Assembly (NCBI GenBank): GCA_048940925.1
Contig: JBHLOC010000010.1
Span: forward strand, 44,694-108,693
Direction: 5' to 3'
DNA from: Promethearchaeota archaeon
Lineage (GTDB): Archaea > Asgardarchaeota > Lokiarchaeia > Sigyniarchaeales > SOKP01
Length of the DNA stretch: 64,000 nucleotides
Part shown: positions 1 to 64,000 of the stretch, piece by piece
How positions within the stretch are numbered: position 1 is the stretch's first letter
How the letters are laid out: each line of letters opens with the position of its first letter
The notes under the pieces: generated by a model
What the model saw: the letters and a program-made list of their open reading frames with translations, nothing else
The model's database searches: none
What the model was told of the DNA's origin: nothing
Translations under genes and position numbers: made by a program

Positions 1-34
1 ATATATATTATTGATTAAATAAGAATATAGCAAC

Positions 35-1738
35 ATGGAAGATGTTTTAAGTCTACTAACTGCATTTTTATCAATGAAAGATGATATTTTAGAGTACTAT
101 AACAATACCTATTTTTATCTAAAAGATCTTATTTCATATAAAGATATTACATTAAATACTTCAATTTCAACTGAGAGCGCAGCTACAATTAGGGATACAC
201 TTGAAAGAATGATAAAAGCCATAAAAACAGGTTTGAATACAATCGGAGTATCAATGAAAACATTGTCAAAAACTCAAAAAGACTTTCTAAATGTCGTAAA
301 TAATGAACGAGAGCGTCTTCAGAATTATGAGTCCTATTTTAATTTGTATAAAGAACTTTATCTAAATAAAATTTTATTCGAAATTTTGATCGAATATTTA
401 GTTGATATTGATACAAAAAAAATTGAAACTTTAAAATTATTTGAATTATTACCTCAGAATGTTATAACAGGTTTAAATGATTATAAAGCAAAACATCTAA
501 ATTCAAAAAAAAAGAAAGAAGTATTGAAGAAAGCAGACTTAGAATCCTTAGTAGACTTTTCACGCATCTCTTTCAAGAATAGTGTAAAAAAACCAACAAT
601 TCCAGCGGAATTAAGTTCAACTATTACCGAAAAAAAAATCGAAACCGGATTAGATATTTTAACCCAATTGAGAGTAGCAAAGAAGGATAATATTGAAACT
701 CTTAAAACACCAAAAAAAGAACTAACTACACCATCACTAACTCCATCAGAAAAAACATTTAAAATAATTGAAAGTCCTGATATTGCACCTCACGAGCAAA
801 AAACTTCTTTTCATCTCAGAAAAACTGATAGAAATATCAAAACCTTTTTAGATTATTTTGGAAATTTTCCTGCTATTCAGCCCGATTTAATTAGTAAATT
901 CAGGATAAATACTTTAAATATTATTAATTCGAGAGCTACAAATCCTGATTTTTTAGACTTAGAATGCTTATTTTTTTATGTGTCCATCCTAAAAATGCTA
1001 AATATTGGCTCTCCTTTTACTTCAATTGAAGTTTTAGAAATTATTAAAAATTATGTTAATAATACGGTATTTAGTTCTTCTAAGAATGATACTCCTGATC
1101 CTCCAAATGTATTTTATGGTCTTTCTGTTGTTTTAGAATTAAACTTATTAAAAAATACGAAATTCATTGATCTTTTTAATATTGAACAATTTATTAAATC
1201 TGAACTAGATCCATTTGTACCAGAGAAATTAGAGTTAAATTTCTATTCCCTTTTATGCTTAAAATTATTGGGAAAAATTGATTTAATTGGAGATAAAAAA
1301 GAAATATTATTAAGCTCAATTTTAAATCTAAAACTAGCGGACTTGGAAATATTTAATCCAATTCTGGATATATTTTATAAATTAACCTCAATTAAATTAT
1401 TAGATGATACAGTGCAAATAAAAAGATTAGCTGAGCCATATGTTGCAGAATTAAAAAGAAATTTAAGCTCAAAAGAAATAAGAAGTAATCTAATAACAAC
1501 TATGGCAAAATCATTATTAATTTTTGATTTATTGGAATTAAAAGAGCAAGAAGCTGTATTATGTAGCCAACTGTTAAACTCCATTATGGATACTACATAT
1601 TTCTTTAAATTAGATGATATTAACAAATATTTTAATTGGCGTACTGATAAACTTGCATATAAGGTTGAATTAAAAATGCTTTTTTATACGTTATTTGCAT
1701 GCTCCCGTTATTTACCGTTACATTTCGAAAAATCTTAA
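35..1738 (+). CDS. Hypothetical protein, helical; C-terminal half weakly resembles degenerate prenyltransferase-like repeats
   Basis: 567-aa ORF, no diagnostic motif; Pro/Lys/Thr-rich linker in the middle. Confidence 0.55.
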   Translation: MEDVLSLLTAFLSMKDDILEYYNNTYFYLKDLISYKDITLNTSISTESAATIRDTLERMIKAIKTGLNTIGVSMKTLSKTQKDFLNVVNNERERLQNYESYFNLYKELYLNKILFEILIEYLVDIDTKKIETLKLFELLPQNVITGLNDYKAKHLNSKKKKEVLKKADLESLVDFSRISFKNSVKKPTIPAELSSTITEKKIETGLDILTQLRVAKKDNIETLKTPKKELTTPSLTPSEKTFKIIESPDIAPHEQKTSFHLRKTDRNIKTFLDYFGNFPAIQPDLISKFRINTLNIINSRATNPDFLDLECLFFYVSILKMLNIGSPFTSIEVLEIIKNYVNNTVFSSSKNDTPDPPNVFYGLSVVLELNLLKNTKFIDLFNIEQFIKSELDPFVPEKLELNFYSLLCLKLLGKIDLIGDKKEILLSSILNLKLADLEIFNPILDIFYKLTSIKLLDDTVQIKRLAEPYVAELKRNLSSKEIRSNLITTMAKSLLIFDLLELKEQEAVLCSQLLNSIMDTTYFFKLDDINKYFNWRTDKLAYKVELKMLFYTLFACSRYLPLHFEKS

Positions 1739-2343
1739 TTTTTTAATTTAAAGATATTTAGAAGAAAAGTTTTAATAGAAGGAATTATGCTTCCGCATTT
1801 AACGGATTTATTCCATTTTTTAATTACTATAAAATTTTTATTTAGTTCTTTAAATGCTTTATTACCTAATTCGATCCAATCATCTAGATTGATTATTGGT
1901 GCTTCAGAGCTAATGCCTGGACAATACTGTTTCCCTTTTTCAGTTAAAAATATTTCAATTTCTCTGTTTTTTTCATTTGATGAATAATTAAATGTGAAAG
2001 GGAATGTTCTGCAAAACAATGGTCTTAAAGCATATATTAGACATTTGCTAGTTTTTTCATCATAAAAATAACAGCACCCTTTTTTATCTTTAATAAGACC
2101 TATGAATGCTGGACCTTTTTCCGTTAATAACGGCGAAATAACCATTTGATTTAATTGTTTAGAAGTTAGCTTTCTATCGTACATATAGAATCCTATAATT
2201 TCAAGAACTTCCTTTAATTCTAACCTTAAACCGTTTTTAATTCTTAAAATATCCAAATATGTGAGATTTACTATAGTATCTTTATCTGTGCAACACTTTC
2301 CACATCGAATACATTCAAACCTATATTCTTGCTTCTTTTTCAT
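1735..2343 (-). CDS. YkgJ-family (CxxCxxCC) cysteine-cluster protein
   Basis: FECIRCGKCC, CYFYD..CLIYALRPLFCRTFPF and CPG motifs. Confidence 0.85.
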   Translation of the reverse strand: MKKKQEYRFECIRCGKCCTDKDTIVNLTYLDILRIKNGLRLELKEVLEIIGFYMYDRKLTSKQLNQMVISPLLTEKGPAFIGLIKDKKGCCYFYDEKTSKCLIYALRPLFCRTFPFTFNYSSNEKNREIEIFLTEKGKQYCPGISSEAPIINLDDWIELGNKAFKELNKNFIVIKKWNKSVKCGSIIPSIKTFLLNIFKLKN

Positions 2344-2394
2344 TGATAAAAAAAAAAATTAGTAATAATTGTTTACTAAAAATGAGATAAGATA

Positions 2395-5300
2395 TTAATT
2401 AATTGGGACTACTATTTCCTGTTTTATTAAAGTTTCAATAGCTTCAATGACTAAATCTTTGTTTTCTTCACTAACTACTTCAACAATATCATTTAGTCTA
2501 ATATCACGCTTTGACATTGATTGAACAACGTTTAAAACTCGAATCTCCATTTTTGTTAAAGTTTTTTCCTTTTTCAATTTTATGAGGTTAATGTCATCAG
2601 TTAATTTAAATGCTTCTTTATAAAATAACTCAAAATAATCTGTTAATATCGAAGGAATTCGTTTTTCAAATTCGTCTAAAGAACCATCCCAATTTTCTAT
2701 TTCATTTGTAAGTTTTAGATTCAAAGCTAACATAAGGAGAGAAATTTGTTCTTTTAACCTAACAGATGACTTTTCTTCTAGAATAAAAACTGCTCTAATA
2801 TCTTCCTTATCTGCGATGACGCAGTGGAAGTATTTAAAATCAAGTTCAATAATACTTTCAGTTTTCGTCTTTTCCTTTATTTGGGCAATTTTTTGTTTAT
2901 AAACCTCTTTTTCAGAAAATTCCTCTCCTATAGTTGTGATAGCTTGTATAAATCCTGAAAAAAGTTCCTTTTTGTGCTTTTCCAAAATTGAATAACTTTT
3001 TGAATATAATGGTATACCACTCAATCTATGGATTATCACAATCGCTTGTATATTTTTTAAATCTTTGAATCTTTGAGTCCTTGCCATTAACTCTGATTCT
3101 TTTCTTCGCCTTCTTGGAAGCAATACATAAGATCTCAAACTCAAAATTCCTAAAGCGCTTACTATACTGACTAAAACACCAATTATTATCCATAATAAAT
3201 AATTTGGAAGACCTCCGCCTCCAACAGGCTTTTCTATTACAACAATAAAAGAATATTGTGTTGTTTTGTAAGTTGTACTGTTGGATATGATTAATAAATT
3301 GAACTTGAAATTACCTTCTAAATCATTAGGTAATTTGATATATGTTTGATAAATTCCTGGAGAGGTTTCATTTATTGTCCCGATTCCATGATCCCAAGAA
3401 AAACTCACAGTAGCATCTTCTATAGAGATATTAGTTTTAGGATCTAATAATTGAATTTGTATATTAAGTGTTTCACCAATTTCAGCGTTAATTGTATCCC
3501 TAAAACCAATTGGATCGACACTAATTTCAATTTGTTCTACTAACAATTGGAATCCGAAAGTAGATATTTTATAATTTGGATCTTGGAATTCAAGATAGAT
3601 ATAGTTGATTCCAATTGAAAAGTATTCTGGTGAGCATAAAATAGATGTGTTAAACCAATAACTTCCACTTTCAGTTAAACTTTTTCGGTAATCTCCGGAA
3701 ATAAAAGTGATCACTCCTTCAGTTAAATATTCTTTATCGATCATAGACATTGCTCTAGCAGAGATTTCAATCTCATCATTGAAAGTAGTATTATAAACAG
3801 AATTTTCACTTACATCTTGAGAATTTAAATTTGCGAATAATTCAACCGATTGTTTGGTTATTTGAAATTGATAAATATAATTTTGAGGTTCATAAGCAAC
3901 AGCTGAAAAATTAATACTTAATTCATAAATTCCTACTTCATTGATAAATAGAGTACTAAATTCAATATTATACTCTCCATTTCCGGTATTATTTACTGAA
4001 TATAAAGATTTATTTGGGATACTCACGTTTACATCTGCCCCATCAATACCCCCTCCTTCAAAATCAGTGAACTTAAATTTGATTGTGCTATTATCATGGA
4101 GTTCAATATTGTATTCAGATTCTAAGACTTGTAAATTCGTTTTTTCACCCAAATTGATTTCTAGAGTAAAATTACTTTCTAAAAATCCAATTTTTGAAGA
4201 GTGAACTACAATATTGTATAATCCATGAGATGATAAATCAGATGTATATATAAGTGTTTCATAAAATCCCGGAGCAGATTCTTCAAAATATCGAGTTCCA
4301 TCAGTCCAATTATAAGATACGATCGCATTTGATATTGTTAAATTATTTTCACAATCTTTCAATAAAACTCTAATAGGAATGAGATCACCTACAAAACCTT
4401 CAGTTCTTAAATCAGGTTTCGCATCCTCAGGTTTTAAAAGTGTAAGTGAACTATTATGCATTAAAATAAAACTTGAGTTTAATCCTCCTAATGCAGTGCC
4501 ATTACTCCAAAATATGGTATAATTGTATTGTCCTCCTATAAAGTCTTCTGGAGTAAAAAATAAACTTGAAAATATAACTGTACCATTCGAATAAGGATTT
4601 TTTGATTCCTGATACCATAATGTACCATTAGGATAGTAAATTTTTAAACTTAGAGAAGTAAGGTTTACATTAGGGGGAATTTCATTAGAATAATTTACTT
4701 GAGTTCTAATTCTTGTAGTATCTCCAGAATAAAATGTATTTACTCCCCAGAGTCCATCCTTAGACATTTTTGTATTACTTAAATTCAGATAATTCGGAGA
4801 ATTTGCCGTGAATTTCCACCATCCTGGAAATACTGCATTAGTTTTATTAACCTTTAAAACCGTATTACCAATTTCTCCACCTTCAAAAGATCGGGATTGT
4901 AATGTTGGATCTAAAACAGATAAAAATTCCCAATTTGAGGGTTTAATTATTTCAAACTCGAAATCAGTATACTGAGGAGGCATGTAAAAATTATGATAAA
5001 ACTCCCAATAAATTGTGCTATTTTTTAAAATTTTGTATGTGATACCTTGAGCATTTAATTGATTAATTTTCGATATAGTTTCATGATATCCATACAAAGT
5101 AGTATTTAATTTAAAGTCTAATTGCGGAGAAGTAGTATTGAAAGTTAATATTATTGGATAAGTATCCCAAATTCCATCGAAATTTAAAGTTCCCATTCCC
5201 CAATTGGGACCACTAATTAGATTTTTTTGAGTTGAATTAGCCTTGGTAGTTAAATTAATTCCTTCTTGAGTTGAATTTGCAATGGCTGTTATACTAAGAG

Positions 5301-6612
5301 AAACATTATCAAACCATATAACTTGTTGATAAGCATCTTGAAAGCCAGAATAAGAAACTGATGCTCCACTCATTATTCCTACTGATATATTTATTTTTTG
5401 GTCATTAACAGGATTGTTAAAAATTTTTGAAGTATTTACCCATAAATCAAGATTAATTTTACCAGTATGATGCCATTGATATCTTCCAGCTTCAACAACT
5501 TCTCTTAAACCCAAAGTATATACTTTTTTATTGTTTATCGCAAAATATATCAGGTTGTCATTAGATTCCATAGCAAATTCAGCATAATACGCAAAACTAA
5601 TATCAGCATCTATTACATTACCTCTTGGAATTGTTAGATTTTGATAAATTTCAGAGTAATTTCCTTTAGTATAATCGGCAGTAAAGTAATCACTATGATC
5701 TGTCCTATCTGGTTTAGAATATAATGCTGTATACATCGCAGTATTTTTTCCAATCCAACCAGATCCGTAGTTGTGGGTATCATCATTCGTATTATTTCCC
5801 CAATTAACAAAATTATCTAAAAATCCCGAACTTGCATTTACATATTCATATCGATCAATATAATATCCATACTCATTGGAACCTAACCAATCATCAGACC
5901 CAATTGTGATATTTATTCCATTTCCTAAAATCCACGGAGTAAAAAAGTCATATTTAAATCCTGTATCACAAAAACAGCATTTATCAAATTTATTCCATAT
6001 AAAAACACAATCCCAAACTGGTTCAAATTCCATTGTATCAAAATGAACTCTTATAGCTAATGCATCATTTTGGTATATTTTTGAATGAATATTCGCTGGA
6101 TTAGTGGGATCTTCATCTAAGTCATCAGCATAATTATGAGGCGGATTTCCAGGAGGATCAATATTATGTAAATCAACATCTTTACTGTATACGGTTACAT
6201 TATTAATAAACCCACTATTATTTATCCATTCACGGCTATCTTGAATATTATTTATTGATGTTTCGATTCTTGAGACTTTCCAGTCGTGTTCTTCATCTAA
6301 ATAATAAGTTAAATTTAGTTCTTCTTGATTAGTTACTGAAACTTCTTGATTAAATTTATAAAGAGTACCAGTATCAGTAATATTTAAAGGGAGTTCTGTT
6401 CCTTGAAATAATATTTCTTCCTCATTAGCTGTTTTTAAGTTTTCACTATAAAATTCTACATCATCATTATCTTCACAGCTATAGTCATTAAATTGCGTTT
6501 TTAAGTTAATTAAACTTGAATCAAATAAAAGAATCATTGATAAAATAAAAGCAATAACAATTGTTTTCCGAGTTTTATTTTTAAAAATAGTTTTTCTATC
6601 TTTATTTACCAA
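2395..6612 (-). CDS. Large single-pass surface protein: CUB-like and Ig-like ectodomain, TM helix, cytoplasmic longin-like domain
   Basis: N-terminal hydrophobic signal, many N-x-S/T sequons, RVHFDTMEFEPVWD CUB-like stretch, TM followed by RRRRK, then IIHRLSGIPLYSKSY...LFSGFIQAITTIGEEF; TTG start. Confidence 0.7.
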   Translation of the reverse strand: MVNKDRKTIFKNKTRKTIVIAFILSMILLFDSSLINLKTQFNDYSCEDNDDVEFYSENLKTANEEEILFQGTELPLNITDTGTLYKFNQEVSVTNQEELNLTYYLDEEHDWKVSRIETSINNIQDSREWINNSGFINNVTVYSKDVDLHNIDPPGNPPHNYADDLDEDPTNPANIHSKIYQNDALAIRVHFDTMEFEPVWDCVFIWNKFDKCCFCDTGFKYDFFTPWILGNGINITIGSDDWLGSNEYGYYIDRYEYVNASSGFLDNFVNWGNNTNDDTHNYGSGWIGKNTAMYTALYSKPDRTDHSDYFTADYTKGNYSEIYQNLTIPRGNVIDADISFAYYAEFAMESNDNLIYFAINNKKVYTLGLREVVEAGRYQWHHTGKINLDLWVNTSKIFNNPVNDQKINISVGIMSGASVSYSGFQDAYQQVIWFDNVSLSITAIANSTQEGINLTTKANSTQKNLISGPNWGMGTLNFDGIWDTYPIILTFNTTSPQLDFKLNTTLYGYHETISKINQLNAQGITYKILKNSTIYWEFYHNFYMPPQYTDFEFEIIKPSNWEFLSVLDPTLQSRSFEGGEIGNTVLKVNKTNAVFPGWWKFTANSPNYLNLSNTKMSKDGLWGVNTFYSGDTTRIRTQVNYSNEIPPNVNLTSLSLKIYYPNGTLWYQESKNPYSNGTVIFSSLFFTPEDFIGGQYNYTIFWSNGTALGGLNSSFILMHNSSLTLLKPEDAKPDLRTEGFVGDLIPIRVLLKDCENNLTISNAIVSYNWTDGTRYFEESAPGFYETLIYTSDLSSHGLYNIVVHSSKIGFLESNFTLEINLGEKTNLQVLESEYNIELHDNSTIKFKFTDFEGGGIDGADVNVSIPNKSLYSVNNTGNGEYNIEFSTLFINEVGIYELSINFSAVAYEPQNYIYQFQITKQSVELFANLNSQDVSENSVYNTTFNDEIEISARAMSMIDKEYLTEGVITFISGDYRKSLTESGSYWFNTSILCSPEYFSIGINYIYLEFQDPNYKISTFGFQLLVEQIEISVDPIGFRDTINAEIGETLNIQIQLLDPKTNISIEDATVSFSWDHGIGTINETSPGIYQTYIKLPNDLEGNFKFNLLIISNSTTYKTTQYSFIVVIEKPVGGGGLPNYLLWIIIGVLVSIVSALGILSLRSYVLLPRRRRKESELMARTQRFKDLKNIQAIVIIHRLSGIPLYSKSYSILEKHKKELFSGFIQAITTIGEEFSEKEVYKQKIAQIKEKTKTESIIELDFKYFHCVIADKEDIRAVFILEEKSSVRLKEQISLLMLALNLKLTNEIENWDGSLDEFEKRIPSILTDYFELFYKEAFKLTDDINLIKLKKEKTLTKMEIRVLNVVQSMSKRDIRLNDIVEVVSEENKDLVIEAIETLIKQEIVVPIN

Positions 6613-6800
6613 AAATATCCCCTTTACTAAAAAAAGTGTAAAATATTCTTATGTATTTAAAATGAAATTTCATAAATTTAAATAATTGTAGATATAACCA
6701 CTGAATTAAATCCTTAACTATTATTTAATATTTTATAATCTTTCAGAATTAATTTTATATAAAGAACGAGAAATATGGTAAAATTGTTATCTAATTAATT

Positions 6801-7115
6801 TTAATTAAGTAAAAATTCATCTTTTAATTTTGAAATTAAAGATCTTCGGTCTTTTTCAGAAACTTGATTGATATCAACTCCACGATTATTATAAATATCG
6901 GGAGGAATATCTTCAAATAAAGAAATAATTAAAATAATAGCATTTGTAACTAAAGTCTTGTTTTTTGTTCGGTCTAAATAATTCATCAATTCTATCAGGG
7001 ACTTGCTTTTCCAAATCTCTTTATTCTCTTTATTCACTTTTTCTTTTTGAAAAAAATCAATAATTTTTAGATAACAATCTAATTCAAATTCATCATAGTT
7101 ATTATTAATTTTCAT
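6801..7115 (-). CDS. Hypothetical protein
   Basis: 104-aa ORF with ATG start and typical composition. Confidence 0.55.
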   Translation of the reverse strand: MKINNNYDEFELDCYLKIIDFFQKEKVNKENKEIWKSKSLIELMNYLDRTKNKTLVTNAIILIISLFEDIPPDIYNNRGVDINQVSEKDRRSLISKLKDEFLLN

Positions 7116-7521
7116 CTTTGTGTTACCTAATTTTTAAACCCCTACATATTTAAACTAAAAATATATTTTTAAATTCATTTATTATCTCGAATTTTTGTTA
7201 TAACATTCCGCACATTGATATACTTTCTCTATAATAAGATACCCGTAAAGCCAATTAATCAAGTTCTTTTTAAAGAATGATATTTGTGTGTAAAATTTTT
7301 TTGATACTTGGTTTATAGTTTTTGTATGTACATTATTTTCTATTATAATATGTAGATATTATATCAATTCGAAATAAAAAAAAATTTAGGGAATAATTTA
7401 ACCAGTCTGTTGAAAAAAAGAATTATTTTACGACATTTAAATAATAAAAAATTTTAAATTGATTTACGCTTAAAAAAATTAAGGATTTCAAATATAAGTA
7501 ATTGTACTTTTTTATGAACAT

Positions 7522-8148
7522 ATGCAGAATTTACTCAATACTATTGAGCTCCTTAAAAATAGTCCTATAAGTGAATTAATTTCACAGCGCTTACATGAAT
7601 TTAAACGTCTGCGTCATGGATCAATTAATAGCATTTTCAAAGAGATGTGTTTTTGTATAATGACAGCAAATTGTAGTGCCAAAATGTGTATTGAAGTGCA
7701 TGAAACAATAGATAACGGATTTTTAACTTTATCTGAAGATCAGTTGGTACAAGAATTCAAGGACAAAAAATATCGGTTTCCAAATGTTCGCGCAAAATAT
7801 ATTTTAGAAGCAAGAAAACTTAAAGAAGATTTGGATCTTATGATAAAAGAAAATACTGGCACAAATAATTTGAGAGATTGGCTTGTTAAAAATGTAAAGG
7901 GACTTGGATATAAGGAGGCAAGTCATTTCCTACGAAATATCGGTTATACAGATTTTGCAATAATAGATTTTCATATTATTGATACCTTAGTAAAATTCAA
8001 TATAATTGAAAAGCCAAAAACACTTACTAAAAAGAAATATTTAGAAATAGAAACTATTTTAAGAACTATTGGAAATAAGTTAAATCTAAATTTAGGTGAA
8101 TTAGACCTATTTTTATGGTATTATGAGACAGGAAAAGTACTAAAATAA
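7522..8148 (+). CDS. ogg: 8-oxoguanine DNA glycosylase/AP lyase (Ogg2 type)
   Basis: HhH motif VKGLGYKEASHFLRNIG, AIIDFH, C-terminal LDLFLWYYETGKVLK. Confidence 0.92.
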   Translation: MQNLLNTIELLKNSPISELISQRLHEFKRLRHGSINSIFKEMCFCIMTANCSAKMCIEVHETIDNGFLTLSEDQLVQEFKDKKYRFPNVRAKYILEARKLKEDLDLMIKENTGTNNLRDWLVKNVKGLGYKEASHFLRNIGYTDFAIIDFHIIDTLVKFNIIEKPKTLTKKKYLEIETILRTIGNKLNLNLGELDLFLWYYETGKVLK

Positions 8149-8431
8149 TATTTCTTATCTCATAATTCAGAATTAAAATTTAGATGATCGTAAAGGTGGG
8201 GTGATAATAGAATTTTGTTTTATGGAATAACTGTTGTTTTTCCTTTTTCGTGTATCACCTGTACTATTATTAAAGGTTAATGTATCCATTTACCTCTTCA
8301 ATACAGTGAATATACGTTCTGCTCTATATATCACCCCATTATTATAAGGATGACGAGTATAACTGCAGAAAAATAATAAGACAAAAGTGTATATAAAACT
8401 TTTCTTTTTTTTTCATAAAGTTACAAAATTG

Positions 8432-9541
8432 TTAAATTTTCCATTGTCCCTCTTCATAGATAACTTTTCCGTCAGCTAGAATTCTAGATCCTGGGAATTT
8501 CATATCTTTCAAAATATCCCAATGAATTGCTGATTTATTTTTAGAGCCACATTCCATAAAGCCCAACCCTAGAGCAAAATGTAATGTTCCCCCGATTTTT
8601 TCGTCAAATAACATATTTTTGGTAAATTTGGTGATACCATAATTATTGCCAATAGCGAATTCTCCAATTCTATTAGCATTTTCAATTTTGAGAATTTCTT
8701 TAAGTAAATCTTCGCCTTTGTCTGCCGTTGTCTCAATAATTTTTCCTTCTTTAAACCGCAAGAATATATTTTCAATTTCTCTTCCTTGAAATATCCCAGG
8801 ATAAGTAAATCTAATATGCCCATTAGCTGAATCTTCAAGTGGACTAGTATAGACTTCCCCATCAGGTAGATTTTCATTTCCTGAACTATTTTTCCATACT
8901 CGATCTTCCACAGAAAAATAAAGATCAGTGTCTTCTCCCATAACATGAATTTCTTTTACATTTTTTAGATACTTAATGATTTTTTCTTGTTTTTTATTCA
9001 GTTTATTCCATTCATCAATAGGGTTCTCCTTTTCTAAGAATAATGCATTCTTTATGAAATTGATATAAGAAAATAAATCCATGTTTGCTTCTTGGGCTAA
9101 AGAATTACTTGGAAACGGAAGTACCAGATATCCTAACTCTTTTTTACTCATTCTCTCTTCCAATATTTCAAAAATTTCTCTTCTATCTGGTGATCCTTGA
9201 GATTTAGAAATAATTTCAGGATTAACTTGACTTAATTTTCGAGTATTATAATCTCCCAATATAACAACATAATGGTCAAATTCTTTGAGAATCATTTTTT
9301 GAACCTTGTCTACATATAACAATTGTTCTTCAGAAGCATATTTATAATATAATTCTGATATACCTTCAATTTGTGGAAGAAGTAGAGGATGTCCCCCAAC
9401 TTTAAGGATTTCGATATACAGTGCCTGAAAGAGTTCTTTTGCTAATGCAGGACCAGCAATATATACTCTTTGTCCTTTTTTTACTCGAAGCGAATAATTT
9501 ACTGCTATACTTGCCAGTTTCTCATAAAATTCGTTAATCAT
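8432..9541 (-). CDS. M29-family (AmpS/AmpT) aminopeptidase
   Basis: NLPDGEVYTSP, IGEFAIG, LFDEKIGGTLHFALG and SAIHWD motifs. Confidence 0.92.
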   Translation of the reverse strand: MINEFYEKLASIAVNYSLRVKKGQRVYIAGPALAKELFQALYIEILKVGGHPLLLPQIEGISELYYKYASEEQLLYVDKVQKMILKEFDHYVVILGDYNTRKLSQVNPEIISKSQGSPDRREIFEILEERMSKKELGYLVLPFPSNSLAQEANMDLFSYINFIKNALFLEKENPIDEWNKLNKKQEKIIKYLKNVKEIHVMGEDTDLYFSVEDRVWKNSSGNENLPDGEVYTSPLEDSANGHIRFTYPGIFQGREIENIFLRFKEGKIIETTADKGEDLLKEILKIENANRIGEFAIGNNYGITKFTKNMLFDEKIGGTLHFALGLGFMECGSKNKSAIHWDILKDMKFPGSRILADGKVIYEEGQWKI

Positions 9542-9621
9542 AATTAATAAATTTCATCTTAAGATAAAAATCATTTTAAATAAATTTACTATAAAAATAA
9601 AAGACTAACAATTTTCTTTTA

Positions 9622-9921
9622 TTATCCGACTCTAGGAGGTTTAATCTCCTTCTTTTTCTTTTTTTTTATATATATACCATACTTTCTTTCTTGGTGTTTA
9701 GTATATAAACCGACTCCAATGAGGAATACTGAAAGAATTAAATAACTTATCCAAAAAATAAGTCCGGTAAGAAACCCTGTCCTATTTGTAATCCCATATG
9801 CTATTGCAAAAAATAAAATACCCACAATTGCTAATATTGCACTAATTGTACCGCAGATTAAATCAAAATAGAGTCTCTTTCTTTCTTCTTTTGCTTCATC
9901 CTTTAAACCCATTACTAACAC
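9622..9921 (-). CDS. Small two-TM membrane protein
   Basis: Two hydrophobic helices and a basic tail; true start may be a few codons downstream (MGLKDE). Confidence 0.6.
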   Translation of the reverse strand: MLVMGLKDEAKEERKRLYFDLICGTISAILAIVGILFFAIAYGITNRTGFLTGLIFWISYLILSVFLIGVGLYTKHQERKYGIYIKKKKKKEIKPPRVG

Positions 9922-9954
9922 GCGATATTTATATGCAAATTTATATATCTCCTA

Positions 9955-11139
9955 TTATTTTATAAAATCTTCAAGTAAGTTATACACGATTTCTAATATT
10001 TCAATCGTAGGTAAAAATGTAAATCTAACATGTCCTTTACCATAATCACCAAATCCTGATCCATATACACCACAAACTCCTGTTTTTTCGAGTAAATCCA
10101 TAGCAAATTCTTTATCATCTTTCCAATCTCCTAACTCTTTAAAATCTAATTTTGGAAATAAATAAAAAGCTCCATTTGGCTTAACACAAGTTATGCCTTC
10201 AATTTTTCTTAATCTATTATATGAGTAATCTCGTCTTTCCCGCAACTTATGGACCATTTCTTTTGTATGGGTCCCTGGATTTTGGAGGATGCTAATAGCG
10301 GCATATTGAGCTATTGAACTAGCAGAAAGTCTTGCTCGTGCCATTTTAGCAATTCCTTCTTTTAATTCATGTAATTTATTTTCAGGATCGTGATAGTACA
10401 TATATCCTAATCTCCATCCTGTAGCAAGATGAGATTTTGAAAACCCATTCAATCCAATTAATGGAACATCCTTACTGAGTGAAGCTGGACACGTAAAAGG
10501 CTTATCATAGACTATTTGATCATATATCTCATCAGATAAGATAGGTAAATTGTGCTCTCCAGCAATATCAATAATTTCTTTTATCATCTTTTCACTATAC
10601 ATAACTCCTGTTGGGTTATTAGGAGAACATATCAGGATGGCTTTTGTTTTATGTGTGATTTTCTTTCTCAAATCATCTGTATTAGGTTCCCAATCATTAT
10701 TTTCATCTAATTCATATTCAATGGGGACTCCATCAAAAAATTTTGCATAATTTATATATAAGGGATAACTAGGACCTGGGATAAGTATTTCATTTTTATT
10801 TTCAATTAATCCTGCTAAAAGAAAGAAAATTGCTTCAGTGACCCCTGCAGTTACTAACACGTCATCGACACTTACATCAATATTATAAGTTTGTTTTAAA
10901 GTGTTGCTAAGTTCAACTCTCAGTTCAGGTACACCTAATGAATTTGCATAAAAATTCTTTCCTTCGAAGGAAGCGTCAGCTAATGCTTGGGAAATATATT
11001 TAGGTACTCTAAAATCATATTTTGCTGGATCCCCTATATTTAAATGATATACTTTTTTCCCACTCTTAGCAACTTTCTCAGCAACAGCAGCAATTTCACG
11101 GATTGCATATTCGATAACTTGTAGTCTTTTGGAAATCAT
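9955..11139 (-). CDS. Class I/II PLP aminotransferase, alanine aminotransferase (AlaA)-like
   Basis: IEYAIR, LNIGDP, PNNPTG, SDEIYD, GFSKSHLATGWRLGY. Confidence 0.9.
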   Translation of the reverse strand: MISKRLQVIEYAIREIAAVAEKVAKSGKKVYHLNIGDPAKYDFRVPKYISQALADASFEGKNFYANSLGVPELRVELSNTLKQTYNIDVSVDDVLVTAGVTEAIFFLLAGLIENKNEILIPGPSYPLYINYAKFFDGVPIEYELDENNDWEPNTDDLRKKITHKTKAILICSPNNPTGVMYSEKMIKEIIDIAGEHNLPILSDEIYDQIVYDKPFTCPASLSKDVPLIGLNGFSKSHLATGWRLGYMYYHDPENKLHELKEGIAKMARARLSASSIAQYAAISILQNPGTHTKEMVHKLRERRDYSYNRLRKIEGITCVKPNGAFYLFPKLDFKELGDWKDDKEFAMDLLEKTGVCGVYGSGFGDYGKGHVRFTFLPTIEILEIVYNLLEDFIK

Positions 11140-11259
11140 TTACTTTCCCTTTAGTAGAAATACTATTGTAACTAACTAGAATTTATATGTGAGTAAATGT
11201 GGTAGATACCTAAATAATTTTAAGATTTTGAAAAAGTTAAAATTTTAAAAAGAGAATTA

Positions 11260-12330
11260 TTATAATAGTAAATTCCAATTTATTTCCTTATCAATTAGAT
11301 TGAGAACTTTTTCCATTTCATCTTCTTGAACCCCTGGTTGTACTCTTTCTAAGTTTCTCATTGTAGTATAAGTATCAGAAGGACTTAAGATAATAGGAAT
11401 TCCTTTTTTGTTTGCTGCAGTAATTACACTCATATCAGGTTGAATAAAGCCCGTTAAAATCAACACTGAGACTTCTTGGTCAAGTGCAGCCATAGCTAAA
11501 TCTGTACGATCTCCTCCCGTAATGACTGCTGCACGTTTAACTTGTCTTAAATATTTTAATGCTGCTTGAGCATTCATAGCACCGATAAGATATGTTTCAA
11601 CAAGATTATTTAGACCTGCTACTGCTTGCTCATTTATTAATTCCCCTCCAATCTGTTCTTTGATTTCATTTACTCGGGGAGAAAATAATTCAATACTTTT
11701 TTCAATGATACCGAGAACAGGGATATTATAGCGAAATATATGTTCTTCTGTAAGCTCTTTAATCCTTGCGATGTATTCATAATCAATTTTATTGAAAATT
11801 ATACCCATAATCTTAATATTTCTAAACTCAAAATAATTTTTAGTAAAAAAGAAATTGTCTATTCCTCGATCTGATGATTCTGTAGAAACATAGATTAATT
11901 CCTTAATTCCTAGAGCTTGCGCAATACTGACATCATCAATCCCAACTCTAATAAACTTTCTGATACTTGGATTACCCTCAATTATAACATAATCTACATC
12001 TTTTGTAATGTTTTTATATGCTTGTTTGATCTTTTGTAAAAATTCTACTTTTTTATTAGCATCAATCAAATCCACATAATATACGTCTGGAACTGATACA
12101 GGAGAAATAAAATCATAAGGATAATCTGTTTTATAAACAGTGTTTAAGATGAACCCGACATCTGGATCTGCTTTATTTGTAAACGCACTTTTAGGAATGC
12201 CAATTGGTTTAAAATATACGAATTTTTTTCCTTCTCTTTTTAATTTTTGAATAAAACCTATTGAGAGAAAGCTTTTTCCGGCCATTTCCTCTAAAGAACA
12301 TAAATAAAAAGTTTTAACCATATTTTTCAC
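11260..12330 (-). CDS. Phosphotransacetylase N-terminal-like (BioD-like + DRTGG) protein
   Basis: AGKS P-loop variant, YFKPIG, VITGGDRTD; no Pta catalytic domain; adjacent to acd. Confidence 0.85.
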   Translation of the reverse strand: MKNMVKTFYLCSLEEMAGKSFLSIGFIQKLKREGKKFVYFKPIGIPKSAFTNKADPDVGFILNTVYKTDYPYDFISPVSVPDVYYVDLIDANKKVEFLQKIKQAYKNITKDVDYVIIEGNPSIRKFIRVGIDDVSIAQALGIKELIYVSTESSDRGIDNFFFTKNYFEFRNIKIMGIIFNKIDYEYIARIKELTEEHIFRYNIPVLGIIEKSIELFSPRVNEIKEQIGGELINEQAVAGLNNLVETYLIGAMNAQAALKYLRQVKRAAVITGGDRTDLAMAALDQEVSVLILTGFIQPDMSVITAANKKGIPIILSPSDTYTTMRNLERVQPGVQEDEMEKVLNLIDKEINWNLLL

Positions 12331-12388
12331 TTTTTCCTAACTTTTCTCTAATTTTATTAAATTTTTTTATTATATTAACATAATTTAA

Positions 12389-14542
12389 TTATCTTTTTAT
12401 TGTAATTTTTATATCTACTGCACTATAGCCTCTAATAAAAGCTAAAAGTGGATTAATGTCTAATTCAACAATTTCTGGAAAATTATTTACCAGTTGAGCC
12501 AGTCTCATAAGAACATCAATTATCGCTTGTTTATCAGAAGGTGATTCTCCTCTAACACCTTCTAATAAGCTATTAATTTTAGTAGATTCGATTAATTTTC
12601 TTGCATCATCTCTGGTAAATTTATAAGCTAAAGCAAAACCAACATCTTGAATAAAATTTGCATATATTCCTCCCGTTCCAAACATTAGAAGAGGTCCAAA
12701 TTGAGGATCTCGAGACATACCTATAATTAATTCATTCACCTTTGGTTGAGCTTTAAAATCTATCATCTCTTGTACTTCTACACCATAAATTTTAGCATTT
12801 TGTGGACCGAATTTTTTTGCATTATTTACTATCTGTATATACGCTTCAAATGCATCTTGCTTAGTTTCTATGTTTAATAGGATTCCTCCAACATCAGTTT
12901 TATGAATTATTTGTGGACTAACTATCTTCATAACAGCTTTTCCAATTTCGGATTGTAATTCCATTGCTTGTTTAGGAGTCTGAGCTAATCGAGATTTTGG
13001 GGACTTTATACCGTAACACTCAAAAACTTCACTTGTTTCATAGCTTAATAAGACAGTTCTTTCATCATTACGAACTTGAGAAAATATATCTTTTACTCGA
13101 TTTTTATTTACTTTGAATGAAGGAAATTCTAACTCATTTAAAGGTGTTGTTTTCAAAAATTCATGCCGTTTTACCAAAGTCTTTAAGGCATGAGCTGCTT
13201 GGTCGGGAAATTGATAACAAGGAATATGATTCTGCTTTAAATAATCTCGACCCTCTGCAATAATTTTTCCTCCAATAAAGGAACATACAACTGGTTTTTC
13301 ATTCAAATAATTATTTGAAATACTATGTACAAGCTTAGCAACTTCTGTTGGCTGGGTCTGGGCTTGTGGAGTCACTATAATTAAAGCACCATGGGTTCTG
13401 ATCTCCCCGAAATTTTGTCCAGTATTTATACCAAAGACTGTTTTAATTGTAAATTCATACCGCGAAGGAGGAGCGTCTCCTACAATATCAATAGGATTAA
13501 AAATAGCTGCTTCTACAGGTAGATTTTCTCGTAATAAATGAAGAATAGGCTCAGAAAAACTAGCAAATTTTAATTTCTCACGTTCAAAAGCATCAGTAGC
13601 AACTATTCCAGGACCTCCTGCGTTAGTAATTATTGTGAAAGAATTTTCTTTTGGAATAGGTTGATATAAAAATATCTCACCATAATCGAATAGGTCTTCG
13701 ATTGTTTTAGCTCTTATAACTCCACATTTTTCAAATGCTAAATCATATGCAATATCTGCTCCTGCCAAAGCTCCAGTGTGGCTTGATGCTGCTCTTGCCC
13801 CAGCTTCACTTACTCCAGATTTTAATACTACAATCGGTTTTTTTCTTGTTGCTTCTGGTAAAATTTCTAAAAAACGATCTCCATCCTTTATACTTTCTAA
13901 GTAACAGAGTATAACCTTGGTATTTTCATCATTTGCTAAATACTCAATAAAATCGACTGCTCCTAAATCCGCTTTATTTCCTAAACTGATATTACATGAA
14001 AATCCAAACGTTTGAGTCAATGAATAATCCATCATCCCAGTAAGCATAGCTCCTGATTGTGAAATCATTGCAATTTCCCCTTTTTTCGGAGTCTCAGCTG
14101 CGAATGAACCATTGTAATTAACCCCTATAAAACCTAAGCAGTTAGGCCCTAGGATCCGCATATTATATTTTCTACCAATATTAACGAGCTGCTCTTCCCT
14201 TTTTACTCCTTCTCCCCCAACTTCCTTAAAACCTGCTGAGATAACTATTATTCCCTTAACCCTTTTTCTGCCACATTCTTCCGCTGCTTTATTTACAAAT
14301 TTATTGGGTATTACAAAAATAGCTATGTCGATATCTTCTGGAACACTTAAAATATTATCGAAACAGGGAAGATCACAAATTATATCTGCCTTAGGATTTA
14401 TAGGAAAAATCTTTCCGTTATATCCAGAATTTATAATATTAGTTAAAACTGTATTACCTACTTTCCCTTTCGTAGAACTAGCACCAATTACTGCAATGCT
14501 TTTAGGGTTGAAAAAGTATGAAAGATTAGGATTCTTCGACAT
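12389..14542 (-). CDS. acdAB: ADP-forming acetyl-CoA synthetase, fused alpha-beta
   Basis: PKSIAVIGAS, ILGPNCLG, SQSGA, SSHTGALAG, NPIDIVGDA, HKTDVGG, ELDINPL; start moved to ATG 14542 (MSKNPNL). Confidence 0.9.
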   Translation of the reverse strand: MSKNPNLSYFFNPKSIAVIGASSTKGKVGNTVLTNIINSGYNGKIFPINPKADIICDLPCFDNILSVPEDIDIAIFVIPNKFVNKAAEECGRKRVKGIIVISAGFKEVGGEGVKREEQLVNIGRKYNMRILGPNCLGFIGVNYNGSFAAETPKKGEIAMISQSGAMLTGMMDYSLTQTFGFSCNISLGNKADLGAVDFIEYLANDENTKVILCYLESIKDGDRFLEILPEATRKKPIVVLKSGVSEAGARAASSHTGALAGADIAYDLAFEKCGVIRAKTIEDLFDYGEIFLYQPIPKENSFTIITNAGGPGIVATDAFEREKLKFASFSEPILHLLRENLPVEAAIFNPIDIVGDAPPSRYEFTIKTVFGINTGQNFGEIRTHGALIIVTPQAQTQPTEVAKLVHSISNNYLNEKPVVCSFIGGKIIAEGRDYLKQNHIPCYQFPDQAAHALKTLVKRHEFLKTTPLNELEFPSFKVNKNRVKDIFSQVRNDERTVLLSYETSEVFECYGIKSPKSRLAQTPKQAMELQSEIGKAVMKIVSPQIIHKTDVGGILLNIETKQDAFEAYIQIVNNAKKFGPQNAKIYGVEVQEMIDFKAQPKVNELIIGMSRDPQFGPLLMFGTGGIYANFIQDVGFALAYKFTRDDARKLIESTKINSLLEGVRGESPSDKQAIIDVLMRLAQLVNNFPEIVELDINPLLAFIRGYSAVDIKITIKR

Positions 14543-14744
14543 TATGAAGGGATATTGTAAGATTATACTATTATAAAATTGTATTGTAACTATAACTTTC
14601 AATCTTATTAAACTTTTATGTACTTCTTCTTTTCTTACCACAGCTATGCATTTTATTACTCAATTTTCTGCTATTATCTCAATTCAGAATCTTTCATTAA
14701 GTTTAAAATCAAATAATACAATTAAGAATTAAAAAAAAAAGAAT

Positions 14745-17441
14745 TTATTTAATTAATTTAAAGCGTTTTCTAATTAGAATTATAGCAGCTATGGATATTA
14801 ATCCTATTATGATATAGAGATTATAGCTAGGTATCCCACCTCCACCTCCTGGAATCTCTTCGCTAGATAACGTAAAATTTGAACTTTCATCGTAGGTGTC
14901 AGGATTCGCAACATCACTAATTTTAATCTGATAATCAATTCCATCTTCCAAATCTGTTGGAATATCCCATGTGTAAGACCCATCATTATCTGTGCTTGCC
15001 ACGATTTCTAATACAAACTCTCCATCCTTTAAGAGCTCGATTTTTACATCCGAAATGCTACCTGTCGAAGTCCAAGTAATATCTTGTGAAGTACCCATTT
15101 CCCACACAGTAAGGCTTTCAGGACTAGTGATAGTGAGAGAATCTACTTCTGGAGTAGTGAAAATTTCGAAATTTTCACTGAGATCGTGAGTTTCAGGATT
15201 AGTGACATCGCTAACCTTTATCTGATAATTAACAGAATCATCGAGTCCTGAGGGTATTGACCAGAGATATTCACCATCGTTATCTGTGCTTGCCACGATT
15301 TCTAGTTCAAACACACCATCCTTAAAGAGTTCAATTTTTATATTAGAAATAGTTCCTGTTGATATCCAAGTGATAGATTGATCCGTATCTGTTTCCCAAG
15401 AACTTAAACTATCAGGTTTGGTAATGGTAAGAGAGTCTGGTATGTAATAACTAAACTCTACATTAGTATAACTGAAGTTAAATGAGCAAATAGCACCCTG
15501 ATCATTAATAAACGTTCCATTTAACAATATACCCGTACTTTTTTCATACCATACAGTTTCTCCTGGAATAGTTAAATCTTCCAAAACCCATACCTCTACT
15601 GCACCATAACCTGGAAGATCATAAATCAATTCACCACTAACATTGAATATATGTTCATAACCCCACAAAAGACCAATGGGGACATTATCACCTAGAGAAA
15701 TATCGGTAAATATCCACCCAGGATCATGAGTTCCACTCCCTAATAACGCTTTCCCCGATACACCTGTCATAATTCTTGTAGTGCAGTCTACATTGTAATA
15801 AGTAAAATAATCATATCCCTCATCCAGTAAAATAACCCACCACTCGCCATCAAATATTGTTCCAAAGTTAAAGAAATATTGAAAATGAGAATATCCCATA
15901 TATTCGGGACCTCCAGATTGGAACATAAAAGTATAATTCGTAAACATACCATTGAATAATTGGCCTTCAATAAGGTATATTATCTCAGTTATGAAATTGT
16001 TTTCAGTATTAGTTTCACTAGGCAACGGGGGAGTGTATGCAGTAAAATTATAGCTTCTATATTCTGTAGGTGTCCACATATAATTGATTGTTTCACTGGC
16101 ACCAACAGGAAGGTTTGGAATAGTGATTGATTCAACAATAGTTTCATCGAGATATAATAATAAATCAACATTAACATCATCGGATGTACCAATATTATTA
16201 ACTGTTGCATTGATCATGTAAGACATACCTATCTCAGGATTGCTGGGAGCCTCTATAGAAACACTTAAATCATGTAAAGGACCTTTGATGACCAATTCAT
16301 ATGGATATGGTGGAGAGGCACTTCCTTTATCAAATTCGTAAGGTAACCTTAAGTAACTGAGATATTGCCCATCCGGTGATAGATTTGGGATTTCATCGAG
16401 ATAAGGCCCATCTGTCAATTGTTCAATTCCAGTACCATCTACTTTTATTTTGAATATATGCATGTTGCCGTCTGCTCGGTCACTGCCCATTAATAGTCCT
16501 TGCACATCACTAGGATCATAATTATAGTGCCTATTAATAAAATCATCATCAATAACAGTTACCTGTGTCATACTCGTTCCATCTATATCAATCGCATATA
16601 TATTATCATTTTCAGTCCAAACAACTGTATTTCCATCAGCTAGTACCTGCATTGCAATTACCGACGAAAAAGCTTTAATCGTAGACTTACCTGAACCATC
16701 AACATTGCAACATTTATGAGTAGTAGGATTACCAAAATATGTTTGTGCCCCCCATAAAAGTTTATTACCTGTTGGTGATAAAGTAACTCTCCAGGTATAA
16801 TCAGGAGAGGAAATTGAATATCGACTATAACTGCCATCATCAGTACATACAAAAGTTTGCCACCATCCACCACCTGTGTTGGCGTGAAAATATACTAAGT
16901 TCGTTCCTGGAATGAATCTCCCCCATCCTACGTTCCCAGTAGCTCCTCCAGTGGATCCTGGACCACTACTTCGACTAAAAGTTACCTGTGTCATACTCGT
17001 TCCATCATACTTTATTTTCCAAAGTTCATTCCGACCATAATATGAAGCGGGAGTGCCTTCCTCACGTCGTATTCTATAAAGAATCCAGTCATCCTTCCAG
17101 TCTAATAAACCATTATACTCTACCTCAGAGGATATCGGTTGGTGATTAATGAGTTCAGCGGTAAAAGGATCTTTTTCTGCGACCCAGAGTTCACAATTCC
17201 ACTGCTCCAAATTTGGACTCTTTACATACGCAATTTTAGTTCCATCTGGTGACCAAACATGGCCAGTTACATTTGCGATGGTATAAAAGTCTTGACTTAA
17301 GTTGGGATTTTTTAAAGTAGGTTGACTATTAGCGTCAAATTTTCCTTGAAAATTACTGATATTTGTAAAGAAAAGCATAGAAAATCCTAAGAAAACACTT
17401 AGAGTACATAGAAATATCTTCTGTTTTCTTATATTTTTCAT
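14745..17441 (-). CDS. Surface protein: TolB-like beta-propeller, CARDB/Ig domain, two tandem Ser/Thr-rich Ig-like domains, IPSY-TM-basic C-terminal anchor
   Basis: WSPDGTKIAY and LSPDGQYL blades; two ITW.STG.IS.(I/V)KIEL...DNDG.Y.W.IP repeats; IPSYNLYIIIGLISIAAIILIRKR tail. Confidence 0.8.
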   Translation of the reverse strand: MKNIRKQKIFLCTLSVFLGFSMLFFTNISNFQGKFDANSQPTLKNPNLSQDFYTIANVTGHVWSPDGTKIAYVKSPNLEQWNCELWVAEKDPFTAELINHQPISSEVEYNGLLDWKDDWILYRIRREEGTPASYYGRNELWKIKYDGTSMTQVTFSRSSGPGSTGGATGNVGWGRFIPGTNLVYFHANTGGGWWQTFVCTDDGSYSRYSISSPDYTWRVTLSPTGNKLLWGAQTYFGNPTTHKCCNVDGSGKSTIKAFSSVIAMQVLADGNTVVWTENDNIYAIDIDGTSMTQVTVIDDDFINRHYNYDPSDVQGLLMGSDRADGNMHIFKIKVDGTGIEQLTDGPYLDEIPNLSPDGQYLSYLRLPYEFDKGSASPPYPYELVIKGPLHDLSVSIEAPSNPEIGMSYMINATVNNIGTSDDVNVDLLLYLDETIVESITIPNLPVGASETINYMWTPTEYRSYNFTAYTPPLPSETNTENNFITEIIYLIEGQLFNGMFTNYTFMFQSGGPEYMGYSHFQYFFNFGTIFDGEWWVILLDEGYDYFTYYNVDCTTRIMTGVSGKALLGSGTHDPGWIFTDISLGDNVPIGLLWGYEHIFNVSGELIYDLPGYGAVEVWVLEDLTIPGETVWYEKSTGILLNGTFINDQGAICSFNFSYTNVEFSYYIPDSLTITKPDSLSSWETDTDQSITWISTGTISNIKIELFKDGVFELEIVASTDNDGEYLWSIPSGLDDSVNYQIKVSDVTNPETHDLSENFEIFTTPEVDSLTITSPESLTVWEMGTSQDITWTSTGSISDVKIELLKDGEFVLEIVASTDNDGSYTWDIPTDLEDGIDYQIKISDVANPDTYDESSNFTLSSEEIPGGGGGIPSYNLYIIIGLISIAAIILIRKRFKLIK
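16557..17006. repeat. Exact 27-bp direct repeat (16557-16583 and 16980-17006) encoding DGTSMTQVT
   Basis: AGTTACCTGTGTCATACTCGTTCCATC occurs twice in otherwise divergent propeller blades. Confidence 0.85.
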
Positions 17442-17617
17442 TTAAATTTCGCCTAATAGGTATATATTAACATACAAAAATATTATTATCTTATATTTAA
17501 CTTTTATCTCACTAAATAATTTACCAAATATATGTCAATACTAATTAGTCGAAAATGATGATTAAAAAGAGGTGCTAAAACCAAAATAATTAAAATTATT
17601 TTATATTCTTCTCTTGT

Positions 17618-18094
17618 ATGACGCAAATTATTATGGTTACAAATAAAGGGGAAATTAATCTTAACTTATTTGATGACGATGCACCGATGACAGTTGCAAG
17701 TTTTCTGCATTTAGTAAACCAAGGATTTTATAATGGAATAATATTTCATCGAGTAATTTCAGATTTCATGATTCAGGGTGGTGATCCGCTTGGAAAAGGA
17801 TATGGAGGCCCAAAAGAAAAGGGTATAACTTCATTTCCATATAAAGGGCAAAATATTAGTTATCCTTTTCAAGACGAGTTTCAAAGTGGGAGGAAATTTG
17901 ATAAGCCAGGCATACTAGCGATGGCTAACGCTGGTCCTAATACAAATGGATCACAATTTTTTATTACTCATGTCCCTACGCCTCATCTTAATAATGCCCA
18001 TACAATTTTTGGGGAAGTAATTAGCAACGCAGATCAAGCAGTAGTTGATTCAATCAGACAGGGAGATAAAATTCTTGAAATAAAAATAATTTAG
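17618..18094 (+). CDS. ppiA: Cyclophilin-type peptidyl-prolyl isomerase
   Basis: FHRVISDFMIQGGDP, LAMANAGPNTNGSQFFIT, HTIFGEV. Confidence 0.95.
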   Translation: MTQIIMVTNKGEINLNLFDDDAPMTVASFLHLVNQGFYNGIIFHRVISDFMIQGGDPLGKGYGGPKEKGITSFPYKGQNISYPFQDEFQSGRKFDKPGILAMANAGPNTNGSQFFITHVPTPHLNNAHTIFGEVISNADQAVVDSIRQGDKILEIKII

Positions 18095-18277
18095 ATCTTA
18101 ATTTAGGAAAATTCTTTTACCCTTTTTTCTTTTCTTTCTCTTTAATTTCATAGAATTAATCTTTTATACTAATTAGAGTGGTATAAGGAAATTAAATATT
18201 TATAGATATTATAGATATTAATATAATAGAAGATCGTATTTATCATACAAAATTAAATTAGTTGAAATTGTTAGGAA

Positions 18278-19663
18278 ATGAGTCGAGATTTAAAAGATTT
18301 AATAGATTCTGTTGAACAAAAAACAAAATCACAAGCTGAATTAGAAGCAACTATTAATTCTTTAAAAGAGAAAATAAATAAATTGAATTTTACAATTAAA
18401 GAGCAACAATTATTAATAGAAAATCAACAGAGTCAAATAAAATCTGATCACGCTAATCTCCCAAGCGAAGTTGAAATATTAAAGGACACCATAATTTTCC
18501 AGAGAGATGAATTAACCAGAAGAGATGATGAAATAAACGCATTGAACGAAAGAATTGATGAATTAAATGATCAGTTAAGCGGATCTGACAAAGGGGATCA
18601 AATTTCTAAAGATAAAGAAGAATTAATTAATGCACAAAAGCTAATTATCCAATTAACGGAAGAAAATGAGCAAGAGAAAAGTAATGTTGAAGAATTAAAA
18701 TCACATATTGAAAAATTACAAACCGAGATAAAAGAATTACAACAAATACCTTTTAACAATACCCCAAAAGAAGAAAATGAAGAATTACTAAATGTTAAAA
18801 AACTAAATTTTCAATTGATGGAAGAAAATGGCTTATTGCGCGTTGAAATTGAATCTTTAAAAAATCAACTCCAAGAAGATATTGAAGCAAAAAACCAATA
18901 TGAAGTAAAATTAGCAAATAAGAAAATTGAACTATTATCTTTAGAATTAGAAGATTCTAAGAAACTTGTAAATTATTTACAAGAAGAATTAGAAGCAAGT
19001 AATGAATTATCTAATGAAATAACGACTAATAAAGAAGAACTACAGGCTTTAAATGATACTTTAATACAATATCAAGATGAGAATCAACAACTTAATAATA
19101 CAGTTCTCAAACTAAAAGAAGAATTAAATGCTACTATCGAATTATCTAAAGAGTTAGTTTCTAATAAAGAAGAAATAAAAAATTTAAGAGATTCTTTATC
19201 AAGGTATAAAGATGAGAATAAAAAGCTCAATGAACAGGTTCTCAAATTAAGAAACGATATTTCACTGAAATTTAAAGAAGAAATATCTAAATTACCTATA
19301 GCCCATTATTTCCCAAATTGTTTTCAAATATCTCTTTTAAAACAAATGTATTATCTTTTAGATGAAAATAATAAAGAATCAATAATTAGTCTACTTATTA
19401 GAGATTTAAATAGTAATAACATTGACATAAAAAGATTTGCTATTAGAATTCTAAGTGAAATAAAAGATGATAGGATTTATAATGCGTTTCTTGAAATGAT
19501 TCATGATCAAGATTGGTTGGTTAGATATAATTTAATTAAGGCTCTTAATAAATTTGAAATAAAAGATGATAAATTTGAAGAATTGTTGAAAAAACTCTCT
19601 AAAGATATAGATGTAGATGTTCGGGAACTTGCAATTAAGATGTTAAATGATATCTCTCAATAA
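18278..19663 (+). CDS. Long coiled-coil protein with C-terminal HEAT repeats
   Basis: E/K/Q/L heptads over ~330 aa; DQDWLVRYNLIKAL and DIDVDVRELAIKML HEAT motifs. Confidence 0.75.
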   Translation: MSRDLKDLIDSVEQKTKSQAELEATINSLKEKINKLNFTIKEQQLLIENQQSQIKSDHANLPSEVEILKDTIIFQRDELTRRDDEINALNERIDELNDQLSGSDKGDQISKDKEELINAQKLIIQLTEENEQEKSNVEELKSHIEKLQTEIKELQQIPFNNTPKEENEELLNVKKLNFQLMEENGLLRVEIESLKNQLQEDIEAKNQYEVKLANKKIELLSLELEDSKKLVNYLQEELEASNELSNEITTNKEELQALNDTLIQYQDENQQLNNTVLKLKEELNATIELSKELVSNKEEIKNLRDSLSRYKDENKKLNEQVLKLRNDISLKFKEEISKLPIAHYFPNCFQISLLKQMYYLLDENNKESIISLLIRDLNSNNIDIKRFAIRILSEIKDDRIYNAFLEMIHDQDWLVRYNLIKALNKFEIKDDKFEELLKKLSKDIDVDVRELAIKMLNDISQ

Positions 19664-19713
19664 TTTTAACTTAATTTTGTTTTCAATCCAAACTGTATAT
19701 ATCAAATTAAAAG

Positions 19714-20478
19714 CTATGGTAAATACTCCTTAAGTTTACTCTTAGAAAGATAATCTGCTAAGTATAATGGTTCTGGTTGTCTATGCTTTTTCGCTGTATT
19801 TAAACAAACATTTACAGCAGTTTCGATAGTGACTTTATAACCTTCACTTATGAAGACTGGTTTAGAATTATCTTTTAAACAAACGGCATATCCTAGCAGT
19901 TCGTTTGAAATGTTATTAAGAGTGATATTTGGATTTCTAGCCCAAATTGGAGCTTTATTACCTTTAAATTTCTCAATATCGTTCCAATTGGAAAAACCAA
20001 TAAAAGGATTTTTAGCAACACCTATGCTAGGAATATTTAGAGCTAAACCAAGATGGACTGCCTCTCCAAATCGTCTAGGATGAATCTTCCCATGACCATC
20101 GCACATTATAAGATCTGGTTTATTTGAAAGTTTTAAAATTGCTTTTGCTATAAGTTTACATTCTCTAAATCCTAAAAAGCCTGATTTATAAGGAAATTTG
20201 ACGATACCATGACAAAAGTCATAAGTTTCCATTTGTTCATTTTTAATATTCCACCCTACTGCACATGCTACTCCATATTCATCCTTTCTTCTGATATAAT
20301 ATGAAATGTCTACTCCAGCAATCATAGTTATATCTTCAATGTTGCTAAATTTCTTATCTAATTGAATTTTTTTAAGAATATTTTTATATTTGATTTGAAG
20401 TGACTTTGCCTGCTCAAATGAATAATCTTCTCTTAATAACTCATGCTTTCTTAGCATTCTAAAACTATTAATATACAA
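19714..20478 (-). CDS. nfi: Endonuclease V
   Basis: AGVDISY, FPYKSGFLGFRE, DGHGKIHPRRFG, IGVAK, PEPLYLAD. Confidence 0.92.
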   Translation of the reverse strand: MYINSFRMLRKHELLREDYSFEQAKSLQIKYKNILKKIQLDKKFSNIEDITMIAGVDISYYIRRKDEYGVACAVGWNIKNEQMETYDFCHGIVKFPYKSGFLGFRECKLIAKAILKLSNKPDLIMCDGHGKIHPRRFGEAVHLGLALNIPSIGVAKNPFIGFSNWNDIEKFKGNKAPIWARNPNITLNNISNELLGYAVCLKDNSKPVFISEGYKVTIETAVNVCLNTAKKHRQPEPLYLADYLSKSKLKEYLP

Positions 20479-20610
20479 ACTTTATTTATTATTAAATTGA
20501 TACCTTTTAATATTATTTTAGATTCGCGATTTAAATTAAACAATTTATAGTTATAAATAAAAAATTTACAAAAAATAAAATATATTTATTATCAAATAAA
20601 AAAAATCGAG

Positions 20611-21423
20611 TTGACAAAAATGAAGATTGCAGTTAGTGGAAAGGGTGGAGTTGGTAAAACTTTAATAGCTGGAACTTTAGCAAGATTATTTGCCAAAGAG
20701 GGGTTCAATGTTTTGGCGATAGATAATGATTCTGCAATGAATTTAAGTTATACTTTAGGAATTAGTCAAGAAATAAAAGAAAAAATCATACCAATCTCTG
20801 AAATGAAAAGCCTTGTAGAAGAGAGAGTTTCTATAAAAGGAGCGGGGTCTGGGATTTATAATATTAACCCAAAAGTATCTGATATTCCAGATAAATATAA
20901 AGTAAGAGGTCCAGATGGTTTACAACTTTTAGTACTCGGTTCTATTGAAGAACCTGCTACAGGATGTTTATGCCCTGAAAATGCGCTAATAAGAACACTA
21001 TTATATAACTTGTTTGTTAAAAGAGATGAAGTTATAATTGTTGATTTTGAAGCAGGACTAGAACATCTCGGGAGAGGAACAGCAAAAGGTATAGACGTAA
21101 TGTTAGTAATAACTGAACCTTCTCAAAAATCATTAGACTTATGCGCCAAGATAATTAATCTATCAAAAAAATTAGGAATTATCAATATATTTTTGATTGC
21201 TAACAAGGTTTTTGATGAGTCACAATTAGAAATTATAAATCAAAGAGTTCAAAAATGGGGAGTTCCTCTTTATCATACAATTCCTTTTGATTCTGAGATA
21301 GGAATAGCTGATTTAAAAGGTGAATCTCCTATCGATTTTAATCCTGATTCTAAAGGACTAGGCTCAATAAAATCACTTTATTCAAAATTAAAGCGATTAA
21401 AAGATGAATTGTTTGATTTATAG
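20611..21423 (+). CDS. cooC: CooC/AcsF-type nickel-insertion ATPase
   Basis: SGKGGVGKT, GCLCPEN (CxC), DFEAGLEHLGRGT. Confidence 0.88.
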   Translation: MTKMKIAVSGKGGVGKTLIAGTLARLFAKEGFNVLAIDNDSAMNLSYTLGISQEIKEKIIPISEMKSLVEERVSIKGAGSGIYNINPKVSDIPDKYKVRGPDGLQLLVLGSIEEPATGCLCPENALIRTLLYNLFVKRDEVIIVDFEAGLEHLGRGTAKGIDVMLVITEPSQKSLDLCAKIINLSKKLGIINIFLIANKVFDESQLEIINQRVQKWGVPLYHTIPFDSEIGIADLKGESPIDFNPDSKGLGSIKSLYSKLKRLKDELFDL

Positions 21424-21660
21424 TATATCATTTATATCCATATCTAACTCTTCAGACATTTCTTTCCACTGTTCTATTGCTTCTAATGCTTCTTTTTCAT
21501 TCATCATCTCGATGGCATAGCCTGCATGGACTATTACAAATTTCCCTATCTCTGGATTTTGAATTAAAGCTATAATTACTTTCTGCTTGATCCCATCAAA
21601 ATCTACTAATGCTGAATTTCCAGTTATTTCTAAGATTTTTCCTGGGATTGCTAGGCACAT
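21418..21660 (-). CDS. hypC: Hydrogenase maturation chaperone HypC
   Basis: MCLAIPG N-terminus, VIVHAGYAI. Confidence 0.95.
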   Translation of the reverse strand: MCLAIPGKILEITGNSALVDFDGIKQKVIIALIQNPEIGKFVIVHAGYAIEMMNEKEALEAIEQWKEMSEELDMDINDIL

Positions 21661-21835
21661 TTTATTAAATTAGCAAATTAGAATTAATTATATATAGTAA
21701 TATTGGGAGTTAAATAAAATTAATGAATACTTAAGATAAGAGAAGGGAAGTTTTTAATTTGAAGGATTATAGAATTAAAATCAGCTTATTTAATTAATTT
21801 TAGAAATAATCTATTCCAAAAAGTGAAAATTTAAA

Positions 21836-22384
21836 ATGTTTCTAGATAAATTAAAAGAATTCCCAAAAGATAAAATTCTAATTTTAGCTACATTAATTTG
21901 TCTTTTAATTGTTCTATTAATTGAATTTTTAGTATTTATGAATATTGAAACCCCTACCTATGGAATTTTGGATTTCGAATTCGCATGGACACAGAATAGA
22001 GTAGAGACAATTTTAACCGCGTGGGGTACTGAGGGTATGAATAACCAGACCATAGCAATTTATTGGGATTTTTTATTTATAATTGGTTATGCTCCATTAA
22101 CTTTTTGTTTAATAATATTAATATTGCGGAGATCAAGTGAAAAAGTCCAGCAAATTGGACTATATATGTCAATAACTGCAATTCTCACAGGAATCTTTGA
22201 TGTAATAGAAAATATTAATCTTCTTGCAATGCTTGAGACCCCTACCTCTATAGCTGCTACAAATGCCTTTGTTGCATCCTTTTTTGCAACATTAAAATTT
22301 GGGCTATTATTTGCTGGAATTATTTATTTCATTATAGCAGTAATACTTTTCGTAATTAATAAAGTAAGAGAGCGAAATAACTAA
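21836..22384 (+). CDS. Four-TM membrane protein
   Basis: Hydrophobic helices; ILDFEFAW, DFLFIIGY and FDVIEN motifs. Confidence 0.7.
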   Translation: MFLDKLKEFPKDKILILATLICLLIVLLIEFLVFMNIETPTYGILDFEFAWTQNRVETILTAWGTEGMNNQTIAIYWDFLFIIGYAPLTFCLIILILRRSSEKVQQIGLYMSITAILTGIFDVIENINLLAMLETPTSIAATNAFVASFFATLKFGLLFAGIIYFIIAVILFVINKVRERNN

Positions 22385-22465
22385 TCTCTATTTTTTTTAA
22401 ATAGAAAGGAGAGAAGAGTGAAAAAAGCAAGGAAGTTAAACGAAAATTTAAATTATATTTCTGAT

Positions 22466-23266
22466 TTAAGGCTTCTCTGAATAAAAATCGATTAGATTAT
22501 CTAACCAATTAAAAATTTCTTCCTTTGTTAAACTATCAACATTAAATTTTAATCTTTCTAATTCTCGTATTATATTTTTCAAATCTAATGGATATGATCG
22601 TTGAGAGAGTTCAAACAAGAATTCATTACTTTTCGATACTAACGATTTTATATCTTTATCCATAGGTTCAAAGAGAGGTTCATTTGTAATTTCATCCAGA
22701 TTCTTATCTAACTCTACAAGGAAATTTATCAAATCGAATAGTCTTCCGGTTTCATTTCCCTTGAAGGATCTATCTACTTGATAGTAATAACCTCTAAAAT
22801 CATCAATTGGAATTAACTCTGAATATTGATTGGCTATTTTTATAACAGATTTGATATTCTTAAAAAGATAGGATGGTGTCCATGCATGAATATCATAGTT
22901 TGGTTCAAAATTCTGGGCTTTAATAAATAATTTGAATTTATGTTCATCTTTGAAATAACCAAAAGGTATGATTAGAAAATCCAGTGAGTTAGATATATCT
23001 TCATTCGTTTTAAATGTAAGATCTTTAATATCATGAACTTGATCAATAGAATGATTATAGAGACCAAATTTTAATTTTCTATTGTGTGGTTTATACAAAT
23101 AAAATAATAATCCTTCAAAGCCCTGTACATCTAACTCTATTTCGAACTTTATCTCTTTTTGATGATGATGTTTATTATTGAATCTTATGTCTACAAAAAT
23201 ATGATAATAATTTTCAAAATGATGGAAAAACCAGGGGGGATTACGTTTTAAATTATACATAACCAT
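22466..23266 (-). CDS. Hypothetical protein
   Basis: 266-aa ORF with no recognised motif. Confidence 0.55.
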   Translation of the reverse strand: MVMYNLKRNPPWFFHHFENYYHIFVDIRFNNKHHHQKEIKFEIELDVQGFEGLLFYLYKPHNRKLKFGLYNHSIDQVHDIKDLTFKTNEDISNSLDFLIIPFGYFKDEHKFKLFIKAQNFEPNYDIHAWTPSYLFKNIKSVIKIANQYSELIPIDDFRGYYYQVDRSFKGNETGRLFDLINFLVELDKNLDEITNEPLFEPMDKDIKSLVSKSNEFLFELSQRSYPLDLKNIIRELERLKFNVDSLTKEEIFNWLDNLIDFYSEKP

Positions 23267-23459
23267 CTCTACTATATAACTATTATTCTTATTATATTCT
23301 TATAATTCCTTAGTTAAATACTTAGGGTTCTCCAAATTATTAAAGAAATTTTTATTATTTAAACTTTACAACCACACAAAATAAGTGTACGAAGATAAAG
23401 TATAATTAAGAATAATAAAGACTAAAAAAATAAAAAAATTTTGAGATTATGTTATTTAT

Positions 23460-24338
23460 CTATATACCAAGCTTTTCTAATACACCACTTAGACGAGTAC
23501 GGTGAAATTTTAATCCTAAATCTTCAGGATTAAATCCCATTGCTAATGCATATAATTCTGTTAGATATAAAACAGGTATATTATATTCCGTTTCGAACTT
23601 CTTAGTAAGATCTCTTTGTCTAGTATCAAATTGCTGAAAACATGCAGGACAATTTACAACAATAACATCTGCATCAGCTTTTTTAATGCTATCCATCTTT
23701 TTCTTTAAATTTTCCATACCATATTCTTCATATGCATTTGTTACAGCCGAACCACAACAAAGGGCTAATTCATCATACTCCAAAACTGTAGCACCACTTG
23801 CAGCCACTAATTCTTTCAGATTTTCAGGTCTAATAGGATCATCAGATTCCATCCATTCTGCTGGACGCATGTAATGGCATCCTGGATGACAAGCTACTTT
23901 TAAACTAGATAATGGTTTAGTAATAGCCCCTTTGATCTTATCTATACCTATTTCATCTTTTAGAACATCAACAAAATGTTTCACATCTATAGAACCTTTA
24001 AATTCCTTTCCAATTTTCGCTAACTCTGAATTAACTTTTTCTTTCTTCAAATTATTATGTTCTAATTGATGTTTCACACCTCTTAAAGTATTAGCACAAC
24101 CATTACATAAAGAGACGATATCCTTCTCTTCTGCTTCAGCTAGACAAAGATTTCGAGCACCAATTACTAACCAAGCATCATTATCAAAACTTTTTACGCC
24201 AGTAGGATCTGGACAACATGAAAATGGTGCTTGAGATGTTTCTATACCAAGTTTATCAAATACTTTTCGTGAAGCAGCTTCAATAAAGGGAATTCTATTA
24301 CCAATTGTACATCCTTCAAACATTTTATATTCTGTCAT
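23460..24338 (-). CDS. hdrB: Heterodisulfide reductase subunit B (copy 1)
   Basis: GC, SCCP, CNGC, HPGCH, CCG and CPAC motifs of CCG domains. Confidence 0.92.
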   Translation of the reverse strand: MTEYKMFEGCTIGNRIPFIEAASRKVFDKLGIETSQAPFSCCPDPTGVKSFDNDAWLVIGARNLCLAEAEEKDIVSLCNGCANTLRGVKHQLEHNNLKKEKVNSELAKIGKEFKGSIDVKHFVDVLKDEIGIDKIKGAITKPLSSLKVACHPGCHYMRPAEWMESDDPIRPENLKELVAASGATVLEYDELALCCGSAVTNAYEEYGMENLKKKMDSIKKADADVIVVNCPACFQQFDTRQRDLTKKFETEYNIPVLYLTELYALAMGFNPEDLGLKFHRTRLSGVLEKLGI

Positions 24339-24356
24339 TTTTTTGTTACCCTCGAA

Positions 24357-24866
24357 TTATTTTAATTTTTTATCAGCACCTAAATTTTTAAATAATGTTT
24401 GTACTTCATCTATATTCGGATCTCTTACTTTTGGTAAACCAAGTTGTTCTCTTCTTCTTTCTATTGCTGGTTGTGACGGAATCGCTTTAGCACTCTCGAA
24501 GACCGCTTTTGCTTGGGAATAAATAAATTCTGGACCTTTTCCTAGAACAATACTTTGATTTTTTAGAAATGTAAAGATTTCAGTAAGTTCAATATTTTGG
24601 GGACACACCTCATCGCAAGTATCACAAACAGTACAACCCCAAATTGTTAAATCATCTGCTCCAAGTAATAAATCCTTGTATCCTAAAATAGCCATTAAAA
24701 TATTTTTTCTAGGGTTATAACCTTTATCTGCGTCATAAAAATCCGCTGATACATAGGTTACAGGACAATTATCTGCACATCTACTGCATTGGTAACAATA
24801 TTTAATTACATCAGGCCCAATATGATAATCCATTACTTGTTTTCTAAACTCGAAATTTGTTTCCAT
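24357..24866 (-). CDS. hdrC: Heterodisulfide reductase subunit C (copy 1)
   Basis: CYQCSRCADNCP, IWGCTVCDTCDEVCP, RREQLGLP; directly upstream of hdrB. Confidence 0.92.
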   Translation of the reverse strand: METNFEFRKQVMDYHIGPDVIKYCYQCSRCADNCPVTYVSADFYDADKGYNPRKNILMAILGYKDLLLGADDLTIWGCTVCDTCDEVCPQNIELTEIFTFLKNQSIVLGKGPEFIYSQAKAVFESAKAIPSQPAIERRREQLGLPKVRDPNIDEVQTLFKNLGADKKLK

Positions 24867-24913
24867 TTTTTTTCCACTTAATTTTCTTTTTTCGAATGAA
24901 TTTATATTAATTA

Positions 24914-24989
24914 GTAGGCTTTAACCCCACGCAAGGGGCAGTTGTATCCAATTTCCAATATTTTTATTGGATATTCATCCTAAGCCTAC
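24914..24989 (-). promoter_or_regulatory. Candidate Sec-insertion (SECIS-like) RNA structure overlapping the vhuU stop
   Basis: Minus strand: GUAGGCUU/AAGCCUAC 8-bp outer stem enclosing AUGA, a UAUCCAAU/AUUGGAUA stem with A-rich loop, and a CCCC/GGGG hairpin; the 3' GA of a canonical quartet is not cleanly present. Confidence 0.45.
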
Positions 24990-25124
24990 ATTCAACTCTC
25001 GAGAGTAAATCTCAGTGCCCTCCTCATCAACAACAGTGATGTGAGCAGCACACGATAGTCAACAGTCAAAACAGCGAACTACCATTTCTAAGAGATTTAC
25101 TACACCTTCTGGTACATCACTCAT
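24975..25124 (-). CDS. vhuU: [NiFeSe] hydrogenase small peptide VhuU, with selenocysteine at in-frame TGA 25059-25061
   Basis: Translates to MSDVPEGVVNLLEMVVRCFDC(U)LSCAAHITVVDEEGTEIYSRELNVGLG*; the TGA sits at the first ligand of the D-x-C/U-x-x-C-x-x-H motif that the upstream large subunit lacks; not in the ORF track. Confidence 0.92.
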
Positions 25125-25163
25125 CTTTTTGTTCACTTTTTTTTAATTTTCTATATATTTAAT

Positions 25164-26471
25164 TTATTTAATCCATGGGTCTGGTAATTTTAAACTATCA
25201 AGTGCCTTGTCTTCAAATACTTGTTTAGCGACATGCATTAATGTCTTCTCAATGCCTGCTATATTATGATTTGTTGCTACTAATAGGTTTGCCTTTTTGC
25301 AAATACCTTCCGCATCAGACCATATATTGTATAAGAGTAATCCACGTGGAGCTTCAGTAACGCCAACACCATTTCCTTCTCTTGGTTGGACATCTAAAGT
25401 CTTGCAATCAGGATTCACAACATCATCATCTTGTAAGAGTGTGGCAATCAGTTCAATGGATTCTACTAATTCAATTAATCGAGCCCAGTGATAAGCAAAT
25501 GTATGATGGATTACATTAGTGCCTATTTTTGCTCTCATTGCTTGTAATGCCTCATCAGCCAAAGGGGTAGCCATCTTATCTGCACAATTAATCATTGCTA
25601 ATGTATTTGCTCGATATATCCCTTCAGGATACCCTGCTGGTTTATAATACATGTGAGTTGCATATGAATGTTTTGGAATATGTTCTCCCAGAGCATCGAG
25701 ATATCTTTGAGGTGGATAATCGAATTTTTCTCCTTCTGGACTAACAATTCTAATATCTCCTTCATAAATATCATGAACTCCGTTTTTCGTAATACCCACA
25801 TAATAAGTAGGTACAACTCCTACATTAGCTACTACATCCCAATAATCTTCAACAACCTTTAAGCCAATATCTACAGTTTTTTTAGTCCACTCTATTTGAT
25901 CTTCAATTTGTTTTAAGAATAAATCTCGGACATCTTCATCTAAAGGTTTCTTCATACCACCAACGATTGCAGAAATTGGATGCACAGATTTTCCTCCAAC
26001 TGCAGCACACAATTTTTGACCAAAATCCATCATTTTTAAAGCCATCGCACCTACATCGGGCATTTGATTAATTACGTGCACAACATTCCTTAATGCGGGA
26101 TCAGCCATAGGTCCCAATAAGAAATCAGGAGCTGCAAGAGCATAAAAATGTAAAGCATGTGAGGAATATTGTTTAGCATTTTGCAATAACTGACGTAGTT
26201 TATATGCAGGAGTAGGGATTTCAACCTGCCATGCATCTTCTACTGCTTTAGTTGGAGTTAAATGATGAGGAATTGGGCATATGCCACAAATTCTCGGTGT
26301 TATTCTAGGAATATGTTCGCAATAACGTCCCTCAAGAAACTTTTCAAAAAATCTTGTTGAAGTGATGTTGAATTGTACATCTTGTATTTTCCCATCATCG
26401 CCTAAAACAAGTTTTAAACCTCCATGTCCCTCTAGTCGAGTGACTGGTTCTACTTCTATTTCTTTTACCAT
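25164..26471 (-). CDS. vhuA: Group 3c (F420-non-reducing) hydrogenase large subunit, C-terminally split
   Basis: VTRLEGHG, RFFEKFLEGR, RICGICPIPHH, EAPRG, VATNHN; ends LPDPWIK without DPCxxCxxH. Confidence 0.95.
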   Translation of the reverse strand: MVKEIEVEPVTRLEGHGGLKLVLGDDGKIQDVQFNITSTRFFEKFLEGRYCEHIPRITPRICGICPIPHHLTPTKAVEDAWQVEIPTPAYKLRQLLQNAKQYSSHALHFYALAAPDFLLGPMADPALRNVVHVINQMPDVGAMALKMMDFGQKLCAAVGGKSVHPISAIVGGMKKPLDEDVRDLFLKQIEDQIEWTKKTVDIGLKVVEDYWDVVANVGVVPTYYVGITKNGVHDIYEGDIRIVSPEGEKFDYPPQRYLDALGEHIPKHSYATHMYYKPAGYPEGIYRANTLAMINCADKMATPLADEALQAMRAKIGTNVIHHTFAYHWARLIELVESIELIATLLQDDDVVNPDCKTLDVQPREGNGVGVTEAPRGLLLYNIWSDAEGICKKANLLVATNHNIAGIEKTLMHVAKQVFEDKALDSLKLPDPWIK

Positions 26472-26474
26472 TTT

Positions 26475-27797
26475 TTATCCCCCTCCTTTAAAATCTCTAT
26501 TTGCTGCTAAAGTAAATTTTTCAAATGTACCAATTGGATCTTTTACTTGACTAAGTAATTCTTCTTTGGACAAACTCACATTAAAACCCTTTAATACTGT
26601 GTCTGCAAATCTCTCTGCTTGATCAACGTTCCATTCTGTTTGACCAAAACAACCTGTACATGGAGAATTAACTCTTATACATAAAGCACCACAGCCAGCT
26701 TTAGTAACAGGTCCCATACAAATATAACCTTGTTCAATTAGACAGTCTTCCATATTTGGAAGCCCTTCATAATCTCTTTTAACTTTTGTCATTATTGACT
26801 TACTTCCAATAATTCGGGGACATGTGTCGCATACGTTAGAAATTTCATGGAAATCAGGATTGTCCTTCAAAAATCTTAATAAATTTGAAGAAATTTCTTC
26901 TGTTGATGGAGGTAGATTAGCTAATGGAGTGTCAGGAGTTCCATGCTTTTTAACTTGCTTTAAGATATCTCCAGATAAATCAAATCCTGCCATCAAGGGT
27001 ATATTTAAAAAAAGTGTTAAGAATTCATATAAGTTTTTTTTGTCTCCCGAATTGATTGAATTCAAATCTTTAGTCATAGTATTTAACTTTTCTGCTCTCA
27101 AATCAACTGTTTTCGCGGGTCCAAAACAACCTACACAGGGTTTTCTATCGCTCGTACATTTTAAAGTACAACCAATACTAGTAATTGAACCAAAACACAT
27201 TACTCCCTCATCAAGTAAACAGTTATCCTTTATTGAACAATCATTACAAAATGCAAGATCATTCATAGGAAAAGCTTTTTGCCCTAATAAAAATTTAACA
27301 GCGCTAACAATTTGTTCTGGTTTTGGTGGACATCCAGATATATATGCATCAACATTTATTACTTCATCAACAGGAACAACTTTATCTCTAAAGCCAGGAG
27401 TATTTATGGTCGGTTCTCCACCACTCTCATCAGATATACTTTCAACTTGAGAAAATTTTCTTCTTATTAATTCTTCTATATCCCACTGATTAGCTAATCC
27501 ATGCACGTTTCCATAGCATGCACAAGTACCAAAAGAAATCACTAAAACACACTTGTCTCTCATTAGTTTAACATTGTCATAATCTTCATTAGTTCGAACA
27601 GAACCTTCAATGAAACCAACTAAAATTGATCCTGACTCTCTTTGTTTTAATGAATCAAGTTTAAAGTCAACTACAGCTGGCCAATATACAACCTCTAGTG
27701 CTGGTAGAACTGGCAACAAACCTAAATGAGCGTTTAAAAGAGATTGATGACAGCCCCAACAGTCACTTAATTGCATAAAAGCTACTTTTACTGACAT
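26475..27797 (-). CDS. vhuG: Group 3c hydrogenase small subunit with duplicated C-terminal Fe-S domain
   Basis: DCWGC, EGSVR, GTCACYG, GCPP, then two CxxC...C..EQ/EG..C.G..T..GC...C....PC.GCFG units. Confidence 0.93.
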   Translation of the reverse strand: MSVKVAFMQLSDCWGCHQSLLNAHLGLLPVLPALEVVYWPAVVDFKLDSLKQRESGSILVGFIEGSVRTNEDYDNVKLMRDKCVLVISFGTCACYGNVHGLANQWDIEELIRRKFSQVESISDESGGEPTINTPGFRDKVVPVDEVINVDAYISGCPPKPEQIVSAVKFLLGQKAFPMNDLAFCNDCSIKDNCLLDEGVMCFGSITSIGCTLKCTSDRKPCVGCFGPAKTVDLRAEKLNTMTKDLNSINSGDKKNLYEFLTLFLNIPLMAGFDLSGDILKQVKKHGTPDTPLANLPPSTEEISSNLLRFLKDNPDFHEISNVCDTCPRIIGSKSIMTKVKRDYEGLPNMEDCLIEQGYICMGPVTKAGCGALCIRVNSPCTGCFGQTEWNVDQAERFADTVLKGFNVSLSKEELLSQVKDPIGTFEKFTLAANRDFKGGG

Positions 27798-28265
27798 TTT
27801 TTCATCAATTTTATGATTTTTTTTTAATTTTTAGAAAAATAGTTAAAATAGGATATTAATTACTTTATTAAAAATTTCTGATTTATTCGTATATCTGGTA
27901 GAATTATCTTTCTTATATGAATAAATATTCAAAATTCACTATTAGGTGAATTAGGCAGTAGACATTCAATTATTATTTTTTATTATATTTTGGATTTGTT
28001 AAATAAAATATATCCAGTATCTTCTTTTATATTAATAGGAGAGTAAGTATTCAATTATTTTTTATTTATTACATTTAGCAAAATAAAATCCAAATTAAGA
28101 AATCAAATAAGATTAAAGAAAACATCCACGATGGGATAAGAATCCTTAAGTAACCCTTTCTACTCTCTTTTTTAAATTTCTATATATTAATAATTTAAAA
28201 AGAGTCTCTTGAATCATTTAAATTACAAATTTATTTTTAAAATTTTCAATAGAATAATAATAGAA

Positions 28266-28838
28266 TTAAAAATTACCGCATCCGTAACATTTCCCATCAA
28301 GATATGCGGCACAATCAGAACAAACATTCCCACAATTCACTTCTTGACTTTTCTGGCTGAAAAGATTAAGAGGTAAAAACTTCGGAACGATAAAATTTGA
28401 TACAAAAATGGTGGCTGAGTGAAGAATCCCTTTTTTATTTGTTGGTCCACAGTAATTAATATATCTATGTAACACATCAATATTCTGTCCTATGATTCCC
28501 ATAATTAAATTATATTGTCCAGTAACATGAGCTAGTAAAAAAACTCTAGGACAATCTTGATAAGCTTTAATTATATTTTGCACTTCTTCATAATTACTCA
28601 TTTCTATTAGTAGAAATAGAGATTTATATTGGAGTTCATTAATATTTGTGTTAGCTTGAACCTTAAGTACGTGAGAATCTTCTAATTTTGAAATTCTCTT
28701 TGCAATTCCCGTGTGACTCATAGTTTCATCTTTTGATTTATATATGACCTTTTCCAAGTTCAGTAAACTTTGACGTCCTTCTTTGAATAATTCAGATATA
28801 ATTTGTTTATCAATATTATCTAATAACATATTTTTCAA
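28266..28838 (-). CDS. Lrp/AsnC-type regulator with Cys-rich C-terminal tail (paralogue A)
   Basis: LDNIDKQII...GRQS...MSHTGIAKRISKLE HTH, VTGQYNL RAM-like motif, CGNVCSDCAAYLDGKCYGC tail. Confidence 0.85.
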   Translation of the reverse strand: MKNMLLDNIDKQIISELFKEGRQSLLNLEKVIYKSKDETMSHTGIAKRISKLEDSHVLKVQANTNINELQYKSLFLLIEMSNYEEVQNIIKAYQDCPRVFLLAHVTGQYNLIMGIIGQNIDVLHRYINYCGPTNKKGILHSATIFVSNFIVPKFLPLNLFSQKSQEVNCGNVCSDCAAYLDGKCYGCGNF

Positions 28839-29105
28839 ATTAATAATAAATGTAGATAATTAGATCTTAATTTCCAATTTTTAAAATTTGTCGTTTATAA
28901 AAATTTTGCTCAACGAAATTGTGATATTCTATTTGCTATAAACAATTCTCTATTAAAAATTGCTGAAGTGATTTATGTAACTACAATTTGATTTAACAAA
29001 CTTGAATCGATACTTCATATATTTGATGTTTGATATTAACTTTTGTATTCATAATTAATCAGTTAAAAAATTGTTTCTCTATTCTATTAACATAAATGTT
29101 ACTGG

Positions 29106-29150
29106 TTTTCAAATTGAAACTTTGAATAAAAAATTGTTGCAAAATGAAAC
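29106..29150 (+). promoter_or_regulatory. Tandem GTT-N9-AAC-type palindromic operator pair upstream of Lrp paralogue B
   Basis: TTTTCAAATTGAAAC (29106) and GTTGCAAAATGAAAC (29136), 30 bp apart. Confidence 0.55.
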
Positions 29151-29235
29151 CAGAAGGTAATTGAATAGCGTAATTATTCAAAATCACAAAAAATAATGAT
29201 ATGTTTTTTATATCAGAGATTCTAGTAATATTAAT

Positions 29236-29799
29236 ATGCCTCTTGATAAGATTGATAAACAGATACTTAGAGCATTATATGAAAATGGTCGAGAAAGTTT
29301 AAGTTCCTTGAGTAATATCATTACTAAATCAAATCAAGAAACTATGAGTCACACGGGAATTGCAAAGAGAATTTCAAAATTAGAAAATTCTCATGTACTT
29401 AAGGTTCAGGGAAACGTAAATATAAAGAAGCTAAATTATAGAATTGCTTTTATTTTGATTGAAATGGAGAATTTTGAAGAAGTACAAAATATAATTAAAG
29501 CTTATCAAGAATGCCCTAGAGTTTTTTTACTAGCTCATGTTACTGGACAATATAACTTAATTATGGGAATTATAGGTCAAGATATGGATGTTATACATAG
29601 ATACATTAATTATTGTGGTCCTACAAATAAAAAAGGGATTCTACATTCTGTAGTTATTTTTGCTTCTGAATTTTTATTCCCTAATTTTCTTCCTCTTAAC
29701 ATTTTTAGTGGTATCAGTAAAGAATATAAATGTGAAAACATTTGTAAAGTTTGTGACGCCTTCCTCGACGGAAAATGCAAGGGATGCGGTAATTTTTAA
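29236..29799 (+). CDS. Lrp/AsnC-type regulator with Cys-rich C-terminal tail (paralogue B)
   Basis: Same architecture as 28266-28838; CENICKVCDAFLDGKCKGC tail. Confidence 0.85.
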   Translation: MPLDKIDKQILRALYENGRESLSSLSNIITKSNQETMSHTGIAKRISKLENSHVLKVQGNVNIKKLNYRIAFILIEMENFEEVQNIIKAYQECPRVFLLAHVTGQYNLIMGIIGQDMDVIHRYINYCGPTNKKGILHSVVIFASEFLFPNFLPLNIFSGISKEYKCENICKVCDAFLDGKCKGCGNF

Positions 29800-29876
29800 G
29801 GTTAAAAGTGATTTCAAATTTAATAAAAAATTGGTTCTTTTTTTAATGTTAGTTAATAAATTATAATTTATTTTTA

Positions 29877-29952
29877 GTTTCAGATTTAAATATTCGTCAG
29901 AATATTGTTAAAAATTTAAACTTTATGTATTTTGATTGTTTAAATTATCCAA
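29877..29952 (+). promoter_or_regulatory. Three spaced operator-like boxes upstream of the HxxCH protein genes
   Basis: GTTTCAGATTTAAAT (29877), GTTAAAAATTTAAAC (29907), GTTTAAATTATCCAA (29938); spacing 30 and 31 bp. Confidence 0.45.
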
Positions 29953-30069
29953 TTTAAGTAATGCTTATAAAATAAGCATTTTTTTTTAAATTTAAAACAA
30001 TTTAACTTAAAAAAAAATAATTCGCAAAAATTATAGGCTATTTTTAAAAATTAAAAAGTGAAAGCAAAA

Positions 30070-30714
30070 ATGAAGAAAAAAATTTTTCGGATATTCATAA
30101 TTTTCTTATTTGTCTTCGCTGCAATAGGTACAGTTAATGCATGGCCAGGCCATATGATTGAATGGGAAAAAAAAGATCATGGCTCCTGTCATTCTGGTGA
30201 ATATACTGTCGGCTCAGGTGGTTTGACAGGCGTAGTTACTCCAACTGGAACAAAAACACCTGGTCAGCAATTTACCGTTGAATTAGATATCAAAGGTTTT
30301 ACGGAGGCTGCCAATAAACATGTTGTTGTTGGTGTCTCAGCACGGTTAGCAGATAACAACAAATTTTACCTAGGTGTTCAAGAGGAAGATGATGCTCATT
30401 ATGCAGAAGGAGTTGAAGTTGGATTAGATAGTTCTGGTAATGCAAATAATACAGTAATTTTAGAATTTTATGCGCCTACTGAAGATGGAAATTATACTTT
30501 GAGTATAATCGCAGCTGAAGGGGGAGAATCTTATGCTACAGCACATGCTTTTAATTACCTTGAATTACTCATACCTACAGAAGTAGTTACTCCAAAAAAG
30601 GGCGGTGAAACTATTCCTGGTTTTGATTTGTACATAATACTTACTGTTGGACTTTTAACCAGCGTTCCGATTGTTTTAATGGTTATCCGTAAATGGAGAA
30701 AAATAAAGAGATGA
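30070..30714 (+). CDS. Exported, membrane-anchored putative c-type cytochrome with HxxCH motif (Reeler-like beta domain, IPGF-TM anchor)
   Basis: Signal peptide ending VNA-WP, HGSCH at 30178-30192, IPGFDLYIIL...RKWRK tail; next to ccm genes; ATG 30070 preferred over GTG 30058. Confidence 0.7.
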   Translation: MKKKIFRIFIIFLFVFAAIGTVNAWPGHMIEWEKKDHGSCHSGEYTVGSGGLTGVVTPTGTKTPGQQFTVELDIKGFTEAANKHVVVGVSARLADNNKFYLGVQEEDDAHYAEGVEVGLDSSGNANNTVILEFYAPTEDGNYTLSIIAAEGGESYATAHAFNYLELLIPTEVVTPKKGGETIPGFDLYIILTVGLLTSVPIVLMVIRKWRKIKR

Positions 30715-30720
30715 TATAAA

Positions 30721-31377
30721 ATGAAAAAAAGTTTAAAACTAATGGCTGTGGTATTATCTGTATTTTTACTGAGTTTTATAGGATACGCACTTGCTCATCC
30801 TACCAGTATCGTATCCTATTCAGGATCCACACATACAGGATGTCATGGAGCTAATAATCCAGGTTCTGGAACACTCTCGGTAACAACATCCGTATCTGGT
30901 CGAGTAATTACTCTAACAGTTTCAATAACAGGATTTACCGAAGCTGTTACTCCTCCCTATCATGGAACAGTATCAATAGGACTTCCATATGGATATGGTG
31001 ACAATAATCTATTTGGACAGGGGATTAGTATGAATAATGTTCAGGGGGAGAATAATTATTGGGCTACTAGCATATGGGAAGAGAATTTAACATCAACTGG
31101 AGATACGATGCATGATTATACTTTTAAAGTTCTTGCCCCAGAAGCAGCAGGTACATATGAACTCAAAATAGTCGCTTTAACAGGTATGAATATTACTGAA
31201 AATGAAGTACCTCTCTATAATCTTGAACAGACCATAACAATAACAGTCAAAGGAAATGCCGTTACAATCGCTTCCTTATCTTCAACTTTTAATTTTGGAA
31301 ATTTTCTCACATATATCCTATTCGGTAGTATTGCACTTGGTCCTCTTGTTTTAATTCTCTTACGCAAAAGAAAATAA
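30721..31377 (+). CDS. Exported, membrane-anchored putative c-type cytochrome with HxxCH motif (paralogue 2)
   Basis: Signal peptide ending ALA-HP, HTGCH at 30832-30846; shares GFTEA, DNNxF and AP...G.Y.L.I with paralogue 1; C-terminal TM plus RKRK. Confidence 0.7.
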   Translation: MKKSLKLMAVVLSVFLLSFIGYALAHPTSIVSYSGSTHTGCHGANNPGSGTLSVTTSVSGRVITLTVSITGFTEAVTPPYHGTVSIGLPYGYGDNNLFGQGISMNNVQGENNYWATSIWEENLTSTGDTMHDYTFKVLAPEAAGTYELKIVALTGMNITENEVPLYNLEQTITITVKGNAVTIASLSSTFNFGNFLTYILFGSIALGPLVLILLRKRK

Positions 31378-31531
31378 TTAAATTTTCACTATTTTTTTTT
31401 ATAAACTCAAATTTTAAATTCTAAAAATGAATGTCCTACATGTTAAAAAACATAAAATTGTTGTCCTACTACAAAAGATTCAACTCATTCATTATAAGAA
31501 ACTATTGTATTTAGATTAAAGAGAAAGAACA

Positions 31532-32278
31532 ATGAAGTTAAATATTCCTAAATTTTATAAAACTAATTTTTTGTTGATCATTTCTCTTGTAATGTTGGTA
31601 CTCAACCTATCTTTTATTATAATAGGAACTTCATTTAATTTCTTTATTTGGGATGAACCTAACAGAATTGTATACATCATATTTTTTTATCATGTTTCAG
31701 GAGCTTGGCTGGCTTATTTTTCATTTGGAATCAGCTTGATCTCTCATATTATCTATCTACGGAATAAAAAGATCTTATTTAGCCAAATTGGAAAAAATAG
31801 TGTAATTGTAGGTGTTTTTTTTACAGCATTTGCTTTAATAACTGGATCTTTATGGTTTAATGCAACCTCTGGCGGTTATAGCAATAATATAAATGCTTAT
31901 TGGCAGTGGAGTGATGGTAGACAAATTATGACTTTTGTTTTGCTAGTATCCTATTTAGCGTTCTTAATTTTCAGAAGTATGATTGAAGATAAAGAAAAAA
32001 AAGCAAGGTTATCATCAGCTTTAGGTATCGCATTATTTCCTACAGTACCTTTAAGTTATTTTTCGGCAATAATATTTGAATCTTTACACGTATTAATTAG
32101 CCCAACTCCAGGTGAACCTGGAAATATATATTTGGATCCCGTTAAAATTTTTATATTACTTTTTAATTTAATAGCGATGACTATTTTTTTTGTGTATGTT
32201 GTCCAGAAATTAGTTACTTTAGATAAAGCAAATGAAAAATTAGATAAAATTATTCAAAAAAGATTAATGGAGGAATAA
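31532..32278 (+). CDS. ccmC: Heme exporter/chaperone loader CcmC
   Basis: IFFYHVSGAW (His1), ITGSLW...YWQWSDGRQ (variant WWD), SLH (His2), about six TM helices. Confidence 0.88.
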   Translation: MKLNIPKFYKTNFLLIISLVMLVLNLSFIIIGTSFNFFIWDEPNRIVYIIFFYHVSGAWLAYFSFGISLISHIIYLRNKKILFSQIGKNSVIVGVFFTAFALITGSLWFNATSGGYSNNINAYWQWSDGRQIMTFVLLVSYLAFLIFRSMIEDKEKKARLSSALGIALFPTVPLSYFSAIIFESLHVLISPTPGEPGNIYLDPVKIFILLFNLIAMTIFFVYVVQKLVTLDKANEKLDKIIQKRLMEE

Positions 32279-32282
32279 ATAA

Positions 32283-32435
32283 ATGTCAATAGAATTGCTT
32301 GAACGAGATTTAATAACAATTAGTATTAGTTATTTATTATTTTGGATTATAATAATAATTTTGATTGTTTATCCGATCATTAAATTAAATAAAACATTAA
32401 GAAGAATCAGAAGTTTAGAAAAAAATATAAGTTAA
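32283..32435 (+). CDS. ccmD: CcmD small membrane protein (50 aa)
   Basis: MSIELLERDLITISISYLLFWIIIIILIVYPIIKLNKTLRRIRSLEKNIS: one TM plus basic tail, located between ccmC and ccmE; not in the ORF track. Confidence 0.75.
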   Translation: MSIELLERDLITISISYLLFWIIIIILIVYPIIKLNKTLRRIRSLEKNIS

Positions 32436-32450
32436 ATAATCAGGAGATAA

Positions 32451-32795
32451 ATGAGTTTGAAGAAATCAAAAATTATTGCTGTAATTGGGATAGTTGCATC
32501 AATTATAGTTATAATATCGTTAGTAACAATAAATACAAGACCATATCTTCGAGTATCTCAAGTTGCAATAAAACCATCTAAATATTATAACAAAGAAATT
32601 CAAGTAATTGGGATTGTAAAAGGTTTTTCTGGGGGAAATTTTAATTTAACTGAAAATGCAGATAGTATAACCATCGATATCAACGGTATTTCTCCACCAA
32701 ATGATTTAGAAAATGGAATAAAAGTAGTTGTTTCAGGAAGATTTGTTTCATCATTAAATTTAGTTGCAAATCAAATCCTTACCCAATGCAGTTGA
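32451..32795 (+). CDS. ccmE: Heme chaperone CcmE, Cys-type, truncated after Cys-Ser
   Basis: N-terminal TM, PYLRVSQ, VIGIV, PPNDLENGIKVVVSG, A.QILTQCS*; GGAG RBS. Confidence 0.85.
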   Translation: MSLKKSKIIAVIGIVASIIVIISLVTINTRPYLRVSQVAIKPSKYYNKEIQVIGIVKGFSGGNFNLTENADSITIDINGISPPNDLENGIKVVVSGRFVSSLNLVANQILTQCS

Positions 32796-32802
32796 TCTAT
32801 TT

Positions 32803-33552
32803 TTAATCGTACAGTAAAGTTTGGGAAAGTAGAATTATAATTGAAATCATAAGAGCAATATGGGCTAGTAGAAATATAATTTCATAAAAAACGTCTGATA
32901 TTGAATAACCTCCTAATAACTTTATATTTAAAGAAATTATAGGCGTTATAATAGGCAAAATTAGAGGAAATAACAGAATTGGTAGAATAAAAGATTTATT
33001 TTTAACATACATAGAAAAAGCCGAAACTAAACTTCCGCATATTGATAAATCAAATGTGGGTAATAAAATTCCAATAATAATATAATTTAAAAACTGAATC
33101 ACATTTAAATTAATTTGAGTAGTAATATTTCCTTCAATAATAGCAGGGGCTGATAAAAAAGAACTGGTAAGGAATAAAATTGCTTCGACAAAAATCAATA
33201 ATATTAGACAGAAAAGGATCTTACTTAAAAGGATTATATTACCTGAAACGGGGGATGTGATCAAGCCACCAAGTGTTCCAGTTTCTTTTTCTTTAACAAA
33301 TAATTTAACCATGATATAGATAAGAGTAAAAAAAATAATTATCCAGTTTTCAATAACAAAAATTTCTAATGGCATATTTTGAATTTGGGTTGTGAAATTA
33401 TATACTGAAGAAAATATAAAAATAGATATAATTTCAAAAAGAAACACAGAAAATATATCATTTATTTGCCGAATTTCAGATTTGATATCTTTAAATAAGA
33501 TCGTCTTAAGTACTTTCAATCTCAGTTTAAAAGATATTTCTTTACTATTCAA
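32803..33552 (-). CDS. ccmB: Heme export ABC permease CcmB
   Basis: KDIKSEIR, FVKEKETGTLGGL..SP, ILLSK, LPILLFPLILP. Confidence 0.88.
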   Translation of the reverse strand: MNSKEISFKLRLKVLKTILFKDIKSEIRQINDIFSVFLFEIISIFIFSSVYNFTTQIQNMPLEIFVIENWIIIFFTLIYIMVKLFVKEKETGTLGGLITSPVSGNIILLSKILFCLILLIFVEAILFLTSSFLSAPAIIEGNITTQINLNVIQFLNYIIIGILLPTFDLSICGSLVSAFSMYVKNKSFILPILLFPLILPIITPIISLNIKLLGGYSISDVFYEIIFLLAHIALMISIIILLSQTLLYD

Positions 33553-33564
33553 TAAAAATTCACC

Positions 33565-34281
33565 TTAGAAATATGTTTCAATTTGAATTTCGGCATAATC
33601 TTTTTTTGTCGCTAATTTAGTAATTTTACCTTTTTTCAAAATTATTAAATCATCACATAATTGATGAAAAACGTCAATTCTATGAGTTGTTAGAATTATT
33701 GAAACATTTTCTTTCTTTTTTAATTCTAAAATAAAATTACTTAACATTTCAGACGATTTATAATCTAGCCCTGAAAAAGGTTCATCCATAAATAAGATTG
33801 ATGGGTTATGCATTAAAGATCTGATTAATTCCACTTTTTGTTTCATGCCATGAGATAAATTTTTAACGGGTTCATTGATCCAATCAATTAAATCAAATTT
33901 CTTAACATACTGTTCAATTTTGTATTTTATATTATTCTTCTCAAAATTAAAATGCAGATTATCAAAGAACTTTAAGTTTTCAAATATAGTCAACTCTTCA
34001 TAGAGAAATGATTCATCAGTAGTTATACCAATATTTTGTTTTATAATATTAGGGTGATCAATATAGTTCAATCCATCAATAACGACTTTTCCCATTGTTG
34101 GTTTTAGAAGACCTGATAAGATCTTGATTAAAGTTGTTTTTCCCGCTCCATTTGCCCCTCCAATACCAAAAATTGTATTTTTTCTAATTTTGAAAGAAAT
34201 TTTTTTTAATGCAAAAAAATATCCAAATTGCTTTGAGACATTAATACAATCTATTAGTATGTTATTTGATGCAACCATCAA
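33565..34281 (-). CDS. ccmA: Heme export ABC ATPase CcmA
   Basis: GANGAGKTT, LSHGMKQK, MDEPFSGLD, TTH; upstream of ccmB. Confidence 0.85.
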   Translation of the reverse strand: MMVASNNILIDCINVSKQFGYFFALKKISFKIRKNTIFGIGGANGAGKTTLIKILSGLLKPTMGKVVIDGLNYIDHPNIIKQNIGITTDESFLYEELTIFENLKFFDNLHFNFEKNNIKYKIEQYVKKFDLIDWINEPVKNLSHGMKQKVELIRSLMHNPSILFMDEPFSGLDYKSSEMLSNFILELKKKENVSIILTTHRIDVFHQLCDDLIILKKGKITKLATKKDYAEIQIETYF

Positions 34282-34437
34282 CTCAACACTGCTTAATATA
34301 CTGAATTTATTTTATATAATTTTAGTAAATTTTAATAATACAAAACTTTGGTTTAATATATGTATTAAGATAAGAAATTAAAAATTGGTCAAATTCAATT
34401 AAAAAAAGTAATACAAATTTATACATTGAGTGAATTT

Positions 34438-36153
34438 TTACTCTTGGATTACTTCTCTCTTTGGAAAAAAAGTGATAAGTATTGAGGGTATTATCCCTAT
34501 TAGCAATAAAAAGAAACCTGGAATGAAAAAAATATCTTTATACATTGAAGATACTAAAAAACCAGCAAGAATCAAGGAAATCCCAGCATGAATTATCGTT
34601 TTTGAATTCAATCTGAAAAAATATTTGAATCCCTTATTCAGATTGAAATTTTTTCCTAATTTAAATAATGAAGAAAATAATGAAATAAAGAATATTATCA
34701 GAATAGGATTTATCCAAATATTAAATATAATTAAAACAATATAGGATAATGCTAATTGAATCATAATTCCGATAATTATAGCCACTCCTATCCACTTAAT
34801 ATCGAAATATTCCCATAGAGAACAAAAAATAAGCGATAAAGCTAAACCAGTAGCCAAGGATAATGATGTTACTATAAAATAATCTACACCGATGAAAATG
34901 ACATCTATTGGAAGAAAATTTGAAAGTAAATGGGTGAACGGAGGAATAAAAAGGCCAAAAGTGCAAACAAATGCTAAACCAAATAAAAATAAATAACTCA
35001 AATAATCAAATAATAGTTTTTTATTTCGATATTCCTCCATCAGATAATCTAGTACAATATAAATTATATAAAGGGTAAAACAGATCAGCATAAAGCCTAA
35101 AATTACAACCCATATAACTAAGTTTGCATCTCCGGTAAATGCATGAAGAGAGCTCAATCCTCCTCCTCTTGTAATCAATGTTGAAAACACTATTGAAGAA
35201 AAAATTAAGCCTACATTTATTTTTGTCAATCTAGGATTTTTTTTCTTAAAAATTATAGTATGAAAGAAAGCTGTTATGAAAATCCAAGGAATAAGTGAGA
35301 CAGTCTCAACGGGATCCCACCCCCAATATCTACCCCAATTTGAGGCAATTTTAGCCCAATATGCCCCAAGACCTATGCTAAGTGTAAGCACTAACCATCC
35401 AAATTTCAAAGAAAAATCATAAAATCTCTGCTGATAGGAATTTAATAATTTAGAGTTACGAGTGGTAACTTCTGCAATAGTTATAATAAAAGGAATCAAA
35501 AAGATAGCATAAGCAATAAAAGTAAAAAAAGGATGCCAAATCAAGAAAGGAGAAATTAATAGTGGGTTTAATCCTCGTCCATTGGGGAAATCGGGTGGTG
35601 AATTAACTCTAAAAGGATTCAATGAAAATAAAATAAATAAAAATACAGTGGAAATTATTAAGGACATAATAACTGAGCGAATAAAAATTGAATCTTCTTG
35701 ATCTTGATTATTTAATCTATAAAAATTAATAACGACTGAATTAAAAAACATCCACGTCATGATTGAGCCTTCTTCACCAGCCCATATTGCAACAAATTTA
35801 TAAATTGGAGCTAATGTAGTGTGACTATAGTTCATAACATACACTATTTCGAAAATATTATTGATAAAACTATACATCATTAGGATGAATAATAATACGT
35901 TGATGCTCATGTTGAGGATCGATAATAAATAGTAATTTTTTCTTTTGAAAACAAGAAAAAATATATCAACAAGTATCAATGCTATTAGAATAGCTATTAG
36001 AATCATGCCTAAATAGGATATAATAAGAATTCTAGTACTAAATTCAATTAAATCTAAAATTAATGGAATGAAGAAAAACAAACCTAGAATTACGATTATG
36101 TTTAACAATAAAATTTTTCTTGATAAGAATCGATCAAACTTCATAGAGAACAT
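34438..36153 (-). CDS. ccmF: Cytochrome c heme lyase CcmF
   Basis: WAGEEGS, GRGLNPLL, WHPF, WGRYWGWDPVETVSLIPW...H, SLHAF. Confidence 0.92.
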   Translation of the reverse strand: MFSMKFDRFLSRKILLLNIIVILGLFFFIPLILDLIEFSTRILIISYLGMILIAILIALILVDIFFLVFKRKNYYLLSILNMSINVLLFILMMYSFINNIFEIVYVMNYSHTTLAPIYKFVAIWAGEEGSIMTWMFFNSVVINFYRLNNQDQEDSIFIRSVIMSLIISTVFLFILFSLNPFRVNSPPDFPNGRGLNPLLISPFLIWHPFFTFIAYAIFLIPFIITIAEVTTRNSKLLNSYQQRFYDFSLKFGWLVLTLSIGLGAYWAKIASNWGRYWGWDPVETVSLIPWIFITAFFHTIIFKKKNPRLTKINVGLIFSSIVFSTLITRGGGLSSLHAFTGDANLVIWVVILGFMLICFTLYIIYIVLDYLMEEYRNKKLLFDYLSYLFLFGLAFVCTFGLFIPPFTHLLSNFLPIDVIFIGVDYFIVTSLSLATGLALSLIFCSLWEYFDIKWIGVAIIIGIMIQLALSYIVLIIFNIWINPILIIFFISLFSSLFKLGKNFNLNKGFKYFFRLNSKTIIHAGISLILAGFLVSSMYKDIFFIPGFFLLLIGIIPSILITFFPKREVIQE

Positions 36154-36343
36154 TTAAAATGTAAAAATTTTAGAATTCTAATAAACATTTTTAAATGTTA
36201 ATGCCCAGTGCAGAAAATAGGTGAAATATTTGCTCTAATGTTTTATAAATATCTTTTTTTTTTATAATTTATCAACACAATATATAAAAACCAACCAATC
36301 ACAATCTATTAGTAAAAATTTCATACTTTTTATAGAAAGAATC

Positions 36344-37222
36344 ATGAAAAAGAAAACTTTTATCCTATTCATTACTATTATAAGTTTAGTATCAGTATCT
36401 GTAGTAATTTATAGTACTGGAAGGCCTGGCTTTGGTAACACTCATGATGTATGCCATGAATCCACAGTATATTCAATTGGAAGTAGTATATCAGGGGAAA
36501 TTCAATCTAATCCCTCAAGTTCCATTGTATTTAATATTACGGCGACTGGTCCTAATTTATTTGTTCAGGCGATTCCGGGTGCAAAAGATAATGATCTTTT
36601 CGTGATATTTCCCACTACTGAAAGAATAAATGATAGTTCGGTATTTGATTTAGATCCTACAGCAAATTCAATATTAGTAACATTTAATATCACAACACCC
36701 AACGAGACCGGATATTATACCATTTTTATCATTGCCGGAGATAATACACATGGACAAATAAAATTTGAATTTCTAGAAATCAATGTGAATGTTGGTGGAG
36801 TCGCTCCTCCTCCCCAATATGATTGGTCTACTATATTTGATCATTTAGGGTTATATTTAGGGTTACCTGCGTTAATACTTTTAACACTTGGTACAATTCT
36901 AGTATTAATAAATGAAAATAAATTCGTAAAAATACATGGAATTCTGGCAGGGGGAGCTTTTGTTCTAACTACTGTTAATTTAGTAGCAGCTCTTATAAAA
37001 ATTCCTTCAGAGAGTTGGTCTGGAGTTTTTCCCCTTATCTATCACTTACCTCATATAATTTTGGGAGCACTTGGTTTAATAGCTGCATTTTTTAGTATGT
37101 TGTTTGGAATTGCAGCAGAGCGAAGTCCTGCTAAAATAACAGGTTATATTGCTCTAATATGTTGGTGGGGCGCATTCTTTTTAGGGTATTTTCTAAACCC
37201 AAATCTATTGTTACTACAATAA
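36344..37222 (+). CDS. Putative HxxCH c-type cytochrome fused to a four-TM cytochrome b561-like domain (paralogue 3)
   Basis: Signal peptide, HDVCH at 36443-36457, DNDLF and TP..TGYYTI shared with paralogues 1-2; four TM helices with His167, His198 and His234/237. Confidence 0.65.
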   Translation: MKKKTFILFITIISLVSVSVVIYSTGRPGFGNTHDVCHESTVYSIGSSISGEIQSNPSSSIVFNITATGPNLFVQAIPGAKDNDLFVIFPTTERINDSSVFDLDPTANSILVTFNITTPNETGYYTIFIIAGDNTHGQIKFEFLEINVNVGGVAPPPQYDWSTIFDHLGLYLGLPALILLTLGTILVLINENKFVKIHGILAGGAFVLTTVNLVAALIKIPSESWSGVFPLIYHLPHIILGALGLIAAFFSMLFGIAAERSPAKITGYIALICWWGAFFLGYFLNPNLLLLQ

Positions 37223-37239
37223 CATGAGGGTATATAAAA

Positions 37240-38718
37240 GTGAATGAATCTAATAATGTAGAAATAAAAAACAAAATAGAACAAAAAGATAAGCAAAGTC
37301 TAAAAGATCAATTCTTAGAATTTATCTCTCCTTATCATGTGAGTACTAACCTATATGAACTTGAGTCTGCCTCAGCAGATCTTACTTCCCTGCCATCATA
37401 TCATTACAAATTTAAAAAAGAATATCTGGCTAGTCATATCGTTAGACCAGCAAATACTCATGAACTTTCATTAACAATTGAAAAATGTAGAAAACTTAAT
37501 ATCCCCGTTACAATAAGGGCTGCTGGTACTTCTTGTTTCTCCTCAGCAACACCTTCAAAAGGAGGTGTAATTATAGATATACGTAGATTGAATAGAGTTA
37601 TTGAAGTGGATAAAGAGAATATGACAGTAAAAGTTGGGGGTGGAATTTCGTGGTTAAATTTAATAGAAGCACTGGCGGATTATGGTCTTGAACCTAAAAG
37701 CTTTCCAACAAGTTTTAAAACATCATGCGTTAGTGGTTTTATTGCAACTCCAGGTAAGGCAGGGATTGGTATTCTAAAGTATGGAACTATGGAAGATACT
37801 ATTATTTCACTAGAATTAGTTAAACCAGATGGTTCTGTGATAAATCTCACAAGAGAATCAAAAGAAGATATTACTCTTAATGATGTTGTAGGGACTTATG
37901 GGATATTTGGTGCGATTGCAAATGTGGAATTGTCTGTTACTACTCTAAAAACATCATTAGAGACTATAGGTTATGGTTTTGATTCAATAGCTCAAGCATT
38001 TGATTTTTATTCTACTATCAAAAATGATCTACCAAATAAACCACTATTCCTTTCAATTTCAGAAAGGGATTTTGAAAAATACTCTCATGTGAATTTTCCA
38101 AAACAAAACTGGTTAGTGTGGGGAGTATTTTATGACGATCCTGAGGAAACATCAAAGAGTATTTCACAAGTTAAAACTATTGCTTCGAAAATGAATAGTT
38201 ATGAAGTTGAAAGTTCCTATTTAAAAGAAAAATGGCGAGATATTAGTGATGCTGAAGTATCAATAGGATTATCAACAAGAAATTTAATTTTTCAAGAATA
38301 TTGGATCTCTGATGAGAATTTACAAGATTTTATTCAATTGTATGTAAATAATAAGAAGAAATATAAATTTCCAATTGCTTCATATGTTATTTCAGGGGAA
38401 AAAGGATGGACACGGGTAAAGATTTTTGGACTAACTAACATTAATAAACCAATAGAATTCTTTACTGTAAAAGCATTTTTACATGATTTAGCTATTCAAG
38501 CATTTAAACAGGGAGATAGATTATATACTATCGGAATAGTTAACACCTTTTATTTGCATAAATATAAACCTAAAGAAGTATTAAAATGGAAAAATTTAAA
38601 AGATAAATTAGATCCAAAAAACCTATTTAATTCTTATCGATTAACTGATGCAAGAATGAAGTTTTGGAGAGTATCATTGCTTTTTAATGTAGCGAAACTT
38701 TTATACAAAATTTTTTAA
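37240..38718 (+). CDS. FAD-linked oxidoreductase (GlcD/D-lactate dehydrogenase fold)
   Basis: IVRPANTHE, PVTIRAAGTS, GGVIIDIRRLN, GTYGIFGAI, KDKLDPKNLFN. Confidence 0.85.
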   Translation: MNESNNVEIKNKIEQKDKQSLKDQFLEFISPYHVSTNLYELESASADLTSLPSYHYKFKKEYLASHIVRPANTHELSLTIEKCRKLNIPVTIRAAGTSCFSSATPSKGGVIIDIRRLNRVIEVDKENMTVKVGGGISWLNLIEALADYGLEPKSFPTSFKTSCVSGFIATPGKAGIGILKYGTMEDTIISLELVKPDGSVINLTRESKEDITLNDVVGTYGIFGAIANVELSVTTLKTSLETIGYGFDSIAQAFDFYSTIKNDLPNKPLFLSISERDFEKYSHVNFPKQNWLVWGVFYDDPEETSKSISQVKTIASKMNSYEVESSYLKEKWRDISDAEVSIGLSTRNLIFQEYWISDENLQDFIQLYVNNKKKYKFPIASYVISGEKGWTRVKIFGLTNINKPIEFFTVKAFLHDLAIQAFKQGDRLYTIGIVNTFYLHKYKPKEVLKWKNLKDKLDPKNLFNSYRLTDARMKFWRVSLLFNVAKLLYKIF

Positions 38719-38838
38719 AAATGAGGAATTAAGTATCAAAAATAAATCAGTAAATTGAGAAATAATATATAATCATTAAATTTAATTTGAAATAAGATAT
38801 ATAATCAATTAAGTAAACATTTAAAAAGAGATAAACAA

Positions 38839-40182
38839 ATGAGTGAAGGTAAAGAAAAGAAAGATTTAAGAGATGTAATAACAACTGGTCCACCTGTTGC
38901 AGGTTTAGTTTCTCCATCAAGAGAGAATCTTATTGAACCTTTAGAAACTTTTAAAGATGAAAACGCCTACGAACGTTGTACTCATTGTGGGTACTGTCGT
39001 CACGTCTGTAAAGTATATAATACTTCTTGGAGTGAAACAGATTATGCAGGAGGTCGGAATAGGATTATTAAAGCATTGAGTCGGAAAGATGCTAAATTTG
39101 ATAAAGATGAAATTATTCCCTCTGTATTTCGATGCATGTTATGTGGAAATTGTAGGGTTGTGTGTCCTGTCCAAATTGATACATTAAGTGTTTTTCAGAA
39201 TTTTAGGAAACAAGTTATAAAAAAGGGGGCGATCCCTGAAAAGTTGAAACTTTTGAGAAATTCAATTATCGAAAATAATAACCCATATCTTGAAAAACAT
39301 GATGAAAGATTCAATTGGACTAGATCATGTGAAGAAGGTGCCCAAGCATATGAACGTTCTATACAAAGAGATAAAATAATAGATAAAGAGGAAAAACCTT
39401 ATAGTGTTGGATATTTTGTCGGTTGTACTTCCTCTTATCGAAATAACGAGCTTGTATCTGCTACTAGTAAAGTTTTGGATAAACTTGGAGTTAATTTTAC
39501 TCTATTTCCTGAAGAACAATGTTGTGGGTCAGTATTATTCAGAACTGGATTAGAGGATGAGGCAATGGAACTTGTAAAACATAATTATGAGATGATTCGT
39601 AATAGTGGTGTAAAAGATGTTGTTTTTTCTTGTTCTGGTTGTTTTTCAACGTTTACATTAGAATATTCAAAATTCGCGAATTACAACTTAGGATTTAATC
39701 TTTATCACATAACTCAATATACTTTAAAAAAAGTAAAGGAAAATAATCTTAAAATCAGATATACAAAACGAACTAAAGAAGATCCATTGCTTATAACTTA
39801 TCACGATCCATGTCATTTAGGGAGATATTGTGGAGTTTTTGAGGAACCAAGAGAACTTATTAGAAGGATCGAAGGTGTAAAGTTGTTTGAAATGAAACAT
39901 AATAAAGAAATGTCTTGGTGTTGCGGTGCTGGGGGTGGAGTAAAGGCTCTTTATGGAGAACTTGCGACCGAAGTAGGTAGAGATAGATTGACTGAAACTC
40001 GGAGTTGTATGATAAGAATTAGAGAAGATCGTTTAAAAGAAGCAATTGAAACTAGTGCTGAAGTTTTAGTAAGCTCTTGTGTCTTCTGTAAAAATAATCT
40101 ATATCAAGTAGCAAATGAAGATAAATCCCCGATAAAAGTTATGGATATTTCACAATTATTAGCTGACTGTGAATTCTATTAA
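38839..40182 (+). CDS. GlcF/HdrD-like Fe-S oxidoreductase (2x[4Fe-4S] + two CCG domains)
   Basis: CTHCGYCRHVC, CMLCGNCRVVCP, YFVGC, QCCG, CSGC, YHDPCHLGR, WCCGAGGG, SCVFC. Confidence 0.9.
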   Translation: MSEGKEKKDLRDVITTGPPVAGLVSPSRENLIEPLETFKDENAYERCTHCGYCRHVCKVYNTSWSETDYAGGRNRIIKALSRKDAKFDKDEIIPSVFRCMLCGNCRVVCPVQIDTLSVFQNFRKQVIKKGAIPEKLKLLRNSIIENNNPYLEKHDERFNWTRSCEEGAQAYERSIQRDKIIDKEEKPYSVGYFVGCTSSYRNNELVSATSKVLDKLGVNFTLFPEEQCCGSVLFRTGLEDEAMELVKHNYEMIRNSGVKDVVFSCSGCFSTFTLEYSKFANYNLGFNLYHITQYTLKKVKENNLKIRYTKRTKEDPLLITYHDPCHLGRYCGVFEEPRELIRRIEGVKLFEMKHNKEMSWCCGAGGGVKALYGELATEVGRDRLTETRSCMIRIREDRLKEAIETSAEVLVSSCVFCKNNLYQVANEDKSPIKVMDISQLLADCEFY

Positions 40183-40589
40183 ATAGTCTCATAAAAGTAA
40201 ATAGTTTATTAAATTGGTCCAAATCCTTTAATTTGTGGAATTTAAATTATCTTATCGTTAACCCGAGTTATTTTAACTTTATACCTGGTTATAACCTTAT
40301 TGGTGTTGCATTAGTGATTTACATTATATAGGTGTATAAGAGTTTTCTATTTGAATTCCGTATAATAGTTCATCTTTCTTTCTTCTCTTTGAATTATATT
40401 TTAAATTTTTTTAAATACCTATTGATTGTAATTCTATTAGTTTAATTAATACTTCCAAGCAGGTTTTGCGACGAGTTTCTCGAGGAAAGTACATTATTCC
40501 TCATTTTTACAGGATGTATTAGAAACTTGGATGTATTCATCCTTTTTTTATATAGTTATTGAAAAAAGATTATGAAATTCAAATTTTTC

Positions 40590-42866
40590 TTAGTCGGTTA
40601 ATTTCTCATTTAAAAAGGGAATATCAAATACAATATTACTACTAGTTAATTTTGGATAGGATTCGAATTTACTTATTAAATGCTTTGAACAATCAGAGTT
40701 AAGATTCTTATCTAGTCTAAATTTATTACTATTTATGGGATAATCAAAAATATTTTTAATGTGGCTATAATTTAATGTAATTTCTTCAAGATTTTTTACT
40801 TTTTTAATAGATTTTGGAAGTGCTATCAGCTGGTTGTTATTTAAATTTAACTTTTCAAGTGAACTAAGTTTACCTATTGATTTGGGTAAAAAACATAATT
40901 TGTTTCCATTTAACCATAATTGTTTAAGAGATTTCAGCATTGCTATTGATTCCGGGATGTAATTAATCCGATTTTCACAGATGTTTAAAACTTCAAGTGA
41001 GCCTAGAAAACAAATCGACTCAGGTAGTTCTTCTAATTGATTATCACCCATCTTTAAAACTTTCAGAGATTTTAGTTTTCCGATTGCCTTGGGGAGAATT
41101 TTAATTTTATTGAGAGAAGTATCTAGATATGTAAGCAATGAGAGGGAGCATATTGAACTAGGTAATTTTTTTAATTTATTATTTGTTAAATGGAGAGATT
41201 TAAGAGTAATCAGCGCCCCAATAGACTTAGGTAATTTCTCTAACTTATTCCAGCCTAATTTTAGAATTTCTAAAGACTTAAGAAGCTCTATAGTTTCAGG
41301 TAAATATGAAAGGTTATTATCTTCTATATTTAGAATTTTAAGTGTCGAAATCGAGTTAATTGAGCTTGGGAGCTCGCTCAATTTATTATTAGTTAAGATA
41401 AGCTGTTCAAGAGAATTTAGTAATCCTATTGATCGAGGCAATTCATTTAGTCTATTAGAGCTTAAGTTTAACAATTGAAGATATTTGAGAGAACCTATTG
41501 ATGAGGGAATAGTTCTTAGAATGTTCATTTCAACTTTTAATGTTTTTAAAGAATGCAAATACCCTATTGATCTAGGTATTTCTTTAAGTTTATTATTGCT
41601 TAGATCTAAATGTTGGAGGGAAGAGAGTGTCCCTATCGAATAAGGTACTTTTTCTAATTGATTATCACTTAAATTCAACAATTTTAGAGATTGTAATGAC
41701 GAAATTGATCTAGGGATAAAATTTAGGTTATTTCCTTCTAAATCAAGAATTTCTAAATTACTAAAAGATCCAATAAATTCAGGTAGGGTGTATATCTTAC
41801 ATCTTTTTAAAATTAAAGATTGCAATGATCTAAAATATTTGAAATATTCTGGAATTGTTATCAAAGAATCTCCTTTCATTTGAATCTCAATTATCTCACT
41901 GTCTTTTACTTTATATTTTACTGAGGGATATTTCAATTTTAAAAAAGAAATAGTTAAATAATTCCTAAAAATGTCTGATAATTTTGATAGCGATAAACTT
42001 TTAAGAGTATTATCCTTCTTTACACGATCTTTTAGTAGAAATTTAAATTTTTCATCATCTATATTGTTTAATTGAGAAAATAATATAGTTTTTGCTATAT
42101 TTTTGTTTATTCTTTCTATTGCTTGAATTAAAGCAAGAGAACTCATATAAGTGAATTCGTTATTAAAAATCCATTTTAGAGAAAAGAATCTCAAATCCTT
42201 AAGATGACTTAAATTTTTTATTCCCAAAATATCACTATGATCTTGTAGGGCATATCTATCTCTCCAATAAACAGTTAGATTATCTACGTTCGAAAAATCT
42301 AATTCAGTAACATACCCTTCTTCAATCTTAAATTCGAGTCTATCAAATTTGCTTTTTAAATGTTTTATTGTTATATAATTAATGAGAATTTCTGCTAATA
42401 TTTGATCTGGAATTTTGTCACATTTATTATTTACTAATATGGGAAATAAGCTTTGAGTAATTCCTTTAACTTCAATTCTTTTTATTTCATTTATCAAGCT
42501 AGCACTTATCCGATCATCTCTGATCTCTGCAAGGGATTTAATTATAATGAGTAGGCAATTATAAGATGATTCATGCTGTAATGCCCAAAGAAGAGGTTTT
42601 AATCCTTTTTCCAAGAACTTAGATTTTATAACCTTTGCCGCTGAATATCTCAGATTTTCATTTTCATCAGAGATGAGTATACTTTCTAAAACTTTAAATA
42701 CCTTTGAATGATTGAAATTGAGTTTATTTAAGATTTCTATAGATTCTTTTCTAATTTTATCATTATCAATATTTTCGATTAGTGAAATTAAAAGATCAAT
42801 AGTTTTAGTTATATCTATGCGACTGTTTCTATAATTCTCATAAACTTCATTTGGAGTAATACTCAT
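40590..42866 (-). CDS. HEAT-repeat plus leucine-rich-repeat protein
   Basis: N-terminal SDENENLRYSAA HEAT unit; many 23-aa LxxLPxSIGxLxSLxxLxLxxN repeats. Confidence 0.9.
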   Translation of the reverse strand: MSITPNEVYENYRNSRIDITKTIDLLISLIENIDNDKIRKESIEILNKLNFNHSKVFKVLESILISDENENLRYSAAKVIKSKFLEKGLKPLLWALQHESSYNCLLIIIKSLAEIRDDRISASLINEIKRIEVKGITQSLFPILVNNKCDKIPDQILAEILINYITIKHLKSKFDRLEFKIEEGYVTELDFSNVDNLTVYWRDRYALQDHSDILGIKNLSHLKDLRFFSLKWIFNNEFTYMSSLALIQAIERINKNIAKTILFSQLNNIDDEKFKFLLKDRVKKDNTLKSLSLSKLSDIFRNYLTISFLKLKYPSVKYKVKDSEIIEIQMKGDSLITIPEYFKYFRSLQSLILKRCKIYTLPEFIGSFSNLEILDLEGNNLNFIPRSISSLQSLKLLNLSDNQLEKVPYSIGTLSSLQHLDLSNNKLKEIPRSIGYLHSLKTLKVEMNILRTIPSSIGSLKYLQLLNLSSNRLNELPRSIGLLNSLEQLILTNNKLSELPSSINSISTLKILNIEDNNLSYLPETIELLKSLEILKLGWNKLEKLPKSIGALITLKSLHLTNNKLKKLPSSICSLSLLTYLDTSLNKIKILPKAIGKLKSLKVLKMGDNQLEELPESICFLGSLEVLNICENRINYIPESIAMLKSLKQLWLNGNKLCFLPKSIGKLSSLEKLNLNNNQLIALPKSIKKVKNLEEITLNYSHIKNIFDYPINSNKFRLDKNLNSDCSKHLISKFESYPKLTSSNIVFDIPFLNEKLTD

Positions 42867-43019
42867 TATCGAAATTTCTTCTCTTTATTTTTTTTTATCA
42901 AAAATATTGCTCAATTAGTAGTTTATAATAACTTAATAAAAAGTATAAAAAAGTAAAATTATGTAGATTTTTATTAATTCTAGTTAAATTAATCCTCCTA
43001 CGCAAACCTACTTCGAATT

Positions 43020-43214
43020 TTAGCGCATTTCAACGTTAAGCATTCTAGCGGATAATTCTTTTCCCTTTTTATCTGTAACAGATAATTTCAGATGAGGTGT
43101 TCCCGCAAGCATTAGTCTAAAATACAAATCTATGTTTTGTTTGCCTTCTATATCGAATTCAGGTACAGTTATTATTTCTTCATACTTTATTTCAGGTTGT
43201 ACTGCTTCAACCAT
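43020..43214 (-). CDS. VhuU-like small protein lacking the Cys/Sec nickel ligands
   Basis: Tail LSVTDKKGKELSARMLNV aligns without gaps to VhuU ITVVDEEGTEIYSRELNV (8/18 identical) after a conserved His; no Cys or TGA in the ORF. Confidence 0.6.
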   Translation of the reverse strand: MVEAVQPEIKYEEIITVPEFDIEGKQNIDLYFRLMLAGTPHLKLSVTDKKGKELSARMLNVEMR

Positions 43215-43332
43215 TTAATTTCATCTCTATATATTCAATTTACATTTACATATTTTACTTAATTTTAAAATCTGATTATTAATATATAAACTTATCGTTT
43301 TTAAGTTAATTTAAACATCGCAATTATATCTA

Positions 43333-43378
43333 GTTTAAATTTGCGACAAGATTTGTTATAAAAGTTTCGGTTTGAAAA
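43333..43378 (-). promoter_or_regulatory. Operator pair flanking a BRE/TATA-like element upstream of the VhuU-like ORF
   Basis: Minus strand TTTTCAAACCGAAAC-TTTTATAACAAATCTT-GTCGCAAATTTAAAC; 31-bp spacing. Confidence 0.55.
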
Positions 43379-43669
43379 TTTTTTTCAAGTCAAATTTTGT
43401 TTTTTCGTAATATTTTCTTGAATTAATGATCGTTATCAGACAGTATCATGCTTTTTTTGATCATTAATAAATATTTTTCATAAAAATCTCAATTAAATTT
43501 TTTATAAAATATAAATCACTGAAAAATTTAATGGCAAAACCATAAACTAGTTAAAGTTATTTTCCAATTTTTTAGGAAATATTTATCTTCAATAAACCGA
43601 ATTTTTATAAAAATTTAAAACCCTTTTTTACGAAAAAGTATAAAATAATTACATGAGTTATGAAATGTC

Positions 43670-44344
43670 TTATTCTGTCATAATGCGCTTTAGTAGTGAT
43701 TCCCAAAATATCTTTTTATAATTACCTGAATACTTTAACTTATTTATTGTCAATTTAATAGCTTTCCTTGAACAAGCTCTTACACAAGTACCGCATCTTA
43801 TACATTTTGTTTCATTATATGAAATCTTCCTTTTTGTAGAATTATTTTTCAAATTTTTCAATTTAAGAAAGGCGTTTGAAGGACATACATCAACGCATGA
43901 CATACATGATATACATTTTTCCCAATCTACATCTATCTTACCATCTAAGTATATCCTTATTTTGATCTGATTCTTTTTTGATTCAACAGTTTTATATTCT
44001 ATTTTAGGAACTACATTTTTGATTACTATCCCTAAATCAGCTTGTTCCATCAGTTTGTTATTATGCTTCAATAAAATGGCTGAAGTAGGGCAGATATATG
44101 AACAAGTTCCACAATATGAACATTTTAAAGCATCAGGAGCATCTGGTATTAAATCAATGGTTTTAACTCGAATTTTACCCTCTAAATTTGGATGGGAAAA
44201 TGCGTTATTAGGGCAAGCTTTGATACATAATCCACATCCAATACATTTTTCCTTATTAATTTCAATAGAATAATTTTCTGTATATAAATTTAATACTACT
44301 TTATTGAAATCATCAGTAATATCTGTTTTAATTCTAGGAAACAA
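43670..44344 (-). CDS. Polyferredoxin (four CxxCxxCxxxC motifs; FwdF/MvhB-like)
   Basis: CIGCGLCIKACP, CSYCGTCSYICP, CISCMSCVDVCP, CIRCGTCVRACS. Confidence 0.85.
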   Translation of the reverse strand: MFPRIKTDITDDFNKVVLNLYTENYSIEINKEKCIGCGLCIKACPNNAFSHPNLEGKIRVKTIDLIPDAPDALKCSYCGTCSYICPTSAILLKHNNKLMEQADLGIVIKNVVPKIEYKTVESKKNQIKIRIYLDGKIDVDWEKCISCMSCVDVCPSNAFLKLKNLKNNSTKRKISYNETKCIRCGTCVRACSRKAIKLTINKLKYSGNYKKIFWESLLKRIMTE

Positions 44345-44378
44345 TTTTATATAACATCTCCAAATTTTCTTTATATAT

Positions 44379-44807
44379 TCAAAAATTCTCCTTTTTTAAT
44401 GGATTAGGGCCTAGTTTCTTTAATTCTTCGACAAATTCATTTACAATATTTGTCAAATCAGCACCTTCAGATGCAGATATAAATGAGTATTTAACTCTTT
44501 TTGGATTAATCCCAAATTGTTTTAAATAACGTAAAAATAAAGGTATTCTTCTTATTGTTTTGAGATTTCCCGAAACGTAATGACAATCTCCAGGATGACA
44601 ATGTGAGACTAAAATACCATCAATTCCTTCTTTTAAAGCAGCTAAAATAAATTCAGGATTGATTCTACCTCCACACATTACCCGTAAAATTCGCAGGTTT
44701 GCAGCTCTTTGCATTCGTGATGTTCCCGCTTGATCAGCACCAGCATACGAGCACCAATGGCATAAAATTCCTAAAATAGATGGGTTGAAACTTGCCTGTA
44801 TTGATAT
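44379..44807 (-). CDS. mvhD: MvhD/FlpD [2Fe-2S] subunit (Cys form); N-terminus extends 31 codons beyond the ORF-track start
   Basis: Upstream in-frame FNPSILGILCHWCSYAGADQAGTSR joins MQ...VMCGGRINP...CHPGDCHY..GN...ISASEG; provisional ATA start at 44807. Confidence 0.88.
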   Translation of the reverse strand: MSIQASFNPSILGILCHWCSYAGADQAGTSRMQRAANLRILRVMCGGRINPEFILAALKEGIDGILVSHCHPGDCHYVSGNLKTIRRIPLFLRYLKQFGINPKRVKYSFISASEGADLTNIVNEFVEELKKLGPNPLKKENF

Positions 44808-44812
44808 AAGTA

Positions 44813-46795
44813 TTATCCCTCTGCTTTTTCTAAATTTTGAATGATATTATGAATCATTGGTAACAATTGTGCATCTCCAAATTGATTTTGGATAATTGCC
44901 GAAGAAGGACAAGCTGCAACACATGTACCACATCCTTTACATAAAATTTTGTTAATCTCGGCAATCTTTTTAACTTTATTAAAACTAATCGCATTAAATG
45001 GACAAACACTAATACAACTTTTGCAGCCAGCACATTTGTGACTTTGTACTATTGAAAAAATAGGATCAATCTCTACTTTTCCCTTAGCCATTAATAATGC
45101 AGCTTGGAGCGCCGCTGCTTTAGCTTGTGCAATAGAATCAGGAATATCTTTAGGACCTTGAGCTGTTCCTGCGATGAAAATTCCATCTGTTAATGTTTCT
45201 ACTGGACGAAGTTTTGGATGAGCTTCCATCAAAAATCCATCTTCCGATCTTTGTACGTTAAATAATCTGGCAACTTTATTTGCATCATTGCGTGGTTCTA
45301 AGCCTGTTGCTAAAACAAGTAGATCTGCTTTAATTTCAATTAATCTTTGAAGAAGAGTATCTTCTCCGCGAATGATAATATTGTGATTCTTATCCTCAAG
45401 TACTTCTGAAATCCTTCCTCTGATAAATTTAATATTAAAATCCCTTCCAGTTGAATCATAAAATTCTTCATATCCTTTCCCAAATGCTCTTATATCGATA
45501 TAGAATATAAATATTTTTGCATTTGGATGTTTTTCCTTATAAAGCCGAGCTTGTTTCACTGAATACATACAACATACTCGCGAACAATACTTATTACCTT
45601 TTTCTGTAAAATCTCTACTTCCTACACATTGGAGAAATATTAAAATTGATGGTTCTTTCAAATCAGAAGGCCTTTTTATTTTACCTTCCGTTGGTCCGAA
45701 TGAACTCAACAATCTCTCCATTTGTAATCCTGTAATGACATTTTTATATCTTCCATAACCATATTGACTCAATACAGTAGGATCATAAAGATCATAACCT
45801 GTTGATAAAATTATCGTACCTACTTTAATCTCAATATATTCAGGTTCATCTGTATAGTCAACAGCTCCAACAGGGCAAACCTCAGCACATACTCCACACT
45901 TAATACAGTGGTCCATATCAATTGTATATTTCCCTGGAACAGCTTGAGGGAAAGGTATATAGGCTGCTTTTCTTTTTTTCATACCTAAATCAAATTCATT
46001 GGGGGATACAACTATACATTCTTCAGCGCATGTTCCACAACCCGTGCATTTTTTTTGATCGATATAATGGGGTTTCTTTTTAATGGTTACTTTAAAATTT
46101 CCAACATACCCCGATATATCAGTAACTTCACAATAAGTCATAAGTTCTATATTTTGAGCTTTAGCAACTTCAGACATCTTTGGAGTTATTACGCAAGATG
46201 AACAATCTAATGTTGGAAATGTTTTATCTAATTGCGCCATATGTCCTCCAATCGTCGGAGTTTTTTCAACCAAATACACTTTATATCCAAAACCAGCAAG
46301 ATCTAGAGCGGCATTCATACCGGATATTCCTGCTCCTACTACTAAACACGCGGGCTCAATATCTACACTAAATTTTTCTAATGGTCTTAAATTGCTAGCT
46401 TTTGCTACTGCCATTCCAATATGTGATTTTGCAATCTCATATGCTCCTTTAGGATCCTTTAAATTAACCCAAGTACAATGTTCACGAATGTTTGCTATTT
46501 CACATAAAAATTGGTTTAATCCTGCCTCCTCGCAATTTTTTCTAAATGTTGATTCGTGCATACGAGGTGAACATGCAGCCACGACAACACGATTGATATC
46601 ACCGTTTCTAATGTTTTCTTGTATCAAATCTTGTCCAATTTCCGAACACATAAATTTATAATTATGCGCTTCAACTACATTTGGCAATGATTTTGCAAAT
46701 TTTGTCAAATTATCAACATCAATAACTCCTGCAATATTATTACCACAATGACAAATATAAACTCCAATTTTCGGTTTATCCTTCAATTTCATCAC
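44813..46795 (-). CDS. hdrA: Heterodisulfide reductase subunit A (Cys form)
   Basis: GVYICHCG, ACSPRMHE, NIREHCTWV, GAGISG, KTFPTLDCSSC, QCVGSRD, YCSRVCCMYSVKQ, GPKDIP, ferredoxin motifs. Confidence 0.97.
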   Translation of the reverse strand: MMKLKDKPKIGVYICHCGNNIAGVIDVDNLTKFAKSLPNVVEAHNYKFMCSEIGQDLIQENIRNGDINRVVVAACSPRMHESTFRKNCEEAGLNQFLCEIANIREHCTWVNLKDPKGAYEIAKSHIGMAVAKASNLRPLEKFSVDIEPACLVVGAGISGMNAALDLAGFGYKVYLVEKTPTIGGHMAQLDKTFPTLDCSSCVITPKMSEVAKAQNIELMTYCEVTDISGYVGNFKVTIKKKPHYIDQKKCTGCGTCAEECIVVSPNEFDLGMKKRKAAYIPFPQAVPGKYTIDMDHCIKCGVCAEVCPVGAVDYTDEPEYIEIKVGTIILSTGYDLYDPTVLSQYGYGRYKNVITGLQMERLLSSFGPTEGKIKRPSDLKEPSILIFLQCVGSRDFTEKGNKYCSRVCCMYSVKQARLYKEKHPNAKIFIFYIDIRAFGKGYEEFYDSTGRDFNIKFIRGRISEVLEDKNHNIIIRGEDTLLQRLIEIKADLLVLATGLEPRNDANKVARLFNVQRSEDGFLMEAHPKLRPVETLTDGIFIAGTAQGPKDIPDSIAQAKAAALQAALLMAKGKVEIDPIFSIVQSHKCAGCKSCISVCPFNAISFNKVKKIAEINKILCKGCGTCVAACPSSAIIQNQFGDAQLLPMIHNIIQNLEKAEG

Positions 46796-47732
46796 TTATT
46801 TTATTTAAGAAAGGTTCAATTGAAATAAATGGGGGTACACCTGTTAATTCTTTATCTTTAACTAATCCAACCTCTTCAGGCGTCATACCTAAAGCAAGAC
46901 CTAATAGTTGAGTATAATATATTACTGGGATATTGAAAGGAGCTTCAATTCTATCTTTAAATATCTTATTAATTTCGATTTGTCCTAAGTCAAACTGAAG
47001 ATGACAAAAAGGACATGCTGTTATAATTGCCTCTGTTCCAACTGCAACCATATTTTCTAACTTCTCTCGTGTAAAATCTAAGGAAATCTCTTTAAATGCA
47101 CTCCTTACAGCTCCTGCTGCACCACAACACATATATTTATCCTTATAATCTAAACTCTTACACCCAGTAGCTTCAACTAATTCATCCAAGAAACGTGGAT
47201 TCTCGACCTCATTTCCCCAAGGTCTAATTTGGGAGGGCTTTAAAAGATGACAACCATAGTGTACGGCAACATTAAGATCTAACTTTGTTCTACGTCCATA
47301 TTTTACTCTTTGGGTTATTTTTTCAATCCCTATGTCTTTATATAATACTTCAATAATATGCTTAACATTAATATTTCCTGTATACTGGCGATTAACCTTG
47401 ATTAGATGTTCATTAACCATTCTTTGTTTTTCCAAATTATTTTTTAATTGGTGATTAATTTCAAGTAAGCTTCCATAACATCCATTGCACATTGTAACTA
47501 GATCATAATTATTTTTTTCAGCAATAGTTAGATTTCTAGCACCAATAATTAGCCATGTATCTATATCAAATCCACGGAATACGCCAGGGGCAGGGCAACA
47601 CGAAGCTCCCTCCATTTCCAAAAAATCTATACCTAACTTTTTCAATACTCTTCGAGTTGCTAATTCTATGAAAGGATATCTATTTGGAATCACGCATCCA
47701 AGAAATAATGAATACTTCTGATTTTCTCCCAT
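46776..47732 (-). CDS. hdrB: Heterodisulfide reductase subunit B (copy 2)
   Basis: FLGCVIPNRYP, SCCPAPG, CNGC, HYGCH, CCGAAG, CPFCHLQFD. Confidence 0.95.
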   Translation of the reverse strand: MGENQKYSLFLGCVIPNRYPFIELATRRVLKKLGIDFLEMEGASCCPAPGVFRGFDIDTWLIIGARNLTIAEKNNYDLVTMCNGCYGSLLEINHQLKNNLEKQRMVNEHLIKVNRQYTGNINVKHIIEVLYKDIGIEKITQRVKYGRRTKLDLNVAVHYGCHLLKPSQIRPWGNEVENPRFLDELVEATGCKSLDYKDKYMCCGAAGAVRSAFKEISLDFTREKLENMVAVGTEAIITACPFCHLQFDLGQIEINKIFKDRIEAPFNIPVIYYTQLLGLALGMTPEEVGLVKDKELTGVPPFISIEPFLNKISDEIEG

Positions 47733-47811
47733 ATTTTCAGATTCCTCTTCAGTTTAATAAAAATTATATAATACATTAAGTGTTTAATTATTGTTTAACA
47801 GATTGAAAACC

Positions 47812-48429
47812 TTACTTTTTCTTCTCTGTTTGGATTTTTCCATTAATTAAATAATTTGGAATAGTTTCCTCTATCATTGATGATTTAGGTTTCTCTTTCT
47901 TTTTAAAAGGAATATTAATTAATTTATTAAAATTGGAGCTTGCGAGAAGTACTTTTACTTCTTCCAAATCTTCTGGATGAGAGTGAACAGTTGGAGGAAC
48001 TCGGTCTAACCCATAAAATTCTCGAAAATCATTCCATTTTTTATCATCAATTGGAACTCCATGTCCTGATGTAAAAAGCTTTTTACATAACTCTAGATGA
48101 TTTTTATGCATGAAACCTTTTTGAACAGCTAAATTTCTCAAATAAATTATAATATCAGTAATTGGTATTTTGCGCGGGCATCTTTCAAGACAAGTATAGC
48201 AAGTTGAGCACAACCAAATATCTTTTTCTGAAAGAATTTCATCAAGCCCTAATTGAACTTTTCTAATCACATTCCTTACTTTTAAGGCTGTTCTTTTTCC
48301 AGAAGGACACCCACCAGAGCATGTACCACATTGAATACAAGCATCCACCTGAGGATATCCCGCATCCCGTAATGAATTCACTAATTCATCACTGAATCCT
48401 GTGATTATATCTTCCTCATAATCTAACAT
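47812..48429 (-). CDS. hdrC: Heterodisulfide reductase subunit C (copy 2)
   Basis: CIQCGTCSGGCPSG, IWLCSTCYTCLERCPR, GHGVP, PPTVH. Confidence 0.95.
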   Translation of the reverse strand: MLDYEEDIITGFSDELVNSLRDAGYPQVDACIQCGTCSGGCPSGKRTALKVRNVIRKVQLGLDEILSEKDIWLCSTCYTCLERCPRKIPITDIIIYLRNLAVQKGFMHKNHLELCKKLFTSGHGVPIDDKKWNDFREFYGLDRVPPTVHSHPEDLEEVKVLLASSNFNKLINIPFKKKEKPKSSMIEETIPNYLINGKIQTEKKK

Positions 48430-48587
48430 TTTCAGTTTCTCTCCACTATTTTTTCGTAAAATACGTACAAAGAAATTTCATAGTTATAAAGTTATTTACA
48501 TCTATAAAAAGAGAGAGATGATTAATATTTAAGCTTTCCTTTTAGATTTCATAACTTTGGAAGATCTAAACTATTAATTTATGAAAA

Positions 48588-48632
48588 GTTTCAATTTACA
48601 ACAATTTTTGTTTTAAATTTTAGATTTGAAAC
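48588..48632 (-). promoter_or_regulatory. Operator pair in the divergent hdrC2/vhuG2 intergenic region
   Basis: Minus strand GTTTCAAATCTAAAA-TTTAAAACAAAAATT-GTTGTAAATTGAAAC; 30-bp spacing; spacer resembles 29121-29135. Confidence 0.55.
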
Positions 48633-48772
48633 TTGTTTTATAAATAAAGATTCTCAATACTTTTGGTTTTACTTTACTTGTAAATAGAGTTTTATTTTAA
48701 ATTATAAACTGCAGTTTTTAATAACTTCTATGTTTATTCTATTTAAAAATATTTAAGATTAACAATAAATAG

Positions 48773-50176
48773 ATGCCAATACCTATAGTTTTTATGCAAA
48801 TTAGCTCGTGTTGGGGCTGTCATCAAAGTTTATTAAATGCACATTTTGAATTACTTCCAATTCTTCAAGAATTTGAGATTATTTATTGGCCAACCATTAT
48901 TGACATGAAAAGCGATTCGCTAATAAATAAAGATGACCATGTTGTAAAAATAGGATTTATTGAAGGTGTGATACGAACAGAAGAAGATGCCGCAAAAGTT
49001 AGACTCATGAGGCAGAAATGTGATTTAATTGTGGCTTTTGGAGCATGTGCTTGTTATGGGAGCATTGCGGGGTTAGCTAATTTATATGAAATAGATGAAT
49101 TAGTAAAAAGAAAATTCCAAGAAGTTGAATCAATTCTAGTGCCATCGACAGAAGAACCAACATTTTCTTTACCGAGATTTGAAAAATTCGTACATAACGT
49201 TAAGGAGATAATTGATGTAGATATGTTTATACCTGGATGTCCCCCAAAAACTGAGAATATTGTGGCGGCATTATCATACTTGGTAACTAGATTAAAAGAA
49301 GGTTCTAAATCAAGAGATCAAGATAAATGTGTATGTGATAATTGCGACTTATTTAATGAAGGCTGTTTTTTGGATCAAGGAAAACTCTGTTATGGCCCAA
49401 TAACTGCTTCAGGTTGTAATTTAATGTGTCCTAATAACTCTGATATTTGTTATGGATGTTTTAAATATACAATTAATCCTGGTGAAAAAGCTAAGTCATT
49501 AAAAAATATAATTAATGATTTGGATGATTTAGATGATGAAATAAAAAGAAGTTTTCATCAGTTTCTGGTATTGTATTTGGGAGTAGCTAATTTAACAAAT
49601 TTCTACTTTCGTGATGATCTTTTGCAACGATTAGCTTATCAACCTGAGAGTTTTAATAAAATAGAAAAATCAATCAATAATAATTTAGTATCTTTATTAG
49701 ATGTAAAGCCCACTGGATTTAGCATAAATGATGAAATTGTAGGTTTAATATTATTTCATTTAAAATATGATCCTAACTTTAAATTTAGTTCTAAAACCGT
49801 TTGTAGCCATTGTGATAGGACTATAGTTGACAAAGTTCCTACCAGCTTGAAAAGAGATTATGAAGGATTACCTATTAAAGATAAATGCTTCTTAGAACAA
49901 GGATATATATGTCTTGGTCCAGTTACACATGCTGGATGTGGAACTATTTGTCCGAATAAAGCAAATGCTCCATGTTTAGGTTGTTATGGAACCCCTACTG
50001 GTATAAAAGATCAAGGAGTCAAATTTATAAGTACTTTAGGTTCTTTATGTGCAGATCTTGAGCCTGAAGAAATTACTAATTCTATTAAAGATCCAGCTGG
50101 TTTGTTTAATCGATTTACTCTTGCAGATAGCATGTTAAAACACAGATATCAAGATAATATGGGGAATATAAAATAA
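48773..50176 (+). CDS. vhuG: Second group 3c hydrogenase small subunit (no adjacent large subunit), with duplicated Fe-S domain
   Basis: SCWGCHQSLLNAH, GACACYG, GCPP and two distal/medial cluster units; clear paralogue of 26475-27797. Confidence 0.9.
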   Translation: MPIPIVFMQISSCWGCHQSLLNAHFELLPILQEFEIIYWPTIIDMKSDSLINKDDHVVKIGFIEGVIRTEEDAAKVRLMRQKCDLIVAFGACACYGSIAGLANLYEIDELVKRKFQEVESILVPSTEEPTFSLPRFEKFVHNVKEIIDVDMFIPGCPPKTENIVAALSYLVTRLKEGSKSRDQDKCVCDNCDLFNEGCFLDQGKLCYGPITASGCNLMCPNNSDICYGCFKYTINPGEKAKSLKNIINDLDDLDDEIKRSFHQFLVLYLGVANLTNFYFRDDLLQRLAYQPESFNKIEKSINNNLVSLLDVKPTGFSINDEIVGLILFHLKYDPNFKFSSKTVCSHCDRTIVDKVPTSLKRDYEGLPIKDKCFLEQGYICLGPVTHAGCGTICPNKANAPCLGCYGTPTGIKDQGVKFISTLGSLCADLEPEEITNSIKDPAGLFNRFTLADSMLKHRYQDNMGNIK

Positions 50177-50274
50177 AAATTAGATAATATCAATTCAATT
50201 TTTATTGTTGTTCTTTTACTTGAACATTCTTCTATAACCTAAATTCTTTTAATTTTTGTTTCTCTTTTACAATC

Positions 50275-51327
50275 ATGAGTGAAAAAAAAGAGAGCTCAAA
50301 CATTATCCGTTTGGCTCATGGAGCTGGTGGAATTTTACAGGAAGAATTAATTGACTTTATTACGAGAAATATCCCTTTCAAAAATGTTAATAATGGTATT
50401 GGTGTTGAGGAACTAGATGATGGAGCTACTATTCCATTAAATAATTATGATAAAGAAATTGTCATTACTGCAGATGGTCATACAATTTATCCTCTTTTTT
50501 TTCCTGGAGGAGATTTAGGTATTTTAAGCATTTATGGAACTGTTAATGACCTTTTAATGATGGGCGCTGAACCATTAGCTCTAACTTCTATGATCATTAT
50601 TGAAGAAGGTTTTAGATTTAATGAGTTAGAAAAAATAGTTAATTCAATGAACAATTCGGCAGAAAAAGCAAATATTGCAATAATTGCGGGAGATACAAAA
50701 GTAATGCCAAGAGGAACTTTAAATGAAATAATCATAGCGACTACTGGTATTGGAATAAAAAATAAAAACATAAAAGTTTTAGATAACAATCTAAAAGTAG
50801 GTGATAAAATTATTATAACTGGCAGCATTGGAGATCATGGTACCGCTTTAATGGCATCACGAGAAGGATTAAACATTTCTACAAATTTAAAGTCAGATAT
50901 TTCACTTTTATTAGAAATATTTGAAGAAATTAAATCTGAAATTGAAAGTAATAGGATACATGCTATGAAAGATCCAACACGGGGAGGTATCGCTGCTGCT
51001 TTAAATGATTGGGCAAGAAAATCAAATGTGAGTATTTGGGTTGATGAAGAAAAGGTCCCAGTTAAAAAGGAGGTCAGTGCGATATGCGATATGTTGGGTC
51101 TTGACCCTTATAATATAGCATGTGAAGGGAGAGCTCTCTTAGCAGTTGATCCTATACACTCTAATAACATATTAAATAAAATAAGATCGACTCAAATTGG
51201 AAAGGATGCTAATTTAATTGGTGAAGTAAAACAAGAAAATCCTCAAAAAGTGCTCTTAAAAACAATAGTAGGTGGCACTCGATTTGTGGATATGCCTTTA
51301 GGTGAACCGATTCCTCGGATTTGCTAA
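50275..51327 (+). CDS. hypE: Hydrogenase maturation protein HypE
   Basis: LAHGAGG, FFPGGDLG, GDTKV, MKDPTRGG, C-terminal PRIC. Confidence 0.97.
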   Translation: MSEKKESSNIIRLAHGAGGILQEELIDFITRNIPFKNVNNGIGVEELDDGATIPLNNYDKEIVITADGHTIYPLFFPGGDLGILSIYGTVNDLLMMGAEPLALTSMIIIEEGFRFNELEKIVNSMNNSAEKANIAIIAGDTKVMPRGTLNEIIIATTGIGIKNKNIKVLDNNLKVGDKIIITGSIGDHGTALMASREGLNISTNLKSDISLLLEIFEEIKSEIESNRIHAMKDPTRGGIAAALNDWARKSNVSIWVDEEKVPVKKEVSAICDMLGLDPYNIACEGRALLAVDPIHSNNILNKIRSTQIGKDANLIGEVKQENPQKVLLKTIVGGTRFVDMPLGEPIPRIC

Positions 51328-51345
51328 TATGGAGGTAAAAGTAAA

Positions 51346-52452
51346 TTGATGGAAATTCTAGGAACAAAAATTTTAAGAAATAAAGAATTTACAAAAAAAA
51401 TTATAAAAGGAATAAATTCAATTGTTAAGGAGATTAACAAACCTGTTAAATTTATGCATGTTTGCGGAACCCATGAACATACAATTTCTAAGTATGGATT
51501 AAGAACACTTTTACCAAAAGAAATAGAAATCTTATCTGGTCCTGGATGTCCTGTATGTATATGCCCTGCGGCTGATATTGATAAAGCAATCGAGATTGGA
51601 AAAAGGAAAGATACAATTATCACTACATTCGGAGATATGATACGCGTTCCTGCAACAAATATCTCTTTAGCAGAACTTAAAGCTAAGGGTGCTGATGTTC
51701 GTATTGTCTATGGACCAAATGATGCTATTAAAATTGCTAAAAAAAATCCTGATAAGGAAGTCATATTTTTTGCTATTGGGTTTGAAACTACTGCTCCCTT
51801 GACCGCTTATGAACTTAAATCTAATCCCCCCTCAAACTTTTCAGTGATTTGTGCTCATAAATTAATTCCAGCGGCTTTAGAGCTTTTAATGAGTCAATCA
51901 CAGTTGAATATAGACGGTTTCATTTCTCCAGGCCATGTTTCTACAATTATTGGATTAAAACCATATGAACTTTTCTCCCAAGGATATAGAATACCTAATG
52001 TTGTATCTGGATTTGAACCAAATGATGTTTTATTATCCATCTTAATGCTTGTAAAGCAGGTGAGAGACAAAAAATTTGAAACATTGAATGAATATTCACG
52101 AGTTGTAAAGCCTGAAGGGAATAAAGTGGCTCAGAATATAATTGATGCTGTTTTTAAGCCTATCTCCTCACCATGGAGAGGTATAGGAAGAATCTCTGAA
52201 GGAGGATTGGCCATAAGAGAACGATATCAAGAATTTGATGCTGATAAAAAATTTGATGTTCAAATTGAAAAATCTCAAGATATCCCTCCTGGCTGTTCTT
52301 GCCATCTAGTAATGGTTGGTAAATTATATCCTTATGAATGTAGCTTATTTCGAAAAAGTTGTACTCCTATTAACCCCATTGGCCCGTGTATGGTTTCTAT
52401 GGAAGGAACATGTAGTATTTATTATAAATATTATAGTACTAATAATATTTAA
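51346..52452 (+). CDS. hypD: Hydrogenase maturation protein HypD
   Basis: MHVCGTH, GPGCPVC, GFETT, PGHVS, GPCMVSMEGTC. Confidence 0.97.
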   Translation: MMEILGTKILRNKEFTKKIIKGINSIVKEINKPVKFMHVCGTHEHTISKYGLRTLLPKEIEILSGPGCPVCICPAADIDKAIEIGKRKDTIITTFGDMIRVPATNISLAELKAKGADVRIVYGPNDAIKIAKKNPDKEVIFFAIGFETTAPLTAYELKSNPPSNFSVICAHKLIPAALELLMSQSQLNIDGFISPGHVSTIIGLKPYELFSQGYRIPNVVSGFEPNDVLLSILMLVKQVRDKKFETLNEYSRVVKPEGNKVAQNIIDAVFKPISSPWRGIGRISEGGLAIRERYQEFDADKKFDVQIEKSQDIPPGCSCHLVMVGKLYPYECSLFRKSCTPINPIGPCMVSMEGTCSIYYKYYSTNNI

Positions 52453-53321
52453 ATTGACCAGGGGAAACAAGAGTTATATTTTTCAGTTCCCCAAGCATCT
52501 GTAGCAGGAAAATTACAACGATATCCCTTATCATAATTTTTATTAAAATATGTTTTTACATGCCTTCCCCGTACTATTTTATCAAAATCGACCCTTGTTA
52601 ATCTTTGAGCTTTATTATTTTTAGTAAAATTTTTTGTACTATAGTCAAGGTTGCACTTCCAAAAATTGGTTTTCTCTTTAAGATATGATATTTTATCTCC
52701 TTTATCTTCTTGAACCCAAGAAACAAAGCAGACATCATCTTTACCTTCTAAAGAATTATTTAAATATCTTAACCTCGAATCGAGACCTCCTTCACTTGCA
52801 GCCCAATATCCTCCCCAATAACTAACAAGTACTATTAAAATACAACCTTTTAATTCTCCAACTGTTGGCCACTTAAAATTGTATTCTCTAAAATCTTTGA
52901 ATGTAAAAAGTGTATTGGATTTAAATGAATCGATTATTATCTCATTGAGTTTTTTAATCCCATAAAGTTCTTCGGGTTCATTATTTGAGTCGATAATGCT
53001 ATCTTTTAGTTCTATAAAGAGTGTGATAGGTGCATGTTCTTTATTTTGTTCGCTAGACCATTCATCTAAGACTTTAAGCCAATTCGTAAATAAGAGATTA
53101 TCAGGGTTGCCATCATCATTAAGAAGTACATCAATATGATTTTGTAAATGATACACCTCAAAATCTCCTAATTCTTGAATTTTATCATCATGTAAATCGT
53201 ATTCAAGTCCCCTCACACCTTTATTTAGTTGTTCTCTTATAGAATGCTCATACGAATTATGACTAGTTTTAAAGAATGCTTTATGATAAGGAACATCCCA
53301 TGTTCTTTCTTTAGTATTCAT
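52449..53321 (-). CDS. PI-PLC-like (PLC X-domain) phosphodiesterase
   Basis: SHNSY, QLNKGVRGLEYDLH, VYH, HAPITLFIELKD, WPTVGELKG. Confidence 0.75.
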   Translation of the reverse strand: MNTKERTWDVPYHKAFFKTSHNSYEHSIREQLNKGVRGLEYDLHDDKIQELGDFEVYHLQNHIDVLLNDDGNPDNLLFTNWLKVLDEWSSEQNKEHAPITLFIELKDSIIDSNNEPEELYGIKKLNEIIIDSFKSNTLFTFKDFREYNFKWPTVGELKGCILIVLVSYWGGYWAASEGGLDSRLRYLNNSLEGKDDVCFVSWVQEDKGDKISYLKEKTNFWKCNLDYSTKNFTKNNKAQRLTRVDFDKIVRGRHVKTYFNKNYDKGYRCNFPATDAWGTEKYNSCFPWSI

Positions 53322-53470
53322 TATGATATCTCGCTACTTTAGTTATTTATAGGTTTTAAATCAAAATCTTAATCTAATAATACTTATTATAATAAAATAT
53401 TAGCTTTTTTTTTAAGTGTTAATTAATTAAATTAGAACTTAAATCAAATGTAAAAATTTGAAATTGTTAT

Positions 53471-55882
53471 TTGAAAGATTATAAAACAGTAGAGATAAAC
53501 ATTGAAGGAATCGTCCAGGGAGTAGGATTTAGACCTTTTTTATATAACTTAGCACGTTCCTTAAATCTTAAAGGTTATATACTAAATAGAGGGAACGCGG
53601 GTGTAAGACTGGTTTTACAAGGTACTTCTCAAAATATAAACCAATTCTTAAAAGATGTTGAATTAAAGAAACCTAAAATCTCTTTTATCGAGAATATTAC
53701 CGTAGATTATTTAGATCCTTCAGTAAATTATGATGATCTTGAAATAAAGAAAAGTGAAAAAGGACGGGGTATTAGTCTTACGCTTCCACCAGATATTGCA
53801 ATTTGTAATAATTGTTTAAAAGATATGCGAAATTCTCAATTAGAAAAATACTACAAATACCCTTTTATCGCTTGTGCTGTATGTGGCCCAAGATTCACAA
53901 CCGTGACTGAATTACCTTATGATAGAGAACGCACCACTATGATTAAATTTCCTTTATGTAAAAATGCTAAACCAGAATCTTGTACTAAAGAATATTCGGA
54001 CTTTAATAATAGGAGATTTCATGCCCAAACTTTTGCGTGTTCAGTATGTGGTCCCTATTATACACTTTATAATAACCAGAGAAGAATTATCAATGATAGT
54101 TCAATAGATCAAATCTTATTTAAAACAGCTAAAATAATAAATGAGGGGGATATTGTTGCGATTAAAGGTATAGGAGGAGTCCATTTAGTCTGTTTAGCTG
54201 ATAATGATGATATTATTCTAAAATTACGTAAAAGAAAAGGAGAAAGAAAGTATAAGCCATTTGCTCTAATGGTCCCAAATTTAGATTTAATAAATGGGAT
54301 ATTAAAAATTTCATCTAAAGAGCGAGAGCTTTTAACTTCCTTCCGTAGGCCTATTGTTCTTCTGGAAAGAACAAAAAGAGATGATAATACTATGATTAGT
54401 GAACAAGTTGCTCCTGGTTTAAATAATATTGGTGTAATGCTTCCTTATTCTGGAATCCATTATCTTCTATTTGAATGCTTAGGAGATAAACCATTAATTT
54501 ATACCAGTGGGAACAAATCTTATATTCCTATGGCTATAGATAACACAAAGATATTTGAACAGCTCCAAGATCTTGCTGATGCTTTTCTCCTTCACAATCG
54601 ACCAATATATCAAAGAGCTGATGATAGTGTTTTAAGAGTTCACAATATTAGACAAAAATTAATTCGACGCTCTAGAGGTTATGTGCCAGAGTATATCCCT
54701 TTAGCATATGAAGTAGATATTTCAGGTGCAATTGCTACAGGTCCTTTATTAGCAACAACTGGAGCTATTTTAAGGAGAAATAGGATTTTCCCTACTCAAC
54801 ATATTGGAAATGTTTCTCATCTTGAAACATATGAATTTCTAAAGGATGCTTTATTTCATATAAAAGCCCTCCTTCAAATTGCTGATTCTGAAATAGAATT
54901 TATCGCTTGTGATGCACATCCTGAATTTATCACAACTAAGTTAGCTAACGAACTTAGTAATCAGTTCGAATGCAGTATTTATAAGATACAACATCATTAT
55001 GCACATGCTTTAGCATTAATGGCTGAAAATATGGTAAATATTGATGAAAAAATCATTTGTATAAGTACAGATGGGGTTGGTTATGGTGATGATGGTAATA
55101 TTTGGGGTGGTGAAATATTATTATCTTCATATTCTGATTATGCTCGTTTAGCTCATTTGGAATATCAACCTATGGTAGGAGGAGATCGTTGTACAAAATA
55201 TCCCGCTCGGATGGTGGCGTCTATTATTTTAAATGCTTTAGAATTGGATGACTCCAAAAAAGAATTTAAAAAATTAAAATTATCTCAAGATCTTGAATAT
55301 AAAGACACAGAATTAGAGATTTTAATTAATCAATTTGAGCAAGGTAAAAATCACTTTCAATCTCAAAATATCCCTTTTACTAGTTCTACTGGTAGAATTT
55401 TTGATTCAGTTTCTTATTTATTAGGTGCTTCGAAAATCAAAACTTATAGAGGTGAACCTGCCATGCGGCTTGAAGGGATAGCTTCAAGAGGGAAAATAAA
55501 TAATGTACCATTAAAAATAAGGTCTATTAAGAAAAATGGAAAATATATATTAAAAACATCAGAATTGATAGTTGATATTCTAAAATTATTGGATAAAGGT
55601 AAATACAAAAAAGAAGATATTGCCGCTAAATTTCAAGTTGAAATTGGGAAATCTTTTGCTGATGTTGCAATAAAAGTTGCGAGAGAACATAACATAAATA
55701 AAATTGGTTTAACAGGTGGAGTTGCATATAATTATTCTTTTTCTAATTCAATAAAAAATGAAATAACTCAATCAGGATATGAATTCTTAGAGCATGAGCT
55801 AATACCTCCTGGTGATGGGGGAATAAGTACTGGTCAGTTAATAGGAGGTTTATTCAGAAATATTAATTCAAATAAAGAATAA
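53471..55882 (+). CDS. hypF: Carbamoyltransferase HypF
   Basis: GIVQGVGFRPF, zinc fingers, RRFHAQ, KGIGG, RRSRGYVP, QHHYAH, GDGGISTGQ. Confidence 0.97.
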   Translation: MKDYKTVEINIEGIVQGVGFRPFLYNLARSLNLKGYILNRGNAGVRLVLQGTSQNINQFLKDVELKKPKISFIENITVDYLDPSVNYDDLEIKKSEKGRGISLTLPPDIAICNNCLKDMRNSQLEKYYKYPFIACAVCGPRFTTVTELPYDRERTTMIKFPLCKNAKPESCTKEYSDFNNRRFHAQTFACSVCGPYYTLYNNQRRIINDSSIDQILFKTAKIINEGDIVAIKGIGGVHLVCLADNDDIILKLRKRKGERKYKPFALMVPNLDLINGILKISSKERELLTSFRRPIVLLERTKRDDNTMISEQVAPGLNNIGVMLPYSGIHYLLFECLGDKPLIYTSGNKSYIPMAIDNTKIFEQLQDLADAFLLHNRPIYQRADDSVLRVHNIRQKLIRRSRGYVPEYIPLAYEVDISGAIATGPLLATTGAILRRNRIFPTQHIGNVSHLETYEFLKDALFHIKALLQIADSEIEFIACDAHPEFITTKLANELSNQFECSIYKIQHHYAHALALMAENMVNIDEKIICISTDGVGYGDDGNIWGGEILLSSYSDYARLAHLEYQPMVGGDRCTKYPARMVASIILNALELDDSKKEFKKLKLSQDLEYKDTELEILINQFEQGKNHFQSQNIPFTSSTGRIFDSVSYLLGASKIKTYRGEPAMRLEGIASRGKINNVPLKIRSIKKNGKYILKTSELIVDILKLLDKGKYKKEDIAAKFQVEIGKSFADVAIKVAREHNINKIGLTGGVAYNYSFSNSIKNEITQSGYEFLEHELIPPGDGGISTGQLIGGLFRNINSNKE

Positions 55883-55912
55883 ATTTAAACTTATAAATCA
55901 ATATTTAAAATA

Positions 55913-56731
55913 ATGGTTTTAACCAAACGAATTATTCCTTGTTTAGATGTTACTCATGGTAAAGTTGTAAAAGGCACGAAATTTATAAACCTAAAAGATG
56001 TAGGAGATGCTGTAGAATTAGCTAAATTTTATGATGAACAAGGAGCTGATGAACTAGTTTTTTTAGATATTACGGCCTCCTCTGATAAAAGAAAAATATT
56101 AGTCGAGTTAGTAGAAAAAACTGGAGATCAAGTATTCATTCCCTTTACTGTAGGAGGAGGTTTAAGAACGGTAAAGGATATTAAGGAAATTTTAAGAGCA
56201 GGAGCCGATAAGATATCGTTGAATACTGCAGCGGTTCAAAATCCCAATTTAATTAAAGATGGAGCTAAAATTTTTGGTTCACAATGCATAGTCACCGCAA
56301 TCGATGCTAAAAGAGTTTATATTAATTCACCTGAAGAAGCAAAAAATAATATTGTTATAAAAGCAAACAATTGCTTTTGCTGGTGGGAAGTCTACATAAA
56401 TGGAGGTCGAACACCTACAGGGAAGGATGCTATTCTTTGGGGAAAAAAAGTAACCAATTTAGGTAGCGGTGAGATTCTGCTAACTTCTATGGATTGTGAT
56501 GGAACTAAAAATGGATATGATATAGAATTGACAAGAATTTTTAGTGAGGAATTAGATGTTCCAATAATAGCTTCCGGTGGGGCAGGTAATCCTGAGCATA
56601 TCATTAATGTATTTAAATTGGGTAAAGCAGATGCAGCATTAGCCGCCTCAATCTTTCATTATAACGAGTACTCTATAGAAATAGTAAAGATGGAATGTAG
56701 CAAAGCAGGAATATCGATGAGGTTAAAATGA
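55913..56731 (+). CDS. hisF: Imidazole glycerol phosphate synthase cyclase subunit
   Basis: [45 protein letters not shown]. Confidence 0.97.
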
Positions 56732-56732
56732 A

Positions 56733-57362
56733 ATGTCGTTTAATATAGCTATTATAGATTATGAAATGGGTAATCTTAAAAGCATTTATAAATGCCTAAG
56801 ATATTTAGGTGTAACTAGTTCAATAACTTCTGAAGCTAAAATCATCTTAGACTCGAATGGAGTGATTTTACCGGGAGTTGGAGGATTTGGTGATGCCATG
56901 AAACACCTTAAGGAAAAAGACCTAATTGAAACTATATATCAGTGTGTCAATGAGGGGAAACCCTTATTTGGGATTTGTTTAGGGCTTCAACTCTTATACT
57001 CTAAAAGTAATGAAATGGGTAATTTTAATGGTTTAAATATAATTAAAGGAAATATTGTATCTTTTGATATTACTAAAGTTCATAAAATTCCACAAATAGG
57101 ATGGAATAGCGTAGATTTTCAAGATTATGATCATTTTTTAGTTCAAGGAATTCCAAATAATTCATATTTTTACTTTGTGCATAGTTTTTATGGTATTCCT
57201 GATAATAAAGAAAATATATTAGGATTAACTCAATATGGGGAAATTAAATTTTGTTCAATAATTTCTAAAGAAAACATTTTTGCTACACAATTTCACCCAG
57301 AAAAATCTAGTAAATATGGTATAAAGATGTATCAGAATTTTATAGATTTCTGTAAAAAATAA
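56733..57362 (+). CDS. hisH: Imidazole glycerol phosphate synthase glutaminase subunit
   Basis: DYEMGNL, LPGVG, GICLG, YFVHSF, QFHPEKS. Confidence 0.97.
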   Translation: MSFNIAIIDYEMGNLKSIYKCLRYLGVTSSITSEAKIILDSNGVILPGVGGFGDAMKHLKEKDLIETIYQCVNEGKPLFGICLGLQLLYSKSNEMGNFNGLNIIKGNIVSFDITKVHKIPQIGWNSVDFQDYDHFLVQGIPNNSYFYFVHSFYGIPDNKENILGLTQYGEIKFCSIISKENIFATQFHPEKSSKYGIKMYQNFIDFCKK

Positions 57363-57455
57363 GATTCAAATCTTGATTTGCTCAATGCTACTGGACTGTC
57401 AAAGGAAAAGCTATGTATATATTGTTGGGATGGTCGAAAAAAATTAGATATTTAA
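57363..57455 (+). pseudogene. Relic C-terminal fragment of a second PurF-like gene
   Basis: Reads DSNLDLLNATGLSKEKLCIYCWDGRKKLDI* immediately after the hisH stop; resembles the PurF terminal DL..A.GL.KE.LC.YCWDG segment. Confidence 0.55.
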
Positions 57456-58975
57456 GCTCTGCTTTTAACAATTGATTTTTCTAATTCTGCTAATTTTTGC
57501 ACTGATTTTAATGGATAATTACTTGTTAAACATGCCAGACAAAGTTGATTCTTATTTTTTCCAATAGCGTGAGTTAAATCATCTATTGTTTGGTATAATA
57601 ATGTATCTGCACCTACTTTTTTTCGTATTTCTTCTAAATAATTATCACCATATTGTTTTAGAAATCTTCCAGCAATTAATTCATTTGTCGTTGGAAAGTC
57701 GATACCCATATAACATGGACTGATTATTGGAGGACAACCTATGCGTAAATGAACTTGTTTTGCTCCTCCTTTTTCTCTTAACATTGCAACTATTTGTTGA
57801 GTAGTGGTACCACGCACTATAGAATCATCTAAAAGAATAACATCTTTGCCAAAAACAACGCTTTTAATAGGATTTAATTTTTCTTTTACTGCGATTTTAC
57901 GTTTTTTTTGGCCAGGCATAATAAAAGTCCTGTGTACGTATCGATTCTTCATCAACCCTTCTAAATAAGGAAGTCCTGCTTCCTTCGCATATCCCACAGC
58001 TACACTTCGACCAGAATCCGGCACAGGAACTACTATCGCGTTTTCTTTTATTTCAGGATTCTTTAAAAGTGGGTCATTTTTAGCTAAATTTACACCCAAT
58101 CTTAATCTTGCTTCCGCCACAGAAATTCCATCAATAATGGAATCTGGTCGGGCAAAATATACAAATTCAAATTGACATAAAGCCGTTTTGTTAGATTTTA
58201 TTATCAATTCAGAATGGATATCTTTTTGATGACTTAAATGTAAAATTTCACCAGGTTTTACATCTCTTAAAAGATTACCCCCCACTGCATCTATAGCACA
58301 TGATTCAGATGCTACAAGATAGATATTTCTTTTTTCAGACTTTAATTCACCTATGCACAACGGTTTAAATCCCAATGGATCCCGTAAAGCATAAATATCT
58401 CCTTCAGAAGTCATCAAAATCAAAGAATAAGAACCATCTAATAATTTACTGGTCATTTTCAATATCTCAGGCCAATCCTCTGTTCCTAAAGCAATAGAAC
58501 CAATTAGTTGTGCCATAACCTCAGTATCTGTATCAGTTATAAAAACTCGTCCCATATCATCCATATTTTTACGTATTTCTTCAAAGTTAGAAATTGTCCC
58601 GTTAAATGCCATCGAGAATTCAAGTTCATTATTCTTAAAATGAAAAGGTTGCAAATAATCGGTTGATTTATACCCTATTGCACCAGTTGTAGCATATCTA
58701 TTATGTCCTATTCCTACATTTCCCCAATATTGGGATAATACTTTATCTTCTAAAACTTGTGAAACTAATCCCTTTTTTTTATAGGTATTTATTGATCCGC
58801 CTGTTTTTAATACAGAGATTCCTGAAGATTCTTGTCCTCGATGTTGTAATGCTATTAATCCCTGATATAAAAGTTTAGATATAGAATACCCGATATCATT
58901 ACAAGTCACCCCAAATATAGCACATTGTTCTCTAACCTTCTCAAAAAAGTATAATCTTTTTCTATTAGAGTGCAT
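57452..58975 (-). CDS. purF: Amidophosphoribosyltransferase
   Basis: REQCAIFG, LQHRGQES, FEFVYFARPDS, VPDSG, DDSIVRGTT, CYMGIDF, LCLAC. Confidence 0.96.
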   Translation of the reverse strand: MHSNRKRLYFFEKVREQCAIFGVTCNDIGYSISKLLYQGLIALQHRGQESSGISVLKTGGSINTYKKKGLVSQVLEDKVLSQYWGNVGIGHNRYATTGAIGYKSTDYLQPFHFKNNELEFSMAFNGTISNFEEIRKNMDDMGRVFITDTDTEVMAQLIGSIALGTEDWPEILKMTSKLLDGSYSLILMTSEGDIYALRDPLGFKPLCIGELKSEKRNIYLVASESCAIDAVGGNLLRDVKPGEILHLSHQKDIHSELIIKSNKTALCQFEFVYFARPDSIIDGISVAEARLRLGVNLAKNDPLLKNPEIKENAIVVPVPDSGRSVAVGYAKEAGLPYLEGLMKNRYVHRTFIMPGQKKRKIAVKEKLNPIKSVVFGKDVILLDDSIVRGTTTQQIVAMLREKGGAKQVHLRIGCPPIISPCYMGIDFPTTNELIAGRFLKQYGDNYLEEIRKKVGADTLLYQTIDDLTHAIGKNKNQLCLACLTSNYPLKSVQKLAELEKSIVKSRA

Positions 58976-59081
58976 AATATCTATTTGATAAAATTTAGCA
59001 AATGAATATCTTCAATTAATTTAAATCATAAATAATTTTTAATAATTAGTCTAATAGTATATTAAAATGTTTTACTAAAAT

Positions 59082-59759
59082 GTGGTAAAAATAAATAAAA
59101 AATCTAAATATCTTGCCATTATAATTTTGATTGGAGGTAAAAGTAGTCGTTTTGGGAGCGATAAAGGACTATTTGAATTTCTTGGTAAACCCCTTATTTC
59201 TTATCAACTTGAAACATTATCTCAGGGAAATTTTGATATATTTTTAGTAGCTAATTCAAAAAGCCAAGTTCAAGACTATATTAAGGAAATTAATCTCAAA
59301 GAAATAATGGCTTTTATTATTGATGAAGATAAAATTAATTTAGGGAAAAACTTCCAGAATCCTATAAAAGGTTTATATTCAGCTTTTAAGGAGCTTAGAG
59401 ATTTAAATTATAAAAAAGTGTTAGCGCTACCATGTGATACTCCATTTATTCAATATAATGTCGTTAAATATATAATAGAACAATCTAAAGGATTTGATTG
59501 TTGCATTCCAATTTGGAATAATAAACTCATGGAACCCCTATTAGCCATCTATCCAGTTAATAAAGCATTTCAGAAGTCTAGAGAAAACTTAAAAAATAGG
59601 GATCTCAAGTTAACAAATCTATTAGATAAAAATTGGAAAATAAATTATTTATCAATTGAAAACTCGATTAAACCTTTAGATGAGAAATTAATTTCTTTTA
59701 TCAATATTAATAAACCTGAAGATATTGAAAAACTAATGGAAAGTTATATTAGAAAATAA
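59082..59759 (+). CDS. mobA: Molybdenum cofactor guanylyltransferase
   Basis: GGKSSRFGSDKG, PCDTPF, EPLLAIY, FININKPED. Confidence 0.9.
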   Translation: MVKINKKSKYLAIIILIGGKSSRFGSDKGLFEFLGKPLISYQLETLSQGNFDIFLVANSKSQVQDYIKEINLKEIMAFIIDEDKINLGKNFQNPIKGLYSAFKELRDLNYKKVLALPCDTPFIQYNVVKYIIEQSKGFDCCIPIWNNKLMEPLLAIYPVNKAFQKSRENLKNRDLKLTNLLDKNWKINYLSIENSIKPLDEKLISFININKPEDIEKLMESYIRK

Positions 59760-59794
59760 TTAAACAAATAAAAAAAAAATTTAAATTCTTATTT

Positions 59795-60307
59795 TTAATA
59801 ACTTTCTGGACCAATGATGCCACCAATAAGTCCTAGAACTCCACCTGCAAGTAAAATATATGTTCCAAGAGATACTGGTCCAAGAGGTAAATCGAATGGA
59901 ATTATACCTTCAACAAGAGGTTCAGAATCTCCAAATATGTTTTCAACCCATGCTGGAGCATCAACAACATTAAAAGCACCAAGGAATATAAGAACACCGA
60001 CTAAAATAACGAAAATTGATCCAATAATTGCCATTGCACGACTTTTCACCCCAATTATTTGAAAGATTCCAGATATCAAAAAGATAATTAAAATCACCGC
60101 AATAATATAAATTGCAAAACCAGGTATTCCTAATGTAGTTCCTAATGTCTCAGCATCTGTGAACATGTTCATCAAATTTTTTACTACCCCGATTCCATAA
60201 GCAAAATAATCAGTGCCCCCGATATCAAGTGAAATCCAAGATAATATAAATGTAGAAACAATACTAATGATTCCGCCTAATATACACAATACTTTTCCAG
60301 CGCCCAT
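59795..60307 (-). CDS. Gly-rich four-TM membrane protein
   Basis: Four hydrophobic helices; LGTYILLAGGVLGLIGG. Confidence 0.7.
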   Translation of the reverse strand: MGAGKVLCILGGIISIVSTFILSWISLDIGGTDYFAYGIGVVKNLMNMFTDAETLGTTLGIPGFAIYIIAVILIIFLISGIFQIIGVKSRAMAIIGSIFVILVGVLIFLGAFNVVDAPAWVENIFGDSEPLVEGIIPFDLPLGPVSLGTYILLAGGVLGLIGGIIGPESY

Positions 60308-60545
60308 TTAATTCAACCTTATTTTAATTCTTATTTTTTTTATATTTTTTTAATAGAGATTATTAAATTTATTTTTATTCTCTTTATATTTCCCAAGTAA
60401 AATTCAATATTAAATGATACAATACTTATGTATTATTATTGTCTTATTCAATACTATTTTATATAGTTTATTTATTTTAAGTTAATTTCTGATAGAAAAC
60501 AAAACTAATTAATTGCAATTAGTTTAAATTATATATTATAGACGT

Positions 60546-62021
60546 TTAAGCAATTTTAAGCATAATAATAAAATTACTCCCTTTCTCATAATTTCCTTCT
60601 ATTCTATCTTCAATCCATATTTTCCCTTTATAGCCATCAAGTATTTTTTTTACTAGTGAGAGACCAATACCCATTCCACGAGAATTTTTATCCTTCTTAT
60701 AAGATTTATCGAATATAATTTGCTTTAAATCATCTCTAATTCCTATACCATTATCTAAATGTTCAATTTTTAGATATTGGATATTATTTTCTATTATTTT
60801 GGATATTCTAATAATTAATTCCTTATGATTATGCTTATTGTGAAGTGCAGCGTTAATCAAGATATTTTCAAATACATCAATAAGTAAATCACCTGCTAAT
60901 ACTGTCAATGAATCATCGGGATAATCAACTTTTATACTAAATTCACTTGTAGGAAAACGGCTATGAACATTTTCAATAGCATTATTAAGCACTTTTTTAA
61001 GATCAATTGACCTTATTTCTATTATACCATCATCTATACTTGAAAGTTTACGTACATTTGAAATTAAAGAAGATCCTCTCTCTGTCTGCTCTTTAATTAG
61101 ATCAAACAATTCATTTAAATTTTGCTTTCTTTTTTGATCATTAACCCACATTGCACTTAATTCTATTGAACTTCTAATATTCTGGAGTATATTACTCATA
61201 TCATGAGCAAATAAATCCTTATAAAAATCAGCTCGATTATATGCTTCGCGATAATTTTCTTCTGATTCTTTTAATTTTTGTTCAGCTTCTATATTATCTG
61301 TGATATCAATAGACATTATTAAATCTGCTGGTCTACCTTCATATTGAATTGTTTTTGAGAAGTTTTCAAGCCATCTTATTTTTCCATCTTTCCTTATCAA
61401 TCTATACTTATAATGTATAACAATATCTTTTTCTCCTGCTTGTTTTTTTCTTGCTTGTTCCATCACAAACTCTCTATCTTCAGGATAAATGAGCTTGGAA
61501 AATTCATAGGGTTCCCAATTTTTAATCTCTTCAATAGAATATCCATTTGTTTTTAGAAATCGTTCATTAAAATACTTAAATAGACCATCTTGAATGATGC
61601 TTATATTCATAAATAACTGTTCTGTAATCGTTCTGAATTTTTCTTCCGATTCTTTTAAAGAATCTTCAATAGCTTTACGTTTTGTTATATCTTGAAATGA
61701 GTTGATAAGAAGGGTTTGGTCTTCTAACTGTTGAATTGTTGAAGAAATTGATGCCCAAAATATACTTCCATCTTTCTTTTTTAACTTTACCTCAAAGTCA
61801 TTTAAAGTTCCACTTTCAGCTAATGTTAAAAATTTAGTTCTATCTTCAGGGTTACAGTAATGATTCAAAACAGGTACCTTTAAAAAATCAATTTTAGAGT
61901 TATATCCAAAAATTTTGAATGCCTCTGAATTACATTCAATCGTCTCTCCTGCGGGAGTTGTAATAGAAATGCCCACAGGAAAGCTCTCAATTAGATCTTC
62001 AATATTTATCTTAATTTTCAA
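60546..62021 (-). CDS. PAS-PAS sensor histidine kinase (soluble)
   Basis: Two PAS/PAC units (KKDGSIFW..QDITKRK; RKDGKIRW..DIT), FAHDMSN H-box, ENILINA, DNGIGI, GMGIGLSLV. Confidence 0.92.
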   Translation of the reverse strand: MKIKINIEDLIESFPVGISITTPAGETIECNSEAFKIFGYNSKIDFLKVPVLNHYCNPEDRTKFLTLAESGTLNDFEVKLKKKDGSIFWASISSTIQQLEDQTLLINSFQDITKRKAIEDSLKESEEKFRTITEQLFMNISIIQDGLFKYFNERFLKTNGYSIEEIKNWEPYEFSKLIYPEDREFVMEQARKKQAGEKDIVIHYKYRLIRKDGKIRWLENFSKTIQYEGRPADLIMSIDITDNIEAEQKLKESEENYREAYNRADFYKDLFAHDMSNILQNIRSSIELSAMWVNDQKRKQNLNELFDLIKEQTERGSSLISNVRKLSSIDDGIIEIRSIDLKKVLNNAIENVHSRFPTSEFSIKVDYPDDSLTVLAGDLLIDVFENILINAALHNKHNHKELIIRISKIIENNIQYLKIEHLDNGIGIRDDLKQIIFDKSYKKDKNSRGMGIGLSLVKKILDGYKGKIWIEDRIEGNYEKGSNFIIMLKIA

Positions 62022-62022
62022 T

Positions 62023-62415
62023 TCACCTTTCTATTACCAATTGATTAATGACATCTTTAATTGTTATTAAGAGTTTTTTCATGGCAAATGGTTTGTTGAG
62101 AAAAGCACATGCTCCTTGAGATAATACTTCTTCTTTTACAGTAATATCAGCACTCGCAAAAATAATATGTTCATGTTCATTAATCTGTAAAATATCTATC
62201 ATAGCATCGAGTCCATTTTTTATTGGCATTCGATGATCCATTAATATTATATCGGGTTTTCGGTGAAAATTTTTATATTTTTCAACTGCTATTTTTCCAT
62301 TAAATGCTGTATCAATTATTTCAAATCCTGCTTCTTTTAGTATTAAAGAATAGAGTCGTTGAAGTGATTGGTCGTCGTCCACTATAAAAATTTTTACCAT
62401 AGAATAATACCCCAC
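62023..62415 (-). CDS. Single-domain response regulator
   Basis: IFIVDDD, ILMDHRMP..NG, FASAD, FLNKPF. Confidence 0.93.
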   Translation of the reverse strand: MGYYSMVKIFIVDDDQSLQRLYSLILKEAGFEIIDTAFNGKIAVEKYKNFHRKPDIILMDHRMPIKNGLDAMIDILQINEHEHIIFASADITVKEEVLSQGACAFLNKPFAMKKLLITIKDVINQLVIER

Positions 62416-62852
62416 TACTAAACGGAGCTTATAAATTTCCTTGTAAGCTAGTTGTAATCAAATTGCAGTTGCAATTTTAATTAAACTATTTTATCTAAAG
62501 GAAGAACTTTTATTTAAGTTTAAACCAAATGAAATAATGATATCTAAAGACACTGAAGAATAAGTAGTTTTTATTCATAAATACGTTATTTACACAGTAA
62601 TCTTTAAATATGTACATTTGATAAAGATTAGTAACGATGGAAATAAGACCTCTCTTGAATAAAGTAATGAAATTACAATTACTCAATTTAATCGTAGTAT
62701 TATTACTTTAAATTAAGAGAGACAAACCTGGTTTCTTTTTTTAATATAACTTTTCTGTGGATTTGTCCTCTCTTGACATCCTGTTAAGCAAATTTTAAAA
62801 AGAAATCGATGGTTCGCAAAAGTTAATGAAAAATGAAGAAGGAGGTGAAAGA

Positions 62853-63011
62853 ATGGAAAAAGTAAACGAAAAAAGTGATATTGCTCCGAGCTCAAAAAAG
62901 AAGGAGTTTGATTGGGCAAAATATCTTGATTATACAAGATTTTATGAACCCGGTGAAATAAATAATATCGCTCAGGAACGCTTTAAAAAAGATTTTGAGG
63001 AAATTAAATAA
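62853..63011 (+). CDS. Small hypothetical protein (52 aa)
   Basis: GGAGGTGA RBS at 62841 before in-frame ATG 62853; MEKVNEKS...FDWAKYLDYTRFYEPGEIN. Confidence 0.55.
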   Translation: MEKVNEKSDIAPSSKKKEFDWAKYLDYTRFYEPGEINNIAQERFKKDFEEIK

Positions 63012-63176
63012 TATATTTCGCTCAAAAATTTTCTATAATAAAATCTTATTCTTATATTTAAAATTTATAATAAATTTTTATAAAAGTAATAAATTCTTTA
63101 CATTAGTAGATTTATATCTATACACATATATTACAAATTTGTATCAAGTTTATATTTATAACTAAGGAAAATTACT

Positions 63177-64000
63177 ATGAAAGATCTTATCATTAAAAAC
63201 GGACTTGTCTTTGACCCACTAAATAATATCGATGGCGAAAAGAAGGAAATTCATATTAAGGACGGAATAATTGTTGAAAATGTAAATGGAGATGCTAAAG
63301 TAATTGATGCCTCAGGAATGATCGTCATGCCTGGAGGCGTTGATATCCACTCACATATCGCAGGAACAAAAGTTAATGCAGGGCGTTCCTTTCGTCCCGA
63401 TGATAAACTTGAAGAATTTAATGAAAAGAAGACTAAATTGACTCGAAGCGGAACTGGATGGTCTGTACCCTCAACATGGGTAACTGGATATAGATATGCG
63501 CGATTGGGCTATACTACCGTTGTTGAACCCGCAATGCCCCTTCTTAAAGCTCGTCATACGCATGAAGAATTCTTAGTGACTCCTATTATTGATAAAGCAG
63601 CTTTTCCATTGTTCGGAAATAATTGGTTTGTAATGGAGTATATTAAAGATAAGGATTATGAAAAATTAGCTGCCTATGTTTCATGGATACTGAAGGTTAC
63701 TAAAGGATATGCTGTCAAAATTGTTAATCCCGGTGGTGTTGAAAACTGGACTTGGGGAAAGAATGTTTCTTCTTTAGATGATCACGTATTCCATTTTGAA
63801 GTTACTCCGCGAGAAATTTTAGAAGGATTATCAACAATCACGGAAAAACTTAAATTACCACACACAATACACGTTCATGCCAATAACTTAGGGCATCCAG
63901 GTAATAAAGAACATACCATAGAGACATTTGAAGCATTAAAAAAAATCCAGCCAAAAGAAGGGCGTAAATCTACGATACACCTTACTCATTGTCAATTTAA
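63177..64000 (+). CDS. fwdA: Formylmethanofuran dehydrogenase subunit A (5' part; runs off the window)
   Basis: MKDLIIKNGLVFDP.N, MPGGVDIHSHIAG.KVN.GR, TRSGTG.SVPST..TGYRYA.LGYTT..EPAMP.LKARHTHEE, KIVNPGGVE, IHVHANNLG.PGN; not in the ORF track. Confidence 0.95.
   Translation, partial: MKDLIIKNGLVFDPLNNIDGEKKEIHIKDGIIVENVNGDAKVIDASGMIVMPGGVDIHSHIAGTKVNAGRSFRPDDKLEEFNEKKTKLTRSGTGWSVPSTWVTGYRYARLGYTTVVEPAMPLLKARHTHEEFLVTPIIDKAAFPLFGNNWFVMEYIKDKDYEKLAAYVSWILKVTKGYAVKIVNPGGVENWTWGKNVSSLDDHVFHFEVTPREILEGLSTITEKLKLPHTIHVHANNLGHPGNKEHTIETFEALKKIQPKEGRKSTIHLTHCQF

Follow-up and report, generated by a model that had tools for sequence, protein, structure and literature searches.

Exported H-x-x-C-H proteins and a remodelled cytochrome c maturation locus in Asgard archaea

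Gene content of the locus

The window, that is the whole stretch of 64,000 nucleotides that was analysed (contig JBHLOC010000010.1 of a Promethearchaeota archaeon), contains ccm genes flanked by the genes of three surface proteins, named here types A, B and C, together with regulator-like and oxidoreductase-like genes:

28266..28838, minus strand: Lrp/AsnC-like regulator with a C-terminal Cys cluster (weak Pfam HTH_AsnC/AsnC_trans_reg matches)
29236..29799, plus strand: second Lrp/AsnC-like regulator with a Cys tail (Pfam HTH_AsnC-type, 27.4 bits)
30058..30714, plus strand: type A surface protein, Ig-like beta-sandwich with signal peptide and C-terminal anchor, HGSCH at residues 41-45
30721..31377, plus strand: type B surface protein, beta-sandwich with signal peptide and C-terminal TM anchor, HTGCH at residues 38-42
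31532..32278, plus strand: ccmC (Pfam Cytochrom_C_asm, 43.8 bits)
32283..32435, plus strand: ccmD-like ORF of 50 aa with a single TM, its place and size kept in the related locus L001 (8470-8622)
32451..32795, plus strand: ccmE variant (Pfam CcmE, 33.4 bits)
32803..33552, minus strand: ccmB, ABC-2 permease (Pfam CcmB, 32.2 bits)
33565..34281, minus strand: ccmA, ABC ATPase (Pfam ABC_tran, 108.7 bits)
34438..36153, minus strand: ccmF haem lyase (Pfam, 99.7 bits; NCBIfam CcmF/NrfE, 158.6 bits, below cut-off)
36344..37222, plus strand: type C, fusion of an ectodomain with HDVCH and a four-helix TM bundle
37240..38718, plus strand: cytoplasmic FAD-binding oxidoreductase, GlcD-like (Pfam FAD_binding_4, 111.5 bits; NCBIfam glcD, 107 bits, below cut-off)
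38839..40182, plus strand: cytoplasmic HdrD/GlcF/TfrB-like Fe-S protein carrying two CCG domains (Pfam CCG, 106.7 bits, and Fer4_8; NCBIfam TfrB, 187 bits, below cut-off)

The first-pass annotation had described three paralogous exported, membrane-anchored proteins flanking ccmC-D-E and ccmB-A-F, and this arrangement was confirmed by the ORFs, the signals, the TM anchors and the pairwise identities of 27-32% between types A, B and C. All three proteins start with a hydrophobic signal that carries a conserved A-x-P and end in an anchor with a basic tail; in type A this anchor consists of PGF.., a TM segment and the basic tail, with only a sub-threshold NCBIfam match to Loki-CTERM. The first nucleotides of HGSCH, HTGCH and HDVCH are 30178, 30832 and 36443, respectively, and the first His is encoded by CAT in all three, as had been reported. 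The single Cys claimed for each exported domain was also found, the second Cys of type C (residue 273) being located within a TM helix. None of the canonical haem motifs (C-x-x-C-H, C-x(3,4,15)-C-H, CxxCK) is present in the three proteins, where His replaces the first Cys, and neither Pfam nor NCBIfam assigned them to a family.

The gene order of the locus is kept in the related loci L001, L002, L004 and L105. The two Lrp/AsnC-like genes are paralogues, and L001 and L004 likewise have the pair upstream of their loci. The second one points toward the cytochrome/ccm genes and gave NCBIfam LysM/AsnC-type matches below cut-off; the product of the first is a candidate regulator of the locus, by inference only. 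A reading of the pair as siroheme decarboxylase (AhbA/B) was rejected because the genome lacks ALAD, PBGD and GlutR. On the other side, the GlcD-like gene follows type C in all the related loci compared, and the synteny of the Fe-S protein gene is conserved. The TM bundle of type C exhibits four invariant His residues in the alignment (167, 198, 234 and 237). Its likeness to cytochrome b561 (Atlas score 0.80) stayed below cut-off with PF03188 (Cytochrom_B561; E 0.0048, 17.6 bits for a cut-off of 23, one of six sequences at E<0.01), and fold searches with the bundle returned only generic four-helix bundles.

Conservation of the motif in Asgard homologues

The motif was compared in 96 members of this protein family from about 45 genomes. 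The family is Asgard-specific and is covered by no Pfam model. We call f1 the taxonomic family of the window's organism (Loki-type by database labels) and f9 its sister Asgard family. The C and H of the C-H dipeptide were invariant in all 96 members. In f1, the upstream residue was His in 44 of 45 members and never Cys, with a spacing of x2 to x4. The f9 homologues, which were found with a profile of the HxxCH proteins and were aligned on the invariant C-H, carried the canonical motif in the corresponding position behind the signal peptide (Cys in 48 of 49, never His), and their spacing (x1 to x5) varies in parallel with that of f1. Among full-length database homologues of type C, 112 of 114 have H-x(1,2,4)-CH, and all type B orthologues keep HxxCH at 43-84% identity. 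A homologue search had been proposed as a check on the first His, and the residue proved to be kept family-wide in f1. In two genomes of f16, the upstream residue of the family members is neither Cys nor His. Outside the motif N100, F103 and P140 are invariant, and no conserved distal ligand (Met, His or Lys) was visible in the family alignment.

As judged from these alignments, the H-x-x-C-H motif is not a chance occurrence. Given that the f9 genes with the canonical motif adjoin ccmE/C/B/A, ccmF and the gene of a 7-CxxCH cytochrome, a c-type family with His replacing the first Cys is the natural reading.

Remodelling of the maturation proteins

CcmA, CcmB, CcmC, CcmE and CcmF all gave Pfam matches above cut-off, and the 50-aa ORF, for which the NCBIfam search found no family match, is inferred to be ccmD from its position. 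The catalytic residues of the Ccm proteins are intact: CcmF keeps WGWDPVE and the four residues H207, H298, H337 and H522, invariant in comparison with f9 CcmF and presumably equivalent to the P-His and TM-His of E. coli CcmF, CcmC keeps its two invariant His, and CcmE its Cys. The W-rich WWD loop of CcmC is retained and reads W-Q-W-S-D, with an insertion of 4-7 residues in the alignment with f9 CcmC (WQWSDGR versus WNW-DPRE). CcmE matches neither HxxxY nor CxxxY, its C-terminus being ...ILTQCS-stop, with the Cys present and the Tyr of CxxxY absent. The same QCS end was found in 10 of 10 f1 copies, and about 95 of 102 database homologues of CcmE end in CS-stop; the f9 copies read C-P-S-K-Y. 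CcmF is short (571 aa), without about 115 C-terminal extracytoplasmic residues of one f9 CcmF examined, but a short CcmF was also found with the canonical CNSCH form, so this trait does not track the motif.

A variant System I with a CxxxY CcmE and no CcmH is known from archaea and Desulfovibrio (Allen et al. 2006, cited in PMC4429474). The window's locus is similar in having ccmA, B, C, E and F without ccmH and ccmG and in having Cys for His in CcmE, and f9 has this exact form (CPSKY), whereas the window's CcmE stops one residue past the Cys without Tyr, its CcmC has the loop insertion and its clients have a single Cys.

Linkage to ccm, clients and haem supply

In 301 Asgard genomes, the protein family was present in 57, CcmE in 63 and both in 48, and all 16 CcmE-positive genomes of f1 contained the family. 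The family genes were linked to ccm in every genome examined, and this second proposed check therefore also turned out favourably. The first-pass annotation had noted no exported CxxCH protein in the window; this holds and extends to the entire 4.8-Mb genome (100% complete by markers), where no credible exported C-x(2-5)-CH protein was found. In the same way, PF00034 and PF09699 were found in none of 71 f1 genomes. The proposal of a Ccm system dedicated to the H-x-x-C-H proteins is supported by the absence of any other candidate client from the genome and by CcmE and CcmC being remodelled in step with the motif.

The DsbD_TM counts bear on the idea that loss of CcdA/DsbD explains single-Cys clients: a borderline match was obtained in G000 (27.4 bits for a cut-off of 27.1), no match in G192, and one to two matches in each of three f9 genomes. 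A search for sequencing runs listed sediment/mangrove DNA runs only and no RNA run. The evidence base is without any experimental or expression data.

The window's genome includes a cytochrome bd subunit I-like gene, and on this gene content haem would be used in the absence of its synthesis. ALAD was found in 1 of 76 f9 genomes, although f9 has canonical cytochromes. An alternative compatible with this haem supply is that the Ccm proteins only deliver scavenged haem to the outside, the H..CH proteins and the four-His bundle binding b-type haem non-covalently with the Cys as a ligand or structural residue. The organism, a haem auxotroph, still needs haem outside the membrane, CcmE has lost its Tyr ligand, and L001 includes an exported protein with an EB_dh domain, a haem-b domain family. 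However, EB_dh is absent from the window's genome, the lyase CcmF has all four His and the WWD motif, and the C-H dipeptide is as invariant as in the canonical f9 homologues. We consider haem export alone to be improbable, without discarding it, and retain the c-type reading.

Predicted fold of the ectodomain

The AF2 models of type A and type C had a pLDDT of 85.7 and 91, respectively. The modelled ectodomain is an Ig-like beta-sandwich for which Foldseek, VIA and Atlas returned generic Ig/MG/CARDB-like matches, and a PDB sequence search with the family profile gave no meaningful match. The match to cytochrome f (2jxm_B; Z 7.0, rmsd 4.1, 126 aligned), with a Z within the generic Ig-like range, was the sole structural match with an alignment starting at the mature N-terminus. 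Cytochrome f has no sequence similarity to the window's family but shares with it the beta-sandwich ectodomain, a haem motif few residues past the mature N-terminus (X-Pro) and the C-terminal TM anchor.

The AmoB cupredoxin domain (Z 6.6) was also among the many generic matches, and such an Ig/cupredoxin-like sandwich, with an H-x(n)-C-H that supplies three classical metal ligands, might suggest that the f1 His/Cys/His triad has turned into a Cu, Zn or Fe site without haem, ccm persisting otherwise. Nevertheless, f1 keeps ccm only together with the family, with no other client, there is no copper-chaperone context in the locus, and the distance from the first ligand to C-H ranges from x2 to x6, a variation that haem motifs tolerate but that is unusual for a preorganised metal site. 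A metal site seems to us a still weaker candidate, and the c-type reading remains preferred.

Evolution of the Cys-to-His replacement

P0151, an orthologue with the canonical motif CNSCH, is a basal branch of the type C clade. Constraining all His forms together cost 43 lnL units (p-AU 0.00125) with P0151 included; without it, the AU test of a single origin was not significant (p 0.105). From the rejection of the one-clade constraint it can be inferred that the motif state changed at least twice, with His settled in established f1 lineages, an inference resting on P0151, the composition of which is biased. That the proteins are haem-free derivatives of cytochromes at the surface beside a relic ccm locus, as the loss of the canonical motif and of haem synthesis might suggest, is very unlikely, the six ccm ORFs and the H..CH motif being undamaged and kept in two genera and in over 100 non-redundant sequences from the databases, and the replacement residue being His and not a random one.

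Discussion

The first-pass interpretation is supported at the sequence level. We think it rather probable that the family consists of surface, anchored, beta-sandwich monohaem c-type cytochromes, the H-x(2-4)-C-H forms of f1 being matured by a remodelled System I; that haem is attached, by which bonds, and which way the electrons flow are inferences. For the f1 lineage, single-thioether c-type cytochromes with a variant System I are the best reading, the chemistry, including any His-vinyl bond, being again an inference.

The organism, since it makes no tetrapyrroles, would scavenge haem. On the outer side of the membrane, CcmC would attach this haem to the C-terminal Cys of the shortened CcmE, and CcmF would pass it to the apoproteins. 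The single conserved Cys may then form one thioether, with the adjacent His as proximal iron ligand, and the upstream His would stand next to the second vinyl, where Cys-1 is otherwise found. There it might bond this vinyl, which is possible although we do not lean to it, or position the haem and the motif for CcmF. The cytochromes are probably the outermost part of an electron path from an FAD/Fe-S dehydrogenase through a 4-TM protein to the surface: the GlcD-like flavoprotein and the HdrD/GlcF-like Fe-S protein would be connected through the four-His bundle of type C to its fused ectodomain and to the anchored types A and B, the direction of flow being inferred.

A stronger proposal is only tentative and, in our opinion, unlikely as it stands, namely a System I product of a third chemical kind, with a Cys thioether and a His-vinyl bond, or with His needed as a functional replacement of Cys-1, made by a co-evolved Ccm whose CcmE ends at the haem-binding Cys, the replacement having occurred independently in separate paralogue lineages. 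Such independence would imply that the maturation machinery, and not the individual protein, sets the motif. Points against the c-type reading itself are the lack of a visible distal ligand, the merely generic fold matches and the f16 members without Cys or His upstream. Moreover, E. coli System I is not known to mature single-Cys (AxxCH) variants to a detectable extent, so that a working HxxCH client requires a changed specificity, which is only inferred.

Covalent His-vinyl links occur in proteobacterial holo-CcmE (His130) and in cyanobacterial GlbN. They set a precedent for the addition of an imidazole to a haem vinyl, a reaction open to a His at the Cys-1 position, but the CcmE bond is a transient intermediate, the GlbN bond is spontaneous, and in neither case is the link made as the end product of a cytochrome c lyase. 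Mitochondrial cytochromes c/c1 of Euglenozoa have A/FxxCH and a single thioether (PMC8262978). They are likewise a natural motif keeping only the second Cys and the His, but they are class I helical proteins with Ala or Phe at position 1 and a eukaryotic non-Ccm maturation, whereas the window's family has a beta-sandwich, System I and a conserved His at this position. SfmD binds haem through HxnHxxxC with a single thioether (PMC8179489); this bacterial haem protein also combines one Cys-vinyl bond with His ligation, but its fold, motif and (cytoplasmic) maturation are unrelated. Our literature search found 'HXXCH' in no paper, and searches combining Asgard or Lokiarchaea with cytochrome c maturation, biogenesis or CcmE gave nothing on an HxxCH/Ccm system. 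Within the literature searched, no prior description of it was found.

System I is considered to need both cysteines of CxxCH for attaching haem covalently. If the proposed reading is true, a lineage with the first Cys changed to His in every client, a trimmed CcmE and an altered CcmC changes this two-Cys picture, and the canonical f9 and variant f1 form a comparative system for the roles of the two Cys, of the Tyr in CcmE and of the WWD loop. The finding points to an undescribed way of fixing haem to protein, haem attachment being inferred. Asgard archaea are usually scored as without cytochromes c because motif searches miss f1, and domain searches, in the absence of a Pfam model, miss both f1 and f9, which bears out the earlier remark that CxxCH-based surveys would overlook these proteins. 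The family is found in roughly one fifth of the sampled Asgard genomes, beside a dehydrogenase module that resembles an outward electron path, and it bears on models of syntrophy; haem auxotrophs that still mature cytochromes imply haem scavenging in sediments.

The locus and its paralogous surface proteins

The window corresponds to G000:C48:44694-108693, from a genome (G000) of 4.82 Mb with 29.6% GC, whose marker genes indicate 8.4% contamination. Three open reading frames, types A, B and C, code for mutual paralogues, all with a signal at the N-terminus, a beta-rich ectodomain and an anchor at the C-terminus. The first-pass annotation had reported an H-x-x-C-H motif in each of them, with the first His encoded by CAT in 3/3 and a single Cys per ectodomain, and had placed them on both sides of ccm (System I cytochrome c maturation) genes; all of this proved exact on re-examination. 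The locus comprises:

30058-30714: type A, HGSCH motif starting at nt 30178
30721-31377: type B, HTGCH motif starting at nt 30832
between the paralogues, + strand: ccmC, a ccmD-sized ORF, ccmE
between the paralogues, - strand: ccmB, ccmA, ccmF
36344-37222: type C, HDVCH motif starting at nt 36443
downstream of the third paralogue: GlcD-like FAD protein, then Fe-S/CCG protein

The locus is flanked by two groups of genes resembling those for the small and large [NiFe]-hydrogenase subunits, together with HdrA/B/C-like Fe-S/CCG proteins (window 23460-27797 and 44813-50176), and the hydrogenase maturation genes HypE-like (AIRS) and HypF were located at 50275-51327 and 53471-55882. A 758-aa leucine-rich-repeat protein adjoins the locus (40590-42866), with a similar one beside the related Asgard locus L004. 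The C-terminus of type A (IPGF, TM segment and RKWRKIKR; 30613-30714) matched the NCBIfam Loki-CTERM sorting domain at 16.3 bits, below the cut-off of 19.9, and this sub-threshold match suggests that the anchor may undergo sortase-like processing.

Family extent and fold

Neither Pfam nor NCBIfam has a model for these proteins, and HMMER, run exhaustively against 1.84 billion representatives, gave only 43 relatives. Their named sources are Asgard in every case. Relatives in the databases bear no other than Asgard labels, namely Promethearchaeota, Lokiarchaeota, 'Thor', 'Hod', 'Hermod' and LCGC14 Loki's Castle metagenome. By profile search, the family was present in 57/301 sampled Asgard genomes: 17/68 of the window's own taxonomic family (f1), 36/76 of a sister family (f9) and 2/11 of a further one (f16). 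The AF2 model of the ectodomain (pLDDT 85.7) showed an Ig/macroglobulin-like sandwich (best Z 9.6). The sole structural match aligned from the mature N-terminus was cytochrome f (Z 7.0, rmsd 4.1, 126 residues); judged on the model, this likeness is one of similar layout and no evidence for kinship.

We found also proteins of 800-966 aa in several f1 genomes (L036, L038, L040-L044, e.g. G222:C94:32875-33381), whose N-terminal domain belongs to the family with H-x2/x3-CH; they sit inside the same type of locus and none is found in G000. Two paralogous doubly anchored surface proteins of G000 (G000:C18:17304-18014 and G000:C48:1915-2556) carry HSFDGCH (H-x4-CH) about 90 residues in and escape the family profile.

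Comparison of the His and Cys motifs

Across the 96 aligned domain sequences of the family, the C-H pair is invariant (C 96/96, H 96/96). The upstream residue in f9 is Cys in 48/49, with spacings x2 (23), x3 (3), x4 (18), x5 (1) and x1 (1), and such motifs are the usual ones of c-type haem attachment. The genes in f9 adjoin ccmE, C, B, A, ccmF and a seven-CxxCH cytochrome. In f1, the same residue is His in 44/45 and Cys in 0/45, with spacings x2 (36), x3 (4) and x4 (3). The 120 non-redundant database homologues of type C comprised 112 with H-x(1,2,4)-CH, 6 N-terminal fragments, one CNSCH and one with neither residue. Because the f9 members bear canonical motifs at the invariant C-H, the family is, as far as sequence can tell, a c-type cytochrome family, with haem attachment inferred and the chemistry entirely untested, and f1 is its His-for-Cys variant throughout the lineage.

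The f16 members (L021:8794-9756; L057; L104:1605-2597 and 3308-4300) have neither Cys nor His ahead of C-H; f16 genomes possess haem synthesis and one Cytochrom_C_asm gene, with CcmE absent. In the Asgard genome G181, two exported 330-aa proteins with CGECH adjoin a lone synthase (Cytochrom_C_asm) gene.

The gene tree splits f1 into types A/B/D on one side and type C on the other, with f9 Cys forms between them; a CNSCH orthologue (P0151) and a 'PYDCH' form (P0146) are basal to the type C clade (SH-aLRT 98). When the test was confined to f1 sequences, it did not reject a single clade (p-AU 0.105). With P0151 and P0146 added and the motif columns removed, forcing all His forms together cost 43 lnL units (p-AU 0.00125); a single His clade being rejected, the state changed two or more times, whether by parallel replacements or by one replacement that was later reversed. 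These were quick trees, the constrained group was partly chosen after the tree had been seen, and P0151 is biased in composition.

Linkage to ccm and search for other clients

Of the 301 sampled genomes, 63 encode CcmE (PF03100), and 48 of these 63 also carry the family. All 16 CcmE-positive f1 genomes carry it (16/16), and f1 has just two family-only matches, both weak and partial. The order A-B pair(s), ccmCDE, ccmBAF, type C, FAD, CCG is conserved in two other assemblies and one metagenome contig. Of the CxxCH-bearing ORFs in G000, 0/46 carry a signal for export. Nothing credible emerged when the scan was widened to exported C-x(2-5)-CH or CxxCK, and PF00034 and PF09699 were found in 0/71 f1 genomes. 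Conservation of the first His among homologues and linkage to ccm, which the first-pass annotation had proposed as checks, are thus borne out, and the absence of exported CxxCH proteins, which it had noted for the window only, extends genome-wide.

G000 has just one exported CxxCK close to an N-terminus, CFDCK right after the signal peptide of a 618-aa repeat protein (G000:C37:3259-5115), and it probably has nothing to do with haem. The cluster of a related f1 assembly includes a second A-B pair and also an EB_dh-domain protein (haem-b type; L001:3453-4643), which is exported and has a PGF+TM+basic tail at its C-terminus; EB_dh is absent from G000.

Changes in the Ccm machinery and haem supply

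CcmE of f1 ends in QILTQCS-stop in 10/10 copies, and that of f9 has C-P-S-K-Y, the archaeal CxxxY type; among 102 non-redundant database homologues of CcmE, about 95 have the C-S-stop end and 0 CxxxY. CcmC of f1 retains both His and has a WWD loop longer by a 4-7-residue insertion; CcmF retains the WWD motif and four His. The C-terminus of CcmF is about 115 residues shorter in the window than in the one f9 CcmF examined, a shortness not tied to the motif because the CcmF that occurs with the CNSCH orthologue P0151 is similarly short. The Ccm machinery co-varies with the motif in the CcmE end and the CcmC loop, not in CcmF length.

ALAD, PBGD and GlutR (glutamyl-tRNA reductase) are missing from G000, 100% complete by markers, and ALAD was found in 0/68 f1, 1/76 f9 and 9/11 f16 genomes. 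Since f9 genomes with canonical cytochromes are predicted haem auxotrophs as well, auxotrophy is no argument against haem in G000. The f1 and f9 Asgards sampled, nearly all without ALAD, look like haem auxotrophs still using haem; G000 has a full ccm locus and a cytochrome bd subunit I-like gene (G000:C49:8173-8886, 67.9 bits).

Type C and a putative electron path

In type C, the ectodomain is fused to a four-helix TM bundle, confidently modelled (pLDDT 91), with four invariant His, three by the outer face and one by the inner face; family and fold searches gave no significant match for the bundle. Downstream of type C are, in every case, a cytoplasmic GlcD-like and then an HdrD/GlcF/TfrB-like protein, and the only f9 locus examined, in G140, has this module in several copies. 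Read most simply, the locus would carry electrons outward, from a dehydrogenase in the cytoplasm to cytochromes at the surface; this is inferred, with direction and substrate not known. In the same f9 locus (L017-L018, G140:C1:110000-149999), the cytochromes are surrounded by three FAD_binding_4 + Fer4/CCG pairs, the four-His TM bundle as a protein on its own, a membrane protein with DUF2231 and an amine-oxidase-like flavoprotein.

No mention of HXXCH or of this cytochrome/Ccm system was found in the literature searched. What is new would be, its chemistry still entirely untested, a His-for-Cys variant within the already known c-type cytochromes and System I, for which the comparative signal is unusually strong.
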